Source: Flectonema sp. DT1601
Taxonomy: Eukaryota
Assembly: GCA_964019425.1 (NCBI GenBank)
Contig: OZ025786.1
Location: 372,001-436,000 of the forward strand
Direction: 5' to 3'
Length of the DNA stretch: 64,000 nucleotides
The notes beneath the pieces are model-generated. The model was not told the origin of the DNA and searched no databases. It worked only from the letters and a program-made list of their open reading frames with translations. Positions 1 to 64,000 of this stretch are shown here, in pieces. The stretch's first letter is position 1. Each line of letters starts with the position of its first letter. Made by a program: the position numbers and the translations under genes.

Positions 1-371
1 AACCAAAGCGAAGATGGACTATGCTAACGTTTAAGAATGGAGCACCAATGGAAGGTAGCGATTCCCTTTTAGAACTTGACAGGTCTCCTGCGTACATGTT
101 TGGAAGAGACTCTGCTATTGTTGATATTCCTGTTCATCATCCAAGTATTAGTATGCAGCATGCTGTTATTGTTTTTAGACTAACCCGAACAGATGATGAA
201 AATCGTCCGACCTCAAAACCTTATATCATCGACCTCGACTCTACTAACGGTACTTTCATAAATGGAAAACAACTAACCGGTAATCGCTATCAGCTTCTAC
301 ATACAAAAGATAGTATTAAATTGGGACAATCGACGAGAGAATATATGCTTATAGATTCCACAGGTGTATGA
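1..371 (+). CDS. FHA-domain protein, SNIP1/Pml1-like (5' end probably outside the window)
   Basis: FHA motifs YMFGRD, HHPSISMQHAVI, PYIIDLDSTNGTFING, IKLGQSTREY; closely resembles the SNIP1/Pml1 C-terminal FHA domain. Confidence 0.85.
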   Translation, partial: PKRRWTMLTFKNGAPMEGSDSLLELDRSPAYMFGRDSAIVDIPVHHPSISMQHAVIVFRLTRTDDENRPTSKPYIIDLDSTNGTFINGKQLTGNRYQLLHTKDSIKLGQSTREYMLIDSTGV

Positions 372-510
372 CGAGTTTTTTCTTGTTTTCTTAATTCGAC
401 TGCTTGGCCGACCAACATAACTGTTGGTATTGCCGTCTTCTGTTGTCTTGTTGTTAGAATTACGTGATTTTGTTCTCATCAGGAAAAAAAAAAAAAAAAA
501 AAACTCCAAA

Positions 511-2319
511 ATGGGAAACTCTATTTCCACAATGAGCCCTCCAAAGGCGGTGACCAGAGTTGTCAGCGTTTATATTTTATTTTTGGTATACAAATGGTCG
601 AAGAGAGCTGCAACTAGAAACATGTTGCAAGAAAGAGCAACAAAGAAGAGAGGGGAGAGAGATGCGAAGAGAAAGAACGAATTTGGGGAGTTGAACTTTG
701 CAAAGTGCGCTGATAATTTGAAAATTATTAATATGACTGCCGGAGAGCTACTTGAAGCGATGAACAAGAGCGAGCTTTCATCAGAACAGATTGTTACCGC
801 TATTTGCGCTCGTGCAAAGCAAGCTGGTGAAGAATTGGACCTCTGCGCTGAAGAAAACTACACAAACGCCATCAAAGAGGCTCGTCTATGCGACGAAGAA
901 CGCAAAGCTGGTAAGCTCAGAGGTCTTCTACACGGTCTTCCTATTTCTATAAAAGATCAAATCCACTTAAAGGGATTTGACAGCACTTGCGGACTAGCAT
1001 GCAGAGTTGGAAAACCTCTCACATACACATCATGTTTAATTCAATTGTTATTAAATGAAGGAGCTATTCCTTACGTCAGATCAAATATCCCACAGTCTTT
1101 AATGTTACCAGAATCATTTAATGCTATTTGGGGTGTTGCTAAGAACCCATACGACAAGACAAGAACTCCTGGAGGAAGTAGTGGAGGAGAAGGTGGTTTA
1201 GTAGCTTGTGGAGCATCTCCGTTAGGTATCGGAACTGATATCGGAGGTTCAATTAGAATTCCTGCAGCTTTCTGTGGTGTTTGTGGATTCAAACCAACAC
1301 CTCAAAGAGTATCAGGACATGGTTGTGGTGTACCTCGTCCTGGTGATTCAACTGGTCAGAATGGAATTCCTTCTGTCGCTGGTCCACTTGCCAGATCAGT
1401 GTCTGACTTAGAACTTGTTATGCAGATCTGGTGTGGCGCTACTAACGACTCTCCTTCGATGAGTGATTTCGATACAACAGTTCCGAGATCTCCTTGGATC
1501 CCTCACACTGAAAAGATGAAATTTGGATATTTCATCAATGACGGTTTCTTCCCACCCAGCCCTTGCTACGAACGTGCCGTAGAAGCGACTGTAGCTGCGG
1601 TAAGAGCTGCTGGTTATGAAGTTGTTCCTATTAAGTTTGACTTAAGCGAGGAAGCTTTTAGCTATATTAAGTTAAGTGCTGCTGAGGGAAACATGCGAGG
1701 ATTTATTGACGGATTAGAAGGTGAAAAGCTCCACGAGTACTACAGTTTCTTGTACAACGTATCAAACATGCCAACTATGGTGCGTAATGCTGTAGTTTCT
1801 ATTCAAAAGATTATGGGAAAGAACAGAATGTCTTCTCTTGTCAACTGTGGTAGAAAACTAGACACTTACCAGTACTGGGCAGCTATTAATGTCAGAAACA
1901 AACAGAAGAATGCTTTCACTGAGTACATGCAACAGAATGGTATCTCTGCTGTATTATCTCCAGGGATGGGGATGTCGGCATTTAAACACGGAGGGTCAAC
2001 AAGATTGAGTATGGCATGCTCATACACTTTCTTATGGAATTTATTTCAATTCCCTGCAGGAACAGTTCCAGTAACTTACGTCAAAGAGGGTGAAGACAAT
2101 TACCCAAAAGTGTTTAAGGATACTTTAGAAGCATCTGCGTACTCTGATATTAAGGGAACAGTTGGCCTTCCTGTTTGCGTTCAAGTCACAACTCTTCCTT
2201 TCAAAGACGAACTTTGCATTGCAGCAATGAAGGTTGTTGAGACTGCTGTGCAGGACTTGTGGGAGAAACCAGAATTTAAAGCGTTCTCTTCACAGGTAAG
2301 TGCACCTCCTCTTAAGTAG
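511..2319 (+). CDS. Fatty-acid amide hydrolase / amidase-signature enzyme with N-terminal membrane anchor
   Basis: LHGLPISIKD, TPGGSSGGEG, GTDIGGSIRIPAAFCG (Ser-cisSer-Lys amidase signature). ATG at 511 follows an A-run; the upstream ORF extension is low complexity. Confidence 0.92.
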   Translation: MGNSISTMSPPKAVTRVVSVYILFLVYKWSKRAATRNMLQERATKKRGERDAKRKNEFGELNFAKCADNLKIINMTAGELLEAMNKSELSSEQIVTAICARAKQAGEELDLCAEENYTNAIKEARLCDEERKAGKLRGLLHGLPISIKDQIHLKGFDSTCGLACRVGKPLTYTSCLIQLLLNEGAIPYVRSNIPQSLMLPESFNAIWGVAKNPYDKTRTPGGSSGGEGGLVACGASPLGIGTDIGGSIRIPAAFCGVCGFKPTPQRVSGHGCGVPRPGDSTGQNGIPSVAGPLARSVSDLELVMQIWCGATNDSPSMSDFDTTVPRSPWIPHTEKMKFGYFINDGFFPPSPCYERAVEATVAAVRAAGYEVVPIKFDLSEEAFSYIKLSAAEGNMRGFIDGLEGEKLHEYYSFLYNVSNMPTMVRNAVVSIQKIMGKNRMSSLVNCGRKLDTYQYWAAINVRNKQKNAFTEYMQQNGISAVLSPGMGMSAFKHGGSTRLSMACSYTFLWNLFQFPAGTVPVTYVKEGEDNYPKVFKDTLEASAYSDIKGTVGLPVCVQVTTLPFKDELCIAAMKVVETAVQDLWEKPEFKAFSSQVSAPPLK

Positions 2320-2590
2320 ATGAGGGTACCTACTTTGAGGCAATCTGAACACTTCTGACTGCTTTGTCTTGAAGATGATTTCATTGATGGGCGATTGCAA
2401 GTCTGTAAGTTTTGAGATCATTAATTTTTATTTTCATTAATCTTTTCTTTTTTTTGTTTGTTTGTAGTTGCAATGAAGGGAGTATTTGAAGGGATATCTC
2501 ACTATTATTTCATAATTGAAGTTAGAAACATTGATTATAATGTAGAGCGTGTACGTCATTTGCAGAGTGTTAGCCTGTATTAACATTATT

Positions 2591-2677
2591 AGTCACTTGT
2601 GTCATGAGTTTTTTTAATTTCATTATTTAGCTTTGATACAATACGGTGATTTATATTCGGATAAACCTAATCAAACA
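2591..2677. repeat. ~87-bp dispersed repeat, similar to 35911-35996
   Basis: agtcac(t)tgtgtcatgagttttt...tgatacaatac...gatttatattcg...aacctaatcaaaca is present at both sites. Confidence 0.75.
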
Positions 2678-3044
2678 ATTTATCCCCAACACCAACGAAA
2701 AAAAAAAGAATAATTATTTTCTTTCAAAAATTAACTTTTCTGGATGACAGCACCGAACGGTAGTAAGCTATCTGGGAGTTCATTGATTTTTTTTTATTTA
2801 TTTTTTTTGTTTTTAATCCGCCTCCCACCCAACGTGATAAGCATGTGTGGCATGAACCATCGTTTTGATTGTTTTATTTGTTTTTTTTAAAATTAGTTTT
2901 TTATGTTCAAAACAGCAGATAGATGTTTCTTATGAAAAAAAAGCAAAAAAAAAAAAACATTTTTAAAAGGCTTATTTATATTTTGATGTGGTTTTATATT
3001 TTTGTTTAACAGATCTTATAAGAAGGGGATACGATTCCCGAAAA

Positions 3045-5359
3045 ATGCAAGACTTAGGGGAACCAATTCCAATGCCTCCGGCACCCCCTCCCGTCGCAAG
3101 GACTGATGATGATCTTTCTGGTGAAAATAAGCCTCTCCCTCGCATCATAGCATCAAATCTACCAAAGTCTTGGGGAAATATTAATCTGGGAAAATTCTTT
3201 GAACAATTCGGTGCGGTTACAGACTGTGGACTCTTGCCAGGAACTGATAAAGGATATGTTTTATTGTCAAATGTCGGTGATATCTTGAAAGCAGTTCGAT
3301 CTGTACCACAACTACCACCTGTTGAATATTGTAAAATAACAGCTATAGTTGATGATGGTGAGGGAACTCCTCCTGAGCAAATCCAACAACCAATATCGGA
3401 CATAAAGAGGCCAAGGTTAGATGATACATCTCTTGGTGACCCTCAACCTCCATTGAGAGTACCAGACAATAACAACAACACCTCCCATATTAACGATGAT
3501 AGACTTCGAAAACAAAAGCCACAACTTCCTTTATCAATGCACGGTGATATGGGAAGGAAGTCTTTTCATGATAATTTGAGTGGTAATGTTCCTCCCGAGG
3601 GACAAGACTTGGTAAGAGCTCTAAGTGGAAATGGTCAAGTAGCAAATATAATAACAGCAATGCAAGAAAAGAACAGAGAACAGGGAATGGTTGGGCAAGT
3701 ACCTCATCACCATCACCATCACCATCACCAACATCACCACCGAAACCATCATAATCGTCATGTTGGTGGTAGGGGTGGTGGTAGTGTTGGAGTAGGTGTT
3801 GGTGGTATGGGGGATTCCCGTCAACCAGCTCTGGCTCGTTTTTTAACGACTCCAGTTGGACCAACAGGAGTTCCAGCATCTGGTCCAATTAATACAAATA
3901 ACCCAACTAATATGGATACACTAAAAAAGAACCTTCTCAGCAACCCAGCAATAAGAAACGCATTACAGCAAATGACAGCAGCACAGGGAAGTTCTTTGTT
4001 GCCACCAACGCAGGTTGTTACAAAACCTATTGTTGGCGTTGGAGGGTTAGCGCAACCAGCAACAAATGGAGCTAATATTTTGTCTCAATTACAGAGTGCA
4101 GTTGCAGGTAGAGTGCAGCAGCCTCAGGCTCAGCCATTTCCAACACCAACTCCAACTCCGCAGCTTCAGCCTCCTCAGGGAGGTGGAGTAGTACAGCAAT
4201 TAATTCAAACACTTGCTTCTGTTCAAGGTCAAAGTCAGGCATCTCTAACTCCGCAGCCACCAAATAGGGGAATTCCCCCTTCTTTAACATCTCCTCCTAA
4301 TCAACAGTCTTCTAATCAGCTTCTTGATTTAGTTAAGAATCTTAATAGTAATAAACAGCTACCTCCTCCAGCAGCCGTTCCGGGTTCGCTACCTCCATCC
4401 CAACATCCATCTGCTGCACCGCCTATGCAGCCGAATACATCGAACTTAGCAGCTTTGTTGCAGTCACCAGGATTGTTACAAAATCAGGCTTTGATGAAGC
4501 AGGTGACTGCTGCTATTCCTGCGAGTTCTAAACCTGTAATTCCATTGATGCCTACTCAGGTGTCAACACCAAGCAAGGGGATGAGTAAACAGAAATCTGA
4601 CATCTTATCAAAACGACCAGAAGGAAGCGACGCTGTCTACGTTATGATGAAGAGCAGTTGTCATGAATTCTTAGCACAGAGTGTTGAACATGAATTATGG
4701 TTTGTTTTTATTGTTGTTATTCAGATCCACTAAACTTGGTTTGAAAACTTTAAAAAAAAAAAAAAAAAAAGTGGGCGCTACACAGCATGTTAAACAATAA
4801 AAAAACCCAATAGGTACACCACTGATGCCATGGCAGAACAACTTAACGCGCATCTCCGAAGCAACAAGTCGGTCATACTTATATTCTCTGTTAGAGGATC
4901 GGGTTACTTCACTGGATACGCAGAGATGTTGGGACCTGTGAGAAATCGAAGCAAACACTTAACTATTAGGGTGTGCATTGTACTGTCTTAGAGTAGTCAT
5001 TTGATGATTTTATAAATAAAAACACAAAACAGGATATCGTTGATTTATTACCATCATCATGGACACAGATATTTCGTATTAACTGGAGAAGAGTGGGAAC
5101 TGTTGAATTCCCTGACACGGTTCACTTACGTGCAGACGGTCGTCCAATTCAAAGCGTCAGAGACGGTGACGTCGTCTCTCCAGAACAAGGAGCTATATTA
5201 TGTTCTATGATTGACGACGCTGCCAACCCTTCGAACAGCAAACCAGAAGTTGCTTCTCCAGTAAAGAATACTCCCTCTGATCCTGCTGCTGCTGGTGAAA
5301 ATATGGATTTCTCAAAACTCACCTACGAGGAATACGTTAACCTGATGAAGGGAGAATAG
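3045..5359 (+). CDS. RRM-like + low-complexity + C-terminal YTH-domain protein; exons 3045-4699, 4814-4970, 5033-5359
   Basis: GT-AG introns 4700-4813 and 4971-5032 keep the frame and rebuild YTH motifs: VYVMMKS..SVEHELW|YTT..VILIFSVRGSGYFTGYAEM..FRINW..HL..PIQSVRDG..GAILCSMID. An alternative in-frame donor at 4938 is possible. Confidence 0.82.
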
Positions 5360-5905
5360 GGAACTAAGTAACGAAAGTGTTGTAAGCTTTGGGTTAGCAC
5401 TCTTTTTTTAAAACAATTATCTGCATTTTGATATTTTGGCTACTACGTCAAGTTCGTGTATGAGGTAATTCCCAAAAAACCAGAAAAAAAAAAAATGAAA
5501 ATGAAAATGAAAAAAAAATTATAAAAAAAGAAACCACAAAAATGTAAAAAAAAAAAAAAAAAAACCCTTTTAGTGTTCTTCGTGCTGGAGTTTGATCTTC
5601 CAAGAGAGAGAGAAACGGTAAAATCAAGGAACTAATTTATTGATTTTGGTGTTTAACTATCACTTTGTAGCTTCGATCACCGATGATAGTCAGACCGAAA
5701 CGAAACTTTACATACACACTGAGCCACTAAGTGTGCCTGTAGCAAGTTTTTTAAGCCAACAAGCGACGATAAAAAAGAAAAGGAAGAAACAGACTATTGT
5801 AACACGAGAAAAAAAAAAAAAAGAAAAAGAAGAAAAAAAGAATGATGAAGAAAAATGAACGAAAAAAAATAAAACAAAAATTACCGTACATTCGGGGTCG
5901 TTTTC

Positions 5906-5937
<32 letters not shown>

Positions 5938-6027
5938 GAAAAAAAAAAAAAGGAAATATTGGTAGGCCAACCAACGTTTGTTTTTGTTATGTTTATGTGA
6001 ATTGATTTTTTCCCTCACAGTCTAAAA

Positions 6028-6843
6028 ATGATTACGCCAGAAGTAATTGAGAACAGGAGAAAGCTTCTTCAACCGTATGCTTTGTTTTTTACTCGGAAAC
6101 AACTATGTTCTTATTCGAGTCCTTTTTAAAAAAAAAAAAAAACAGGTGCGAAGCAGCACTTGCAGCCCTTCAGCAGAAAGTTGAAGCTGAGGATAAAATA
6201 GTGATGGAAAACATTTTCAAGGCTGAAATGAATTTCAGAAAGAATGCCGGCAATGCAATTGCTGAAAGGAATGCTTTACTATCAACAAACCCTGATTACT
6301 TCCCTCATTGCATATCACAAATAACCGACCTGACTCCTGCAGATGCCAGTCTTTTACAACACCTCAAAAATATCAAAACAACCTACAAAGCTGAAGGCTT
6401 AAAAAAAAGAGTGACACTCGTATTCGAACAAAACCCACTTATAAGTAACACTGAGCTCTGGATTGAGCTTACGGGTACTGAACAGGATGTGACTTTTAGT
6501 GGAATTGAGTTTTTAACTTCAAGTAAATCGGAACCGAAAAAGAATTTGAAACGATCAAAGCCGGTTGATACTCCATATGTGTTCTTTAAGTCATTTGAAA
6601 AAGATGCGGATGAAGCTGAGGTATGTTCACCTTTAGCTGTATTAGTTTATGTTGGTTCGCGGTTTCGTGTGTGCACAAACAAAAGTTTTTCTTTTGAAAA
6701 AACTAATAACAATAACAAAATTGCCACAAAAACACTCACAGGGTGAAACTTTGTTTGAAGATCTACTTAGCATCGAACTGAACGGTACCAACCCTGTCGA
6801 CGAAGAATGTGAAGAAGAAGACGCAATGGAAAGCGAAGACTGA
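6028..6843 (+). CDS. Nucleosome assembly protein (NAP/SET)-like; exons 6028-6074, 6146-6620, 6742-6843
   Basis: Frame-preserving gtatg...cag introns. N-terminal helix, LLQHLKNIK, VTLVFEQNPLISNTEL, FFKSF and an acidic tail. Polypyrimidine-AG at 6020 before the ATG. Confidence 0.7.
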
Positions 6844-7047
6844 GAGATCGCAATGAAAAGATATCAGTAGACGATCAGTTTATTAATCTTTACGAATAGT
6901 AGTATTTTCCACTAACCCTACGTCATCATTGTTTTGATAATAATGAAACTAAGCAAATCCTGTATCTTCATTATTATCAGAGTTTTATTATGTTCCCTTT
7001 CTTTATTAGAGTAAGTTAGTTTACATTGAATTATTACTCCACAGCGC

Positions 7048-8472
7048 ATGCTGAGGTGCAACATGACTAACAGCTTCGAAAATGACGATGACAATCTGAA
7101 GTTGCGGGGGGAGGACTCAGATGAAGAATTCTCATTAGAACACTACCTCGATGTTAATATGGGTCGATATCAGTGGATTACACTTCTAGCATTGGGTCTT
7201 TCGAATGCAGCTGATTGTACTGAACTGATGTTGATTTCATTTATTATGCCAAAGTTAGACTTTACTGACACCATGAAAGGTATCCTATCAGGTTCAATGT
7301 TTTTGGGAATGATTGTTGGAGGTCTGTGTTCAGGTAGCTTATCAGGGATGATTGGCAGAAGAAAATGTTTGATATCCGCACTCTCAGTTAATGTTATTTT
7401 CGGTACGCTAACAGCGCTATTCCCTAATAGTTGGGAATGGATCTTCTTCTGTAGAACCACTGCAGGTGTTGGCGTTGGAGGGACAGTCCCAGCCATGTTC
7501 ACGATGGCTTCAGAAATAACTTCACAGAAATACCGAGGACAGTTTATCAACATGGTGTGCACCTGTTGGATGGTTGGTGGCATATTCACAGGCGGAACTG
7601 CCTGGGTGATGCTTGGCTACTACGATTTGAGTTGGAGATATTTGTGTGCTGCTTCACAAGTTCCATCAATTGTGGCGTTGGCGGTACTTTTTTTGTACGT
7701 TCTCGAAACACCAAAATATTATGTGTCGAAAAGAGACGAAGAGAGCCTTCGAGATGTTCTCACAACAATGGCTAAAAGAAACAAAGCAGAACCACCACCA
7801 CCAGTCCCCTTGCTTACAGAAATGTGTGGCGGTGAAATAGAAGAACGTGTCACGTTAAAGGAAAGTATAAAAATATTGAGAGAGCTATACTCGAAAAGAA
7901 TGATAAGGACTACTTGCTTACTAACAGTAACGTGGTTTACTTTATCATTTGGTTGGTATGGGATTATATTGTGGGTTCCAAAGCTGTTCGATAGATTTGG
8001 ACACGATGACATCTACGGTGATGCTTTACTTGTTCAAATAGCAACCCTACCAGGGAATGTAGCGAGTGCAATATTAATTGATCGTCTTGGTAGGAAGAAA
8101 TTGTTAATATCATCAATGACGTTATCATGTTTTATTTGTGTAGCCCTCGGTTTTCAAAATACGCTAACAGGAACAGTGATACTAGCGTGTGTTTATAATG
8201 GAATATCAATAGCAGGATGGAATTCATTAGGTTGTTTAACTTCTGAATCATTTCCAACGGCTGAACGAAGTACCGCAGTTGGGTTACTGTCTTCTGTTGG
8301 CAAGCTGGCTAGTGGACTCTCTCAAGTAGCGTTTGGTGTTATGTTTTATTATAATCTTCCATACTCTGCTATACTGTTTCTAGCTGCAGGTATGATGTTG
8401 CTCGGATCAATAGCAACTTCATTTCTTCCTTTCGAACCAATGAATCACAGTATAGATGATGTTCTCGTCTAA
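7048..8472 (+). CDS. MFS transporter (SV2/SVOP-like)
   Basis: About 12 hydrophobic segments, motif A GMIGRRK and IDRLGRKK, ETPKY, ESFPTAERSTA. Confidence 0.9.
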   Translation: MLRCNMTNSFENDDDNLKLRGEDSDEEFSLEHYLDVNMGRYQWITLLALGLSNAADCTELMLISFIMPKLDFTDTMKGILSGSMFLGMIVGGLCSGSLSGMIGRRKCLISALSVNVIFGTLTALFPNSWEWIFFCRTTAGVGVGGTVPAMFTMASEITSQKYRGQFINMVCTCWMVGGIFTGGTAWVMLGYYDLSWRYLCAASQVPSIVALAVLFLYVLETPKYYVSKRDEESLRDVLTTMAKRNKAEPPPPVPLLTEMCGGEIEERVTLKESIKILRELYSKRMIRTTCLLTVTWFTLSFGWYGIILWVPKLFDRFGHDDIYGDALLVQIATLPGNVASAILIDRLGRKKLLISSMTLSCFICVALGFQNTLTGTVILACVYNGISIAGWNSLGCLTSESFPTAERSTAVGLLSSVGKLASGLSQVAFGVMFYYNLPYSAILFLAAGMMLLGSIATSFLPFEPMNHSIDDVLV

Positions 8473-8749
8473 AAAGTAGTTTGTCTACTCCGATTGCATG
8501 CATTCGAGGGGTGGATACCTTATCAGTTTGAAATCTGTATAAGCGATTCATTGTAACAATAAAAAAAAAGAATCAACAGAGATGATCGACGTAGACAATC
8601 ACTCCAGTAAGAATATCTCTTGTTGTCAACACAGCAATCAGAAATGTTTAGTTCGTTCTTTCCAAATACATTTTTCCCTTCCTTTCTCCTATTCTCTTTG
8701 ATCAAAATAATTTCCCACTGAATTAACCACAGAAAGACAGCTGTGATGA

Positions 8750-9830
8750 ATGTAATAACCCTCCCCGCAGCAACATGCTGCGATAATATTGCAGGCCATA
8801 GCCACGGGGAGAGTTATTGCACGGTTTGTAATTATTATTATTATTTTTTTTTTTTGTACCGACGTTGTTGGAGAAGAAACTATTCAGATTGAAAGCCGTT
8901 ATTTCTAGTCATGACTTATAATCCCGATTCTCTCTGCGTTCAACGAAAAGTCGGCAATGACCTCGATGTTAGAAGGACTGAGAGTGTTATCGGTGAGGAA
9001 GGTTGGAGGACGTGACGAAGTCGTCTGCGGAAGGTGAGGAGACTAATCTGGATAGCTTTTTTTTTTGTTTCATTCCTTAACTATAGCAGTTGCTTATACA
9101 CAGGATAGGTGGGTTCATCCCCCTTCCTTATTTCATTCCTCCTCCACAATGCAAGGGAAAAAAAACGAATTTCAGCAGCCTCATTGCGAAACAAAGTTGC
9201 GGAAAGAATCACTGGTTTTTTTTTTTTTTTTTTTGCAAGTTCTCCTTTCTTTTCTATTTTATATCCCATTCCTGGTCAAAAGTGATTCTGATACACAATA
9301 ATCAAGATGATAAGGATATGGTCCCAATCCTTTTCTTATTTAATCCGTCCTCGATAACGCAGGTGAGAATAACAAAGCAGCATACTGCGATCGTTGAACC
9401 TAAAGCTACGGAAAGAATTATTGGGTTTACTATTTTTTTTTTCTCTCTTTTTTTTTTCCTTTTTGCAACGACGAAGTCGGTAGAAGAAGACTATTCGGTT
9501 TATATATTTTTTATGTTATCTATTCTCCCCTTGCTATCAACAAAAAATACAAAGGCTATTATCTGAATGATTTTTTTATGTCCATTCCTATATGTGATTG
9601 CCATACACAATAATCACGGAAGATAAGGTAGGTTTCCAATATTTTTCTTATTTTAGTCGCACCTCCAATAACGTATTTTTATGAGAATAATAACGAATGT
9701 CAGCAGCATACTGCGATCATTGCGGAACATAGCTACAGGAGAGTTATTTTATTATTTATTTTTTTTTTTTAAAATTCGTCCTCAGCAACATATTTGTAAG
9801 AGAGAATTAACGAATATCAGCAACGTGTCT
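8750..9830. repeat. Degenerate local tandem/dispersed repeats in an intergenic region
   Basis: atacacaataatca..gataagg..ccaat..ttttcttattt at ~9291 and ~9603; gcagcatactgcgat-like motif at ~8767, ~9376 and ~9703; gattgaaagccgttatttc at ~8887 recurs at ~27704 and inverted at ~22424. Confidence 0.55.
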
Positions 9831-10084
9831 TCCTGTTCCTAAATGAGTAGATTATTTATAGTAAATTTGAGAGAAAGTTTAACAAAATAGTGTAGATTCT
9901 AGCTACGCAACTTTTCGCGTGTTTCTTTCAACGATGTGGATTAGTCTTTTCAGAAGTAAATGTTGACAATCATCCGCTCCGTCGACAAAACAAGAAAAAA
10001 AAACCCGCTTTTTTTTTTTATGGTGATACACTATTTTAATAAAAAAAAGGTTTCTATTTGTTATTTTACATTCATTCTTTGTTA

Positions 10085-10115
<31 letters not shown>

Positions 10116-10628
10116 TTTCCCTTCATTTTTCCCTGCCGTCTGACTTCTGCAGGTGGCATCTAGCCGTTGACTTTTTTATATATATTTTTTTTAACTTGTA
10201 CTACGAAAGGAAAATATGTTTGACCCGATAGATCGCAGTTCACAAATTTCGTTTTCCGTTTTGCCTTCCGTATTTTTCTCTAGTTGCGTAGCTGAGATCA
10301 AACTGAACCTCAGCATCAGCAACTGTGAAAAAAAAAAGCAAAACATCGTGTGTGTGTTCGTAAAGGGTTTTCCGATTTCTAACTGGCAGCGTCATGGTCT
10401 ACGCAAGACATTCTTTAACCATATTTGTACTACAGGAATTAGCGAACAAAAATATGGTAAAAAAAAAAATCTTTTTCAGCAACCAAAAAACACTTCTCGG
10501 AGGGATTTCTTTTATATTTTCTGTACATTTTTTTTTAGCAATTTTTTTTATTACGTTTTTTTTTTTTTTTTTCCATAGTTTTCTTATTCACACAACAAAA
10601 AAAAAAAAAAAAAAAAAAAAAAAGAATA

Positions 10629-11621
10629 ATGGCATTCGAGTTAGATATCGCCACGGATTTGTATGGAGTAAAGCATAACACAAAAATGGAGTTTGTCGGA
10701 GTTCCGACACTGAGTGAACTCATCATCGCTGTAGAAGGTAATTTTGATAAGGAAGCGAAGTCAATGAAGCCTGATGGAGTTTCCTTCAGAGTTCAAACAA
10801 TGCAGGTATACGATGACGTCCTAAACAGGTGGGTCGATTTATATAATAGCTCACAGCTGCAGCCGGGTGCTCAAGTTTTTGTTTTTCAGCCAATCGGTGG
10901 ATTAAATTCAGAGGCTCCTGGAAGAATTCCACCTGCAAAAATAACTGGAGATTCCTCTCTTGGTTCTCCTTCAAGAGCGAGAGTCACAGCTGATCTCGGA
11001 ATTAGTGGCGTCATTAGCGAGAAAATTCGCGCGTTGTACCACGAAATTGAACAAACCCACAATTCCGTCTCAGCTGCTAATTTGCATTCTTACTTCTCTG
11101 CAAATGAAATTATGTGGTCGGAGTCAACCATTGGACCTCTGTTTGGACATACTGGTGATTTAATGTTCACCGACTGGGCAAGATGGGCTGTTGGATTTCC
11201 GGCAATTATTGATAATTTATATTACAGAAGATTCGGAGGTGTCGTAAAGCTTGACCAACCAATGTTTACGGTACCACCAAATGTCCCACCAACAAGATCT
11301 GAGGTGGATAATATTGCTGCTCGTCGTGCGAGAGAATTAGAACTACGTCGATCATACACAGTAGGATGGACTGCTGAGAGAGAAGCTATTGATCAGCAGT
11401 ACAGAGCTCAGCGTAAGGCTGATTTAGACTTACAGATTCGCCATTTAACAACAAAAAATCAATTAGATCGTATCAGAGCTTACGAGAGAGCTGATGCTGA
11501 TGCTGTTTGTTTATCTCGTGCTATTGCTGCGAATGCTGCTTCACCACCTCGTAGACGTGATGATTTATGTCGAATGTTCTACAGTCCTGCAAGTCCAAGA
11601 TTCGGATATCTCTCACCGTAA
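10629..11621 (+). CDS. BILBO1 N-terminal-domain-containing protein (euglenozoan cytoskeletal family)
   Basis: MAFELDIATDLYGVKHN..PTLSELI..YDDVLNRWVDL..QLQPGAQVFVFQP matches the trypanosome BILBO1 ubiquitin-like NTD pattern; followed by a degenerate EF-hand-like region and a coiled coil. Confidence 0.8.
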   Translation: MAFELDIATDLYGVKHNTKMEFVGVPTLSELIIAVEGNFDKEAKSMKPDGVSFRVQTMQVYDDVLNRWVDLYNSSQLQPGAQVFVFQPIGGLNSEAPGRIPPAKITGDSSLGSPSRARVTADLGISGVISEKIRALYHEIEQTHNSVSAANLHSYFSANEIMWSESTIGPLFGHTGDLMFTDWARWAVGFPAIIDNLYYRRFGGVVKLDQPMFTVPPNVPPTRSEVDNIAARRARELELRRSYTVGWTAEREAIDQQYRAQRKADLDLQIRHLTTKNQLDRIRAYERADADAVCLSRAIAANAASPPRRRDDLCRMFYSPASPRFGYLSP

Positions 11622-12129
11622 TTAAAGTGTTGTAATTAAATTTTAAAGTATTGGAGAGTTGTTTTTTTTTTTTTTTTTTATTGTTGTGTTAGTTTCTCTC
11701 TCTCCACTTCCAAAAAAAAAAAAACCCCTTCCCCCTCCTTGTTTGTTGTTTACGTATTTCTGAGAACTGGGGCAACTTTTCTATACCTTTCGTGTTCATA
11801 ATATTTACTTATCGAGACTGCCAAGTGACGTCTTCGTTTCCTCGTGAGACAGTATGTAAAGTCTGAGAAGCTATTCCGCAGGTTTGCCTGTGTGAAATAA
11901 TAATAATAATAGTAAGGAAAAAAAAAGGTAACAGAAACAGGACCCCCCAGTTCTAATCCTTCACTTTGTTCCCCCACCCTAATGTTGTCGACTTAGAAAA
12001 TGTCTTATTGACGTCGAGTTTAAATAAATGTAGTTATTATTTTATAAACAGGTAGAATACAATATAAAGTCTCATCAAACGTTACCAATAGTAAGTTAAT
12101 AATAATTTTTAACTAGGAGTCACAGTAAG

Positions 12130-14943
12130 ATGACTGCCCAAGATGCGTGTTCACTCTTGGTTGGGTTTGACAAACAAACCCCAACCCCAAAAGAGTTAAA
12201 GGAAAGTATTGAAAAAGGAAACACTGCTGCGAAGGTTCAAGCAGTCAAAGATATGATTGCTTTGACCCTTAATGGAGAACCTCAGGGAAAGCTGATTATG
12301 AGTGTAATCAAATTCATTCAGCCAATTGGAACTACCACGAGTAGCAATGAGAAAAACGACACCCAAGTGCACAGTTTGAAGAAATTAGTTTTATACTTTT
12401 GGGAAGTTTGTGAAAAGGTTGACAGCGAAGGTAAGCTGCTTCCTGAACTGATTCTGTTGGTTGACTTCTTAAGACGTGATTTACAGCATCCTAATGAGTT
12501 TATTAGAGGAGCTACTCTAAGATTTCTATGTGGGTTAAAGGAACGTGAGATCCTCGAACCTCTTGCCCCCAGCGTGTTGGAATGTCTGGACTGCAGACAC
12601 AGCTACGTTCGTAGAAATGCCGTGTTAGCAATTAAGAATATTTATCAGCGTATTCCTGAAGCTCTTCCTGACGCCCCAGAGTGTGTTGAGACCCTTCTTG
12701 GTAATGAAAATGATGTTACCGCAAAGAGAAACGCATTTCTCATGCTCTACCACTGTTCACCTGATAGAGCGATTGAGTACCTTCGTTCTATTATGAACAC
12801 TGACTTAGCACAGGAGCAGAATGATGTATTTCAGTTGGCTATCGTAGAACTTTTAAAGCAGTTGATGCAAACCAACCCAAGTGAGAAATACCAATATATT
12901 AATGTGATCTTTACTTTGTTGGAATCAAAGTCGCAGGCTGTTCTATTTCAGTGTGCGTGTGCCCTGCTTGCGATTAGTACGTCGCCTTCAGCAATCAAGG
13001 CATCTGCTACAACGTTGGTGAACTTATTAAATACTCATGTTGATAATAATGTTAAGCTTGTCGTAGTTGGAAAGTTAGAAGAAATAAAGAAACACTTCCC
13101 TGAGATGCTACAAGACCTTACTATGGACTTACTCAGATGCCTGGTTGGATCTGAGGTGGAAGTTCAAAAGAGAATCCTAGACTTGGCTCTTGACTTGGTC
13201 ACCGCCAAGAACGCTGAGAAAGTAATTCAATTCCTTAAGAGAGAACTTATCGAAAGTACCAACACAAATCTTCGTAAGGGAGAAGTTGATTACCGTCAGC
13301 TATTAATTAGATTTATTCATCAGTCTACTGTTAAACATAGAGCTGTAGCACCACTAATTGTTCCTATTTTAATGGACTTTATTGTTGAAGATTCTCGTCC
13401 AGCTGCTGACACGATGCTTTTCATAAGAGAAATGGTTCACAGACTACCTGAACTACGTGAGGAAGTTGTTGAAAAACTTGCATTACAATTTAATGCTTTG
13501 ACATCAACGAGAGTGTTTAGAGACACTTTGTGGTTGTTAGGAACTCACAGTAAAACTTACGAAGAAGTTAGAAATGTGATGACCGCATTGAAGTCATCAC
13601 TTGAACCGTTCCCTCTGTGGCTAAAAGAAACAACTGAAGAAGATGACGAAGAAGGTGGTCTCACTACTATTGGAGGAGGTGCCACTGTTCGTGAGGATGG
13701 TACTTACGTAATGAATGTCATTCCAGAAAAAGAAGAAGTCAAGGGAGACACTACGTCATTCCGTTCCTTAATCACTGAAGGTGACTTCTTCTTGGCATCC
13801 GTATTGGCCAACACGATGGTGAAGTTGGTTTCGACTGTTTGGAGACTCGAAATTTCTTCACATCAAAAGCAAGGAATCCAAACTGACGCAAACCTTGTTA
13901 TTGATGAAGTCCTTCAGTTAGGAATTCATAAGAATATCGCTGCAGACTCTCATGAAAGAATCGTCTTGTGCAAGAAATTGTTAAATGTTCCAACAAGTAA
14001 GATGACTCAGAAATACACTGAATTAATGTTGAAGGGTTTCGCTGATATGCTTGCTGAAGAAGACGCCGCAAAGCTTGCTGAAACTGAAAAGGAAGATGGC
14101 AAGCATTACGTACCTGTCGAACAACCAATTCACTTTTCACAACTTGTAAAGACCAAGAAGGGTGAACCTGAGATGCTGATGGCAACTGAAGATGTTGCAT
14201 TTGCTGCTCAAAACGAATCGATTGACAAGGATGCTACTAGAAACTTGAAGAATGTTCTTCAGTTAACTGGTTCAAGTGATCCAGTTTACGTTGAGGGAAC
14301 TATTGAAGTTCATCAGTTTGATATTTTATTAGAAATGTTAGTTGTGAACATGACTCACGATGAAACAATGCAAAACTTAACAATCGAATTAGAAACTTGC
14401 GGAGACCTCCGTTTGTGCGAACGTCCTCAAACATACACCGTGGCACCTGGTGAAAGTGTAACCATCAAGGCGAACATGAAAGTATCATCAACTGAAGGAA
14501 GTATTATTTACGGTAACGTTGTATATGACTCCAGTAAACCTGGTCAGGATCAAACAGTCATTGTAATGAATGACATGCATATGGATATCATCGACTACGT
14601 TCATCCATCATCATGCTCTGCTCCAGAGTTCCGTACTATGTGGCAAGACTTTGACTGGGAAAACCCTGTTCCTGTCGCTACTGATATCAAGTCTCTCAGA
14701 GGGTTCCTTGATCATGTTCTTAAGCACACTAACATGCGTTGTCAATCGATGTCTACTCCTTTAGCCGGTGATCCAGATTTCTTAAGTGCAAACTTGTTTG
14801 CGAAGAGTTCTTTTGGAGAGCCTGTTGTTGCCAACGTCAGTATCAGCAAACAACCAAATGGAAGTATTGAAGGAATAGTCAGAATCAGATCCAGGACTCA
14901 AGGAATCGCTCTTGGTTTGGGAACAAGATTCAAAAAGGGGTGA
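12130..14943 (+). CDS. COPB1: Coatomer subunit beta (beta-COP)
   Basis: DLQHPNEFIRGATLRFLC, HSYVRRNAVLA, QLTGSSDPVYVE, EFRTMWQDFDWEN, RIRSRTQGIALGLG. Confidence 0.96.
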   Translation: MTAQDACSLLVGFDKQTPTPKELKESIEKGNTAAKVQAVKDMIALTLNGEPQGKLIMSVIKFIQPIGTTTSSNEKNDTQVHSLKKLVLYFWEVCEKVDSEGKLLPELILLVDFLRRDLQHPNEFIRGATLRFLCGLKEREILEPLAPSVLECLDCRHSYVRRNAVLAIKNIYQRIPEALPDAPECVETLLGNENDVTAKRNAFLMLYHCSPDRAIEYLRSIMNTDLAQEQNDVFQLAIVELLKQLMQTNPSEKYQYINVIFTLLESKSQAVLFQCACALLAISTSPSAIKASATTLVNLLNTHVDNNVKLVVVGKLEEIKKHFPEMLQDLTMDLLRCLVGSEVEVQKRILDLALDLVTAKNAEKVIQFLKRELIESTNTNLRKGEVDYRQLLIRFIHQSTVKHRAVAPLIVPILMDFIVEDSRPAADTMLFIREMVHRLPELREEVVEKLALQFNALTSTRVFRDTLWLLGTHSKTYEEVRNVMTALKSSLEPFPLWLKETTEEDDEEGGLTTIGGGATVREDGTYVMNVIPEKEEVKGDTTSFRSLITEGDFFLASVLANTMVKLVSTVWRLEISSHQKQGIQTDANLVIDEVLQLGIHKNIAADSHERIVLCKKLLNVPTSKMTQKYTELMLKGFADMLAEEDAAKLAETEKEDGKHYVPVEQPIHFSQLVKTKKGEPEMLMATEDVAFAAQNESIDKDATRNLKNVLQLTGSSDPVYVEGTIEVHQFDILLEMLVVNMTHDETMQNLTIELETCGDLRLCERPQTYTVAPGESVTIKANMKVSSTEGSIIYGNVVYDSSKPGQDQTVIVMNDMHMDIIDYVHPSSCSAPEFRTMWQDFDWENPVPVATDIKSLRGFLDHVLKHTNMRCQSMSTPLAGDPDFLSANLFAKSSFGEPVVANVSISKQPNGSIEGIVRIRSRTQGIALGLGTRFKKG

Positions 14944-15216
14944 TTGCCCATAACCGATGATCTAGTGTCAACAAAAGAAGAAAAGAAAAAAGGAAAAAAA
15001 AAAGTTGTTTCTACTCTTCCTTACCTGAGAATTTAAGTGTTTCTCCCGTACCGACTCTGTCTTTAGTGGGATTTTTTTTCACTCCGGTTTTCTTTTTGAG
15101 TTGGTACCCGGTCTCATCAATGGAACGATCTCTGGTAAAGAATTATTTTCACACAGCGCAGAAACAATGTAATCATAGTCCCGATAAACCTATTGGAACA
15201 CTGCAAAGGATGTATG

Positions 15217-15345
15217 TTAGAGGCGTTCAGCCATAATCCATCCAGTGGTAGCATCACGGCACTGTCCGATCGGACAACCGTAGATACCAGGGACTAGAAA
15301 CGGGAGTTCCTCTCGTACTACCCCGTATTGCTGTCGACATACACC
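15217..15345 (-). pseudogene. LSU (28S) rRNA fragment including the sarcin-ricin loop
   Basis: Minus strand reads ...gtagtacgagaggaac...ggattatggctgaacgcctctaa; differs from 36740-36868 at one base. Confidence 0.88.
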
Positions 15346-15414
15346 CCAACCGATTTTATGATGTTAATTGTGATTAGCAAACTTCATTCCCCCATTCAGG
15401 AGGTGATCCTTAAG

Positions 15415-18400
15415 ATGTTTTCTCTCAGCAGTACTGTACTGCTGCTGCTATTAATACCTCACTGTGAAGGAGGATGGACAGGTCAGCAATACACTTCACT
15501 AAGTAGTGATACAGTGTGTACTCAACCTAATGGTTGTTATCTTGATTGTACTGGAAGTAGTTGCAGCAATGTCGCCTTTACGTGCAGGGCAGACGCTCCG
15601 TGTTACATAAATTGCAAACAGCAGATGGGAGGTGACTGCTCTAACCTTCAAATATCGTGTCCGAATACTGGACTTGCTTGTGTAATAAACTGCGGTAATG
15701 ACTGTTCAGGATTTGATACGTCACAAGGAACTGACTGTTATGGAAATGGTTGTGGAACTTCAAAGACAAGTAACAACGGCCCAGGTCCATGGTCAAGTAC
15801 CGCTTGCTTTATCAACGAATTAATCCTAACAGGAACTATCTCTCTTAAGACTACTAACAGAGCAGACGATGGGAGTTACAAGTACTGCTTACCAAACCAC
15901 CTCATCGATCACAAGTCGTATTGTGTTACTGAAAACGGAGGGCGCGTATGTGACTCCGTTGTGTGCGTAGGTGGCAACTGGGCTCCCAGGGAACCGAAGT
16001 GTCCTGCTTGTACCTGGAGAAATAGTGAATTACCAGATAAATACCATCAGTGTATTGATGGCAGTGTAACTTCAATTGATTCATCTCCTGGTTACTGTAG
16101 TAATCATGGTGGTCGTTACAAGTGTCCTGGTAGTAGCTTTTCGAAGATGTGTAATTTTCAGACTTGTGGTGGAACAAGTCAATACTGCTGTGAAAATAGT
16201 TGCAATCTAAAAGGAGGTGACCGAACCTGTGCTGTTCCAGCTACAGCAAACCCCACTGCAGTACCTACTGCTGTCCCCACGGCAATTCCAACATTAGTAC
16301 CTACAGCAATTCCTACTGCGATACCAACAGCAATACCCACAGCCATACCAACTGCTGTGCCAACAGTAGTTCCCACGGCAATTCCTACCGCGATACCAAC
16401 GGCAATACCAACGGCAATACCTACAGCAGTTCCCACGGCAATTCCTACCGCGATACCAACGGCAATACCAACGGCAATACCAACGGCAATACCAACGGCA
16501 ATACCTACAGCAGTTCCCACGGCAATTCCTACCGCGGTACCAACGGCGATACCAACTGCTGTGCCAACAGCGGTTCCCACGGCAATTCCTACCGCGATAC
16601 CAACGGCCATACCTACCGCGATACCAACGGCAATACCTACAGCAGTTCCCACGGCAATTCCTACCGCGGTACCAACGGCCATACCTACCGCGATACCAAC
16701 GGCAATACCTACAGCAGTTCCCACGGCAATTCCTACCGCGGTACCAACGGCGATACCAACTGCTGTGCCAACAGCGGTTCCCACGGCAATTCCTACCGCG
16801 GTACCAACGGCCATACCTACCGCGATACCAACGGCAATACCTACAGCAGTTCCCACGGCCATACCGACTGACGTGCCAACAGCAGTACCTACTGCGATAC
16901 CAACCGCAATTCCAACAGCCGTACCAACAGCTGTGCCGACAGCAGTACCTACGACAATTCCCACTGCAATTCCAACAGCTGTGCCGACCACTATTCCTAC
17001 CGAGATACCGACCTCTGTGCCGACTGCCCTTCCTACTGCGATACCAACGGCAATTCCAACAGCCGTACCAACTGCTATTCCAACAGGCATTCCTACCTCA
17101 GTTCCAACGGCTATTCCTACCGCGGAACCAACGGCAATTCCTACATCAATACCAAACAGTGTGCCAACAGGAATGCCCATGACAGCAGCACCAACTGCAG
17201 TTCCCACTGCGGTGCCAACAATGATCCCAACTGCACTTCCAACAGCAGTTCCTACAGCAATCCCCACGATGGTACCTACATCAGTGCCAACATCCATACC
17301 AACTCCCACGGCTATCCCGACGGCAGCACCGACAGTCCCGCCAACAATAGTTCCCACTGTCGAACCGACTGTTCCCCCAACGATGCCGCCAACGGTACCT
17401 CCAGCAAACGTTCAGCTCGGATTCGTGAATGTTACTGTTACGGAACTGCCTGCTCCACCAAAAGTTGAGTTCACGGAGGCGCAGAAGAAAAGAATTGAAG
17501 CTGCATTAATACCTGGGATATCAATGGGTTTAGTATCTGGAATAAATGGCGCTGCTGGTAGTGCGGGAGGAGCGAAGCTGGCAGTCTTGATAGACAGTAT
17601 TGACTGTCAGGTAGAAGACGTCGATTTGGCAGCTTCTGAACCTCTGGACTGGGAATTCCACCCTCTTGGGTGGCCGATTGGGACGACTTATCACAAATAC
17701 TTTCTGGGAGCTGTTATATTTAATACCTTACTCATCTTATCGTTGCTTGGCCTTTTATGGCTCGTCAAATACGCGCTCCAAGTCCGCGGTAATTTTCACG
17801 GAAGTCAAGCAGCCGGAAATGTCAAGTGTCCAGGCCTTACATACATACCATTCATATTTCTATTTCAAGGCGTATCTCTTGCTGCTTCTAGTCTGGCTTT
17901 CTTCCCTGATAGAGCAGATGCTTTGTGTGGGTTCGTAGGATGGGCTTATTTCTTGGCGTGTTTATCTGCTCCTTTCTTGTTGTATTACTACTTATTGAGA
18001 AAAGCAGTCTTTAAGGCTGTTCCTGTTAATGATCCCAGACTGGTTAAGAGTGAGAAATTAGTATCAAACGGTGAGAAATCATTACCGATATTAAAAGGAT
18101 GGAAAAGGGTTGCTTATACCTGTGCATTCGGAGAAAAGATTTGGATCACTGACAGTGATGACCGGAACAACTATTTCGTTGAACGATATGGTGTTGTATT
18201 TGAGTCATACAGAGGAGGTATGCAGTACTTTGCCTTAGCGGAGATGATAACTATGCTTGGTTTGTCTGTTTTTTCTGCTTGGAAACCGGGTAGTGACACT
18301 GCCTGTCACGTTAGAAATTCACTAATTTGTCTCCTGCTTCTACTGTTCTTCTTAGCTGTATTATTATTAAGACCCTACATGTCAGCTCTTGACAACCTTG

Positions 18401-18963
18401 TATCAGCTTTAATGGCCTTTATGATGATGACAGCAATTATGTTAGTATCCTTAGCCATAGCAATAAATTCTACGGCACAACAAGTTACAATCGATAATAT
18501 GAGAGAAGTTGCGGGAGCGTTGCTGATGGCAACGGCGTTGTTATTCTTACTACATGCTATTTATGACTTAGTCTTTTATTGCATGGATATGAAAATAAAA
18601 CGTCGGCTTCACACTAGACAAGTCCACAGAGATCACCTGAATGATAATTACATGGAAATTAATGAGATCGGTAGCGTCATATCAAAAGATGATCTTGCTA
18701 ACCAAAGTGATGTTCAAATATATGAGACTTCCTCTGCAGACATGATGGAGGCTGATTCAAGCAGTGGAGCTCTTCCTCTGGGAAGAACACACACATTGGG
18801 TAATATGCCTTCTCTTCATAATATGAATTCTGTTGCGAGATCCTATCGCAGGGCTAGGACTCTGACTACGGTTGAACGCTCTCTCCCAAAACTTCAAAAG
18901 CCTCAGAGAAAAAATCCGCTAGTGACTCCGAGACAAAACAGCCTCAGCCTGCAATCAATATAG
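15415..18963 (+). CDS. Surface protein: signal peptide, Cys-rich ectodomain, PT(A)(I/V) mucin-like stalk, multi-pass TM C-terminus
   Basis: MFSLSSTVLLLLLIPHCEG signal peptide, many Cys, long PTAI/PTAV repeat, several TM helices. The upstream ORF extension overlaps the rRNA fragment. Confidence 0.85.
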   Translation: MFSLSSTVLLLLLIPHCEGGWTGQQYTSLSSDTVCTQPNGCYLDCTGSSCSNVAFTCRADAPCYINCKQQMGGDCSNLQISCPNTGLACVINCGNDCSGFDTSQGTDCYGNGCGTSKTSNNGPGPWSSTACFINELILTGTISLKTTNRADDGSYKYCLPNHLIDHKSYCVTENGGRVCDSVVCVGGNWAPREPKCPACTWRNSELPDKYHQCIDGSVTSIDSSPGYCSNHGGRYKCPGSSFSKMCNFQTCGGTSQYCCENSCNLKGGDRTCAVPATANPTAVPTAVPTAIPTLVPTAIPTAIPTAIPTAIPTAVPTVVPTAIPTAIPTAIPTAIPTAVPTAIPTAIPTAIPTAIPTAIPTAIPTAVPTAIPTAVPTAIPTAVPTAVPTAIPTAIPTAIPTAIPTAIPTAVPTAIPTAVPTAIPTAIPTAIPTAVPTAIPTAVPTAIPTAVPTAVPTAIPTAVPTAIPTAIPTAIPTAVPTAIPTDVPTAVPTAIPTAIPTAVPTAVPTAVPTTIPTAIPTAVPTTIPTEIPTSVPTALPTAIPTAIPTAVPTAIPTGIPTSVPTAIPTAEPTAIPTSIPNSVPTGMPMTAAPTAVPTAVPTMIPTALPTAVPTAIPTMVPTSVPTSIPTPTAIPTAAPTVPPTIVPTVEPTVPPTMPPTVPPANVQLGFVNVTVTELPAPPKVEFTEAQKKRIEAALIPGISMGLVSGINGAAGSAGGAKLAVLIDSIDCQVEDVDLAASEPLDWEFHPLGWPIGTTYHKYFLGAVIFNTLLILSLLGLLWLVKYALQVRGNFHGSQAAGNVKCPGLTYIPFIFLFQGVSLAASSLAFFPDRADALCGFVGWAYFLACLSAPFLLYYYLLRKAVFKAVPVNDPRLVKSEKLVSNGEKSLPILKGWKRVAYTCAFGEKIWITDSDDRNNYFVERYGVVFESYRGGMQYFALAEMITMLGLSVFSAWKPGSDTACHVRNSLICLLLLLFFLAVLLLRPYMSALDNLVSALMAFMMMTAIMLVSLAIAINSTAQQVTIDNMREVAGALLMATALLFLLHAIYDLVFYCMDMKIKRRLHTRQVHRDHLNDNYMEINEIGSVISKDDLANQSDVQIYETSSADMMEADSSSGALPLGRTHTLGNMPSLHNMNSVARSYRRARTLTTVERSLPKLQKPQRKNPLVTPRQNSLSLQSI
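16250..17400 (+). repeat. Coding 12-nt tandem repeat (PTAI/PTAV) with higher-order blocks
   Basis: Recurring ccaacggcaata / cctacagcagtt / cccacggcaatt / cctaccgcgata units. Confidence 0.95.
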
Positions 18964-21844
18964 CTATGCGGATTGTAGAGACTCGTGGTTTTGATTTTGA
19001 TTTTGATTTTGATTTTTTTTTTTTTTTTAAAGTTTATTAAAGTTAGCGAGTTGTAACTCTCAACCTCTTTAGCAATAAGTTATTAGGTCCTCTGAAGAGG
19101 TTTTTTTATTTAGTGTTTGGAATGTTTTTATCTTTTCGTGCGCAGTCTCATACTGTCAGCAGCTATGTGTGAATGTGAGGGGGATTTCTTTCTTCTCCTC
19201 CCTCTTATTTCTTTTGCCTTATTTCTCGTGGCTAATCAAAATGAAAATATTGTACTACCTACTGCGAGCCTTCGTTTCCGTTTCAGCAGTGGTTCTAGTT
19301 TCTTTAGTTGCAGCATCTTGTTCGTTTCTATTGTGTCATGGCGTGTATTCTTTTGTATTGAATAAACTTAGTGAATCGAAAAACAAAACGAAACAAATGT
19401 TGAATCCAAGAACGTTGACAGCATGCGGCAAGGTGGAGTGGCTTGTATAACACTTTGAGGAGCCTTGTTGTTCCTAGGGTTTTGAACTTTATGGCCAGTT
19501 CCTACGGTTCGTCCCCTACACTACAACAACTCGCAAGGGAATGTACATCATGATACTTTTGCCTCTTTTTTTTATTTTCAGTGCACCCCTCTGGCTGTGT
19601 GCTATAACTGTTCTATTCTTTCTGAGCTCTCTCGGAGTAATCACAGTGTTAGTTATTAATGCTTTTGGGTTAATTTTTTTTCCCTTTCTTTTTTTTTCTC
19701 CAAATTTGAAGAACCAAAAAACAAACAACAACAACCCGTTGAAACATAGTTTTTGTTCGCAGTCATCTATTATGCCAAGATTGGCATTGGACTTTTTGTG
19801 ATTCTGTTATGATATTTTAATTGTATTTTTTTTTTTTTTTTTTTTTTTTTAGTATTCCTCTCTCATATTTCAGTTCCTTCCAAAAAAGGGTTTCAGAGTT
19901 TTTTTTTTTTTTTTTTTCTTGATTTTCTTGTATCTCCTATTCTTATACCTGTATTGTCTGTCATGCATGAGATAGGCAGGTGTTGTGTTGGTGTTTGGTT
20001 TTTGATTGGATCTGATTTGTGTGTGTGTTGTCAAGAAAGTTGTAATTTTCAGTCATTTTCGAGAGAAAGATTCCTATTTAATTTGTTGTTAAGTTCGTAA
20101 TTATTTTTTGTGTTATTTCTTAAGTGTGATTTTTGTTAATGAACAAAATATAGGAAGAAAATTCTCATTGAAAAAAGAAAAAAAAAAAGCAAATCAATCG
20201 CTCCGCGACGTTTTTTATTTATTTTTTAAATTGTCGCAATTGCTAGTGAATTGGGTTAGACAATCTTGACTGAACACGCCAAAAAAAAAAAAAAAAAAAA
20301 AAGAACGATAGCCAACCAATACAAAAGTTTCTGACACCACAATCTTTCATAACTGTAATAATAAAAATGATTTTAGTATCATCAAACTGACAAGGTGGAA
20401 AACTAATGTAGCACTAGAGAGAAAACCCCACTGCTCTTTAGTTTGCTGCAGCAGTGATGCTCAGTATCAAAATTTCTACGAAAAAAATGTCGGAATATAT
20501 AGAGCCTCACATGCTATGGGTCTGCGATTTGTATGAAAGTTGACTTCGGTTTCTCGAAACCTTCATATTATAATTGTGACTTGCATGTGTTTTTTTTTTT
20601 TTTTGTACCTACAAACCTATTCTTTTATTGGGTTTTGTACCAGTTGCGCGCGAACAAAAAATAGAATTATGCTCCTTCGCATCTTTTTTTTTTTAATCAC
20701 TGGTTTAACGAAGGTCGCAGCAATCTCTTGCTGTTGCAATACGTAATTCCTACTCCTCGATATTTTTTATATTCTCTCTCTCTCTCTCTCCTTTTTTTTT
20801 CCCCTCCCTATTAGAATGTTGCAATGAGTAATGTTTTTTTTCTTTTTTTTTTATACTTAGATGTCACTATTGACCGTTGGTATCGTGCAATTAAAATTAA
20901 GATTACTTTGGTTGTACAAAGCCGTTAGGTCGGTCTATTTTGAGTCTGTTCGTTTTATTTAAATTAAAACGAACGTGTTTACTTATCGCAGAGCAATCTT
21001 TGTTATTCTTGGCCTCGTCCATAGGACTGGCTAGTGTTTCTAGAAACTTTTTTTCTCTTTCTTTACCACTGTGTGTCTTTTGCGTGATACTGTCTTTCTA
21101 CAAGATACATCTTCTTTAAACCAGCATGCCCTATTTAGTTATTTCGAAAGAGGCTGCTGCTTGTGCTATTCAAGTGAAAGCAAATTATCGTCAAAAAAAA
21201 AAAAAAAAAAAAACAATCAAAAAAACAATTAATTGTAGTCTTTCCAGTCAAATTATATTATTTTTTTTTTTGTTTTTTTTTTTTGTAAAGTTGTTTTTTA
21301 CGTATAAATTTCACGTCTACCCAATTATATGCATGGGAGTTAGCAAACGTTTTTTTTTTTCAAAGGAAAATCGTTGGTTATGACTCGTGTGTACATCCGT
21401 ATCAATCAAGTAGGCAAAAAAAAAAAAAGATTATCTGTGGCATTTGTTTGTTGCGGGCTTGCCATTCAAAAGTTTTTTTTTTTCAATTTTGGTTTGTAAT
21501 TATTAGTATCGAATTGTATGAAGTGAGTCTGACCACACTTCTCAACAACATCACTGTCATCAAATATTGGAAAGCGGCTAGTGTCTCTTTATCGTGTGTT
21601 TTGTAAAAAACTTTGTTTTTTTGAAAGCCGTTTTTTGAGTACTGAAATAGTGTACTGTTTTTCAATATCATGTGTTTCTTATACGAGTGTCATGGGTCAT
21701 GGTAGCATTCATCTTTTGATTTTGGTAAACAGATTGTTTGCTTACTCCAGCTGGCGCCCCTGCCATTGCAATACCTGACAAAACTAGTACTCTGGTATAT
21801 ATTCCGTGAAGAAAAAAGTAATGATAAACGTTTACGGTCGTCTT

Positions 21845-24300
21845 ATTGCTGTTTTTTTTTTGTTATTTTTAAAAAGATTTGTATTGCTGATAACTTCTTG
21901 TTGATTAAGTTGCTGTGCTATAATTATTGCTGTACACTGGAAAGGGTTTATTGTTGTGGATCTTCCCTCTCCCTCCTCTTTTTTTATTTTATTTTATTTT
22001 ATTTTTTTTTTTAATTGTCGCAATCATCACGTTAAAGAACTCCAAAGCAAGTTTCCCAATTCCCACCGAATGAGTCTGATTTCTTTATTTTTGTTGCGTT
22101 TTTTAATGCTCTTGAGCATTCCTTAAGCAGTGGTTGTATTGATGGTATTGCACGAGTGGGAAAAAAAAGAAAATTAAAAAAGAAGAAGAGGAGGCCTCTC
22201 AATCCACAAATAAGTTAACTCTTACTTGTGACACTTTGTTATGTTGTCCGTACGATACAAGCAAAACGAGTACACCGAATAAAGCTTGAGTGTAGTCTGG
22301 CGCTTTAATACGTCTTCGTTTCTTTTTAGTTTCTTTTTTCAACAATCACGCAAAATAACAATAAAAAATAAACTATTTTTGTATTTCATTAAAACGCAGA
22401 CAGAATCCTGTCGCACACCATAGGAAATAACGGCTTTCAATCTCAACAGTTTCTTCTCCTAGATCAGAGAATCGGCTGGCAAACTAAAACAAAAAGAGAT
22501 CCAATTATGATGTTTATATTCTCGTACAGGTTGTATTTTAATAAAACTATTAACCTCAAACTATGTCGGATTGAGATTCTTTTATGTCATGTGAGTCCGT
22601 ATTAATGTCTTCGATCAACAAAATATAAGGCGTTATCTGAATTGTTTTTTCAATCTCTGGCTTTGAGTCCCTTATAAAGATGCTAACCATAAAAGTTGGA
22701 TGTGATCACCACTGGTCATCACGCCATGCGATTTATTTTATTTTATTTTATTTTTGTTTTTGTTTCCCCTAACTATGCAATTTTTAAGCATAAAAACTAA
22801 TTGCTTTTTTTTGTTTTGTTTTTTTTAATCTTATTTTCCTGGAGGCTTAGACGCCTCCCTCGCAGTTTTGTTTTGTAATTTTGCACATCTCACTGTACTT
22901 GTGCCTTAAGAAATATGACAAATTATTTACAGGTCATGTGCGATGATGTTTTAATTGAAGAAAAAAAAAAAAAAAAAGCTTTTTAAAATTTTCTGCTGAT
23001 TGTTGTTAGGGTACGCTGTCTCTGAGTACTTTGCATTCTCAAGTTGTAATTATTTAATTACCGAGAGGGGTTCTCAAGACTATCGTACACCGCAAGGATT
23101 GATGCTCACGTTCTTCTTTTTGTTTTGGTTTTTCATTATTGGAATCTATGTCTTACCTGTGACAACAACGTACAACGTACGAATCCGGGAAGACGACTGA
23201 TTGAATTGAATATCTTTGGGAAGGTTGTATTCTGTTGTTGTTTTTCTTTCTTTCTTTCTTCCAGATGTTAGGCTCCCTCTGGACATCATTCCCGCAACCC
23301 TTATCTACATCGAAAATAATTATTATTACAAAAGTCATTTCATTAATGATGTTGCACACAATTGTTTGAGGGAATCGACTATCAACGACATCAAGTTTTA
23401 TTATTTTATTTTTTTCAATCAACAGTAATATAAATTAATATCACGTTTGCCTTACGTGGGTTATCAGTGAACTGTCGTACTTTGTTGAGGAAAGTTAGCA
23501 AGTAACGTAATTATTTTGAACGCCCAGCAAAACAAAATGAACGTTATAGTTCGTAGTATCGGATTGGAGATGAGTACGTTTCCAGTTGACTCGGAGACAA
23601 CAGTGAAGTCCTTAATGAGCGGTATGTCGTATTCAAGTGTCGTGTGTGATGTTTACTTCGAAGGGAACCTGTTGAAGCACTCTAGCAAAGTTGTTGATTG
23701 TGGAATTTCTGGAGATGGTGAAATAGAAATCAGATTAACTGATGACCTGGAAAGACTGACCAAAGGTCTGTCACGTTACATATCAGAATCTATTTTCAAC
23801 TTCAACGTTGGCGTGTATCGTAATCTGAGTAGAAATCTATCTCCCAATACGACATATGAAGGGGAGAGTTTGATTTCAAGGTGTGTTGTCAAAGGCAACA
23901 CTGACTGTTTGAGAGAAATGATAAATTCTACTGATGTCGATCTAAACAAACGCAACGATGAATCTGATGAAGATCAATCTCCGTTAAACCTGGCGATTGT
24001 TTACAAGAAACACCTGGTGTTTGATCTTCTCAGATCAAACGGGGGTGTTGCTTTCAAGGCGGATATTCTCTCCGCTTGCAACGTGGGTAACGAGTATGCA
24101 TTTGATAAACTTATATCAAATTGTGTTGATGTTAATGATTTCTTGGGAATGAATACCGAAGACGTCAACGAGCTATTGATATGTGCAATTGAAAGAAAGG
24201 ATACCCACATCTTCAACACCCTTGTTGCAAAGAATGCTAATCTCAATCAGGAGATTATTTGTCAGGTTGCTGACGACAACCACTTTTCTTTGAACTAACT
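21845..24300 (+). repeat. Segment duplicated, with insertions, at ~28275-32530
   Basis: 22100-22680 matches 28480-29550; 23120-23200 matches 30157-30239; 23200-24295 matches 31510-32530. Confidence 0.85.
23537..24298 (+). CDS. Ubiquitin-like N-terminus + ankyrin-like repeat protein (paralog A)
   Basis: MNVIVRSIG..VDSETTVKSL..VYFEGNLL..VVDCGISGDGEIEI (UBL fold); SPLNLAIVY and LLICAIE (ankyrin-like). Confidence 0.7.
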   Translation: MNVIVRSIGLEMSTFPVDSETTVKSLMSGMSYSSVVCDVYFEGNLLKHSSKVVDCGISGDGEIEIRLTDDLERLTKGLSRYISESIFNFNVGVYRNLSRNLSPNTTYEGESLISRCVVKGNTDCLREMINSTDVDLNKRNDESDEDQSPLNLAIVYKKHLVFDLLRSNGGVAFKADILSACNVGNEYAFDKLISNCVDVNDFLGMNTEDVNELLICAIERKDTHIFNTLVAKNANLNQEIICQVADDNHFSLN

Positions 24301-24591
24301 GGTTCCCCCTCGTTCCCTGATAATCTTCCCCCCCAAAAAAAACAAAGAATTTTATGTCATATCGGAAAGCCAGTCGTCGCTATCACACCAAACTCATTGC
24401 ACAGTCTTTCGAGAGCAAATCAAACGTAGTTAATTATCACTCGCAGCAAAGTATTGCGAGATGTGCTCCACTGGTAGTGTGCTACGAACCAGAAATAATT
24501 TATATTTTATTTTTATTCTTATTTCCTTTATTATTTTTGCAAAAATAGTTTTCTTTTTTTTAATTTTCCTTTAATATTTATTTACCTTTAA

Positions 24592-25300
24592 CCCATTACG
24601 GACGGGGGTAAAACCCGGTTTTTGGACTTTTTTTGAAAAAAGAGCTAACGGGAAAAAGGGGTAGGGGGGCTCGGAAAGGTGATGTGACAAAGTGAACCGC
24701 CATTGCCTGCCCGTTAAAAATACACACACATTCACGTTGAAGATGTGGGTGTTCTTTCTTTCAATTGCACATATCATGAGCTCGTTGACGTCTTCGGTAT
24801 TCATTCCCAAGAAATGATAAACATCAACACAATTTGATATAAGTTTATCAAATGCATACTCGTTACCCACGTTGCAAGCGGAGAGAATATCCGCCTTGAA
24901 AGCAACACCCCCGTTTGATCTGAGAAGATCAAACACCAGGTGTTTCTTGTAAACAATCGCCAGGTTTAACAGAGATTGATCTTCATTAGATTCATCGTTG
25001 CGTTTGTTTAGATCGACATCAGTAGAATTTATCATCAATCCATCATCATCAGACCTTCATTGGACGCCGAACTTGTATTAATTTCAACAGGCACACGAAA
25101 CTTCTTCTTAGGTGGTAAAATTTCGATTATTAGTTTTGAATTTCATGAATAAAAACACAGCGAACCACGCCATCCCACCCAAGATTCGTCGCGAAACGGC
25201 CTCGATTACACCCCCCCTGGGTAGCGTTAGCCGGGTTTTCCCCTTAGCGAAAATAAAATTTCAAAATAACCGCTGTAGTGGACCCCCCGTCCTTAATGGG
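24592..25300. mobile_element. Non-autonomous piggyBac-like element (TTAA target) containing a gene fragment
   Basis: ttaa|cccattacggacggggg ... cccccgtccttaatggg|ttaa: 17-bp TIRs with one mismatch, CCC...GGG ends and TTAA on both sides (24588-24591, 25301-25304). Confidence 0.75.
24736..25035 (-). pseudogene. Inverted internal fragment of a UBL-ankyrin paralog inside the piggyBac-like element
   Basis: Minus-strand MINSTDVDLNKRNDE...ERKNTHIFN is near-identical to paralogs A and B. Confidence 0.85.
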
Positions 25301-26233
25301 TTAAAGTGTAAAGGAATACTATTTTAAGCTGTAACGGGCTACAGGGCATGGGGCGCTCAACCTGTAGTACGTGGCCCCCGAATCCCCATATTCGACAGCA
25401 CATATGGGATTTTTTATCGATAACAGCTGTTGATTTCTTATATTGCAACCAGGTTTGGCCGAACCCTATTCTCGTTTTTGCCAGTTTCAAGTTGCTTTCC
25501 ATTTAATATTAGTATCAAGTTACCCCCAAAAAAAACAAAAGAATTTTTTTTTTCACCTTCCTCCCCAATGTCTCCTGTTTCATGGTGATAGTACTTTTAT
25601 TTTTGTGCAAAGACCTGCAGTATTTTCCCCAGATAAATCTTTTCGTATCGTATCAAACTTCTCCCCCACTCCCAGATCATTTCTCTTTTATTTTCTTTAG
25701 TTGTTTTCAACCTGTTAGCCTCTGGACAAGGTGGGAGCTATACTACAATCTTTGCGATTGGTTCCTTACTGATGCGGGCTATTAGGAAATTGACGATCGC
25801 GCTGCAACCCTCTAAAACATTTTAAATTCGCACCCACCCACACCTTTAGAAAAAAAAAAAAGAAAAGAAAAAAAGTGTTTTTAAAAATCCCACCCCATCG
25901 CCGGCAACCCAACGACCAACGGGCAGGCGTCCAGCCCAACCAACGGCGGACCCACCACACCCCAACGCGGTGGCCTACTCGTCAAGGGTAGACCACCATG
26001 TTGACACCCATATATGTTTATGATCTACCGAGTGAATTGTTTTCTATCCTTCATCCTCTTTCTTTCATCAGGTGCAAAAAGAATGCGTAGCTAATTACTA
26101 AGTTTTAGATCCTTTCGTAAATCCCCTCTCTCTCGCTCGCTCCCTGAAATCAAACAGTCAGTGAACTCTCCTATTTTGTTGAGGAAGTTTAGCAAGTAAC
26201 ACATTTAATTTAAACACCCAGCAAAAAAATAAA

Positions 26234-26808
26234 ATGAACGTTATAGTTCGTAGTATCGGATTAGAGATGAGGAAGTTGACTCGGAGGCAACAGTGAAGTC
26301 CTTAATGAGCGGTACGTCGTATTCGAGTCTCGCGTGTGATGTTTACTTCGAAGGGAACGTGTTGAGGCACTCTAGCAAAGTTGTTGATTGTGGGGTTTCT
26401 GGAGATGGTGAAATAGAAATCAGATTAACTGATGACCTGGAAAGACTGACCAAAGGTCCGTCACTTTTCATTTCCAAACGTCGTATTTTCAATAAAGGCG
26501 TATTTCATAGTCTGTGTAAGAGAAATAATAAAAAACAACTGATCGACATCTAAACAAACGCAACGATGAAGATCAATCTCTGTTGAACCTGGCGATTATT
26601 TACAAGAAAAACCTGATGTTTGGTTTTCTTAGTTCAAAAGGGTGTGCCTCAGATAAGGCTGACGTTCTCACCGCGTGTAATGTGTGCAACGAGTAAGCAT
26701 TTGATAAACTTATATCAAATTGTGTTGATGTTAATGATCTCTTGGGAATGAATCCCGAAGACATCAACGAGCTCATGATATGCGCTATTGAAAGAAAGGA
26801 TACCCACA
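26234..26808 (+). pseudogene. Degenerate UBL-ankyrin paralog (frameshifts, stop)
   Basis: atgaacgttatagttcgtagtatcgga start; deletions and an in-frame taa (gagtaagcattt vs gagtatgcattt). Confidence 0.8.
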
Positions 26809-27102
26809 CGCGTTTAGATCGACACTAGTTGTTTTTTACACAGACTATGAAATACGCGAACGACGTTTTTCAACGAAAAGTGATTGGCCAGTCTTCCTGG
26901 TTGCTAGAGTGCCTCAACACGTTCCCTTCGAAGTAAACATCACACGCGAGACTCGAATACGACGTACCGCTCATTAAGGACTTCACTGTTGCCTCCGAGT
27001 CAACTTCCTCATCTCTAATCCGATACTACGAACTATAACGTTCATTTTATTTTTTTGCTGGGTGTTTAAATTAAATGTGTTACTTGCTAACTTTCCTCAA
27101 CA
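26809..27102 (-). repeat. Fold-back inverted copy of ~26176-26560 with several internal deletions
   Basis: The reverse complement matches the preceding pseudogene start and its upstream sequence. Confidence 0.8.
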
Positions 27103-27390
27103 TTCCTTCAGGGGAGGGTTTAGTTGGAGGTGAGTGTGGATGGGCATCGCTGAATTTTGTTGTTAAGACTATCTTTATTTTAACCGAATAAATTTCAACT
27201 AAGTACAAGAACTGTAACAAGCGTTCTACGAGGAACACTAAAAAGGCAGAACCTGTCAACAATGGGAGCAAAAACCATCCCATGATGGCTGGTTCTCTTT
27301 AACCGTTCCAAATCCACTAGTACGTGGATCGCCGCATTCGTTTTAAACAAAGTTGGTGCACGAATGTCACACTACTTATCTCTTTTGATC
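27103..27390 (+). mobile_element. Diverged, frameshifted relic of the Josephin-like domain of the Penelope-like element
   Basis: Translates in pieces as SGEGLVGGECGWASLNF, QAFYEE, KPSHDGWFSL and AAFVLNKVGARMSHY, versus SGEGLLGGECGWASLNF, QRFYEE, KPSPDGWFSL and AALILHKAKTRMTHF at 47370-47700. Confidence 0.8.
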
Positions 27391-27565
27391 TCAACCGCAG
27401 CTACAGCTAGACATTTACGTGCGTTCCGGAAAATCCAATGTGCCAGGTTTTGTGAACCCGTTCACCCTCTACCACCGCATCCCAAGCAGATTAGGCACTG
27501 TCACGAGGTCCTGACTACAGCGGACTGATTAATTATTATTAATTAGAAAGGGGGGAGGGGATTTC

Positions 27566-28035
27566 AAATCTCAATCCGACATAGTTTGAGGTTAATAGTT
27601 TTATTAAAATACAACCTGTACGAGAATATAAACATCATAATTGGATCTCTTTTTGTTTTAGTTTGCCAGCCGATTCTCTGATCTAGGAGAAGAAACTGTT
27701 GAGATTGAAAGCCGTTATTTCCTATGGTGTGCGACAGGATTCTGTCTGCGTTTTAATGAAATACAAAAATAGTTTATTTTTTATTGTTATTTTGCGTGAT
27801 TGTTGAAAAAAGAAACTAAAAAGAAACGAAGACGTATTAAAGCGCCAGACTACACTCAAGCTTTATTCGGTGTACTCGTTTTGCTTGTATCGCACGGACA
27901 ACATAACAAAGTGTCACAAGTAAGAGTTAACTTATTTGTGGATTGAGAGGCCTCCTCTTCTTCTTTTTTAAATTTTTTTCCCCACTCTTGCAATGTCATC
28001 AGTACAAACACTGCTTAAGGAATGCTCAAGAGCAT
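27566..28035 (-). repeat. Inverted copy of ~22105-22577, followed by a near-palindrome (~27870-28680) centred near 28260
   Basis: Reverse complement of the 22.1-22.6 kb intergenic block; 28020-28245 and 28275-28500 are inverted copies of each other. Confidence 0.8.
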
Positions 28036-28726
28036 TAAAGAAACGCAACAAAAAAACACAAACAAAAGAAAACCAGTACCGATGTTGCCAGACTCAATCG
28101 CAATGTTCGCAACAAAAAAGGAGGGAGAGGGAAGATCTACAACAATAAACCCTTTCCAGTGTACAGCAATAATTATAGCACAGCAACTTAATCAACAAGA
28201 AGTTATCAGCGAATTTAAAGAAATATTTAAAAAGAAAACAGCAATGGGTCGACAATAAACTTTTGTACTCGTCCCATTGCTGTTTTTTTTTTTGTTATTT
28301 TTAAAAAGATTTCTATTGCTGATAACTTCTTGTTGATTAAGTTGCTGTGCTATAATTATTGCTGTACACTGGAAAGGGTTTATTGTTGTAGATCTTCCCT
28401 CTCCCTCCTTTTTTGTTGCGAACATTGCGATTGAGTCTGGCAACATCGGTACTGGTTTTCTTTTGTTTGTGTTTTTTTGTTGCCTTTTTTTAATGCTGAG
28501 CGTTCCTGAAGCAGTGTTTGTACTGATGACATTGCACGAGTAGGAAAAAAAAATTAAAAAAAGTAGAAGAGGAGGCCTCTCAATCCACAAATAAGTTAAC
28601 TCTTACTTGTGACACTTTGTTATGTTGTCCGTGCGATACAAGCAAAACGAGTACACCGCATAAGGCTTGAGTGTAGTCTGGTGCTTTAATGTTTCGTCTC
28701 TTTTTAGTTTCGTTTTTCAACAATCA

Positions 28727-29209
28727 TTTTTTTTTTGGAATCGAACCCTATTTTTCCGTTACTCGTTACAGCCACGGTAGTCCACTACACTACCGTCAAA
28801 AGCTGATAGGGCAGATACTCTTGCGGGCTTGCACCACCTCAAGGGTGTGCGCTATCGCTCGGTTGACCTGTTTCATCCACTCGCCGCTGCTCGTGATTAC
28901 GTTGGTTCCTGTTTCGGTCAACTGCATCCACCACATTCCCAAGGGTTTAATCAAAAGAAGTAACTGTGTTGGACTTTTCAGACATGTATTAACAATGGAG
29001 TTACCATTGTTATCCAACTGAACTATGAGACTTGCATGGCTTAATCCTTGAAACAAGCATATGACTACTGGCAGGATCAACCAGGTTTCTTGTTACTCTA
29101 ACCAACAGGGAGTACCCGAAAGTACGCACCCGAGAGTTGAAAGCATCAAGACGTTGGTTGTCTCTTTTTTCCCGCAGTTCTGATAGAGGAGTCACCACCA
29201 GACCTTTTA
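28727..29209 (-). pseudogene. Retroposed pre-rRNA fragment: probable 5'ETS (29088-29209) + 5' part of 18S (28737-29087) + A10 tail
   Basis: Minus strand aacctggttgatcctgccagtagtcatatgcttgtttcaaggattaagccatgc ... gggttcgattcc(A)10; 15-bp TSD gtttttcaacaatca at 28712-28726 and 29210-29224; empty site at ~22335. Confidence 0.92.
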
Positions 29210-30239
29210 GTTTTTCAACAATCACGCAAAATAACAATAAAAAATAAACTATTTTTGTATTTCATTAAAACGCAGACAGAATCCTGTCGCACACCATAGG
29301 AAATAACGGCTTTCAATCTCAACAGTTTCTTCTAGATCAGAGAATCGGCTGGCAAACTAAAACAAAAAGAGATCCAATTATGATGTTTATATTCTCGTAC
29401 AGGTTGTATTTTAATAAAACTATTAACCTCAAACTATGTCGGATTGAGATTCTTTTATGTCATGTGAGTCCGTATTAATGTCTTCGATCAACAAAATATA
29501 AGGCTTTATCTGAATTGTTTTTTCAATCCCTGGCTTTGAGTCCCTTATAATGTGACTAGTCATGAGGGTATTTTGATTTACATTTGTGACAGCTAGGGGG
29601 AGCGGAGCGTAGCGAGGGAATGGCACTTTGCCACTTACCGGCTGTTGACCGTAAATGCGAGTTATCACGTTTCCTTTTTGTTTTAGGTTTTTTGTTAGTG
29701 GTGAGATGTGCTACGTTTAAATATTTCATAACGTGTTTCGCCATCTTGAACAACTTTAAATACGTTTTCGTATCATCAAATACCAGTATATACGGCTATT
29801 GACAAAGAGCCGTCTTTTTCTATGGTTAATTTTCAAGACAATGTAATGTATTAATTAAGTACTCATGAGTTTTGTAAAAAGCTGTTACAGTAACATAGGC
29901 GAGTGGCGCTCAACTATGTTCACGTGGCCTCCAGTTATTATTTATTTATTTGCAGTCATTTACTACGCTGCCGCTGACAGTCAAGATTTTTCAGAGAAAT
30001 TGTTGTTCCTTTGAGCTTAAGAATGCAGTATCAAATCACCCCTTCCGTTACTTTTTGTTGAATGTGATCACCACTGGTCGAACCTTAAGAAATGTGATAC
30101 AGGTCATGTGCGATGATGTACAATGATGTTTTAATTGAAGAAAAAAAATTTAGTTCTTGGTTTTGGTTTTTCATTATTGGAATCTATGTCTTACCTGTGA
30201 CAACAACGTACAACGTACGAATCCGGGAAGACGACTGAT

Positions 30240-31260
30240 ACAGACACTGGCGAAGAAGGCAGCCTTGCAATCAGTTGATCCTGAACTGACTCCGTATGAT
30301 TTCAGGATGGCTCAATGTTGTATTAAGAAACAAGCAAATTGGAAGGCTATGGGTACTGTGGACTCTTCGCATTCTTACGGCAAAGCGACTCTAGGATCTG
30401 GCCCTCAACGTTTCCTTCCCTGTCTCAACTGGAGGCAGGAGGTGGAATTGTCTCGTCTGCGAACCTCTCACCACAGGCTTGTAAAGCTACCGAGGTCACT
30501 GCGGGTTTTAAATGTTGTCTGTTCTGTGGCTTTTCAGGAACTGAGCATCTGCTGCTTGTTTGCGTTGAGACCAGGGAATTGGTAAAGCAAACCATGAGAT
30601 CTCAGCGAGTGCGCTGACACCAGATGATGAGCTATCTCTGGATATGTTCTTTCGGACCGAATGGCAGCCTTTCACGTTGTTATTGATCATCTTAAAGAGT
30701 TATCTGACAATCCGTTATTGTTGAAGTTTCCGCTTCAGGGTATTTTTGTGAGGAAGAAACTAATCACGCACATCGAAAGGAAGACAAGTTTCTCGTTACT
30801 GGGTTCTGATGTGAAGGAATATGTTATGGAACTTATTGATAACGCTTATAAAGCTACCGATTTAAATGTTGTTATTGACGACCTTTCTATGGTTAATGTG
30901 CTGGTCAATCCTGACTGGTCGGAATCCAAGCTTTCTAAGTTCCCCTCTCGCTTAAGTCGCCTCCTGCGACGTAATGCCCGAGGTAGATAAAGAACGTCTC
31001 TTTCCTCTGGTGTAGCTTCTTATTTTATTTTATTAGTATCATTTCTCTTTCTTTGACGAAAATTGGTCATCAGCAGTCTCTAACACTGTCTGCTCGCGTG
31101 AACGGTGGGTTTAGGTAGTCATTTGTTCCAGGTTATTCTACGTCTCTTATCGTCTGTGAGAGTCTCACAGTTGCTGGTAGCGATATAACTGTTACCCTGT
31201 GAGCTTTTCCTGGCTTTTGGCTTCCTAGGCTTCGTAAATAAATAAATAAAAAATAAAAAA
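30240..31260 (+). mobile_element. 5'-truncated non-LTR retrotransposon 3' end (ingi/I-like), degenerate
   Basis: ELSRLRTSHHRL followed after a frameshift by CLFC..TEHLLLVC zinc knuckle; (taaa)n/A-rich tail 31235-31260; absent from the paralogous site at ~23200. Diverged ~23-bp duplication at 30217-30239 and 31490-31512. Confidence 0.7.
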
Positions 31261-31309
31261 CGTTGGGCCAGCGGGGTCAAAGTAAACCCTTCGATTAATT
31301 TTTAGTTTT

Positions 31310-31475
31310 GGTACTTGTCTACGGCTGGGTTGATTTAGTATACCACAAAATTCTTTTCTCGATTGTAGTGACAAGTACGTGATGTCAACCTCCCGAATCG
31401 GACGGAAATGAGCCGAACGATGCGGCGCAATAAAATTGCCGCTTCGATCGAAATTTTTATAATCTTTTTTTGAAA
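31310..31475. repeat. Structured dispersed repeat, also upstream of each HMG-box gene (~37375, 41153, 44856, 48398)
   Basis: ggtacttgtctacggctgggttgatttagta...gacaagta..gtcaacctcccga...ccgaacgatgcggc...tgccgc.tcgatcgaaatt is shared. Confidence 0.8.
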
Positions 31476-31781
31476 AAAGCTGTCATTTTACGAATCCTGA
31501 AAGACGTCTGATTGAATATCTTTGGGAAAGGTTGTATTCTGTTGTTGTTTTTCTTTTCTTTCTTTCTTTCTTTCTTCCAGATGTTAGGCTCCCTCTGGAC
31601 ATCATTCCCGCAACCCTTATCTACATCGAAAATAATTATTATTACAAAAGTCATTTCATTAATGATGTTGCACACAATTGTTTGAGGGAATCGACTATCA
31701 ACGACGAAGTTTATTAATGCAAATTAATATCAAGTAACATAATTATTTTAAACATTCAGCAAAACAAAACAGAACAGAACA

Positions 31782-32564
31782 ATGACAATGAACATTGAAG
31801 TTCGTATTATCGGATTAGAGACGAATACGTTTCCAGTTGGCTCGGAAACAACTATAAGGTCGTTGTTGAAATGTGCTTCTTGTTCAAGTCTCGTGTGTGA
31901 TGTCTATTTCGAAGGGAATATGTTGAAGTGCTCTAGCAAAGTTGTTGATTGTGGAATTTCTGGAGATGGTGAAATAGAAATCAGATTAACTGATGACCTG
32001 GAAAGACTGACCAAAGGTCTGTCACGTTACATATCAGAATCTATTTTCAACTTCAACGTTGGCGTGTATCGTAATCTGAGTAGAAATCTATCTCCCAATA
32101 CGACATATGAAGGGGAGAGTTTGATTTCAAGGTGTGTTGTCAAAGGCAACACTGACTGTTTGAGAGAAATGATAAATTCTACTGATGTCGATCTAAACAA
32201 ACGCAACGATGAAGATCAATCTCTGTTAAACCTGGCGATTGTTTACAAGAAAAACCAGGTGTTTGATCTTCTCAGCTCAAACGGGTGTGTTGCTATCAAG
32301 GCAGACATTCTCACCGCTTGTAATGTGTGCAACGAGTATGCATTTGATAAACTTATATCGAATTGTGTTGATGTTTATCATTTCTTGGGAATGAAAGACG
32401 TCAACGAGCTCATGATATGCGCTATTGAAAGAAAGAACACCCACATCTTCAATACTCTTGTTGCAAAGAATGCTAATGTCAGTCAGGAGATTCGTCAGGT
32501 TGCTGACGACAACAACTTCTCTTTGAATTACTGGCGTGTTGGTAGCTTTAACAGAACACTGTAG
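31782..32564 (+). CDS. Ubiquitin-like + ankyrin-like repeat protein (paralog B)
   Basis: Intact 260-aa ORF; its central part is identical to paralog A. Confidence 0.7.
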   Translation: MTMNIEVRIIGLETNTFPVGSETTIRSLLKCASCSSLVCDVYFEGNMLKCSSKVVDCGISGDGEIEIRLTDDLERLTKGLSRYISESIFNFNVGVYRNLSRNLSPNTTYEGESLISRCVVKGNTDCLREMINSTDVDLNKRNDEDQSLLNLAIVYKKNQVFDLLSSNGCVAIKADILTACNVCNEYAFDKLISNCVDVYHFLGMKDVNELMICAIERKNTHIFNTLVAKNANVSQEIRQVADDNNFSLNYWRVGSFNRTL

Positions 32565-33822
32565 CCTACACCTATCAATCAGCATCGAGTGCAGTTCAAC
32601 AAACAGAAACTTGTCCGTTGGTATTTTTTGTCTTTTATTCGTTGGAGAAGATGCAGGTTTTTCAATGATTTCGTTGGTCGTATTCTCGAAAAGAAAGCGC
32701 AATTCCTAATTCTCCACTTTGAACCCGACAGTGAGAATATTGTTAAAAAACTGCTAGGAACGTACGTTTCATAATGTCAGGCTGTGACAGTTTTTTTCGA
32801 TTTTCAGAAGTTAGCGCGGTTTTTTCTGTACAATGATGCTTCTTTGCAAAGAGTTTGTCACCACTGGCTTCTTAGTACCCACAGTGCAGAAAAGTTAGCG
32901 CGGATTCTGAAAATACTTCAATTTTCCCCAAAGACAGTAAAACAATTATCTCCCCTGATCCCCTTTTTTTTCTCGTACTTTGTTAAGCCACTACACTCTG
33001 CCATGCGGTAGCGTGCATTGTGGTCTTCACGGGTATCGAAAAAACTTTAGTTCCAATTTTATTTTTTGCTGATTAGACATGTTTTTTCTCTTTCTTATTT
33101 CTTTTTGTTAGGTTAAATTAAGATCCGTTTTTCTTTTCTTATTTCCGATTGCTAGGTAGAGATAGCATACTCTTTTCTTTTTTTTTTTTAAATATTTGGG
33201 CATACACTCGGTATTGAATAACTTTTAACTCTCATTTTTATTTTGTAATCACATAGCCTTATAAGTTCGTTCTGTATCCATTTCTCAACTTAGTTGTTTT
33301 TTGACGGGTTCAGATAGTTAGCAGTGCTTACTTATGGCTGTAATTCAAAAGGATAGAAAGAAGAGAAAAAAAGAAAAGAAATTTACACAGCACACGCATC
33401 TTCAAAATGCTATAAGACTCTGAGATCTTCCCGCACACGTATGTTAGTATTTCGTACCTCTGCGTTTGGTTTTTAATATAGTTTTATGGAAAAACTTGAA
33501 GAGCTGCATTGTGCTAGTAAATAAAGTACTAAAAAGAAACTCCTTCTTGTAGTGTTTGTTCGATATAATCACGTTGAATAAAAATATAAAGTGAGTGAAG
33601 GTGTAGAGGCACCCAATACAATAAGTTACTGACTAGTTTGTCGGTAGTATTTGTATTGGTATTTCGTTTTCGCTCAATAAGTTTTCGCATTGAAAGACTA
33701 CCCTCCTCGTCTCCTACACTTTTATTGCCTGACATGAGTGCTTTTTGTAAATCTGTTTAATAGCATGTTATTTTTTCAACAGGAAAAAAACAATAATAAA
33801 TAAAATAAAATAAATCGGAATC

Positions 33823-35619
33823 ATGGGTGACGAGCTACCCAGTTATGTACGAAAACGCCATGCGATCGTGACAGACTGGAAAAAAGTAACGATTGAAGGA
33901 GTGGATGGTTATCTGGGAATGAGTGCTCTGATAATGTGGAAATTATGGTTCGACACAGCCAAGGATACCAGAGAAGTATACTTAGGGTCTCATGATAACT
34001 GCAATTTAATTTGGAAAAAGATGACAACTAAGGAATGTCTTCTATTTAGCGATCTACGGGAACCTGAATTGCTGTCTGAAAAACTTCCGCAATGGGTGAG
34101 TCAAAATCATGCTCACATTAAGGATTGGGGATACACAAAAATTGATAATAAATTTGGTTATTTAGGAGTTTCTTCGTTCCTTTATTCAAAACTTTGGTTT
34201 GATACTAAAGCTGAAGGGTCAAGAACGATCCTAACTGGGAAACAGAGCGACTGCATGAAACATTACAGGGAACTACTGGCTACAGCAAAGCTTCAACTCG
34301 ATAACGAGTCAGATGAAGACGAGATAGTACCACTAAGTAGTAGCATTGAATATAAAGATGATTACGTACCTGAAGGAGACTTATTATCAGTAGATGAAGT
34401 CCCTCTAGACCAATCAACTTCTAGCTTATGTCGAGATTTAGTTCCGTTATCTGACGTGACGCTTCCTACTATTGTTAGAGCTATGAAGGGGCTTGGTACA
34501 GCACCGGTTTATGATTTTCATGTTCATTGTGTTGGTCTTCAAAAAGAATTAACTGGATGTTGTCTTCATGAAAAGATTTTCAGTTGGAAGCATCCAGTTA
34601 ACTTTACAAAACATAAGTTCTTTATGAAAGGATTAGGGATAACTTCTCTTGATGATGAACTTATTGATAGTAATATGATTGATCGACTGCAAATATTAAC
34701 ATCAGAGATCGCATCATATTTACCAGGCAGGAAATATCGATCCATAGTCCTTGCATTTGACAGAGTCTACACTAAGGACGGAAAGATAGACGAGGATAAG
34801 ACAGCAATGTATGTCCCCAACGATCATGTTATTAGCATGTGTAGGAAATTTCCAGATAGTATGCTACCGGCTTGCTCTGTTCATCCATACCGAAAAGACT
34901 GTATTGATGAGCTTCGGAGATGCCATGGTCTTGGTATAAGGATTGTTAAATGGTTGCCAAACACACAAATGATGGACCCATCGTCTGATCTCTGTGATGC
35001 ATTTTTTAAAGCAATGTCATACTTTGGGATGACATTGCTATGCCATACTGGTGCTGAGCACAGTATCACATTCTGTGGAGTAGACGACGACCTTGGCAAC
35101 CCACTTCATCTTCGTAAAGCACTAGACTTTGGTGTTAGAGTTATTCTGGCACATTGTGCATCAGAAGGGACGAGTATAGATTTAGATTCAGATAGTAAAG
35201 TTCGGGTAAGTAGCGTCGACCTGTTTTTCAGAATGATGAGGGAACCTCAATATGAGGATTTGTTGTTTGCAGATATATCAGCTTTAACTTGTTTTAAACG
35301 TATTAGAAACTTAGTTACTATTTTAGATTCACCACAAATACACTCAAGATTACTGTATGGTTCAGATTATCCTGTTCCTTGTGTTCCATTAGTAGTGCAG
35401 TCGGGTGAGTTTTCACGTCATGGTATATTGTCAACAGCTGATTGTCAGATGGTAACGCATATTAGGGAATCAAACCCTCTTCTGGCTAACTTTGTAGCTC
35501 TTCGGCTTTTTAAAACACCGAAGGGAAACAGTTTTCCTGATTCCGTATTTCACGGAATTCCTCATCTTATTGGAGATCAGCAAGCAGGGTTTAGCATCCT
35601 TGATCGGTTAGTGGAATAA
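33823..35619 (+). CDS. Amidohydrolase family 2 (TIM-barrel metal-dependent hydrolase) with a duplicated N-terminal module
   Basis: DFHVH, SVHPYR, VKWLP, LLCHTG, VILAHCA, LFADISA, LLYGSDYP. Confidence 0.88.
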   Translation: MGDELPSYVRKRHAIVTDWKKVTIEGVDGYLGMSALIMWKLWFDTAKDTREVYLGSHDNCNLIWKKMTTKECLLFSDLREPELLSEKLPQWVSQNHAHIKDWGYTKIDNKFGYLGVSSFLYSKLWFDTKAEGSRTILTGKQSDCMKHYRELLATAKLQLDNESDEDEIVPLSSSIEYKDDYVPEGDLLSVDEVPLDQSTSSLCRDLVPLSDVTLPTIVRAMKGLGTAPVYDFHVHCVGLQKELTGCCLHEKIFSWKHPVNFTKHKFFMKGLGITSLDDELIDSNMIDRLQILTSEIASYLPGRKYRSIVLAFDRVYTKDGKIDEDKTAMYVPNDHVISMCRKFPDSMLPACSVHPYRKDCIDELRRCHGLGIRIVKWLPNTQMMDPSSDLCDAFFKAMSYFGMTLLCHTGAEHSITFCGVDDDLGNPLHLRKALDFGVRVILAHCASEGTSIDLDSDSKVRVSSVDLFFRMMREPQYEDLLFADISALTCFKRIRNLVTILDSPQIHSRLLYGSDYPVPCVPLVVQSGEFSRHGILSTADCQMVTHIRESNPLLANFVALRLFKTPKGNSFPDSVFHGIPHLIGDQQAGFSILDRLVE

Positions 35620-35913
35620 ATCCTTTTTTATAAATTGTCAGAAATAGGATACGTCGACAATCGTAGTGGGTGGTTTTTAATTGCTCCCGTTTAATTGTGT
35701 TCAACTCTCTTCTTTCTTTTTTAATAATTATTTTCTTCACCCAATTATGAAAGGCTAGCTTCCATTCCTCCTATTTTTTTTCTTTCTTGCACCTACGAAG
35801 ATTAAGAGCTGTCATTTATCATTTAATGCTAACTATTTCTTACTGTCTGCGTTTAATAAGACTTTATCTGAAATAGTTTTTTTTTTTTTTTTTTCCCTTC
35901 CCCCCTTGGGAGT

Positions 35914-35998
35914 CACTGTGTCATGAGTTTTTTAATTTTATTATTGAGTTCTGATACAATACAAGAGATTTATATTCGTATGAACCTAATCAAACAGT
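35914..35998. mobile_element. 85-bp short insertion flanked by a 17-bp direct repeat
   Basis: cttccccccttgggagt at 35897-35913 and 35999-36015; the body is similar to 2591-2677. Confidence 0.65.
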
Positions 35999-36732
35999 CT
36001 TCCCCCCTTGGGAGTTTTGCTTTGGAAAAAAAAAAAAAAAAAAAAAAAAAGTTCGTTGATTAGTGTGAAATGAAATCGAAACTTCCCCTTGTGATAGCAA
36101 AGTTTGTCTTGTTTTTTGTTTTCGGGTAGTTGATTACTAAGGACGGTATCCTTCAACGCTCTCTTGTCTCTGTAGTAGCCTGGTAAATTAATGACAGAGC
36201 TGACGTACAGCCTGTTAAATTTGCGTTATCATTTGGGTTTTCTTTATATTCTTCGACTTTTCTTTTTATTTTCATCGTATTTAGATGATAAGAGGGGGGG
36301 GGTATCACGGAATTTTCTTTAATGAAATTAGTAACAATTCTGAAGACGTTTTACAACACACACTTGATTGTTAGGCGTTGTTTTCTTATCTGTGGCTTGC
36401 ATTGGAAGTGAGTTTTTTTTAAATTTCTTTTTTCTCAGATTAGTTAATTTCGTTTTGAATTTGAAAATATTTATCAGTCAAAATTATTTTTTGCAACCAA
36501 AAAAAAACACCATATTACCATTTTCTCACTGAGCAAGGTAATATGTTATTTTTGCTCGATTTTTTTTTTTTTTTGGAATCGGGGAGGGTGCGATCTGTCA
36601 AAATTGCATAGGAATGTGCTTTTAAACATAGATAGTGCTACTAAAAGGAGATTAATGTCTCTTTGCAATGATAAATGTTAATTCCGACCCTGGATTCATT
36701 GGAGAGATCGAGAAAATCTGAGTAAAAATCAC

Positions 36733-36931
36733 TTCTGGCTTAGAGGCGTTCAGCCATAATCCATCCAGTGGTAGCATCACGGCACTGTCCGATCAGACAA
36801 CCGTAGATACCAGGGACTAGAAACGGGAGTTCCTCTCGTACTACCCCGTATTGCTGTCGACATACACCGCCCCGAGGGAGTCTCTCTCCATCAGTAGGGT
36901 AAAACCAACCTGTCTCACGACGGTCTAACCC
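36733..36931 (-). pseudogene. LSU (28S) rRNA fragment (sarcin-ricin region)
   Basis: Minus strand ttagaccgtcgtgagacaggttggttttaccctactgatg...agtacgagaggaac...ggctgaacgcctctaagccagaa. Confidence 0.9.
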
Positions 36932-37034
36932 CTAATTTTGTTTTTTTTATTACTTCCTTTCTTCCCTCCTGCCCTCAAGAGATTACACTAAGGACTAACT
37001 AACTAGGTTCTAAGGGACTTCAATATAGAATGAC

Positions 37035-37104
37035 GTCCCTTAGAACTTACTGATGAAGGCCTAAAAAGGGACAAGTAGTATAAGATTAAGGCTCCTGGAA
37101 CTAC
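37035..37104 (+). ncRNA. Permuted hammerhead ribozyme copy with core mutation (GAAA to GGAA), probably impaired
   Basis: Same as the other copies but cctggaactac instead of cctgaaactac. Confidence 0.55.
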
Positions 37105-37644
37105 ATATTCTATTACCCTTTGATGTTAGGAAACTGCAGAAATGAGTACTTTTCTGTTACTAATCTCTACTTTTTATTCTCACTTTTCTATACTAAAATT
37201 AATAAAACTAGCTAACCAAGTTCTTCTTGGCGGAAACCAGAGCCTCATTCAGGATATCACCGAATAGTCTCAAAGTAAGTTCAAAAAGACTGGTAGTAAC
37301 AACCTGCTTCACTGGCACATGCTTAGTACTCTTTAATATATTTTTGCTCGATTTTTTTTCTCTGGATCCCGCTGGGTACTTGTCTATGGCTGGGTTGATT
37401 TAGTAAACCACAAAATTTCTTTTCCCGGTTTTGGCGACAAGTATGTGATGTCAACCTCCCGATTTCGTTCGGAAATGAACCGAACGATGCGGCATTAAAA
37501 TGCCGCCTCGACCGAAATTCTTACACCTTCTTTCGAAAATCCTTTTCATTTTCCAGAATTTGGTCGCAAAAAATAATTTTTACTGATTTTTTTTTTTGTT
37601 TTTATTAGATTTCAGTTTTCTTCTCTATACAGCCGACTGTGTCA

Positions 37645-38327
37645 ATGCAGGCCTCACGCCTTACGAGGTCAGCGATACATCTTTCCAGATGCAGAAGCTC
37701 TTGGCTGCAAACAAGAACGAAGCCTACGGCCATACCTGTAAGTTCGTCCACACCAGTAGATACCTCCCCGCCTGTGAGGCATAATACTGTACGGAATGCG
37801 AAGCGAAGAATGGAACGATTATTACGACTCCACGATGGGGAAGAGCCACAAGTAGAAAAGAAGAATTTACCTTGTACTCCGTTTGCGGCCTACGCACGCT
37901 CTCGAAGTAAAAATTTCAAAGAAGCTGCCGCAGGGTGGAGGGTATGTCATCATATCGGTTTTTTAAAAAAATGATAAAAATAATTTGCTGTTGGCTATGT
38001 TAAAAAACCTTGAGGCTTCACGAGGTCGTGCTTCCATAAGGCGCTGCTTACTAGCTGGTATACACAACCCGACCACAGGAGATGAGTGACACTGAGAAGG
38101 TTCCGTATTTTGAAGTGGCCAGCAAAAACAGGGCGAGTATGAAGCAGTGTGAAGCACCAAATAAAAGTAGGAACTCGTACGCGGCTTTTGTGAAAGCGAA
38201 TTATGGCGATGTACGTGCTAAAGTGATGGAAGAAAACAAATTCGATGAAGATAAAGTTTCTATCTATAAACAAACAATAAGAAGAGTTGCAATACTATAC
38301 AGAGAACAACACAGAGTAAATCGGTAA
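37645..38327 (+). CDS. HMG-box protein copy 1, possibly mitochondrial; exons 37645-37941, 38079-38327
   Basis: Phase-0 gtatgt..cacag intron joins PFAAY..FKEAAAGWR|EMSDTEKVPYFEVASKNR (HMG-box helices); second box-like NSYAAFVK..RRVAILY; Arg/Ser-rich, acid-free N-terminus; polypyrimidine-AG at 37631. Confidence 0.72.
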
Positions 38328-38535
38328 CGAATACTAATTAACAATACCGGATTCTACGAACACTGCACTGAGTGCACTCATTGAAATCATCATATCCAGT
38401 TGATCAATTTACATTAGAGCTCTGATAGTGTATTGACTAACATTGTATCTGCGTTGTTTTTTTTTTTTTTTTATAATACGAAATTATTATTATTATTATT
38501 ATTTATTTATTTTTTTAATTTTCAGAACGGAATAG

Positions 38536-39285
38536 ATGTCGAAGGATGCTGGTTGGCTAAATAACATCACCGACGGTTTAGAAAGTGAAAATAAAAGTGT
38601 TAAAGAAATTCCTGTTGGTGAAGTTAGATTTTACCCCTTCGGAACACCTGAATTTATAACATACGAGGAATTCTTACTGCTTCCAAGGTGTACTGATATT
38701 ACTTTGGAAGATGTAAGTGAGAGAAGTATTGAGGATGAAAAAATTCGAATTTTTGAAACTTTTCAAACAAAACGAGAACACGAACTTACCAACCACTGGG
38801 ATCTTCAAGAAATGCCGAATAATGAACCATCCTTCAAACATCATTCACTATTAGGAAAGATAGAATCGATGGTTTCAGCAACAATAAAATTTCTCGCTAT
38901 CTGGGGGGTCCTATACCTATTCATAATCGCATTAGGCATCATGGGCAACGCCTTTAAAGTTCTTGGTGGGAAGTCATCGGGCAAAACCTTCAGAGAAAGT
39001 TCCTTGTTATCTAACCCAGTGTCTGGTCTCTGTATAGGTATTTTAGCTACAGTATTAATGCAGTCGTCATCTACTACTACTTCTATAGTCATATCGATGG
39101 CAGCGTCTAACTTGGTTTCGGTGAAAAATGCTGCTAACTTAGTCATGGGTGCCAACATAGGTACATCTATAACTAACACTCTGGTTTCAATAGCTCACTT
39201 AAATAGTCCAGAGCAATATCGAAGAGCGTTTACCGCTGCTGTATTTCACGATATGTTTAACTGGCTTACGGTGTCAGTGTTTCTT
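38536..39285 (+). pseudogene. 5' fragment of the SLC34 gene (copy 1), interrupted by the retroelement
   Basis: Near-identical to 49549-50298, then switches to RT sequence. Confidence 0.9.
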
Positions 39286-40601
39286 AAATTGAAGCAAAAA
39301 ATCTAGACTTAGCTCGGCAACATGACCACTCGTGTAGATACATCGACGACTTCCTCACCTGGAGTTGTGACCCTCCACCAGCAAGCCTGTACTCAATGGA
39401 TTACACTGATACTTCAAATAATATCGATGACGTCTCTTATATAGGAATTTGTATCCGAATAGAGATCACTAACACGAATAAACGATGGATTCGTTTAAGT
39501 GTTAATGACAAAGCCAGGGGTTGGCATATTACGCCAACAAGGTTTACCCATCAGCATTCCGCAGCTCAAGAATCAATGGGTTCAGGTATCTTTACTACCA
39601 TGATTTTGCGAGCTTTAAAAAATTGCAACAATCAGGCAGATTTTTTACAAGAACTTGAAGCGGTAACATATAGATTACTCAACCGGGGCTGTAAATCTGA
39701 CAATATCAGAGCAGCATGCCTCCGCTTCATTAGCTCTCACATTGATGATGGTAATACTGCAGCTGCAATGCGTCGACGTATCAACCTTACTTTTGAGAAG
39801 TTTAGTCACAAAGTCCCATTAAGCATCGAAAAGGATACAATTAACCATACGGGCTCTGCAAGCCATTCCTTGGATAAACGATTTCCATCATCCCTACATC
39901 AAGCATCAGGAGAAGGTCTACTCGGTGGAGAATGCGGATGGGCATCGCTCAACTTCATTGCAGATCATTTATATATTGATAGAATTAGCTTTAGTTTTCT
40001 GCAAAACTACCAACAGAGATTTTATGAAGAATCTCTTAAAGTAGAACCGAACAACTCAGAGCATAAACCATCACCAGATGGTTGGTTCTCGCTACAAGTA
40101 CTTAACATGGCTTGCATGACCAAATTCAACAGGAGAATCGAGTACTTCGTTAACCCAGCAGATTTCGAATATCCTGATACAGCCGCAGCACTTATTCTGC
40201 ATAAAGCGAAAACAAGGATGACTCACTTCTATTGTTGCGCTGGTCTCATTTGAGTCCATCCGAGACATTCTTAAAGGCACAAAGGATTTAAGACTCCCTT
40301 TCGATCATTTTGACAAGATGTACCGAACTACAGAATATAGTTTCCATATGATACCATTAAAAGCTCAGACTGATATGGATGTTACAATGACACCTGCGAA
40401 TATAGGGCCTTTGATGGTATGCGAAGATAAAGTAAAACGCAAATTGGATGACGACTCAACCATTAACTCGACTGTAATAGTGAAACGACCAGACGTCAAA
40501 AATTCAAATTGAGCAAAAGCAAATAAACATTGCTAGCCCTATCCTGGCGAGCTCCGATGGATTTTTATCTTAGAACGATAGCAACTTCAACATAGAATGA
40601 A

Positions 40602-40671
40602 GTCCCTTAGAACTTACTGATGAAGGCCTAAAAAGGGACAAGTAGTATAAGATTAAGGCTCCTGAAACTAC
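40602..40671 (+). ncRNA. Non-circularly permuted hammerhead ribozyme (predicted cut after 40647)
   Basis: ctta-CTGATGA-agg ... gtagt-A-taag ... cct-GAA-actac: stems I, II and III all pair; extra helix gtccctt/aagggac. Confidence 0.72.
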
Positions 40672-40812
40672 ATATTCTATTACCCTTTGATGTTAGGAAA
40701 CTGTGGAAATGAATACTTTTCTTTTACTAATCTCTACTTTTCTTATTCTCACTTTTCTGTTCTAAAGTTAATGATACTAACTAGGTTCTAAGGGACTTCA
40801 ACATAGAATGAG

Positions 40813-40882
40813 GTCCCTTAGAACTTACTGATGAAGGCCTAAAAAGGGACAAGTAGTATAAGATTAAGGCTCCTGAAACTAC
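40813..40882 (+). ncRNA. Permuted hammerhead ribozyme, second tandem copy
   Basis: Identical core 211 nt downstream of the previous copy. Confidence 0.7.
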
Positions 40883-41421
40883 ATATTCTATTACCCTTTG
40901 ATGTTAGGAAACTGCAGAAATGAGTACTGTTCTTTTACTAATCTCTACTTTTTATTCTCACTTTTCTATACTAAAATTAATAAAACTAGCTAACCAAGTT
41001 CTTCTTGGCGGAAACCAGAGCCTCATTCAGGATATCACCGAATAGTCTCAAAGTAAGTTCAAAAAGACTGGTAGTAACAACCTGCTTCACTGGCACATGC
41101 TTAGTACTCTTTAATATATTTTTGCTCGATTTTTTTTCTCTGGATCCCGCTGGGTACTTGTCTACGGCTGGGTTGATTTAGTAAACCACAAAATTTCTTT
41201 TCTCGGTTTTGTCGACAAGAATGTAATGTCAACCTCCCGATTTCGTTCGGAAATGAACCGAACGATGCGGCATTAAAATGCCGCCTCGATCGAAATTTTT
41301 ACACCTTCTTTCGAAAATCCTTTTCATTTTCCAGCATTTGGTCGCAAAAAATAATTTTTACTGATTTTTTTTTTGTTTTTATTGGATTTCAGTTTTCTTC
41401 TCTATACAGCCGACTGTGTCA

Positions 41422-42095
41422 ATGCAGGCCTCACGCCTTACGAGGTCAGCGATACATCTTTCCAGATGCAGAAGCTCTTGGCTGCAAATAAGAACGAAGC
41501 CTACGGCCATACCTGTAAGTTCGTCCACACTAATAGATACCTCCCCGCCTGTGAGGCATAATATTGTACGGAATGCGAAGCGAAGAATGGAACGATTATT
41601 ACGACTCCACGATGGGGAAAAGCCACAAGTAGAAAAGAAGAATTTACCTTGTACTGCGTTTGCGGCCTACGTACTCTCTCGAAGTAAAAATTTCAAAGAA
41701 GCTGCCGCAGGGTGGAGGGTATGTCATCATATCGGTTTTTTAAAAAAATGATAAAAATAATTTGCTGTTGGCTATATTAAAAAACCTTGAGGCTTCACGA
41801 GGTCGTGCTTCCATAAGGCGCTGCTTACTAGCTGGTATACACAACCCGACCACAGGAGATGAGTGACACTGAGAAGGTTCCGTATTTTGAAGTGGCCAGC
41901 AAAAACAGGGCGAGTATGAAGCAGTGTGGAGTACCAACGAACTCGTACGCGGCTTTTGTGAAATCGAATTTTGGCGATGTACGTGCTAAAGTGGTGGAAG
42001 AAAACAAATTCGATAAAGATAAAGTTTCTATCTTTAAACAAACATTAAGAAGAGTTGCAATACTATACAGAGAACACCACAGAGTAAATCGGTAA
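41422..42095 (+). CDS. HMG-box protein copy 2; exons 41422-41718, 41856-42095
   Basis: Same structure as copy 1; intact frame and splice sites. Confidence 0.72.
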
Positions 42096-42301
42096 CGAAT
42101 ACTAATTAACAATACCGGATTCTACGAACACTGCACTGAGTGCACTCATTGAAATCATCATACGCAGTTGATCAATTTACATTAGAGCTCTGATAGTGTA
42201 TTGACTAACATTGTATCTGCGTTGCTTTTTTTTTTTTTATAATACGAAATTATTATTATTATTATTATTTATTTATTTTTTTAATTTTCAGAACGGAATA
42301 G

Positions 42302-42999
42302 ATGTCGAAGGATGCTGGTTGGCTAAATAACATCACCGACGGTTTAGAAAGTGAAAATAAAAGTGTTAAAGAAATTCCTGTTGGTGAAGTTAGATTTTAC
42401 CCCTTCGGAACACCTGAATTTATAACATACGAGGAATTCTTACTGCTTCCAAGGTGTACTGATATTACTTTGGAAGATGTAAGTGAGAGAAGCATTGAGG
42501 ATGAAAAAATTCGAATTTTTGAAACTTTTCAAACAAAACGAGAACACGAACTTACCAACCACTGGGATCTTCAAGAAATGCCGAATAATGAACCATCCTT
42601 CAAACATCATTCACTATTAGGAAAGATAGAATCGATGGTTTCAGCAACAATAAAATTTCTCGCTATCTGGGGGGTCCTATACCTATTCATAATCGCATTA
42701 GGCATCATGGGCAACGCCTTTAAAGTTCTTGGTGGGAAGTCATCGGGCAAAACCTTCAGAGAAAGTTCCTTGTTATCTAACCCAGTGTCTGGTCTCTGTA
42801 TAGGTATTTTAGCTACAGTATTAATGCAGTCGTCATCTACTACTACTTCTATAGTCATATCGATGGCAGCGTCTAACTTGGTTTCGGTGAAAAATGCTGC
42901 TAACTTAGTCATGGGTGCCAACATAAGTACATCTATAACTAACACTCTGGTTTCAATAGCTCACTTAAGTTTAACTGGCTTACGGTGTCAGTGTTTCTT
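42302..42999 (+). pseudogene. 5' fragment of the SLC34 gene (copy 2) with a 52-bp deletion
   Basis: Lacks the equivalent of 39203-39254. Confidence 0.9.
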
Positions 43000-44819
43000 A
43001 AATTGAAGCAAAAAATCTAGACTTAGCTCGGCAACATGACCACTCGTGTAGATACATCGACGACTTCCTCACCTGGAGTTGTGACCCTCCACCAGCAAGC
43101 CTGTACTCAATGGATTACACTGATACTTCAAATAATATCGATGACGTCTCTTATATAGGAATTTGTATCCGAATAGAGATCACTAACACAAATAAACGAT
43201 GGATTCGTTTAAGTGTTAACGACAAAGCCAGGGGTTGGCATATTACACCAACAAGGTTTACCCATCAGCATTCCGCAGCTCAAGAATCAATGGGTTCAGG
43301 TATCTTTACTACCATGATCTTGCGAGCTTTAAAAATTTGCAACAATCAGGCAGATTTTTTACAAGAACTTGAAGCGGTAACATATAGATTACTCAACCGG
43401 GGCTGTAAATCTGACAATATCAGAGCAGCATGCCTCCGCTTCATTAGCTCTCACATTGATGATGGTAATACTGCAGCTGCAATGCGTCGACGTATCAACC
43501 TTACTTTTGAGAAGTTTAGTCACAAAGTCCCATTAAGCATCGAAAAGGATACAATTAACCATACGGGCTCTGCAAGCCATTCCTTGGATAAACGATTTCC
43601 ATCATCCCTACATCAAGCATCAGGAGAAGGTCTACTCGGTGGAGAATGCGGATGGGCATCGCTCAACTTCATTGCAGATCATTTATATATTGATAGAATT
43701 AGCTTTAGTTTTCTGCAAAACTACCAACAGAGATTTTATGAAGAATCTCTTAAAGTAGAACCGAACAACTCAGAGCATAAACCATCACCAGATGGTTGGT
43801 TCTCGCTACAAGTACTTAACATGGCTTGCATGACCAAATTCAACAGGAGAATCGAGTACTTCGTTAACCCAGCAGATTTCGAATATCCTGATACAGCCGC
43901 AGCACTTATTCTGCATAAAGCGAAAACAAGGATGACTCACTTCTATTGTTGCGCTGGTCTCATTTGAGTCCATCCGAGACATTCTTAAAGGCACAAAGGA
44001 TTTAAGACTCCCTTTCGATCATTTTGACAAGATGTACCGAACTACAGAATATAGTTTCCATATGATACCATTAAAAGCTCAGACTGATATGGATGTTACA
44101 ATGACACCTGCGAATATAGGGCCTTTGATGGTATGCGAAGATAAAGTAAAACGCAAATTGGATGACGACTCAACCATTAACTCGACTGTAATAGTGAAAC
44201 GACCAGACGTCAAAAATTCAAATTGAGCAAAAGCAAATAAACATTGCTAGCCCTATCCTGGCGAGCTCCGATGGATTTTTATCTTAGAACGATAGCAACT
44301 TCAACATAGAATGAAGTCCCTTAGAACTTACTGATGAAGGCCTAAAAAGGGACAAGTAGTATAAGATTAAGGCTCCTGAAACTACATATTCTATTACCCT
44401 TTGATGTTAGGAAACTGTGGAAATGAATACTTTTCTTTTACTAATCTCTACTTTTCTTATTCTCACTTTTCTGTTCTAAAGTTAATGATACTAACTAGGT
44501 TCTAAGGGACTTCAACATAGAATGAGGTCCCTTAGAACTTACTGATGAAGGCCTAAAAAGGGACAAGTAGTATAAGATTAAGGCTCCTGAAACTACATAT
44601 TCTATTACCCTTTGATGTTAGGAAACTGCAGAAATGAGTACTGTTCTTTTACTAATCTCTACTTTTTATTCTCACTTTTCTATACTAAAATTAATAAAAC
44701 TAGCTAACCAAGTTCTTCTTGGCGGAAACCAGAGCCTCATTCAGGATATCACCGAATAGTCTCAAAGTAAGTTTAAAAAGACTGGTAGTAACAACCTGCC
44801 TCACTGGCACTCTTTAATA
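43000..44819 (+). mobile_element. Penelope-like element copy 2 (hammerheads at 44316-44385 and 44527-44596)
   Basis: Near-identical to copy 1. Confidence 0.8.
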
Positions 44820-45123
44820 TATTTTTGCTCGATTTTTTTTCTCTGGATCCCGCTGGGTACTTGTCTACGGCTGGGTTGATTTAGTAAACCATAAAATTTC
44901 TTTTCTCGGTTTTGTCGACAAGAATGTAATGTCAACCTCCCGATTTCGTTCGGAAATGAACCGAACGATGCGGCATTAAAATGCCGCCTCGATCGAAATT
45001 TTTACACCTTCTTTCGAAAATCCTTTTCATTTTCCAGCATTTGGTCGCAAAAAATAATTTTTACTGATTTTTTTTTGTTTTTATTGGATTTCAGTTTTCT
45101 TCTCTATACAGCCGACTGTGTCA

Positions 45124-45797
45124 ATGCAGGCCTCACGCCTTACGAGGTCAGCGATACATCTTTCCAGATGCAGAAGCTCTTGGCTGCAAACAAGAACGAA
45201 GCCTACGGCCATACCTGTAAGTTCGTCCACACTAGTAGATACCTCCCCGCCTGTGAGGCATAATATTGTACGGAATGCGAAGCGAAGAATGGAACGATTA
45301 TTACGACTCCACGATGGGGAAAAGCCACAAGTAGAAAAGAAGAATTTACCTTGTTCTCCGTTTGCGGCCTACGTACTCTCTCGAAGTAAAAATTTCAAAG
45401 AAGCTGCCGCAGGGTGGAGGGTATGTCATCATATCGGTTTTTTAAAAAAATGATAAAAATAATTTGCTGTTGGCTATATTAAAAAACCTTGAGGCTTCAC
45501 GAGGTCGTGCTTCCATAAGGCGCTGCTTACTAGCTGGTATACACAACCCGACCACAGGAGATGAGTGACACTGAGAAGGTTCCGTATTTTGAAGTGGCCA
45601 GCAAAAACAGGGCGAGTATGAAGCAGTGTGGAGTACCAACGAACTCGTACGCGGCTTTTGTGAAATTGAATTTTGGCGATGTACGTGCTAAAGTAGTGGA
45701 AGAAAACAAATTCGATAAAGATAAAGATTCTATCTTTGGAAAAACATTAAGAAGAGTTGCAATACTATACAGAGAACACCACAGAGTAAATCGGTAA
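45124..45797 (+). CDS. HMG-box protein copy 3; exons 45124-45420, 45558-45797
   Basis: Same structure as copy 1; intact. Confidence 0.72.
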
Positions 45798-46003
45798 CGA
45801 ATACTAATTAACAATACCGGATTCTACGAACACTGCACTGAGTGCACTCATTGAAATCATCATACGCAGTTGATCAATTTACATTAGAGCTCTGATAGTG
45901 TATTGACTAACATTGTATCTGCGTTGCTTTTTTTTTTTTTATAATACGAAATTATTATTATTATTATTATTTATTTATTTTTTTAATTTTCAGAACGGAA
46001 TAG

Positions 46004-46753
46004 ATGTCGAAGGATGCTGGTTGGCTAAATAACATCACCGACGGTTTAGAAAGTGAAAATAAAAGTGTTAAAGAAATTCCTGTTGGTGAAGTTAGATTTT
46101 ACCCCTTCGGAACACCTGAATTTATAACATACGAGGAATTCTTACTGCTTCCAAGGTGTACTGATATTACTTTGGAAGATGTAAGTGAGAGAAGCATTGA
46201 GGATGAAAAAATTCGAATTTTTGAAACTTTTCAAACAAAACGAGAACACGAACTTACCAACCACTGGGATCTTCAAGAAATGCCGAATAATGAACCATCC
46301 TTCAAACATCATTCACTATTAGGAAAGATAGAATCGATGGTTTCAGCAACAATAAAATTTCTCGCTATCTGGGGGGTCCTATACCTATTCATAATCGCAT
46401 TAGGCATCATGGGCAACGCCTTTAAAGTTCTTGGTGGGAAGTCATCGGGCAAAACCTTCAGAGAAAGTTCCTTGTTATCTAACCCAGTGTCTGGTCTCTG
46501 TATAGGTATTTTAGCTACAGTATTAATGCAGTCGTCATCTACTACTACTTCTATAGTCATATCGATGGCAGCGTCTAACTTGGTTTCGGTGAAAAATGCT
46601 GCTAACTTAGTCATGGGTGCCAACATAGGTACATCTATAACTAACACTCTGGTTTCAATAGCTCACTTAAATAGTCCAGAGCAATATCGAAGAGCGTTTA
46701 CCGCTGCTGTATTTCACGATATGTTTAACTGGCTTACGGTGTCAGTGTTTCTT
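46004..46753 (+). pseudogene. 5' fragment of the SLC34 gene (copy 3)
   Basis: Same junction as copies 1 and 2. Confidence 0.9.
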
Positions 46754-48361
46754 AAATTGAAGCAAAAAATCTAGACTTAGCTCGGCAACATGACCACTCG
46801 TGTAGATACATCGACGACTTCCTCACCTGGAGTTGTGACCCTCCACCAGCAAGCCTGTACTCAATGGATTACACTGATACTTCAAATAATATCGATGACG
46901 TCTCTTATATAGGAATTTGTATCCGAATAGAGATCACTAACACAAATAAACGATGGATTCGTTTAAGTGTTAACGACAAAGCCAGGGGTTGGCATATTAC
47001 ACCAACAAGGTTTACCCATCAGCATTCCGCAGCTCAAGAATCAATGGGTTCAGGTATCTTTACCACCATGATCTTGCGAGCTTTAAAAATTTGCAACAAT
47101 CAGGCAGATTTTTTACAAGAACTTGAAGCGGTAACATATAGATTACTCAACCGGGGCTGTAAATCTGACAATATCAGAGCAGCATGCCTCCGCTTCATTA
47201 GCTCTCACATTGATGATGGTAATACTGCAGCTGCAATGCGTCGACGTATCAACCTTACTTTTGAGAAGTTTAGTCACAAAGTCCCATTAAGCATCGAAAA
47301 GGATACAATTAACCATACGGGCTCTGCAAGCCATTCCTTGGATAAACGATTTCCATCATCCCTACATCAAGCATCAGGAGAAGGTCTACTCGGTGGAGAA
47401 TGCGGATGGGCATCGCTCAACTTCATTGCAGATCATTTATATATTGATAGAATTAGCTTTAGTTTTCTGCAAAACTACCAACAGAGATTTTATGAAGAAT
47501 CTCTTAAAGTAGAACCGAACAACTCAGAGCATAAACCATCACCAGATGGTTGGTTCTCGCTACAAGTACTTAACATGGCTTGCATGACCAAATTCAACAG
47601 GAGAATCGAGTACTTCGTTAACCCAGCAGATTTCGAATATCCTGATACAGCCGCAGCACTTATTCTGCATAAAGCGAAAACAAGGATGACTCACTTTATT
47701 GTTGCGCTGGTCTCATTTGAGTCCATCCGAGACATTCTTAAAGGCACAAAGGATTTAAGACTCCCTTTCGATCATTTTGACAAGATGTACCGAACTACAG
47801 AATATAGTTTCCATATGATACCATTAAAAGCTCAGACTGATATGGATGTTACAATGACACCTGCGAATATAGGACCTTTGATGGTATGCGAAGATAAAGT
47901 AAAACGCAAATTGGATGACGACTCAACCATTAACTCGACTGTAATAGTGAAACGACCAGACGTCAAAAATTCAAATTGAGCAAAAGCAAATAAACATTGC
48001 TAGCCCTATCCTGGCGAGCTCCGATGGATTTTTATCTTAGAACGATAGCAACTTCAACATAGAATGAAGTCCCTTAGAACTTACTGATGAAGGCCTAAAA
48101 AGGGACAAGTAGTATAAGATTAAGGCTCCTGAAACTACATATTCTATTACCCTTTGATGTTAGGAAACTGCAGAAATGAGTACTGTTCTTTTACTAATCT
48201 CTACTTTTTATTCTCACTTTTCTATACTAAAAATAATAAAACTAGCTAACCAAGTTCTTCTTGGCGGAAACCAGAGCCTCATTCAGGATATCACCGAATA
48301 GTCTCAAAGTAAGTTTAAAAAGACTGGTAGTAACAACCTGCCTCACTGGCACTCTTTAATA
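46754..48361 (+). mobile_element. Penelope-like element copy 3: open frame ~46756-47979, single hammerhead 48069-48138
   Basis: YIDD at 46807-46818; RT thumb and Josephin-like domain in one uninterrupted frame; candidate catalytic Cys 47401-47403 and His 47692-47694. Confidence 0.82.
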
Positions 48362-48666
48362 TATTTTTGCTCGATTTTTTTTCTCTGGATCCCGCTGGGT
48401 ACTTGTCTACGGCTGGGTTGATTTAGTAAACCATAAAATTTCTTTTCTCGGTTTTGGCGACAAGTATGTGATGTCAACCTCCCGATTTCGTTCGGAAATG
48501 AACCGAACGATGCGGCATTAAAATGCCGCTGCGATCGAAATTTTTACATCTTTTTTCGAAAATCCTTTTCATTTTCCAGAATTTGGTCGCAAAAAATAAT
48601 TTTTACTGATTTTTTTTTTGTTTTTATTGGATTTCAGTTTTCTTCTCTATACAGCCGACTGTGTCA

Positions 48667-49340
48667 ATGCAGGCCTCACGCCTTACGAGGTCAGCGATAC
48701 ATCTTTCCAGATGCAGAAGCTCTTGGCTGCAATCAAGAACGAAGCCTACGGCCATACCTGTAAGTTCGTCCACACTAATAGATACCTCCCCGCCTGTGAG
48801 GCATAATATTGTACGGAATGCGAAGCGAAGAATGGAACGATTATTACGACTCCACGATGGGGAAGAGCCACAAGTAGAAAAGAAGAATTTACCTTGTACT
48901 GCGTTTGCGGCCTACGTACTCTCTCGAAGTAAAAGTGTCACAGAAGCTGCCGCAGGGTGGAGGGTATGTCATCATATCGGTTTTTTAAAAAAATGATAAA
49001 AATAATTTGCTGTTGGCTATATTAAAAAACCTTGAGGCTTCACGAGGTCGTGCTTCCATAAGGCGCTGCTTACTAGCTGGTATACACAACCCGACCACAG
49101 GAGATGAGTGACACTGAGAAGGTTCCGTATTTTGAAGTGGCCAGCAAAAACAGGGCGAGTATGAAGCAGTGTGGAGTACCAACGAACTCGTACGCGGCTT
49201 TTGTGAAATTGAATTTTGGCGATGTACGTGCTAAAGTAGTGGAAGAAAACAAATTCGATAAAGATAAAGTTTCTATCATTAAACAAACATTAAGAAGAGT
49301 TGCAATACTATACAGAGAACAACACAGAGTAAATCGGTAA
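48667..49340 (+). CDS. HMG-box protein copy 4; exons 48667-48963, 49101-49340
   Basis: Same structure as copy 1; intact. Confidence 0.72.
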
Positions 49341-49548
49341 CGAATACTAATTAACAATACCGGATTCTACGAACACTGCACTGAGTGCACTCATTGAAAT
49401 CATCATACGCAGTTGATCAATTTACATTAGAGCTCTGATAGTGTATTGACTAACATTGTATCTGCGTTGCTTTTTTTTTTTTATAATACGAAATTATTAT
49501 TATTATTATTATTATTTATTTATTTTTTTAATTTTCAGAACGGAATAG

Positions 49549-52500
49549 ATGTCGAAGGATGCTGGTTGGCTAAATAACATCACCGACGGTTTAGAAAGTG
49601 AAAATAAAAGTGTTAAAGAAATTCCTGTTGGTGAAGTTAGATTTTACCCCTTCGGAACACCTGAATTTATAACATACGAGGAATTCTTACTGCTTCCAAG
49701 GTGTACTGATATTACTTTGGAAGATGTAAGTGAGAGAAGCATTGAGGATGAAAAAATTCGAATTTTTGAAACTTTTCAAACAAAACGAGAACACGAACTT
49801 ACCAACCACTGGGATCTTCAAGAAATGCCGAATAATGAACCATCCTTCAAACATCATTCACTATTAGGAAAGATAGAATCGATGGTTTCAGCAACAATAA
49901 AATTTCTCGCTATCTGGGGGGTCCTATACCTATTCATAATCGCATTAGGCATCATGGGCAACGCCTTTAAAGTTCTTGGTGGGAAGTCATCGGGCAAAAC
50001 CTTCAGAGAAAGTTCCTTGTTATCTAACCCAGTGTCTGGTCTCTGTATAGGTATTTTAGCTACAGTATTAATGCAGTCGTCATCTACTACTACTTCTATA
50101 GTCATATCGATGGCAGCGTCTAACTTGGTTTCGGTGAAAAATGCTGCTAACTTAGTCATGGGTGCCAACATAGGTACATCTATAACTAACACTCTGGTTT
50201 CAATAGCTCACTTAAATAGTCCAGAGCAATATCGAAGAGCGTTTACCGCTGCTGTATTTCACGATATGTTTAACTGGCTTACGGTGTCAATGTTTCTTCC
50301 CCTCGAAGCCTCTTGTGGGTTTCTTGTTGAAATTGCAGGTGCTGCAGTTGACAGTATGGCTCTTGGAGGCAAACATCAAAAAACTGAATTTATAAAAACA
50401 ATAACGAACCCAGCTACTGGCAGAGTAGTATCAGTTGACAACGGATTGATTGAAAAGATTGCTGAAGCACGCACTAGCAAAGAAGTAGCCGATCTTGAAA
50501 AGATTTCAATCATTAAGAAGAAATCAGGATTTGTCCTTCGAGACACCCCACAATCTGATAGTGAAGCCGGCATACTATTGCTCGTTGTCGCTATAACAAT
50601 GCTTTGTACATGTTTGCTTCTTTTAGTTAAGTTATTGCAATCTGTTTTGAAAGGTAAGGTAGCTGTGTACACTAGGAAGGTATTAAATCTCGATTTTCAA
50701 CATAAATATTTAAAAATGTTCGGAGGCCTTGATAACTACATTCTTCTATTTGTCGGAACTGGAATGACTGTTTTGGTTCAGTCCAGTTCCGTATTCACAT
50801 CAACGTTAACGCCTCTGGTTGGAATCGGGTTAATTCACATTGAAAAGGTTGTGGCATTGACTCACGGAGCAAATATTGGAACTACAGTCACAGGTGTAAT
50901 ATCAGCCCTTGCTGGTGATAATGTTGTAATAGGTATGCGTGTTGCTCTAGAACACGTTTTATTCAATTGTCTCGGCACAGTCATCTGGTTCGTTATTTGG
51001 CCTCTTCGCCCTGTGCCTCTCGCTGCTGCGAAATTCTTAGGCGACACGGCCTCAAACTTACGTTGGTTTCCATTTGCCTACATCATTGTTTGCTTTATAA
51101 TAGTTCCTGTAGTGGTTATTGCTCTTTCGATTCCAGGATGGCAGGTACTGTTGGCAGTTGGTCTTCCTATCCTTCTCGCTATATTATTCATCACTGGTTG
51201 GACATGGGTGAGAAGAAACAGAGCTGACTTACTACCACGTGGAGGGTGTCTGAGATCTGATGTTTCTCTCTGCGGGTGTAAATATCCGAACTGGATGCAA
51301 GTTTGGGGAGGAGACCGCAGTCAAGACAATGTCGATATGGAAGAAATGAAAAGAAAAGAAGCTAAGGCAGAGTCCGACAAGGTAACTGAGTGGCCATTGT
51401 CTCCAACGGCATGGGGCCTTGGTACCTTATCTCTTCTTGGACTCTTGCTGGCTATCCCAACTGCACAATGGAGGCGTATCCGTTATGCGAATGAAACTCG
51501 TGGAAGAAAGGAATATGGTTTTGGTCTCTGGGAAATCTGTTCTGATGACTTTACTAAGGATTCTCAATGGGCTACTACACCTCCCTTATGTAATCAAGAG
51601 CAGATAAATGACTGCGCAAAGGACTTATCTCGCAGCTGCACAACTAAAAGCTGGGCTGATACATCCCTTCCAACTATGCATGAGAATGATATGTATGAGA
51701 GCACTTGGAAGACCTGTTCAAAACTTGGGTGTCGAGTGTCGGATTGGTTGAAATACTGTCCAGACATTAGTAATTGTTCTTTAGGTAATTATCACTCTAG
51801 TCGATGTATTGAAGTAGTTGATAATTATGAATTTCATAAACACAATCAAATGGATTTGAATGATGTTACTTACTCATATCCGGGAGACGATCCTGGAGCG
51901 CTGACACCTCCGCTGGAGAGAACCCCAACACATGCTAGCGTTTTTTTCTCTGGTGTTTCTAACAGTTACTCAGTATCGACGTTTCTTGTTGCCCCAAAAA
52001 TGATTAATACCATTAACGGAGAGAATGCATCTTGTGCTGACTGCACTGAAACATGTGCCAACTCCAGCATTGGAAAGTTTTGTACTGATGCTCCAAGTAT
52101 CACTGGTATTGCATACGATTACTGCTCTGGGGATTTCCTTATTGTTTCTGGACGAGGTCCAGCTTCAGAATGCAGCATCGGAACTATTTTCCCTTTCTCA
52201 TCATTTACACCATCAATATCAGTGATGACCCTCACAGTTGGTAAGAATTCACAATCTAATTCAGCTATTCTAAAAGAGAGAACACCATTAGCATATTACA
52301 ATAACAACAACACTGTTACTTTTGCTTCAGGTCTACCTAATGTGAAAGAATGGTACTCACCATTGCCTATTGATGATTGTCTTGGTGAGCAGGATGTTAA
52401 TGATGTTGGTATCGGTATCAACATAAATGATATTCACATCCTTCAATACCATAATAATACTACAGAAGGTGTGTATGTGGGTTCTGATGAGTATGAGGCA

Positions 52501-53939
52501 AAAATAGTTTTTTGGAACCATGATGGCGAAATCATTGCTACCTACTCTCCTCAAAAGACAAAAAACAACAGCACTCAACCCAACGGAATCCACATTGAAA
52601 TCCTGCCTAGTGAATTTGGATCACGGAATAGAGAAAGTGGAAGAATAACAATGGCAATTAATGCGAATAAAACTAAAATGGTAGTCTGTTCAGGTGTTGG
52701 TGGTAGTAGTCCTGTCGTAGCTTGTGCCATGCTGGGTATCAGTAACTTCACTCAACCAGACTTATTAGGTACAAAAATTGTACTTCACAACGAAGCATCT
52801 GCTGAATACAACACCAACGTCAGAGGTAGAAGCTCAAAGCAAGGAGATGTAAACTTTGTTTCTGCTCAATGGCTCCGCAATGGTAGGATTCTATTTCTAG
52901 AACAGGGAAAAGTATGTGACGTTTCCCCTTTTTTTTAAAAAAACATCAAATCGGAAAATAAATTTAACACCCCCAACAGTTTTCTGAAAACAAACTCGGA
53001 GGTACTTTATATATCGCTGATTTCGAAACAGGAAATGATATTTCCCTTCCAAGTAGCACTTCGTTAGATACCATAAAAAAAGCTTCTGTAAGAGTGGTAA
53101 TGAATGACTTGAAAACGAGTGAATTGAAATTTGAAGCAGATCCACAAGCATATGTTAATCTTGCAAAGATTAGTGCCCGACCAGTAAATATGGAAAAGCT
53201 AATGGATCTCAATGATATTGACGACGATGCTAAAGGCTTCATGAAATCATCTCCAATAGGAGCGATGCATATCCTAAATGAATACAGCCTTGTACTCGGT
53301 GAAGACAACAGTTTTGGAATAACTGGACAATCATATTCAAAAGTCCATATAATAAATTTAACTAATAAATTACTAACAGATACTACTGTTTGCTCATTGC
53401 CATCAAAAACCAAACCAAAGATAATTAAGGGAACTCAAAACTGTCGACTCATTTCATCAGTGTGCCCTGAAGGGGGTCTCGCTAGAGACATGCAATCGAT
53501 TGCCGGGGTCGTTATAACTGCAGCTGTTCTTTTATTCATCGGTCTTGTTGCAGTAGCTGCTTATGGTCGTTCAAAAAAAGCATCGATTGGTATTTATGTA
53601 GCAGCTTTGTGCTTCAGTGTTTGCTGGATTCTTCTTCTTGTTGCATGGGTTAGAGTTTCTACACTAGAAGGCAATAGATATACTTGTATGTTCCAAGATG
53701 AAGCACTACGTGGTGGGGTTGTGTTGCTGTCTGGAAGATTTGGTGTTATGACTATGCAGAGCTACTCCTGGGCATTCACTATCTTCTCTTGGGGAATGCT
53801 AACGATATCATTAGTTGCTGTGTTGCAACATGTCGTTGTTAAGTTTCGACAACGACGGCCATCAGTTCATCACCTTAAGGAGAATTCTTCAATGCCCTTT
53901 ATGGATGATTCTATACACGAATCTACAATTCTTAGTTGA
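49549..53939 (+). CDS. SLC34/NaPi-II sodium-phosphate cotransporter fused to a claudin/amastin-like 4-TM region with a large Cys-rich loop; exons 49549-52911, 52980-53939 (~1440 aa)
   Basis: Two QSSS repeats and GANIGT motifs; a phase-0 gtatgt..caacag intron joins the two ORFs; W..GLWEIC after one TM and three further TMs at the C-terminus. Confidence 0.85.
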
Positions 53940-55093
53940 TGACTCACTAGAGTGTTGTTTGTTAACTCTTTACTCTCCGAATCTGATCTGTACGATTCCT
54001 TTATTTTATTAAATGAGCTTAGCTCTGCAATCCAGAGCTAGGAATAATGGAAATCCTTCCACTGAGTGCCAAATGATGTCTTTTTTTTTTTTTTTTTTCA
54101 CCCTTTCTTTTCTGTAAACTATTCAGATATGAAAGATGTGATATTTTATATGGTCATACGCAGCGGACTCTGTCTGCTAATCCAAATAATTTCTGTTGAG
54201 TTTGCCTGTTCCTTATTCAATTGTTAGGAAACGTATATTGTCTCTGGGGATTATTAGTCGTGGTCCTTATTTTTTTTCTTTCTTGTTTTCTATCGTCAAA
54301 AAGTATTATTTATGCTTTAATAACATATCCACCTACTTGAGTAAGTAATTGTCGCAGTGTGTTTTTTTTTTTTTTTTTTTTTGAATTTTTTTTTGCTCTC
54401 ATCACCGATGGATTCTCGATAAAGCGAATTTAAAAAAAATAGGTTTATAAGCAAATAAAGTTATGTGGTACAACAAACCATCGTCCCTGGTGTGTGACAA
54501 TAAAGTGTGAAGTATTCCATCGTGTGAGGTTCCGAGAATTCTTTTCTTGTATTGAACCATCTCTCGTTTTTTTTTCTTTCCTTTTTTTTTTTTCTTTTCT
54601 CGCGACATATTATTTACAGGTGCTGCTTGACTATCTCAGCTTTTGTTTATTTATTTTTTTTTTTTTCTTTCCTTCCGAACGGTACCATAGTAACCGATGC
54701 GACATAAAAAAAACCTTATTTTCAGCTATCCTCCCAAATGTTATATCCGTTGTGTTTGTGGGAGCCAATGTACGGACTTCCTCTCTTCTTATCTCTCTTT
54801 CTCTGATGCTTCCGATATATAACAACTGTCAACCAGAATGTTATTTATTTGAGAATCTGATCTTTTCAATTTATTGGAGACAACAAATAAGTGAGGGATT
54901 TTTTTCTTTTTTTTTTTTTTTTTTTTTCTGAAATTGAGTTGTTGCACACTTAACGACTACTTCAGGTAAAAAATAAAATGAAAAATGCTTCATGATGATT
55001 TAAAAAAGGTTTGCTACGCACGTTTTCTTAAAAAAACTAAAAAATAAATATTTTCACCTTTCAGAGCGATCAGGGTATTCACCCATTTACAAA

Positions 55094-58000
55094 ATGATAC
55101 CGATAATTGCATTGTTAGTTATAGAAAGCATTTTCACACCTCCATTTTTTGATTATGTATTGGAAAATGATGCCATTGGGATAATCATACCCTCACAATC
55201 AAAATCAGAGAGCATATTCATAGTAAAAGGTGATGAAGATTGTGTTTCTGGCAATAAAAAGAAACCAATAAATGTATCAAAGATGGGAAACTATTATAAA
55301 TGTGATGTAGATATTCCAGTTAGTTGGAAATCAAATTGGAATGGCTTTAGAGTCTGTTTTGAAGAAGGAAATAATTTAATACAACTGTACCACTCATCTG
55401 ACGAGGTAGAGTCAACAGAAAGGTCAGTTACTTCACTGTATCACACATATAATAGTAATCCTGTTGCTGTTGGTAATCACAACCCGTCATTCTTATTACG
55501 CGGATATGACATAACAGTCGATGAAGACAGCGGAGCTTATCTATTGGGAGATGAATACGCTGAGCAGATTGACGATAATAACAACTTCTCTCAAGCAGTA
55601 AGGTTCAAATTAACGAATTCAAATGAAGACCTATTCGACGTCCAACCTCATATAATTGGATGTAATCAATTGAAGTGTAGACAGAATATTAATAATCCAA
55701 CTACAACAGGTGCTCTACACTTTTCTGTTGCTCCGAATAGATTTGGAAGAGCACTCGTTGAAGTAATTGCTATTGATGATGGTATTGAACCTCCCGTATG
55801 TGATGGTAATCCATTAGTCATGATGATGGGGATGATGGTTAAATGCGTACCAGTTGATTGTGATCCAGCATTATGCACAAACAGCGATCCTCAGTATTTT
55901 TGGATCGATGTCATCCCAGCTAACGATCCTCCTTCATTTAATCATAAAGGAGATGTTACCAGTCCTGAAGACCAACCAACATGTCATGATGCCTGGGCAA
56001 CAGATATCACATCAGGTGGTTGGGGAGAAGACTTTATGCAACAAGACGCTCAACCATTAACATTTACCATAACTAATCCAAACCCAGATTTATTTAGAGT
56101 TCAACCAAATTTAAATTATAATCAGGGTGATGTTACTGCTTCTTTGTGTTATGAACCAGCACCTAATAAAGTTGGACAGGCTACTATTTCAATCGATCTT
56201 AGAGATGGAGGAAACCCCCCACTATCGTTTGCCACACAATTCATAACAATAACAATAGAAGAAGTAAATGACCCTCCCACATTCACACCTCTATTATCAA
56301 GTGTTAGGGTGTTGGAGGATTCTGGTGCATACTCTCAATTATATTCAAAAGATATGGTTCCAGGTCCACCTGAAGAAATTGATGCGGGGCAACGTGTCCA
56401 AGGGTTTGTTATTACTTTTCAAAATATAGCTCAGTCTGGTTTGTTTGAGAAGCAGCCTGAGATCGATCCAGTTAGTGGAATGTTATCATTCACACCAGGA
56501 AAGAATAAAAATACTTTTCACCAACCTGTTAATTTAAAAGTTGTTCTGGTAGACAGAGTTGATGCTCCAAAAATTCCATTAGAATCTGAAGAACAGATGC
56601 TATCTATCGACATCACTCCTGTTAATGATCCACCATCTTATAACCCACCTAATGGAGATACGAGTATTGTCGTGTGGGAGGATGAGCCATTAGATCATTC
56701 AATCCCTTGGGCAACTCAAATATGCCCGGGTGGTGTTCAACCGAATGACTGTGCTGAGGATGAGGCAGATCCTCAAGGAGAGGCTCAAGTAATTACTTTT
56801 ACTCTTACTCAAACTGATTTAGATCAAACATCTGATCCTCCTTTGTATTGGAAACCAAATGGAGAACCTCGCATGGATTCAACAGGACATGTAAACTTTG
56901 AAATTCTACCTGATAAGGTTGGTGAAACATTCTTTACTGTTGAGCAACGTGATTCTGGAGCAGCTCCAAATAGTGGTCCTGTTCATTCTCTTGTGATAAA
57001 AGTAATGCCAGTTAATGATCCTCCTATGTTTATATTATCTACAGAAACGATTACACTGTTTGAAGACAGTTCTCGTTTCGAACTAAAATATTTTCTTAAA
57101 AACATAACAAAAGGACCAGCTGAACCAGACGAAAACTCACAAACTATTAGATGCTGGGTTACTGTTGATAAACCTGAATTGTTTCATCCATTACAAGGAG
57201 AGCCTGTTATTAGTTTAGATCTTGCGGATACTGTTGGTCATATTAGTTTGATACCAGCACCAAACCAAAAAGGTGCTGCAGAATGTACTGTCACCTGTCA
57301 AGACTCTGGAGGAACTGTTCATGGAGGAGACGATACCACAACATCGACAAAATTTTCAATAATTATAAAAGATGTTTCAGATCCTCCAACTTTTACTGTT
57401 CCTACGGCAGTCATCGTCGATGAAGACTCAGCTCCATTTGGTCACATCCTTCCAAATACGATAACAAACATAACTGCGGGTTTTAATGAAGATGGAGCAC
57501 AGTCAGTTAGGTTTGAGGTTACTACTTATGACTTGCGGCTTTTTGAAAATTCTGGTCTGCCTCAAATCTCTCCAGATGGTACTTTACAATTCCAATTAAA
57601 ACCAAATATCAACGGAAACAGTCTCGTTGACGTCGTTGCTATCGAAAGTGTTATTTCTGGTCCTGAAGTGAATACCTCTGATCCGTTTTATGTAAACACC
57701 GATCTGAGATCAAATATAACAAAATTAAATATAACGGTTCTACCTGTAGATGATCCTCCTATAATAAGTTTTAATACATCTACTTTGAAGAGGGATGCTC
57801 AAGGTGTTATCCAACCATTTTCTATACAAACTTGCATGTCTCCAGATACACCAGGTGGTTCTACCTGTACAGTATTTATCATGAATCTCTTTAAAACCAT
57901 ATCAGTTGGTCCCCTTGATGAGACTTCCTCATCCGTTATCTCACAAACAGCTGATGTTAGCCAGTCAGTTGGGTTAATTACATCTGCCGAGGTTACCGGG

Positions 58001-60697
58001 TTCGTGATTGAACCCCACCCCGCAGCATACTTAGGACATAATTTAAGAATAACAATGCCTGTAGTTAGGGACACTGCAGTTTTACCGGAGGCTTTTACAC
58101 TGAATTTAACAGTAACTCAACGTGCTTTGACTGTCGGAAGGGATGCTGAAACACTTCAAAATGTACCAGGTTTACAATCATCAACATTAGTACCAATTAG
58201 ACTTTATCATCCTGTTATAGAACCAACTATTGCAAGTAGATTGATGGTCATTCAGCAACCAGAACTGAATTCGTTGACGTCTTTTCAATCGACTTTTCAA
58301 TTACAAAATTCATTTGGCACACCAATCTTAGCAGAAGCAACGATAACAATTACTATAACTAATATTCAAAACTCTGGCACATCACCGCTCACTACTCTGA
58401 CTAGTGATGGAACACCACAAAGCGACTACTTAGTATCGGGGACAGGTTTGTCTGCCGGAGTATACTTTTTAGATGCGACAGCCGTTCTATTTGATATTCC
58501 GATGACTACATTAACCGTCCGATCAGATCTCTTTACTATCGGAAATAGAAACATTTCATATTCCACATATTTAAATTCTATCGTTGTTTCATCAGTTTCG
58601 GAACATCAAGTTCGAACCCAACTGCCGTCAATTTTATCCATTGCTACTGCAAGTAACGGAGTTTGGAATCAAAAATTACAACAAGCTGTATTGCCTTGTT
58701 CTTTGTATACCGGTACTGCAAACAGAGATATAAAGACTTTATATGCTAATGAGATTGTGTGTACGTCAGTATTGCAAGGGGGTAATTCGAGATTGGCTGT
58801 GTCGTTTGAAATCCTTGATAAGAATAATGCGTTTAACATCGATTCAGATAGCTCATTGGCGATTTCATTGCCGACTCAGGCAGTGGTGTTATCTGATGGG
58901 TCATTTGATACAATAACAACACCAATAATAGTAGCAATTAGCAGAGCTCCTGTTATAGCAGTAGTCATTCCAGAGCCTCTAGACACGCAAAGCATTCGAA
59001 AAATTGGACAAAAGTTTTATGTAAATCTGCAAAAACCATCATCAGCATCAGATAAAAGTTATTTATGGCGTCTTGAGTCGACTTCTCTTATAAAAACAGC
59101 AATAACTGAGGTCACAGATGAGGACAACTCTCTTTTTAATATCAGGAAATCGATTACTCTAACGGCGAATATTAAAACGAATGACTCTCTTGAAGTACTT
59201 CTGGGACCTGATGATGGTTTCTATCCTCAAACAGGTGACGTTAACAATACAAAGGAAGAGATAATTCTCACATTGCTACCGGAATTATTGATTGAGGCAA
59301 TTGAAAACTCACAGGGAGTTCAGCCTGAATACATTCCGAACTCAGACTTTAAAATTAGTATCACAGATGAGATGGGTACATCTGCTGGAGAGAAGTCTCC
59401 TGAAACTGAATGGGTGTTACCAGCCCTGCTTTTAGGAATCGTATCTCTCTGTTGTGGTATCGTTGCTGGGGCTGTTGCTGGTGGCATTGCTTCCACAGTA
59501 CCTCCAGTTTTAGTAGCTGCTTTGTCAAAGGGTTGCAAGTCACACTTAGCAGGTGCTATAGGCGGATTTTCAGAAGGTACAAGTTGGATGTTAAATATAT
59601 TGTCGATAAACGATAAATCTTATTGGGGTAATCTTATCATAGCTCTGGGTGTTGTTTTGATTCACTTAGTCGTGACTGGCGTTGTTAAATTAATACAAAA
59701 AACTACATTCAGAGAAGCTTCTGAAACAACACGATTCCCTTCAGCAACTCTTCCTGTGATTGTAGTACTGGCGGTGGGGGTCATCTTCGGGGGACCCAGC
59801 TCTATTGCAGGTGCTATTTGCGCTGTTGTAATTATAGCTGCTCTGTTTGGGGTTTGGTTATTAATATTTAAGAGAATTCGACAACAGTCACCTCCACACC
59901 GATTATCATCATTTCATAACTTTTCGAAATCTTCCCTTTACGAATTTGAAAAAACTGATAAAAAGCCTTCATGTACAGAGATGCCTTTCATGTGGCTAAG
60001 CACCTACCAGTTTGGCTTTATATATCAAGCATTGGCCATAAAAAATCCATCTTGGTTATTGATAGACTTAGCATGTCTTGTAATTGTGATTCCTTTCATA
60101 GCTGGTTGGGCTCCGACTGATCGAACTAATTTGCAAGTTCAAACCCTGCTGGTAGCGATTATTTTGATAGTGTGGTGTGTGAGCAATCAGATATTTAATG
60201 TTAGAAATACTCGATTAACAACTGTGTTGTTAACCGTTGTGTATTTGTTAATATCAGTGGGGGTGTTGATGTTATTATTATCTCATGCCGTCAGTGACGA
60301 GTCTGACGTCAATCCACCGTACGGCACTGCTGCTGCAGTTATGTTTCTGTTAGCATTAATTGTACACATAGTCAGCTGTATTATAATTGTTTATGTGCTT
60401 ATCCGTACCTTGAAGAGGTACAATACGACTGCGGCATCTGAAATCGAATTACAACGTTCATCATCTCCGATACCTCTCACAAAGACAATAAAGACAGAAT
60501 CAGATATGTACATAAACCCAATTGATGGTGCGTTTTCTCCATCGTCAACTTTGCACACTGTGTCTTCATCTAGTCTTCCTATTGAATCCGTTGTGAAAGA
60601 AACAAATCCTCGTGAGGCCTGTTCTTGTGGTTCAGACCTGGGTGACATTGTTGGGACATATTGTAAGAATTGTGGTGGAGTTGTATACGACTCCTGA
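55094..60697 (+). CDS. Large membrane protein with ~6 cadherin/Ig-like repeats and a multi-pass C-terminus
   Basis: ~120-aa units bounded by NHNPSF, ANDPPSF, VNDPPTF, VNDPPSY, VNDPPMF, VSDPPTF and VDDPP, each with V.ED(S); hydrophobic N-terminus; several C-terminal TMs. Confidence 0.85.
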   Translation: MIPIIALLVIESIFTPPFFDYVLENDAIGIIIPSQSKSESIFIVKGDEDCVSGNKKKPINVSKMGNYYKCDVDIPVSWKSNWNGFRVCFEEGNNLIQLYHSSDEVESTERSVTSLYHTYNSNPVAVGNHNPSFLLRGYDITVDEDSGAYLLGDEYAEQIDDNNNFSQAVRFKLTNSNEDLFDVQPHIIGCNQLKCRQNINNPTTTGALHFSVAPNRFGRALVEVIAIDDGIEPPVCDGNPLVMMMGMMVKCVPVDCDPALCTNSDPQYFWIDVIPANDPPSFNHKGDVTSPEDQPTCHDAWATDITSGGWGEDFMQQDAQPLTFTITNPNPDLFRVQPNLNYNQGDVTASLCYEPAPNKVGQATISIDLRDGGNPPLSFATQFITITIEEVNDPPTFTPLLSSVRVLEDSGAYSQLYSKDMVPGPPEEIDAGQRVQGFVITFQNIAQSGLFEKQPEIDPVSGMLSFTPGKNKNTFHQPVNLKVVLVDRVDAPKIPLESEEQMLSIDITPVNDPPSYNPPNGDTSIVVWEDEPLDHSIPWATQICPGGVQPNDCAEDEADPQGEAQVITFTLTQTDLDQTSDPPLYWKPNGEPRMDSTGHVNFEILPDKVGETFFTVEQRDSGAAPNSGPVHSLVIKVMPVNDPPMFILSTETITLFEDSSRFELKYFLKNITKGPAEPDENSQTIRCWVTVDKPELFHPLQGEPVISLDLADTVGHISLIPAPNQKGAAECTVTCQDSGGTVHGGDDTTTSTKFSIIIKDVSDPPTFTVPTAVIVDEDSAPFGHILPNTITNITAGFNEDGAQSVRFEVTTYDLRLFENSGLPQISPDGTLQFQLKPNINGNSLVDVVAIESVISGPEVNTSDPFYVNTDLRSNITKLNITVLPVDDPPIISFNTSTLKRDAQGVIQPFSIQTCMSPDTPGGSTCTVFIMNLFKTISVGPLDETSSSVISQTADVSQSVGLITSAEVTGFVIEPHPAAYLGHNLRITMPVVRDTAVLPEAFTLNLTVTQRALTVGRDAETLQNVPGLQSSTLVPIRLYHPVIEPTIASRLMVIQQPELNSLTSFQSTFQLQNSFGTPILAEATITITITNIQNSGTSPLTTLTSDGTPQSDYLVSGTGLSAGVYFLDATAVLFDIPMTTLTVRSDLFTIGNRNISYSTYLNSIVVSSVSEHQVRTQLPSILSIATASNGVWNQKLQQAVLPCSLYTGTANRDIKTLYANEIVCTSVLQGGNSRLAVSFEILDKNNAFNIDSDSSLAISLPTQAVVLSDGSFDTITTPIIVAISRAPVIAVVIPEPLDTQSIRKIGQKFYVNLQKPSSASDKSYLWRLESTSLIKTAITEVTDEDNSLFNIRKSITLTANIKTNDSLEVLLGPDDGFYPQTGDVNNTKEEIILTLLPELLIEAIENSQGVQPEYIPNSDFKISITDEMGTSAGEKSPETEWVLPALLLGIVSLCCGIVAGAVAGGIASTVPPVLVAALSKGCKSHLAGAIGGFSEGTSWMLNILSINDKSYWGNLIIALGVVLIHLVVTGVVKLIQKTTFREASETTRFPSATLPVIVVLAVGVIFGGPSSIAGAICAVVIIAALFGVWLLIFKRIRQQSPPHRLSSFHNFSKSSLYEFEKTDKKPSCTEMPFMWLSTYQFGFIYQALAIKNPSWLLIDLACLVIVIPFIAGWAPTDRTNLQVQTLLVAIILIVWCVSNQIFNVRNTRLTTVLLTVVYLLISVGVLMLLLSHAVSDESDVNPPYGTAAAVMFLLALIVHIVSCIIIVYVLIRTLKRYNTTAASEIELQRSSSPIPLTKTIKTESDMYINPIDGAFSPSSTLHTVSSSSLPIESVVKETNPREACSCGSDLGDIVGTYCKNCGGVVYDS

Positions 60698-61100
60698 TGT
60701 CAGTTCAATTAGTTTTATAAAAGACACCTGCCATCATTCGATTCCCTCTTATCCTGTTTGGTATTCTCCCGAGATTAACTTTTTGGGGAAGCTCACGTGT
60801 GAATCCACAAACTTTATTTCTTATTCTTGATAACCAGAATATTTGGTAAACGAAAAAAAAAAAGAAGTTTTGATTATTATTTCTTTTATATGTCATATTA
60901 TGTTATGTTGTTTCTTATTCTATTCTGGTGATGAAAATCGATCGAATCCTGTCTTTGCGTTCATCGATATTCCCATTTTCCTTAGTCATATGTCGTTGTA
61001 GAAGTACTTTTCATTTAGTTTTGTAAGTTTGCTCGTTAGTGAAGCAATTCTTCAACAATAACATAAATAATTACTTTTCATCAGGAGGGAATAGTAATTA

Positions 61101-61745
61101 ATGTTAGGAGGATGGGGACTACGACTTCAGGATCTTACCAATGCAATTTACGACTCATCAAAACAAATTGCTGAAGAGAATGAAAAACTCATCGCTCTAC
61201 TTTGTTTTTGTAAAGACATGCAAGTTGACCTTCACTTTATTAAAGAAAAACAACGAGAAATAATAAAAGAACGAGGGATAACGACTTGCATAACACACAA
61301 AGACTTAGATATGAGATTAGTTGAAAAATTCGCTCAAAAAGTTAACGATCTGGGACTCGAACTTAACACTTTGAAGGAAACACATCAATGGTCCTTCAAC
61401 TGCATGCTTCATAATTATTTAAGGTCTCATCAGAGTGATGTTGATCACTACACTAAAAAGATTACACACGAAATTAAAAGTACTCCAAGAAACCTCTCTA
61501 ACTACGATGACGTCGTTGCACTTAAAACTGCTGCAAGAAATGACTTGAAAATAATTAAGAATGGTTACACTCAAATACACCAGACGTATATGGACAGGAA
61601 TGAATCGGTCGTTGAGAACGAACGATTCTTTAGAGAAATTACTGAAAATGTTGAAGCAACTTTGAGACATTGCAATGAATTTCTGGACACTATTCACGGG
61701 ATAGTTCCCAAGAGGGAGAGGAAAAAATGGGTATTTTTAATATGA
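61101..61745 (+). CDS. Hypothetical helical/coiled-coil protein
   Basis: 214-aa ORF of normal composition after a tttcatcag acceptor-like site. Confidence 0.6.
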   Translation: MLGGWGLRLQDLTNAIYDSSKQIAEENEKLIALLCFCKDMQVDLHFIKEKQREIIKERGITTCITHKDLDMRLVEKFAQKVNDLGLELNTLKETHQWSFNCMLHNYLRSHQSDVDHYTKKITHEIKSTPRNLSNYDDVVALKTAARNDLKIIKNGYTQIHQTYMDRNESVVENERFFREITENVEATLRHCNEFLDTIHGIVPKRERKKWVFLI

Positions 61746-62003
61746 TTGAGAGAGAAAAGTTGTTTGTAATTTAAAAAAAAAAAAAAAAACAGACAACCAA
61801 CATATGTCTACGGATAAGCTAACCTGTGGAGTGTTACATGTGATTTGGTTTACACTTTGTTAGACTAAAAGTGTTTTTTTTGATTACCTCCGAGACACTA
61901 TTTTCTTACTTTCAATCACAAAGCTCTAATACATAACTATGTGGACGTCTGTGATTTTACTTTAGACATTTTATTTTTTTTCAGATTTCAAAAAATAAAA
62001 ATT

Positions 62004-63767
62004 ATGGAAATTTTCATTGACAACACTTCAACAGGAGAAGTGTACACTTTGAATGTCACTGCAGACATGCGACTAAGGGAAGCCTGTGATGAAATATCCA
62101 ACCAAAGTGGAATAGACCCAAACCTAATAGCACTCCTCTACGAAGGAGAAAATATTGTGAAATTAATCGGAAACGATCCGCTTGTTAGTCTTGGAATCTC
62201 TGGTGGTGAGAATATGCAATTATCTCTTTCGATAAAAGCCCAAGCAATAAAAGATCTCTCAAGAATTGGTATAACAATTTGTAAGGATACGAACTATGAC
62301 TTTGAGCTACAAGTTATCATCAGAGGTGATTATCACGGTTCACGAATTGAACTGTTGAAACTAATGGACCAAGCTGGTGTTTCTATAACTAATTCCCACA
62401 AAGTCTTATCACGAGCATTGAGACATGAAGAGCTATTTATAAAACTACTCGAAATGGGAGGTAACATCAACTGCGTAAACCCTCGTGGTGAGACACTCTT
62501 TCATAATTGTCTTAATCATGACACGCAGATATTTAGAATGTTGACGAGACTAAACGCCGACTTACAAATGACAACGTCAGCAATCCATCCTCTTCTTTTA
62601 GCTGTAATTCATTATAATTATGATTTTATTCAAGCGTGTCTTGGTAATATGGACCTTGATGCTCCACGTGACATCAACGGTAAAACTGCACTTCACATTG
62701 CCGTCTCAAAAAACCATCAATCAATAGATGTGTTACTTGAAGGTGGTGCTTCCTTACTTATAAAAGATCACAATGGGTTTAATGCTGTTCATCATTCTAT
62801 GAGTAGCTGTGAAAACACAATCACTCTACTTAGTAAGCATGCAGACTTTAAAGAAGCATTGAGAGCTAAAGATAATTACGGCAGAACTCCTAGATTTGTT
62901 CTTCAAACCGAAGAGTGCAGAAAGTACAATTTAGTTTTACTTGGTGTTTTTGAAGAAAATGGCATTACGACGTCTCCTCCGGATAATAATGGAAATACAG
63001 TTCTTCACTTTCAAGCGGAATTTGATGAGATTAGCCATAGCGAAGCACCTGCTATGGGAGATTTCTCTGCAGTTAACTGCAATGGTGACACACCGATTCT
63101 CTGTGCAATTCGTAAAGGGAATTCAAAAGCTGTTAAGGACCTTTTGGTATTAGGTCCTAAGAATATTGTAAATGATAAATCCAGACAAGGGAATACAACA
63201 CTCCACTGTGCTGTCATTAATCTTAAAGTGGATGTGATGTTTATGTTATTAGAAGCTGGGGTTGATATTACTGCTTGTAACTGTGCTGGAAAAACTGCTT
63301 TCGACATCACAAACGGTCATGTCTTAAAACAAGTATTAAACAGATTCGAAAATAAAACACCGCCTCCGAGTGGAGTTAACGAAAAAATAAAATATAAGCA
63401 AAAAACCAAATCTCAAAGTGGGGGTTTTTCAATTCGTGAGGTGGGTTTTGTTGTGTTAGCACTCTGTTGGTTTTTGTTGTTATTATTCCCTGACTTGGTT
63501 ACTTTCATTGTTGAGTACGTTGGAGGTTACTCCATGATAACTTCTGTGGTTTCTGTGATTTCTGAGAGACATGAAATACTAAAAATATCGAATTACACTT
63601 CTGCTCTATCTGAGCAGGTTGCCAACAAATTATCTTCTCTTAACATTTCGTATGTTGAATATGCTGCTGACGTTGAAAGTCCCTTTTCATACCTCCCCTC
63701 GGTTGCTACATGGATTAATGATGGCTTAATGGCGGTATGTCGTAAAGCGAGTATCCTTTTTATGTGA
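62004..63767 (+). CDS. Ubiquitin-like + ankyrin-repeat protein with a C-terminal TM segment
   Basis: MEIFIDNTSTGEVYTLNV..LLYEG..LVSLGISGGE (UBL); GKTALHIAV, GNTVLHF, GDTPILCAI, GNTTLHCAV (ankyrin). Confidence 0.88.
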   Translation: MEIFIDNTSTGEVYTLNVTADMRLREACDEISNQSGIDPNLIALLYEGENIVKLIGNDPLVSLGISGGENMQLSLSIKAQAIKDLSRIGITICKDTNYDFELQVIIRGDYHGSRIELLKLMDQAGVSITNSHKVLSRALRHEELFIKLLEMGGNINCVNPRGETLFHNCLNHDTQIFRMLTRLNADLQMTTSAIHPLLLAVIHYNYDFIQACLGNMDLDAPRDINGKTALHIAVSKNHQSIDVLLEGGASLLIKDHNGFNAVHHSMSSCENTITLLSKHADFKEALRAKDNYGRTPRFVLQTEECRKYNLVLLGVFEENGITTSPPDNNGNTVLHFQAEFDEISHSEAPAMGDFSAVNCNGDTPILCAIRKGNSKAVKDLLVLGPKNIVNDKSRQGNTTLHCAVINLKVDVMFMLLEAGVDITACNCAGKTAFDITNGHVLKQVLNRFENKTPPPSGVNEKIKYKQKTKSQSGGFSIREVGFVVLALCWFLLLLFPDLVTFIVEYVGGYSMITSVVSVISERHEILKISNYTSALSEQVANKLSSLNISYVEYAADVESPFSYLPSVATWINDGLMAVCRKASILFM

Positions 63768-64000
63768 TGTGAATGTTATCTTTTATCTCCGTCGTTGTGA
63801 AGTAACAATTACTAGAGTACTTCTGTTCTTCTTGTGGAACTCATTGAAATCTTTTTTCTCTTCTTTTGTATTTAACAAGTACACGTAAACCTCCTTTAGC
63901 TTTATCGGTTTAAGTCGGTTCACGGTTTTGTGCAAAAACAAAGTGTTTGATGCCCCGATGATTCACATTATCGGCTTGCGTTTTTCCACTATTTGTTTAA

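Follow-up and report, generated by a model that had tools for sequence, protein, structure and literature searches.

A putative type-CSG hammerhead ribozyme in 3' repeats of a Penelope-like element, probably Chlamys-type, from a likely diplonemid

The window analysed here is a stretch of 64,000 nucleotides of Flectonema sp. DT1601 (GenBank assembly GCA_964019425.1, contig OZ025786.1, positions 372,001 to 436,000 of the forward strand); all coordinates refer to it. In region 36998-50300, a 5'-truncated Penelope-like element (PLE) lies in a Na+/Pi cotransporter gene. A 2.3-kb stretch, whose start is an older copy of the element's repeat, was duplicated with the insertion, and the whole was then amplified to three units. 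The main features are as follows.

36998..39284, + strand: duplicated 2.3-kb flank, with a b-type copy of the motif described below, intergenic DNA and the 5' part of the host Na+/Pi cotransporter gene
39285..40783, + strand: 5'-truncated PLE, probably Chlamys-type, unit 1, with the reverse transcriptase (RT) end (YIDD), thumb, Josephin-like domain and a 3' UTR carrying the motif
42999..44497, + strand: same element, unit 2, with the same frameshift as unit 1
46753..48248, + strand: same element, unit 3, with a frame open over 407 codons (46756-47979)

The array can be read as a block of b-type copy, host flank and 5' part of the cotransporter gene, followed by a block of element 3' part and a-type copy, the pair being repeated three times before the whole gene. 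The 2.3-kb flank is present in four copies, the last of which leads into the whole gene (49549-52938). In unit 1, the frameshift is at 40229 and the stop at 40510-12.

Other repeats are found in the window. A palindrome of about 900 bp (27803-28720) is made of two inverted 460-bp arms (92% identical), with a third copy at 21824-22342. Each arm contains CTGATGA, yet no hammerhead of any block order was found there. Pieces of rRNA lie on the minus strand between genes (15203-15331, 28736-29034 and 36728-36852); two of them are LSU rRNA pieces 99% identical to each other, one being directly upstream of the array. A dispersed 180-bp intergenic repeat occurs at 37375-37552 and 31310-31489 (82-85% identical).

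The initial annotation of this DNA had placed the motif in a Penelope-like element. The RT end with YIDD and the relatives retrieved with HMMER support this assignment. The full HMMER search gave 113 relatives of the window ORF; Pfam gave the ORF no name, and a word-index protein search for longer relatives found none. The closest named relatives come from Flectonema neradi and Diplonema papillatum. A beta-COP gene of the host also has D. papillatum as its best named match, at 65%, within a tier of 63-76% that is set apart from a lower one at 48% or less; the host is likely a diplonemid. The RT matches the P0126 family, P0021, P0038 and P0046, all of which have a GIY-YIG domain upstream of the RT. 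The full-length Diplonema relative P0126 is composed of N-terminal GIY-YIG, CxC and DK motifs, the RT and a C-terminal ubiquitin hydrolase domain; it is 40% identical over 135 aa to the window element, whose copies are 5'-truncated and include no endonuclease. P0126 and P0021 align over most of the P0126 length, and by eye P0021 resembles Chlamys-1_cBra. Judged from these alignments, the element likely belongs to the Naiad/Chlamys clade.

For a model of the ORF tail, the top three structural matches are Josephin domains (Z 8.8, rmsd 3.0, 128 residues), with a Foldseek E-value that is not significant; no sequence match to this tail was found. The Josephin-like protease fold lies behind the RT (47320-47799 in unit 3), at the place where relatives P0009, P0013 and P0015 carry a USP-type ubiquitin hydrolase, which suggests that deubiquitinase-like tails are interchangeable in these elements. 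5' truncation, partial tandem repeats and an inverted piece at the 5' end are all present in the window elements. At 27108-27393, the protease-like domain of this family occurs once more as a frameshifted and decayed piece (protein identity about 60%), with no CSG motif behind it.

The motif is located in the 3' repeat and follows the RT ORF stop at a distance of 90 nt. Its parts in the a-type copy of unit 1 are the following.

40592..40680, + strand: motif with an 8-bp closing helix (strands 40592-99/40673-80, pair probabilities 0.64-0.99)
40602..40671, + strand: a-type copy of the type-CSG hammerhead motif, with the cut predicted after 40647
40602-08/40633-39: joining helix, 7 bp, connecting the outer ends of stems I and II
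40613-16/40648-51: stem I, 4 bp
40617-23: core CUGAUGA
40624-29/40656-63: stem II, 3+3 bp around a 2-nt bulge
40642-46/40667-71: stem III, 5 bp
40647: end of the cleavage site GUA (H17 = A40647)
40664-67: GAAA, 40 nt 3' of the core

From 5' to 3', the blocks in 40602-40671 are the CUGAnGA core, the cleavage site and GAAA, and stems I, II and III all adjoin the core (4, 3+3 and 5 bp). This is the only order possible within one copy; the circular order of types I, II and III does not occur within one unit. Stem I is A/U-rich, the first pair of stem II is A-U and the 5' strand of stem II is a 6-nt palindrome. Hammerheads tolerate a purine-pyrimidine pair at the first position of stem II, and their activity requires A13. 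All parts named in the initial annotation are present where it placed them, its extra 7-bp helix being the joining helix; the 8-bp closing helix had escaped it. Its view that the order is non-circular and falls outside types I, II and III is also supported, and this order has a name and a precedent, type-CSG (PMC10085705).

Five further copies, and a fold-back hairpin, are found in the array.

37035..37104, + strand: first b-type copy, GGAA for GAAA
40782..40827, + strand: 19-bp fold-back hairpin at the 5' junction of a b copy (z -4.0, 0 of 200 shuffles)
40813..40882, + strand: b-type copy, motif identical to the a-type, with the cut predicted after 40858 and a core side that the fold-back is predicted to lock
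44316..44385, + strand: a-type copy, unit 2
44527..44596, + strand: b-type copy, unit 2, with fold-back arm
48069..48138, + strand: chimeric copy, a-type on the 5' side and b-type on the 3' side, without fold-back arm

The six copies of the initial annotation thus exist, with correct starts (37035, 40602, 40813, 44316, 44527 and 48069), and the conserved core bases (CUGAnGA, GAAA, UH) are complete in five of them. The exception, at 37035, reads GGAA and is likely inactive, judging from this change. The 211 bp given there as the repeat length corresponds to the spacing; about 200 bp are common to the a and the b repeat, at 93.5% identity. Two lineages can be distinguished, a (40602, 44316) and b (37035, 40813, 44527), plus the a/b chimera at 48069. 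The a copies sit behind the element ORF and the b copies have no ORF in front of them. Copies 37035 and 48069 are single. The copies were multiplied by a local 3.7-kb tandem amplification. For the history of the array, we infer a truncated insertion (b), then a second insertion of 1.5 kb with a 2.3-kb target duplication, then tandem amplification. Since the six copies are two lineages multiplied in this way, they do not provide independent support for the motif. The covariation check proposed in the initial annotation, run on the six window copies, gave zero compensatory changes. We also considered the 48069 chimera as a cut-and-ligate product of the ribozyme; this origin is not favoured, as recombination within 100 identical bases explains the chimera equally well.

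Secondary structure prediction gives two scaffold hairpins, with p>0.9 for most pairs. In the joining helix, six pairs have p 0.8-1.0 and the seventh 0.3; the local stem III of the a copies has p of about 0.9. The initial annotation had proposed a ribozyme either pseudoknotted or dimeric. A pseudoknotted monomer fits better and a dimer less well, because a single copy allows only the CSG order and its scaffold hairpins are predicted at p>0.9. The computed minimum free energy structure puts 5.5 kcal/mol into short loop helices that would have to open; stems I and II return about 11 kcal/mol (bulged) or about 17 kcal/mol (bulge-less), initiation terms removed and before pseudoknot penalties.

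The 19-bp fold-back arm, also missed at first, precedes every b copy. It is predicted to pair with the 5' strands of the joining helix and of stem I, so that the joining helix of the b copies has p = 0. Three copies are predicted to be locked in this manner, and the folding model thus predicts that the b copies are switched off. The arm most likely arose at a 5'-truncated insertion junction. An evolved regulator is not favoured, as all b copies descend from one junction.

Variants of the family were taken from assembled contigs of two public runs, X1 and X2 (marine metatranscriptome). A 709-nt X2 contig has 37 substitutions in 40009-40539 (531 nt, mostly coding) and 0 in the 70-nt motif (Fisher p 0.009). 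Similarly, a and b differ by 0 substitutions in the 70-nt motif and by 11 in the other 130 nt (Fisher p 0.007), a result that gene conversion between neighbouring copies could yield; conversion or consensus assembly could contribute to both comparisons. In each of the two, conservation extends beyond the motif (block 40584-40703, one difference). The sole change inside the motif, seen in X1 and in the 709-nt X2 contig, is the loss of the 2-nt bulge, which gives a perfect 6-bp stem II and shifts its computed energy from -2.9 to -9.1 kcal/mol. The bulge-less allele is thus present in both public runs; another X2 contig matches the bulged form across the bulge. No compensatory substitution is found within the family (six window copies plus X1 and X2 contigs). 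The 709-nt contig continues through the predicted cut site, so it represents uncut RNA or DNA. In a 144-nt X2 contig, the site and GAAA half is matched (window 40634-40677) and 100 unrelated letters replace the CUGAUGA half.

Taken together, these features make it probable, as read from the sequence, that the motif is a monomeric type-CSG ribozyme in the 3' repeat of a Chlamys-type PLE, likely cutting slowly after GUA at 40647. Two hairpins would form first, one with the joining helix and CUGAUGA in its loop, the other with stem III and the site and GAAA in its loop. The two loops would then pair to give stems I and II, and a second copy would not be needed. By standard hammerhead chemistry, the 5' product would end at 40647 in a 2',3'-cyclic phosphate and the 3' product would begin at 40648 with a 5'-OH. 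The cut could free element RNA from tandem or host read-through transcripts; read-through is plausible because the long host ORFs of the window are all on the + strand. PMC4209133 proposes such a release of element RNA from precursors for the hammerheads of PLEs. Cutting would be partial, since integrated copies extend across the site. The b copies begin about 63 nt before the cut, the a copies end 136 nt after it, and no insertion junction at the cut site is found among the window copies. The templates were therefore uncut or re-joined, which counts against a simple end-setting role. For a Poseidon element, hammerhead cleavage needed protein and was unneeded for insertion in vitro, unprocessed RNA being the main substrate (PMC11167929).

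The family ribozyme may be real and the window allele impaired or protein-dependent, the bulge being a deletion-free variant that weakens stem II. The bulged stem II is indeed 6 kcal/mol weaker by computation, competing loop helices exist, both public runs hold the bulge-less allele and cleavage assisted by protein is reported for the Poseidon hammerhead (PMC11167929). However, the bulge is present in both diverged lineages a and b, with a motif otherwise identical, and in the X2 contig that matches across it; moreover, the three core-proximal pairs of stem II are intact in the bulged allele. We regard this explanation as rather unlikely. An active form made of two tandem copies in classical circular order, as in dimeric Penelope hammerheads, appears improbable. 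Both circular orders are formally possible across the a+b tandem: copy a could supply core and GAAA and copy b the site (type I-like), or copy b could supply core and GAAA and copy a the site (type III-like). The 6-nt palindrome of stem II would suit dimerization, and minimal hammerheads that act as dimers are the usual form among metazoan PLEs (PMC4209133). However, these orders need both tandem copies and must break hairpins predicted at p of about 0.9, since the local stem III of the a copies ties the site and GAAA of the same copy. In addition, the core side of b is predicted to be locked, copies 37035 and 48069 are single, and the nematode cases described below have local stem III of 6-12 bp and outer helices of 9-16 bp.

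If short motifs had come together by chance in an AT-rich 3' UTR and had no function as a ribozyme, this would agree with the short stems and the lack of covariation within the family. A descriptor of the motif's quality gave 2 matches in 60 Mb of simulated dinucleotide-matched sequence, or 0.004 expected per window on both strands; its thresholds were set from the find itself, and admitting all six block orders would raise chance an estimated sixfold. The location in a PLE terminal repeat, a layout equal to the published CSG and the sparing of the motif in the two substitution tests also argue against chance, which we consider very improbable. Standard covariance models were expected in the initial annotation to miss the motif, and they do: with Rfam, no hammerhead family reaches the gathering threshold in the whole window and none appears at E<=10 in 40450-41050.

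Further type-CSG motifs were looked for in published elements. Craig 2021 (PMC8557442) describes no canonical hammerhead in Naiads or most Chlamys, and flags 'half-core' cases in which GAAA and the core are 35-50 nt apart. Its supplement was searched for 8 of the 16 CTGANGAN core 8-mers, with 79 matches, line breaks hiding some; element tails were also read. By eye, six of the eight nematode Naiad consensi (File S5) fit type-CSG with different stem sequences, the outer helix, stem I, stem II and stem III having these lengths in bp.

Naiad Parc: 11/6/5/12
Naiad 1_Nbra: 10/5/5/10
Naiad 2_Nbra: 12/5/5/6
Naiad 3_Nbra: 9/5/4/6
Naiad Hcon: 15/6/5/11
Naiad Hpol: 16/5/5/9

Five of these come from the core-word search and Hpol from its tail. 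The authors had labelled the six motifs HHR_core or HHR_half_core, or left them unlabelled. Across the published CSG (PMC10085705) and the six Naiads (PMC8557442), stems differ and still pair, as assessed by eye. Type-CSG is thus likely an overlooked ribozyme of six nematode Naiad elements, to judge from the consensi. In the displayed last 600 nt of Naiad_Ppac and Naiad_Asuum, no CSG was found. For Chlamys, with the same 8 of 16 core words, 0 of 22 core matches and 0 of 5 displayed tails fit (PMC8557442), which argues that CSG is not general in Chlamys. A different scrambled order (stem II arm, site, GAAA, core) can be read in Acropora Naiads of File S5, with three such coral consensi, and in one or more further Naiads. 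DNA pattern scans gave 31 + 6 loci in viral contigs, 21 in prokaryote genomes and 119 of an estimated 270 in metagenomes (29 of 64 parts covered). Among these 177 loci there is no convincing further CSG, which is weak evidence of absence as the patterns are narrow, and no RT is encoded at the first 150. A related-locus search with the window element in viral and prokaryote contigs gave no relative.

The topology was already known but is very rare, and hammerheads in PLE repeats are also known. We found neither the combination of type-CSG and PLE nor PLEs in diplonemids in print, in literature that excludes subscription papers; within the same scope, 'type-CSG' occurs together with 'hammerhead' only in PMC10085705. 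The passages covered of a bioRxiv retrozyme paper (10.64898/2026.07.22.740005) show no such combination. Type-CSG had rested on two similar environmental sequences without host, and the window element gives it a genomic home; together with the nematode cases, it forms a sequence-diverse set of examples. The finding bears on the printed statement that Naiads and most Chlamys lack canonical hammerheads and may do without them (PMC8557442). The locus and its variants also offer short natural test pairs: bulged and bulge-less, free and locked by the fold-back, GAAA and GGAA. The wider proposal, that type-CSG is a working ribozyme of N-terminal-endonuclease PLEs from diplonemids to nematodes, stands evenly balanced in our judgement, together with its corollaries. 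If true, the reported hammerhead absence in Naiad and Chlamys would in part be an artefact of the searches, the two orphan CSG RNAs from soil may be fragments of such elements, a two-hairpin kissing design would replace the dimer requirement of canonical PLE hammerheads, and a fold-back arm would be able to switch a copy off.

Type-CSG was named by Eckert 2023 (PMC10085705) for the order core-site-GAAA in two similar soil-metagenome sequences called CSG-1 and CSG-2 that cleave in vitro at 0.004 and 0.026 per min. The consensus in that paper combines an outer helix of 8 bp with an AA linker of 2 nt and a stem III of 5 bp, and its authors considered type-CSG less well supported than type-SGC as to biological relevance. 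The window motif, known from its sequence whereas CSG-1 and CSG-2 are shown to cleave, has a 7-bp outer helix and, likewise, an AA linker and a 5-bp stem III, the latter one compensatory pair apart from theirs in their Stockholm alignment. It differs by a stem I of 4 bp instead of 6, a bulged stem II, spacers of 4 + 3 nt inside the joining helix instead of none, GUA instead of GUC as the site, and the extra closing helix. The first pair of stem II is A-U, in contrast to G-C in CSG-1, CSG-2 and all six nematode cases. The window motif resides in a eukaryotic retroelement, whereas theirs come from soil metagenome contigs without context.

In PLEs, according to Cervera and de la Pena 2014 (PMC4209133), dimeric minimal hammerheads are usual in metazoans and those of protists and fungi are type I. 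Like these canonical hammerheads, the window motif lies in a terminal repeat on the sense strand and would cut precursor RNA; they are type I, whereas its order is non-circular, its stem III is local and complete, and its predicted fold is a double pseudoknot. Non-LTR retrozymes are non-coding tandem hammerhead repeats with circular RNA, whereas a+b is a two-copy tandem joined to an RT ORF.

Chlamys is the closest match for the element. Its design is N-terminal GIY-YIG/CxC/DK plus RT, and Chlamys-1_cBra has a Josephin-like C-terminal extension (PMC8557442). The window element shares the Josephin-like extension, 5' truncation, partial tandems and the inverted 5'-junction piece, and its RT is nearest to relatives with N-terminal GIY-YIG, CxC and DK motifs. 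Unlike Chlamys as described there, it resides in a likely diplonemid host (the main text of that paper nowhere contains 'Euglen') and carries a putative CSG hammerhead, canonical hammerheads being absent, according to the paper, from all Naiads and most Chlamys. The nematode Naiads of File S5 have longer, GC-richer stems and a G-C first pair of stem II, and share with the window motif the CSG order and an outer helix near the 3' end of PLEs with an N-terminal endonuclease.

Follow-up and report, generated by a model that had tools for sequence, protein, structure and literature searches.

A truncated, triplicated Chlamys-type Penelope-like element with a predicted Josephin-fold protease and a predicted permuted hammerhead in its pseudo-LTR

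The tandem array and its surroundings

The window analysed here, a single stretch of 64 kb, carries on its plus strand three near-identical copies of a Penelope-like retroelement (PLE) in tandem, at 39286, 43000 and 46754 (Table 1). This tandem structure is directly observed: all three copies begin at a common 5' junction inside the reverse transcriptase (RT), and the first two have 98.6% and 98.9% DNA identity to the third. The 407-aa open frame of copy 3 contains every one of the RT, thumb and protease motifs that an earlier note on this DNA had quoted from one frame, namely RYIDD at residue 17, VSYIGI at 49, HSAA at 90, LHQ at 203, ECGW at 215, DGWF at 264 and THFIV at 312. Because there are two further copies and because database proteins match the frame at 97% and 66%, it is not a chance frame. 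Copies 1 and 2 have one extra base immediately past the His codon, and therefore only copy 3 is open to its end; copy 3 is itself without two residues directly before the Asp, compared with the full-length relative P0016, and a contig from sequencing run X2 has six additional bases after 47723 compared with copy 3. Since the window copies retain no endonuclease and only a minor part of the RT, their sequence indicates that they cannot transpose on their own. The earlier note had placed the element at 46754..48361; a PLE does lie there, but its 3' end probably falls near 48250, short of 48361, judging by the points at which copies 1 and 2 are replaced by the following unit (40783 and 44497). 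The same note overlooked both the triplication and the predicted permuted hammerhead of the pseudo-LTR.

Table 1. Features of the array, in window coordinates. Site counts refer to 38 family proteins examined, only those covering each site being counted.
Feature	Position	Strand	Basis or remark
Degenerate piece of a related family's protease domain	27096..27313	+	tblastn 44-51%; translation
Solo pseudo-LTR opening the array	36998..37214	+	adjoins CTAACTAA; 5' fold-back hairpin; GAAA block reads GGAA
PLE copy 1	39286..40783	+	shared 5' junction; frameshift past His codon; then second pseudo-LTR 40776-40992
PLE copy 2	43000..44497	+	same 5' junction and frameshift as copy 1; then second pseudo-LTR 44490-44706
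Duplicated 5' part of host Na+/Pi cotransporter gene, interrupted by the insertion	46004..46753 (also 38536-39285, 42302-42999)	+	out of frame with PLE ORF
5'-truncated Chlamys-type PLE ORF, copy 3 (RT motifs 5-7, thumb, predicted Josephin-fold domain, short tail)	46756..47979	+	matches last ~409 aa of P0016
RT catalytic motif RYIDD	46804..46818	+	motif in ORF translation
RT thumb region, begins HSAA, end approximate	47023..47280	+	precomputed PF26215 on relatives; many RT-thumb matches
Predicted Josephin-fold cysteine protease domain	47329..47832	+	model of equivalent P0016 stretch; top matches JOSD2, ataxin-3-like
Predicted catalytic Cys216	47401..47403	+	12/13 rows of alignment A6
Predicted catalytic His313	47692..47694	+	12/13 A6 rows; His in 20/21 family proteins covering the site
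Predicted third catalytic residue Asp326	47731..47733	+	12/13 A6 rows; Asp in 22/22 family proteins covering the site
Pseudo-LTR unit of ~200 bp, probably the 3' terminus of the element	48051..48250	+	
Predicted type-CSG hammerhead	48069..48138	+	block order C-S-G, strand complementarity
Predicted CSG extra helix, 7 bp	48069-75/48100-06	+	joins stem I and stem II sides; shuffle fraction 0.005
Predicted CSG stem I, 4 bp	48080-83/48115-18	+	
CSG core CUGAUGA	48084-90	+	
Predicted CSG stem II, bulged	48091-96 with part of 48119-30	+	
Predicted CSG stem III	48109-13/48134-38	+	
CSG core GAAA	48131-34	+	
Predicted cleavage site, GUA triplet	after 48114	+	
Intact host Na+/Pi cotransporter ORF, ends the array	49549..52938	+	PF02690, E 5.3e-30

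Upstream of each copy is a duplicate of the 5' part of the Na+/Pi cotransporter gene, and the intact gene closes the array. An in-frame fusion of the transporter and PLE ORFs was considered and is ruled out by the frames, which differ in all three units. The junction of the solo pseudo-LTR at 36998 recurs after copies 1 and 2. How could such an array arise? We suggest that one insertion duplicated about 2.3 kb of host DNA, that unequal crossing-over then gave three units, and that, on the simplest path, two pseudo-LTRs would have collapsed to one in unit 3; for Dualen insertions, the available part of PMC9977147 gives duplications of median 900 bp. With copies 98-99.7% identical one could suppose instead that the assembly had made three units out of one insertion, yet the host segments differ by 14-46 substitutions, a 50-bp deletion occurs in unit 2 only, the frameshift is common to copies 1 and 2, and pseudo-LTR number differs between copies (one versus two). 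We consider such an artefact quite improbable and treat the triplication as genuine.

Several further observations concern the surroundings. An LSU rRNA fragment (Rfam E 1.2e-24) lies on the minus strand at 36728-36928, some 70 bp ahead of the first pseudo-LTR, with part of it again at 15217-15345, and is probably a dispersed piece of rDNA. CTAA repeats adjoin two independent 5' junctions, one in the window (36995-37002) and one at a loose end at 47974 in a contig of run X3, and are possibly a target preference. The intact cotransporter ORF has a long Cys-rich C-terminal extension, and 30 bp past it a same-strand ORF with no Pfam match (52968-53939) may form one gene with it. The region 21838-32564 consists of rearranged direct and inverted repeats with fragments of ubiquitin-like/ankyrin ORFs and the degenerate PLE piece at 27096-27313.

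As to the host, an ORF at 10539 matches the N-terminal domain of BILBO1 (PDB E 3.7e-15; Pfam E 2.3e-5, which is under the cut-off), a domain family that we take to be euglenozoan, and for this reason we infer that the host is likely a euglenozoan and perhaps a diplonemid. We found no report in the literature of a PLE in Diplonema or other diplonemids, the word 'Penelope' is absent from the main text of the D. papillatum genome paper, and in the available sections of Craig et al. (PMC8557442) we found no mention of euglenozoans.

A Chlamys-type element and its C-terminal domain

Our homologue search yielded four proteins among 2206 candidates, whose clusters have 59, 24, 1 and 1 members and include proteins of 1350, 1279 and 1367 aa; a search among longer proteins scored none of 3029 candidates, though cluster members do include longer proteins. 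P0016 (1350 aa) differs from the window ORF by 13 substitutions and one 2-aa gap, and P0020 (1367 aa) is 63% identical. In both, the motifs run VIYALF..VYVGQT, R/H/E/N, CxC, GQKF, DKG, DFTTMY, GIPMG, RYIDD, and the domain order of the full-length relatives can be read directly, from N to C terminus, as GIY-YIG core, CxC, GQKF, DKG, RT, thumb and C-terminal domain. The GIY-YIG region of P0016 (aa 238-335) has the R, H, E and N, has no Cys between GIY and YIG, and is without CCHH and CX2-5CxxC; in the relatives it matches Pfam PF01541 weakly (best E 0.007) and resembles by eye the endonuclease of Chlamys-1_cBra. Upstream of the RT, P0016 has the CxC linker, GxKF and DK motifs (CNC at 560, GQKF at 596, DKG at 679), and the stretch from DFTTMY to GIPMG, where Chlamys-type PLEs have an insertion in the fingers between RT3 and RT4, measures 74 aa, about 20 fewer than in Chlamys-1_cBra by eye.

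The earlier note had recognised a Penelope-like RT, which is borne out and is of Chlamys type, given the motif order in the full-length relatives and an RT tree built without named references or an outgroup, in which 50 of 70 rows were kept (14 named redundant rows and rows below 270 aa were dropped). On this tree the window family falls in a 35-row clade (96/98) together with P0053 and P0058, whose DK-motif region reads like that of Chlamys-1_cBra, while a 12-row Naiad-like clade is separate. Partial tandems, pseudo-LTRs and 5' truncation are all present at the window locus, as in Chlamys-type PLEs. The GIY-YIG endonuclease is absent from the truncated window copy, and the note had correctly expected any endonuclease to lie in the missing 5' part, as both full-length relatives carry it at the N terminus. 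Because they keep it, the protease is no stand-in for the endonuclease; the relatives have both. They show no APE match, having GIY-YIG instead, which separates them from Dualen/RandI. Nor is the joining of RT and Josephin new to PLEs, as the note had implied: Craig et al. 2021 (PMC8557442, section 9 and File S1, available in part) already list three Chara braunii families, Chlamys-1, -4 and -6, with a C-terminal Josephin-like domain, reporting for the C-terminal extension of Chlamys-1_cBra a weak homology to Josephin and citing Dualen LINEs as precedent. Two collected proteins are of separate interest: P0122 (1748 aa), an APE-RT LINE protein in Dualen-like arrangement with an N-terminal homologue of the Josephin-like domain, and P0036 (2811 aa), in which the prediction combines a kinesin motor and a GIY-YIG/RT PLE ORF, probably through fusion of an inserted element into the gene model.

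For the C-terminal domain, the window protein alone matches neither a Pfam Josephin nor a Pfam RT model, gives no useful sequence match in the PDB, and when folded alone reaches a pLDDT of only 34, so that its assignment to Josephin and RT depends on relatives. Neither the window protein nor its family reaches the PF02099 cut-off, which the homologues P0051, P0058, P0121, P0148, P0048 and P0128 pass; a HMMER scan gave 113 matches, and the first round of iteration with the domain within the collected proteins brought in P0121 (E 1.4e-7) and P0051 (E 1.8e-4). The equivalent stretch of P0016, modelled with a 13-row alignment that includes Josephin-positive relatives, has pLDDT 90.7 and pTM 0.88. 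Foldseek returns five matches to this model at E<=0.001, all five Josephins, and among 48,161 chains VIA-align places JOSD2 first (Z 13.0, rmsd 2.5, 128 aligned) and ataxin-3-like at Z 12.7, the best non-Josephin being at Z 8.9; the bacterial 'clippase' Josephins PcJOS, BpJOS and PaJOS are also among the top matches, at ranks 3, 4 and 7. Against the PDB the domain profile has six matches, of which the best four are forms of ataxin-3 (E 0.013-0.5). The profile without Pfam-positive relatives (A4) finds no Josephin in the PDB, its hhalign comparison with the Chara-like pair (A5) gives 14.9% probability and E 0.0018, and the ESM Atlas gave no usable match. The Josephin-like protease of the earlier note is thus upheld by structure prediction, a check that note had proposed, through relatives and with no direct PF02099 match. 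The note had found no clear third catalytic residue; the 13-row alignment predicts Asp326. The Cys-His-Asp triad, in A6 columns C27, H124 and D139, is seen directly as sequence conservation, with exceptions such as Ser for Cys in P0080 and Arg for His in P0008. Modelling and alignment together thus predict the C-terminal domain to be a Josephin-fold Cys-His-Asp protease.

What might such a protease do? A shared fold does not by itself give the substrate. Related PLEs, however, have USP or Ulp1 proteases in the same C-terminal slot: a Pfam scan of 60 related proteins and ORFs, hand-picked for long tails or domain matches, gave 12 USP (PF00443), 2 Ulp1 (PF02902) and 6 Josephin domains above cut-off. 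On the RT tree the USP and Josephin labels are intermixed (3 and 4 changes), and USP domains occur in both the Chlamys-like and the Naiad-like clade. Specifically, a C-terminal USP above cut-off follows a PLE RT at loci L007, L013, L015, L020 and L021 and, across both clades, in proteins P0040, P0041, P0045, P0047, P0059, P0064 and P0075, and an Ulp1/SENP-type protease follows it at L009:367-1836 and in P0084. In a limited literature search, including the accessible part of PMC9940879, we found no earlier report of such USP/Ulp1 exchange.

Three families that process ubiquitin-like modifiers have thus been reused in one slot, which favours deconjugation over self-processing, and the domain likely removes ubiquitin. 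Could it rather cut the element's own polyprotein, in the manner of papain-like proteases from RNA viruses? One ORF joins it to the endonuclease and RT, and viral papain-like proteases are among the lower structural matches (Z 6.2-7.5); yet the top matches are deubiquitinases, and the USP and Ulp1 families found in the same slot of relatives recognise a ubiquitin-like fold and not a linear site, so that we think self-processing quite improbable. Somewhat less improbable, though still unlikely, is that the domain targets another modifier (NEDD8, SUMO or UFM1), clips ubiquitin irreversibly like the bacterial Josephins, or only binds ubiquitin. Identity to solved Josephins is 11-15%, the three bacterial Josephins rank high, two relatives have Ulp1-type domains, and P0080 and P0008 have lost a catalytic residue to Ser and Arg. 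The triad is nevertheless kept across two families that are about 65% identical in the domain, and the eukaryotic JOSD2 and ataxin-3-like stand 3 Z units above the bacterial Josephins. We therefore retain ubiquitin removal as the likely function.

Predicted permuted hammerheads in pseudo-LTRs

The pseudo-LTR unit of about 200 bp recurs in the window at 37017, 40584, 40795, 44298, 44509 and 48051. In the unit, 40 nt separate CUGAUGA from GAAA, the cleavage-site strand falls within this interval, and the stretch 48069-48138 contains the CUGAnGA, GAAA and UH core together with stems I-III, in C-S-G order; this strand order and the complementarity of the strands are direct observations. From them we predict that the pseudo-LTR holds a non-circularly permuted hammerhead of type CSG. 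A strict descriptor gives five CSG matches in the window, all in pseudo-LTRs, versus none in five shuffles. A canonical hammerhead is absent, as in Chlamys-type PLEs: Rfam finds no hammerhead in 36000-49500, and a descriptor for six strand orders finds only CSG in the window. The CSG motif has a non-circular strand order, which is detected neither by Rfam nor by the type I descriptors that Craig et al. used.

The CSG reading is weakened by the bulge in stem II and by the shortness of stem I, at 4 bp. Contigs of runs X1 and X2 are without the two bulged bases of stem II and that of run X3 keeps them; the evidence on ribozyme variation within the family comes from these contigs, and the sequencing runs contain only small shares (0.05-0.18). 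A marine metatranscriptome contig covers 47477-48175 at about 95%, indicating neither expression nor habitat. Minimum-energy folding, a method that cannot model pseudoknots, does not yield the CSG structure. At the 5' junction of second-type pseudo-LTRs there is a fold-back hairpin of about 18 bp (37005-37048, 40783-40826, 44497-44540), which would sequester the extra-helix strand and part of stem I in the hammerhead of that unit.

Could the CSG topology go unused, with the strands of adjacent pseudo-LTRs forming an ordinary type I, II or III ribozyme, or with the motif a decayed relic? The pseudo-LTRs of copies 1 and 2 lie in tandem at a spacing of 211 bp, so that the blocks are available in circular order; stem II comes close to a palindrome, dimeric cleavage is reported for PLE hammerheads, and in the solo pseudo-LTR the core is mutated at 37050. 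However, in all four CSG cases only 0-5 bases link the 3' strand of stem I to the 3' strand of stem II, and the extra helix is significant in the window and in locus L023 (shuffle fraction 0.004), though not in L008 (0.77) or L010 (0.075); a comparable helix is described for CSG ribozymes in the accessible part of Eckert et al. (PMC10085705). A pairing between pseudo-LTRs or a relic appears to us a possible but doubtful explanation, and we keep to the predicted CSG hammerhead.

Related elements bear similar motifs. From metagenomes, 31 loci were picked by RT similarity, 27 of them with at least 400 bp past the RT match; a first metagenome scan for relatives had given none in 181 stretches, and a scan of viral contigs none in 32. 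A looser descriptor gives 14 matches on the sense strand downstream of the RT (7 SGC, 3 CSG, 3 CGS, 1 SCG), with none antisense, one upstream, and averages of 0.09 and 0.12 for the two controls; CSG or SGC motifs so placed occur in 10 of the 31 loci. The SGC motifs are L002:4095, L006:3391, L007:4694, L013:2027, L015:3022, L020:1901 and L021:1941, with a stem II of only 2-3 bp and, in six of the seven, offsets; the CSG motifs are L008:2930, L010:3480 and L023:1696, with stems II of 6-10 bp. The match L001:3275 scores as SCG and is also readable as SGC, and canonical type I hammerheads lie near more distant RTs at L025:2670, L028:2503 and L029:2057. With the strict scan the loci give one SGC match (L006), L008, L010 and L023 being missed. 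Across 11 permuted matches, positions 1-4 of stem I and 2-4 of stem III each show 3-4 pair types, pairing being required by the descriptor, and the structure did not emerge from a MAFFT alignment of the four loci with CSG motifs.

Craig et al. report Naiad and Chlamys elements as having no hammerheads, leave open how they thrive, and note, unexplained, 'half cores' 35-50 nt apart in them (PMC8557442, available in part). Permuted motifs would account for this apparent lack; in 30 excerpts from the supplement of that paper, read by eye, Naiad consensus sequences carry close to their ends patterns of SGC type (places 28-31, 37, 40, 41) and of CSG type (34, 35). Type CSG itself was described by Eckert et al. 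2023 from two similar metagenomic sequences, both of which cleave, their role being unstated; in the accessible text and supplement of that paper 'Penelope' occurs in the references only (PMC10085705). In literature mostly outside subscription journals, we found no report linking permuted hammerheads with PLEs.

A combined model and its relation to known systems

Thus we propose, with fair though incomplete confidence, that the window holds a truncated, triplicated Chlamys-type PLE whose protease likely removes ubiquitin and whose pseudo-LTR carries a predicted CSG hammerhead, which would cleave the RNA of the element. In intact relatives a single protein combines a GIY-YIG endonuclease, a CxC linker, an RT and a predicted Josephin-fold protease. 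The endonuclease would nick the target, and the RT would copy the RNA from its 3' end, often halting early and so leaving 5'-truncated copies. The protease would trim ubiquitin off the element's protein, or off host factors at the insertion site, which could protect against degradation or silencing. The hammerhead would cut after 48114 and so set an end of the RNA freed from tandem or read-through transcripts, a role in RNA-end formation that has been proposed for the canonical hammerheads of other PLEs.

More generally, we lean, if less firmly, towards the view that the whole Naiad/Chlamys branch uses CSG/SGC hammerheads in its pseudo-LTRs and has repeatedly exchanged Josephin, USP and Ulp1 domains at a single C-terminal position to counter host control by ubiquitin and SUMO. 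If so, these elements would be a main genomic home of non-circularly permuted hammerheads, and three unrelated families of ubiquitin or ubiquitin-like proteases in one slot would point to a common host pressure. Permuted hammerheads that act would both answer how Naiad and Chlamys elements thrive and give type-CSG ribozymes a eukaryotic role. While the RT-Josephin fusion is known, our analysis adds a structural model, a full predicted triad and a likely new host lineage; for the likely euglenozoan host, the exchange of USP and Ulp1 in the slot and the predicted CSG hammerhead in a PLE pseudo-LTR our literature searches gave no earlier report.

How does this element compare with known systems? 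It is closest in plan to Chlamys-1, -4 and -6_cBra, with which it shares the N-terminal GIY-YIG without CCHH, the CxC motif, the RT and the C-terminal Josephin-like domain, as well as pseudo-LTRs, 5' truncation and the lack of a canonical hammerhead. However, the full-length ORF has 1350 aa versus about 1770-1940 aa in the Chara families, the second Cys/His-rich C-terminal motif is missing, the RT3-RT4 insertion appears shorter by eye, the host is likely euglenozoan, the RT is not sister to Chara-like rows, and the pseudo-LTR has a type-CSG hammerhead motif; moreover, only weak Josephin homology was reported for Chara, whereas the present family has a structural model and a triad. With Dualen/RandI LINEs it shares a retroelement ORF bearing a Josephin-related cysteine protease, but Dualen combines APE and RLE endonucleases with a LINE RT, while here the protease is C-terminal to GIY-YIG and a PLE RT.

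Like the Josephin deubiquitinases (JOSD2, 6pgv; ataxin-3-like, 3o65; ataxin-3, 2dos; and PcJOS, BpJOS and PaJOS), the domain has the predicted fold, the Cys-His-Asp order and the GxFSxQVL helix; unlike them, it is fused to a retroelement, at 10-16% identity, under Pfam detection. In ataxin-3 the oxyanion-hole residue lies 5 before the Cys, whereas in the present family the alignment suggests that it is likely a Glu, 7 before the Cys. The predicted ribozyme, finally, resembles the type-CSG/SGC hammerheads of Eckert et al. in its C-S-G block order, full core, stems I-III and the helix joining the stem I and II sides, but it is predicted from sequence and lies in a eukaryotic retrotransposon pseudo-LTR. 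With the canonical type I hammerheads of Penelope/Poseidon, Neptune and Hydra PLEs it shares the 3' pseudo-LTR, the sense strand and the same core, and differs from them in its non-circular strand order.
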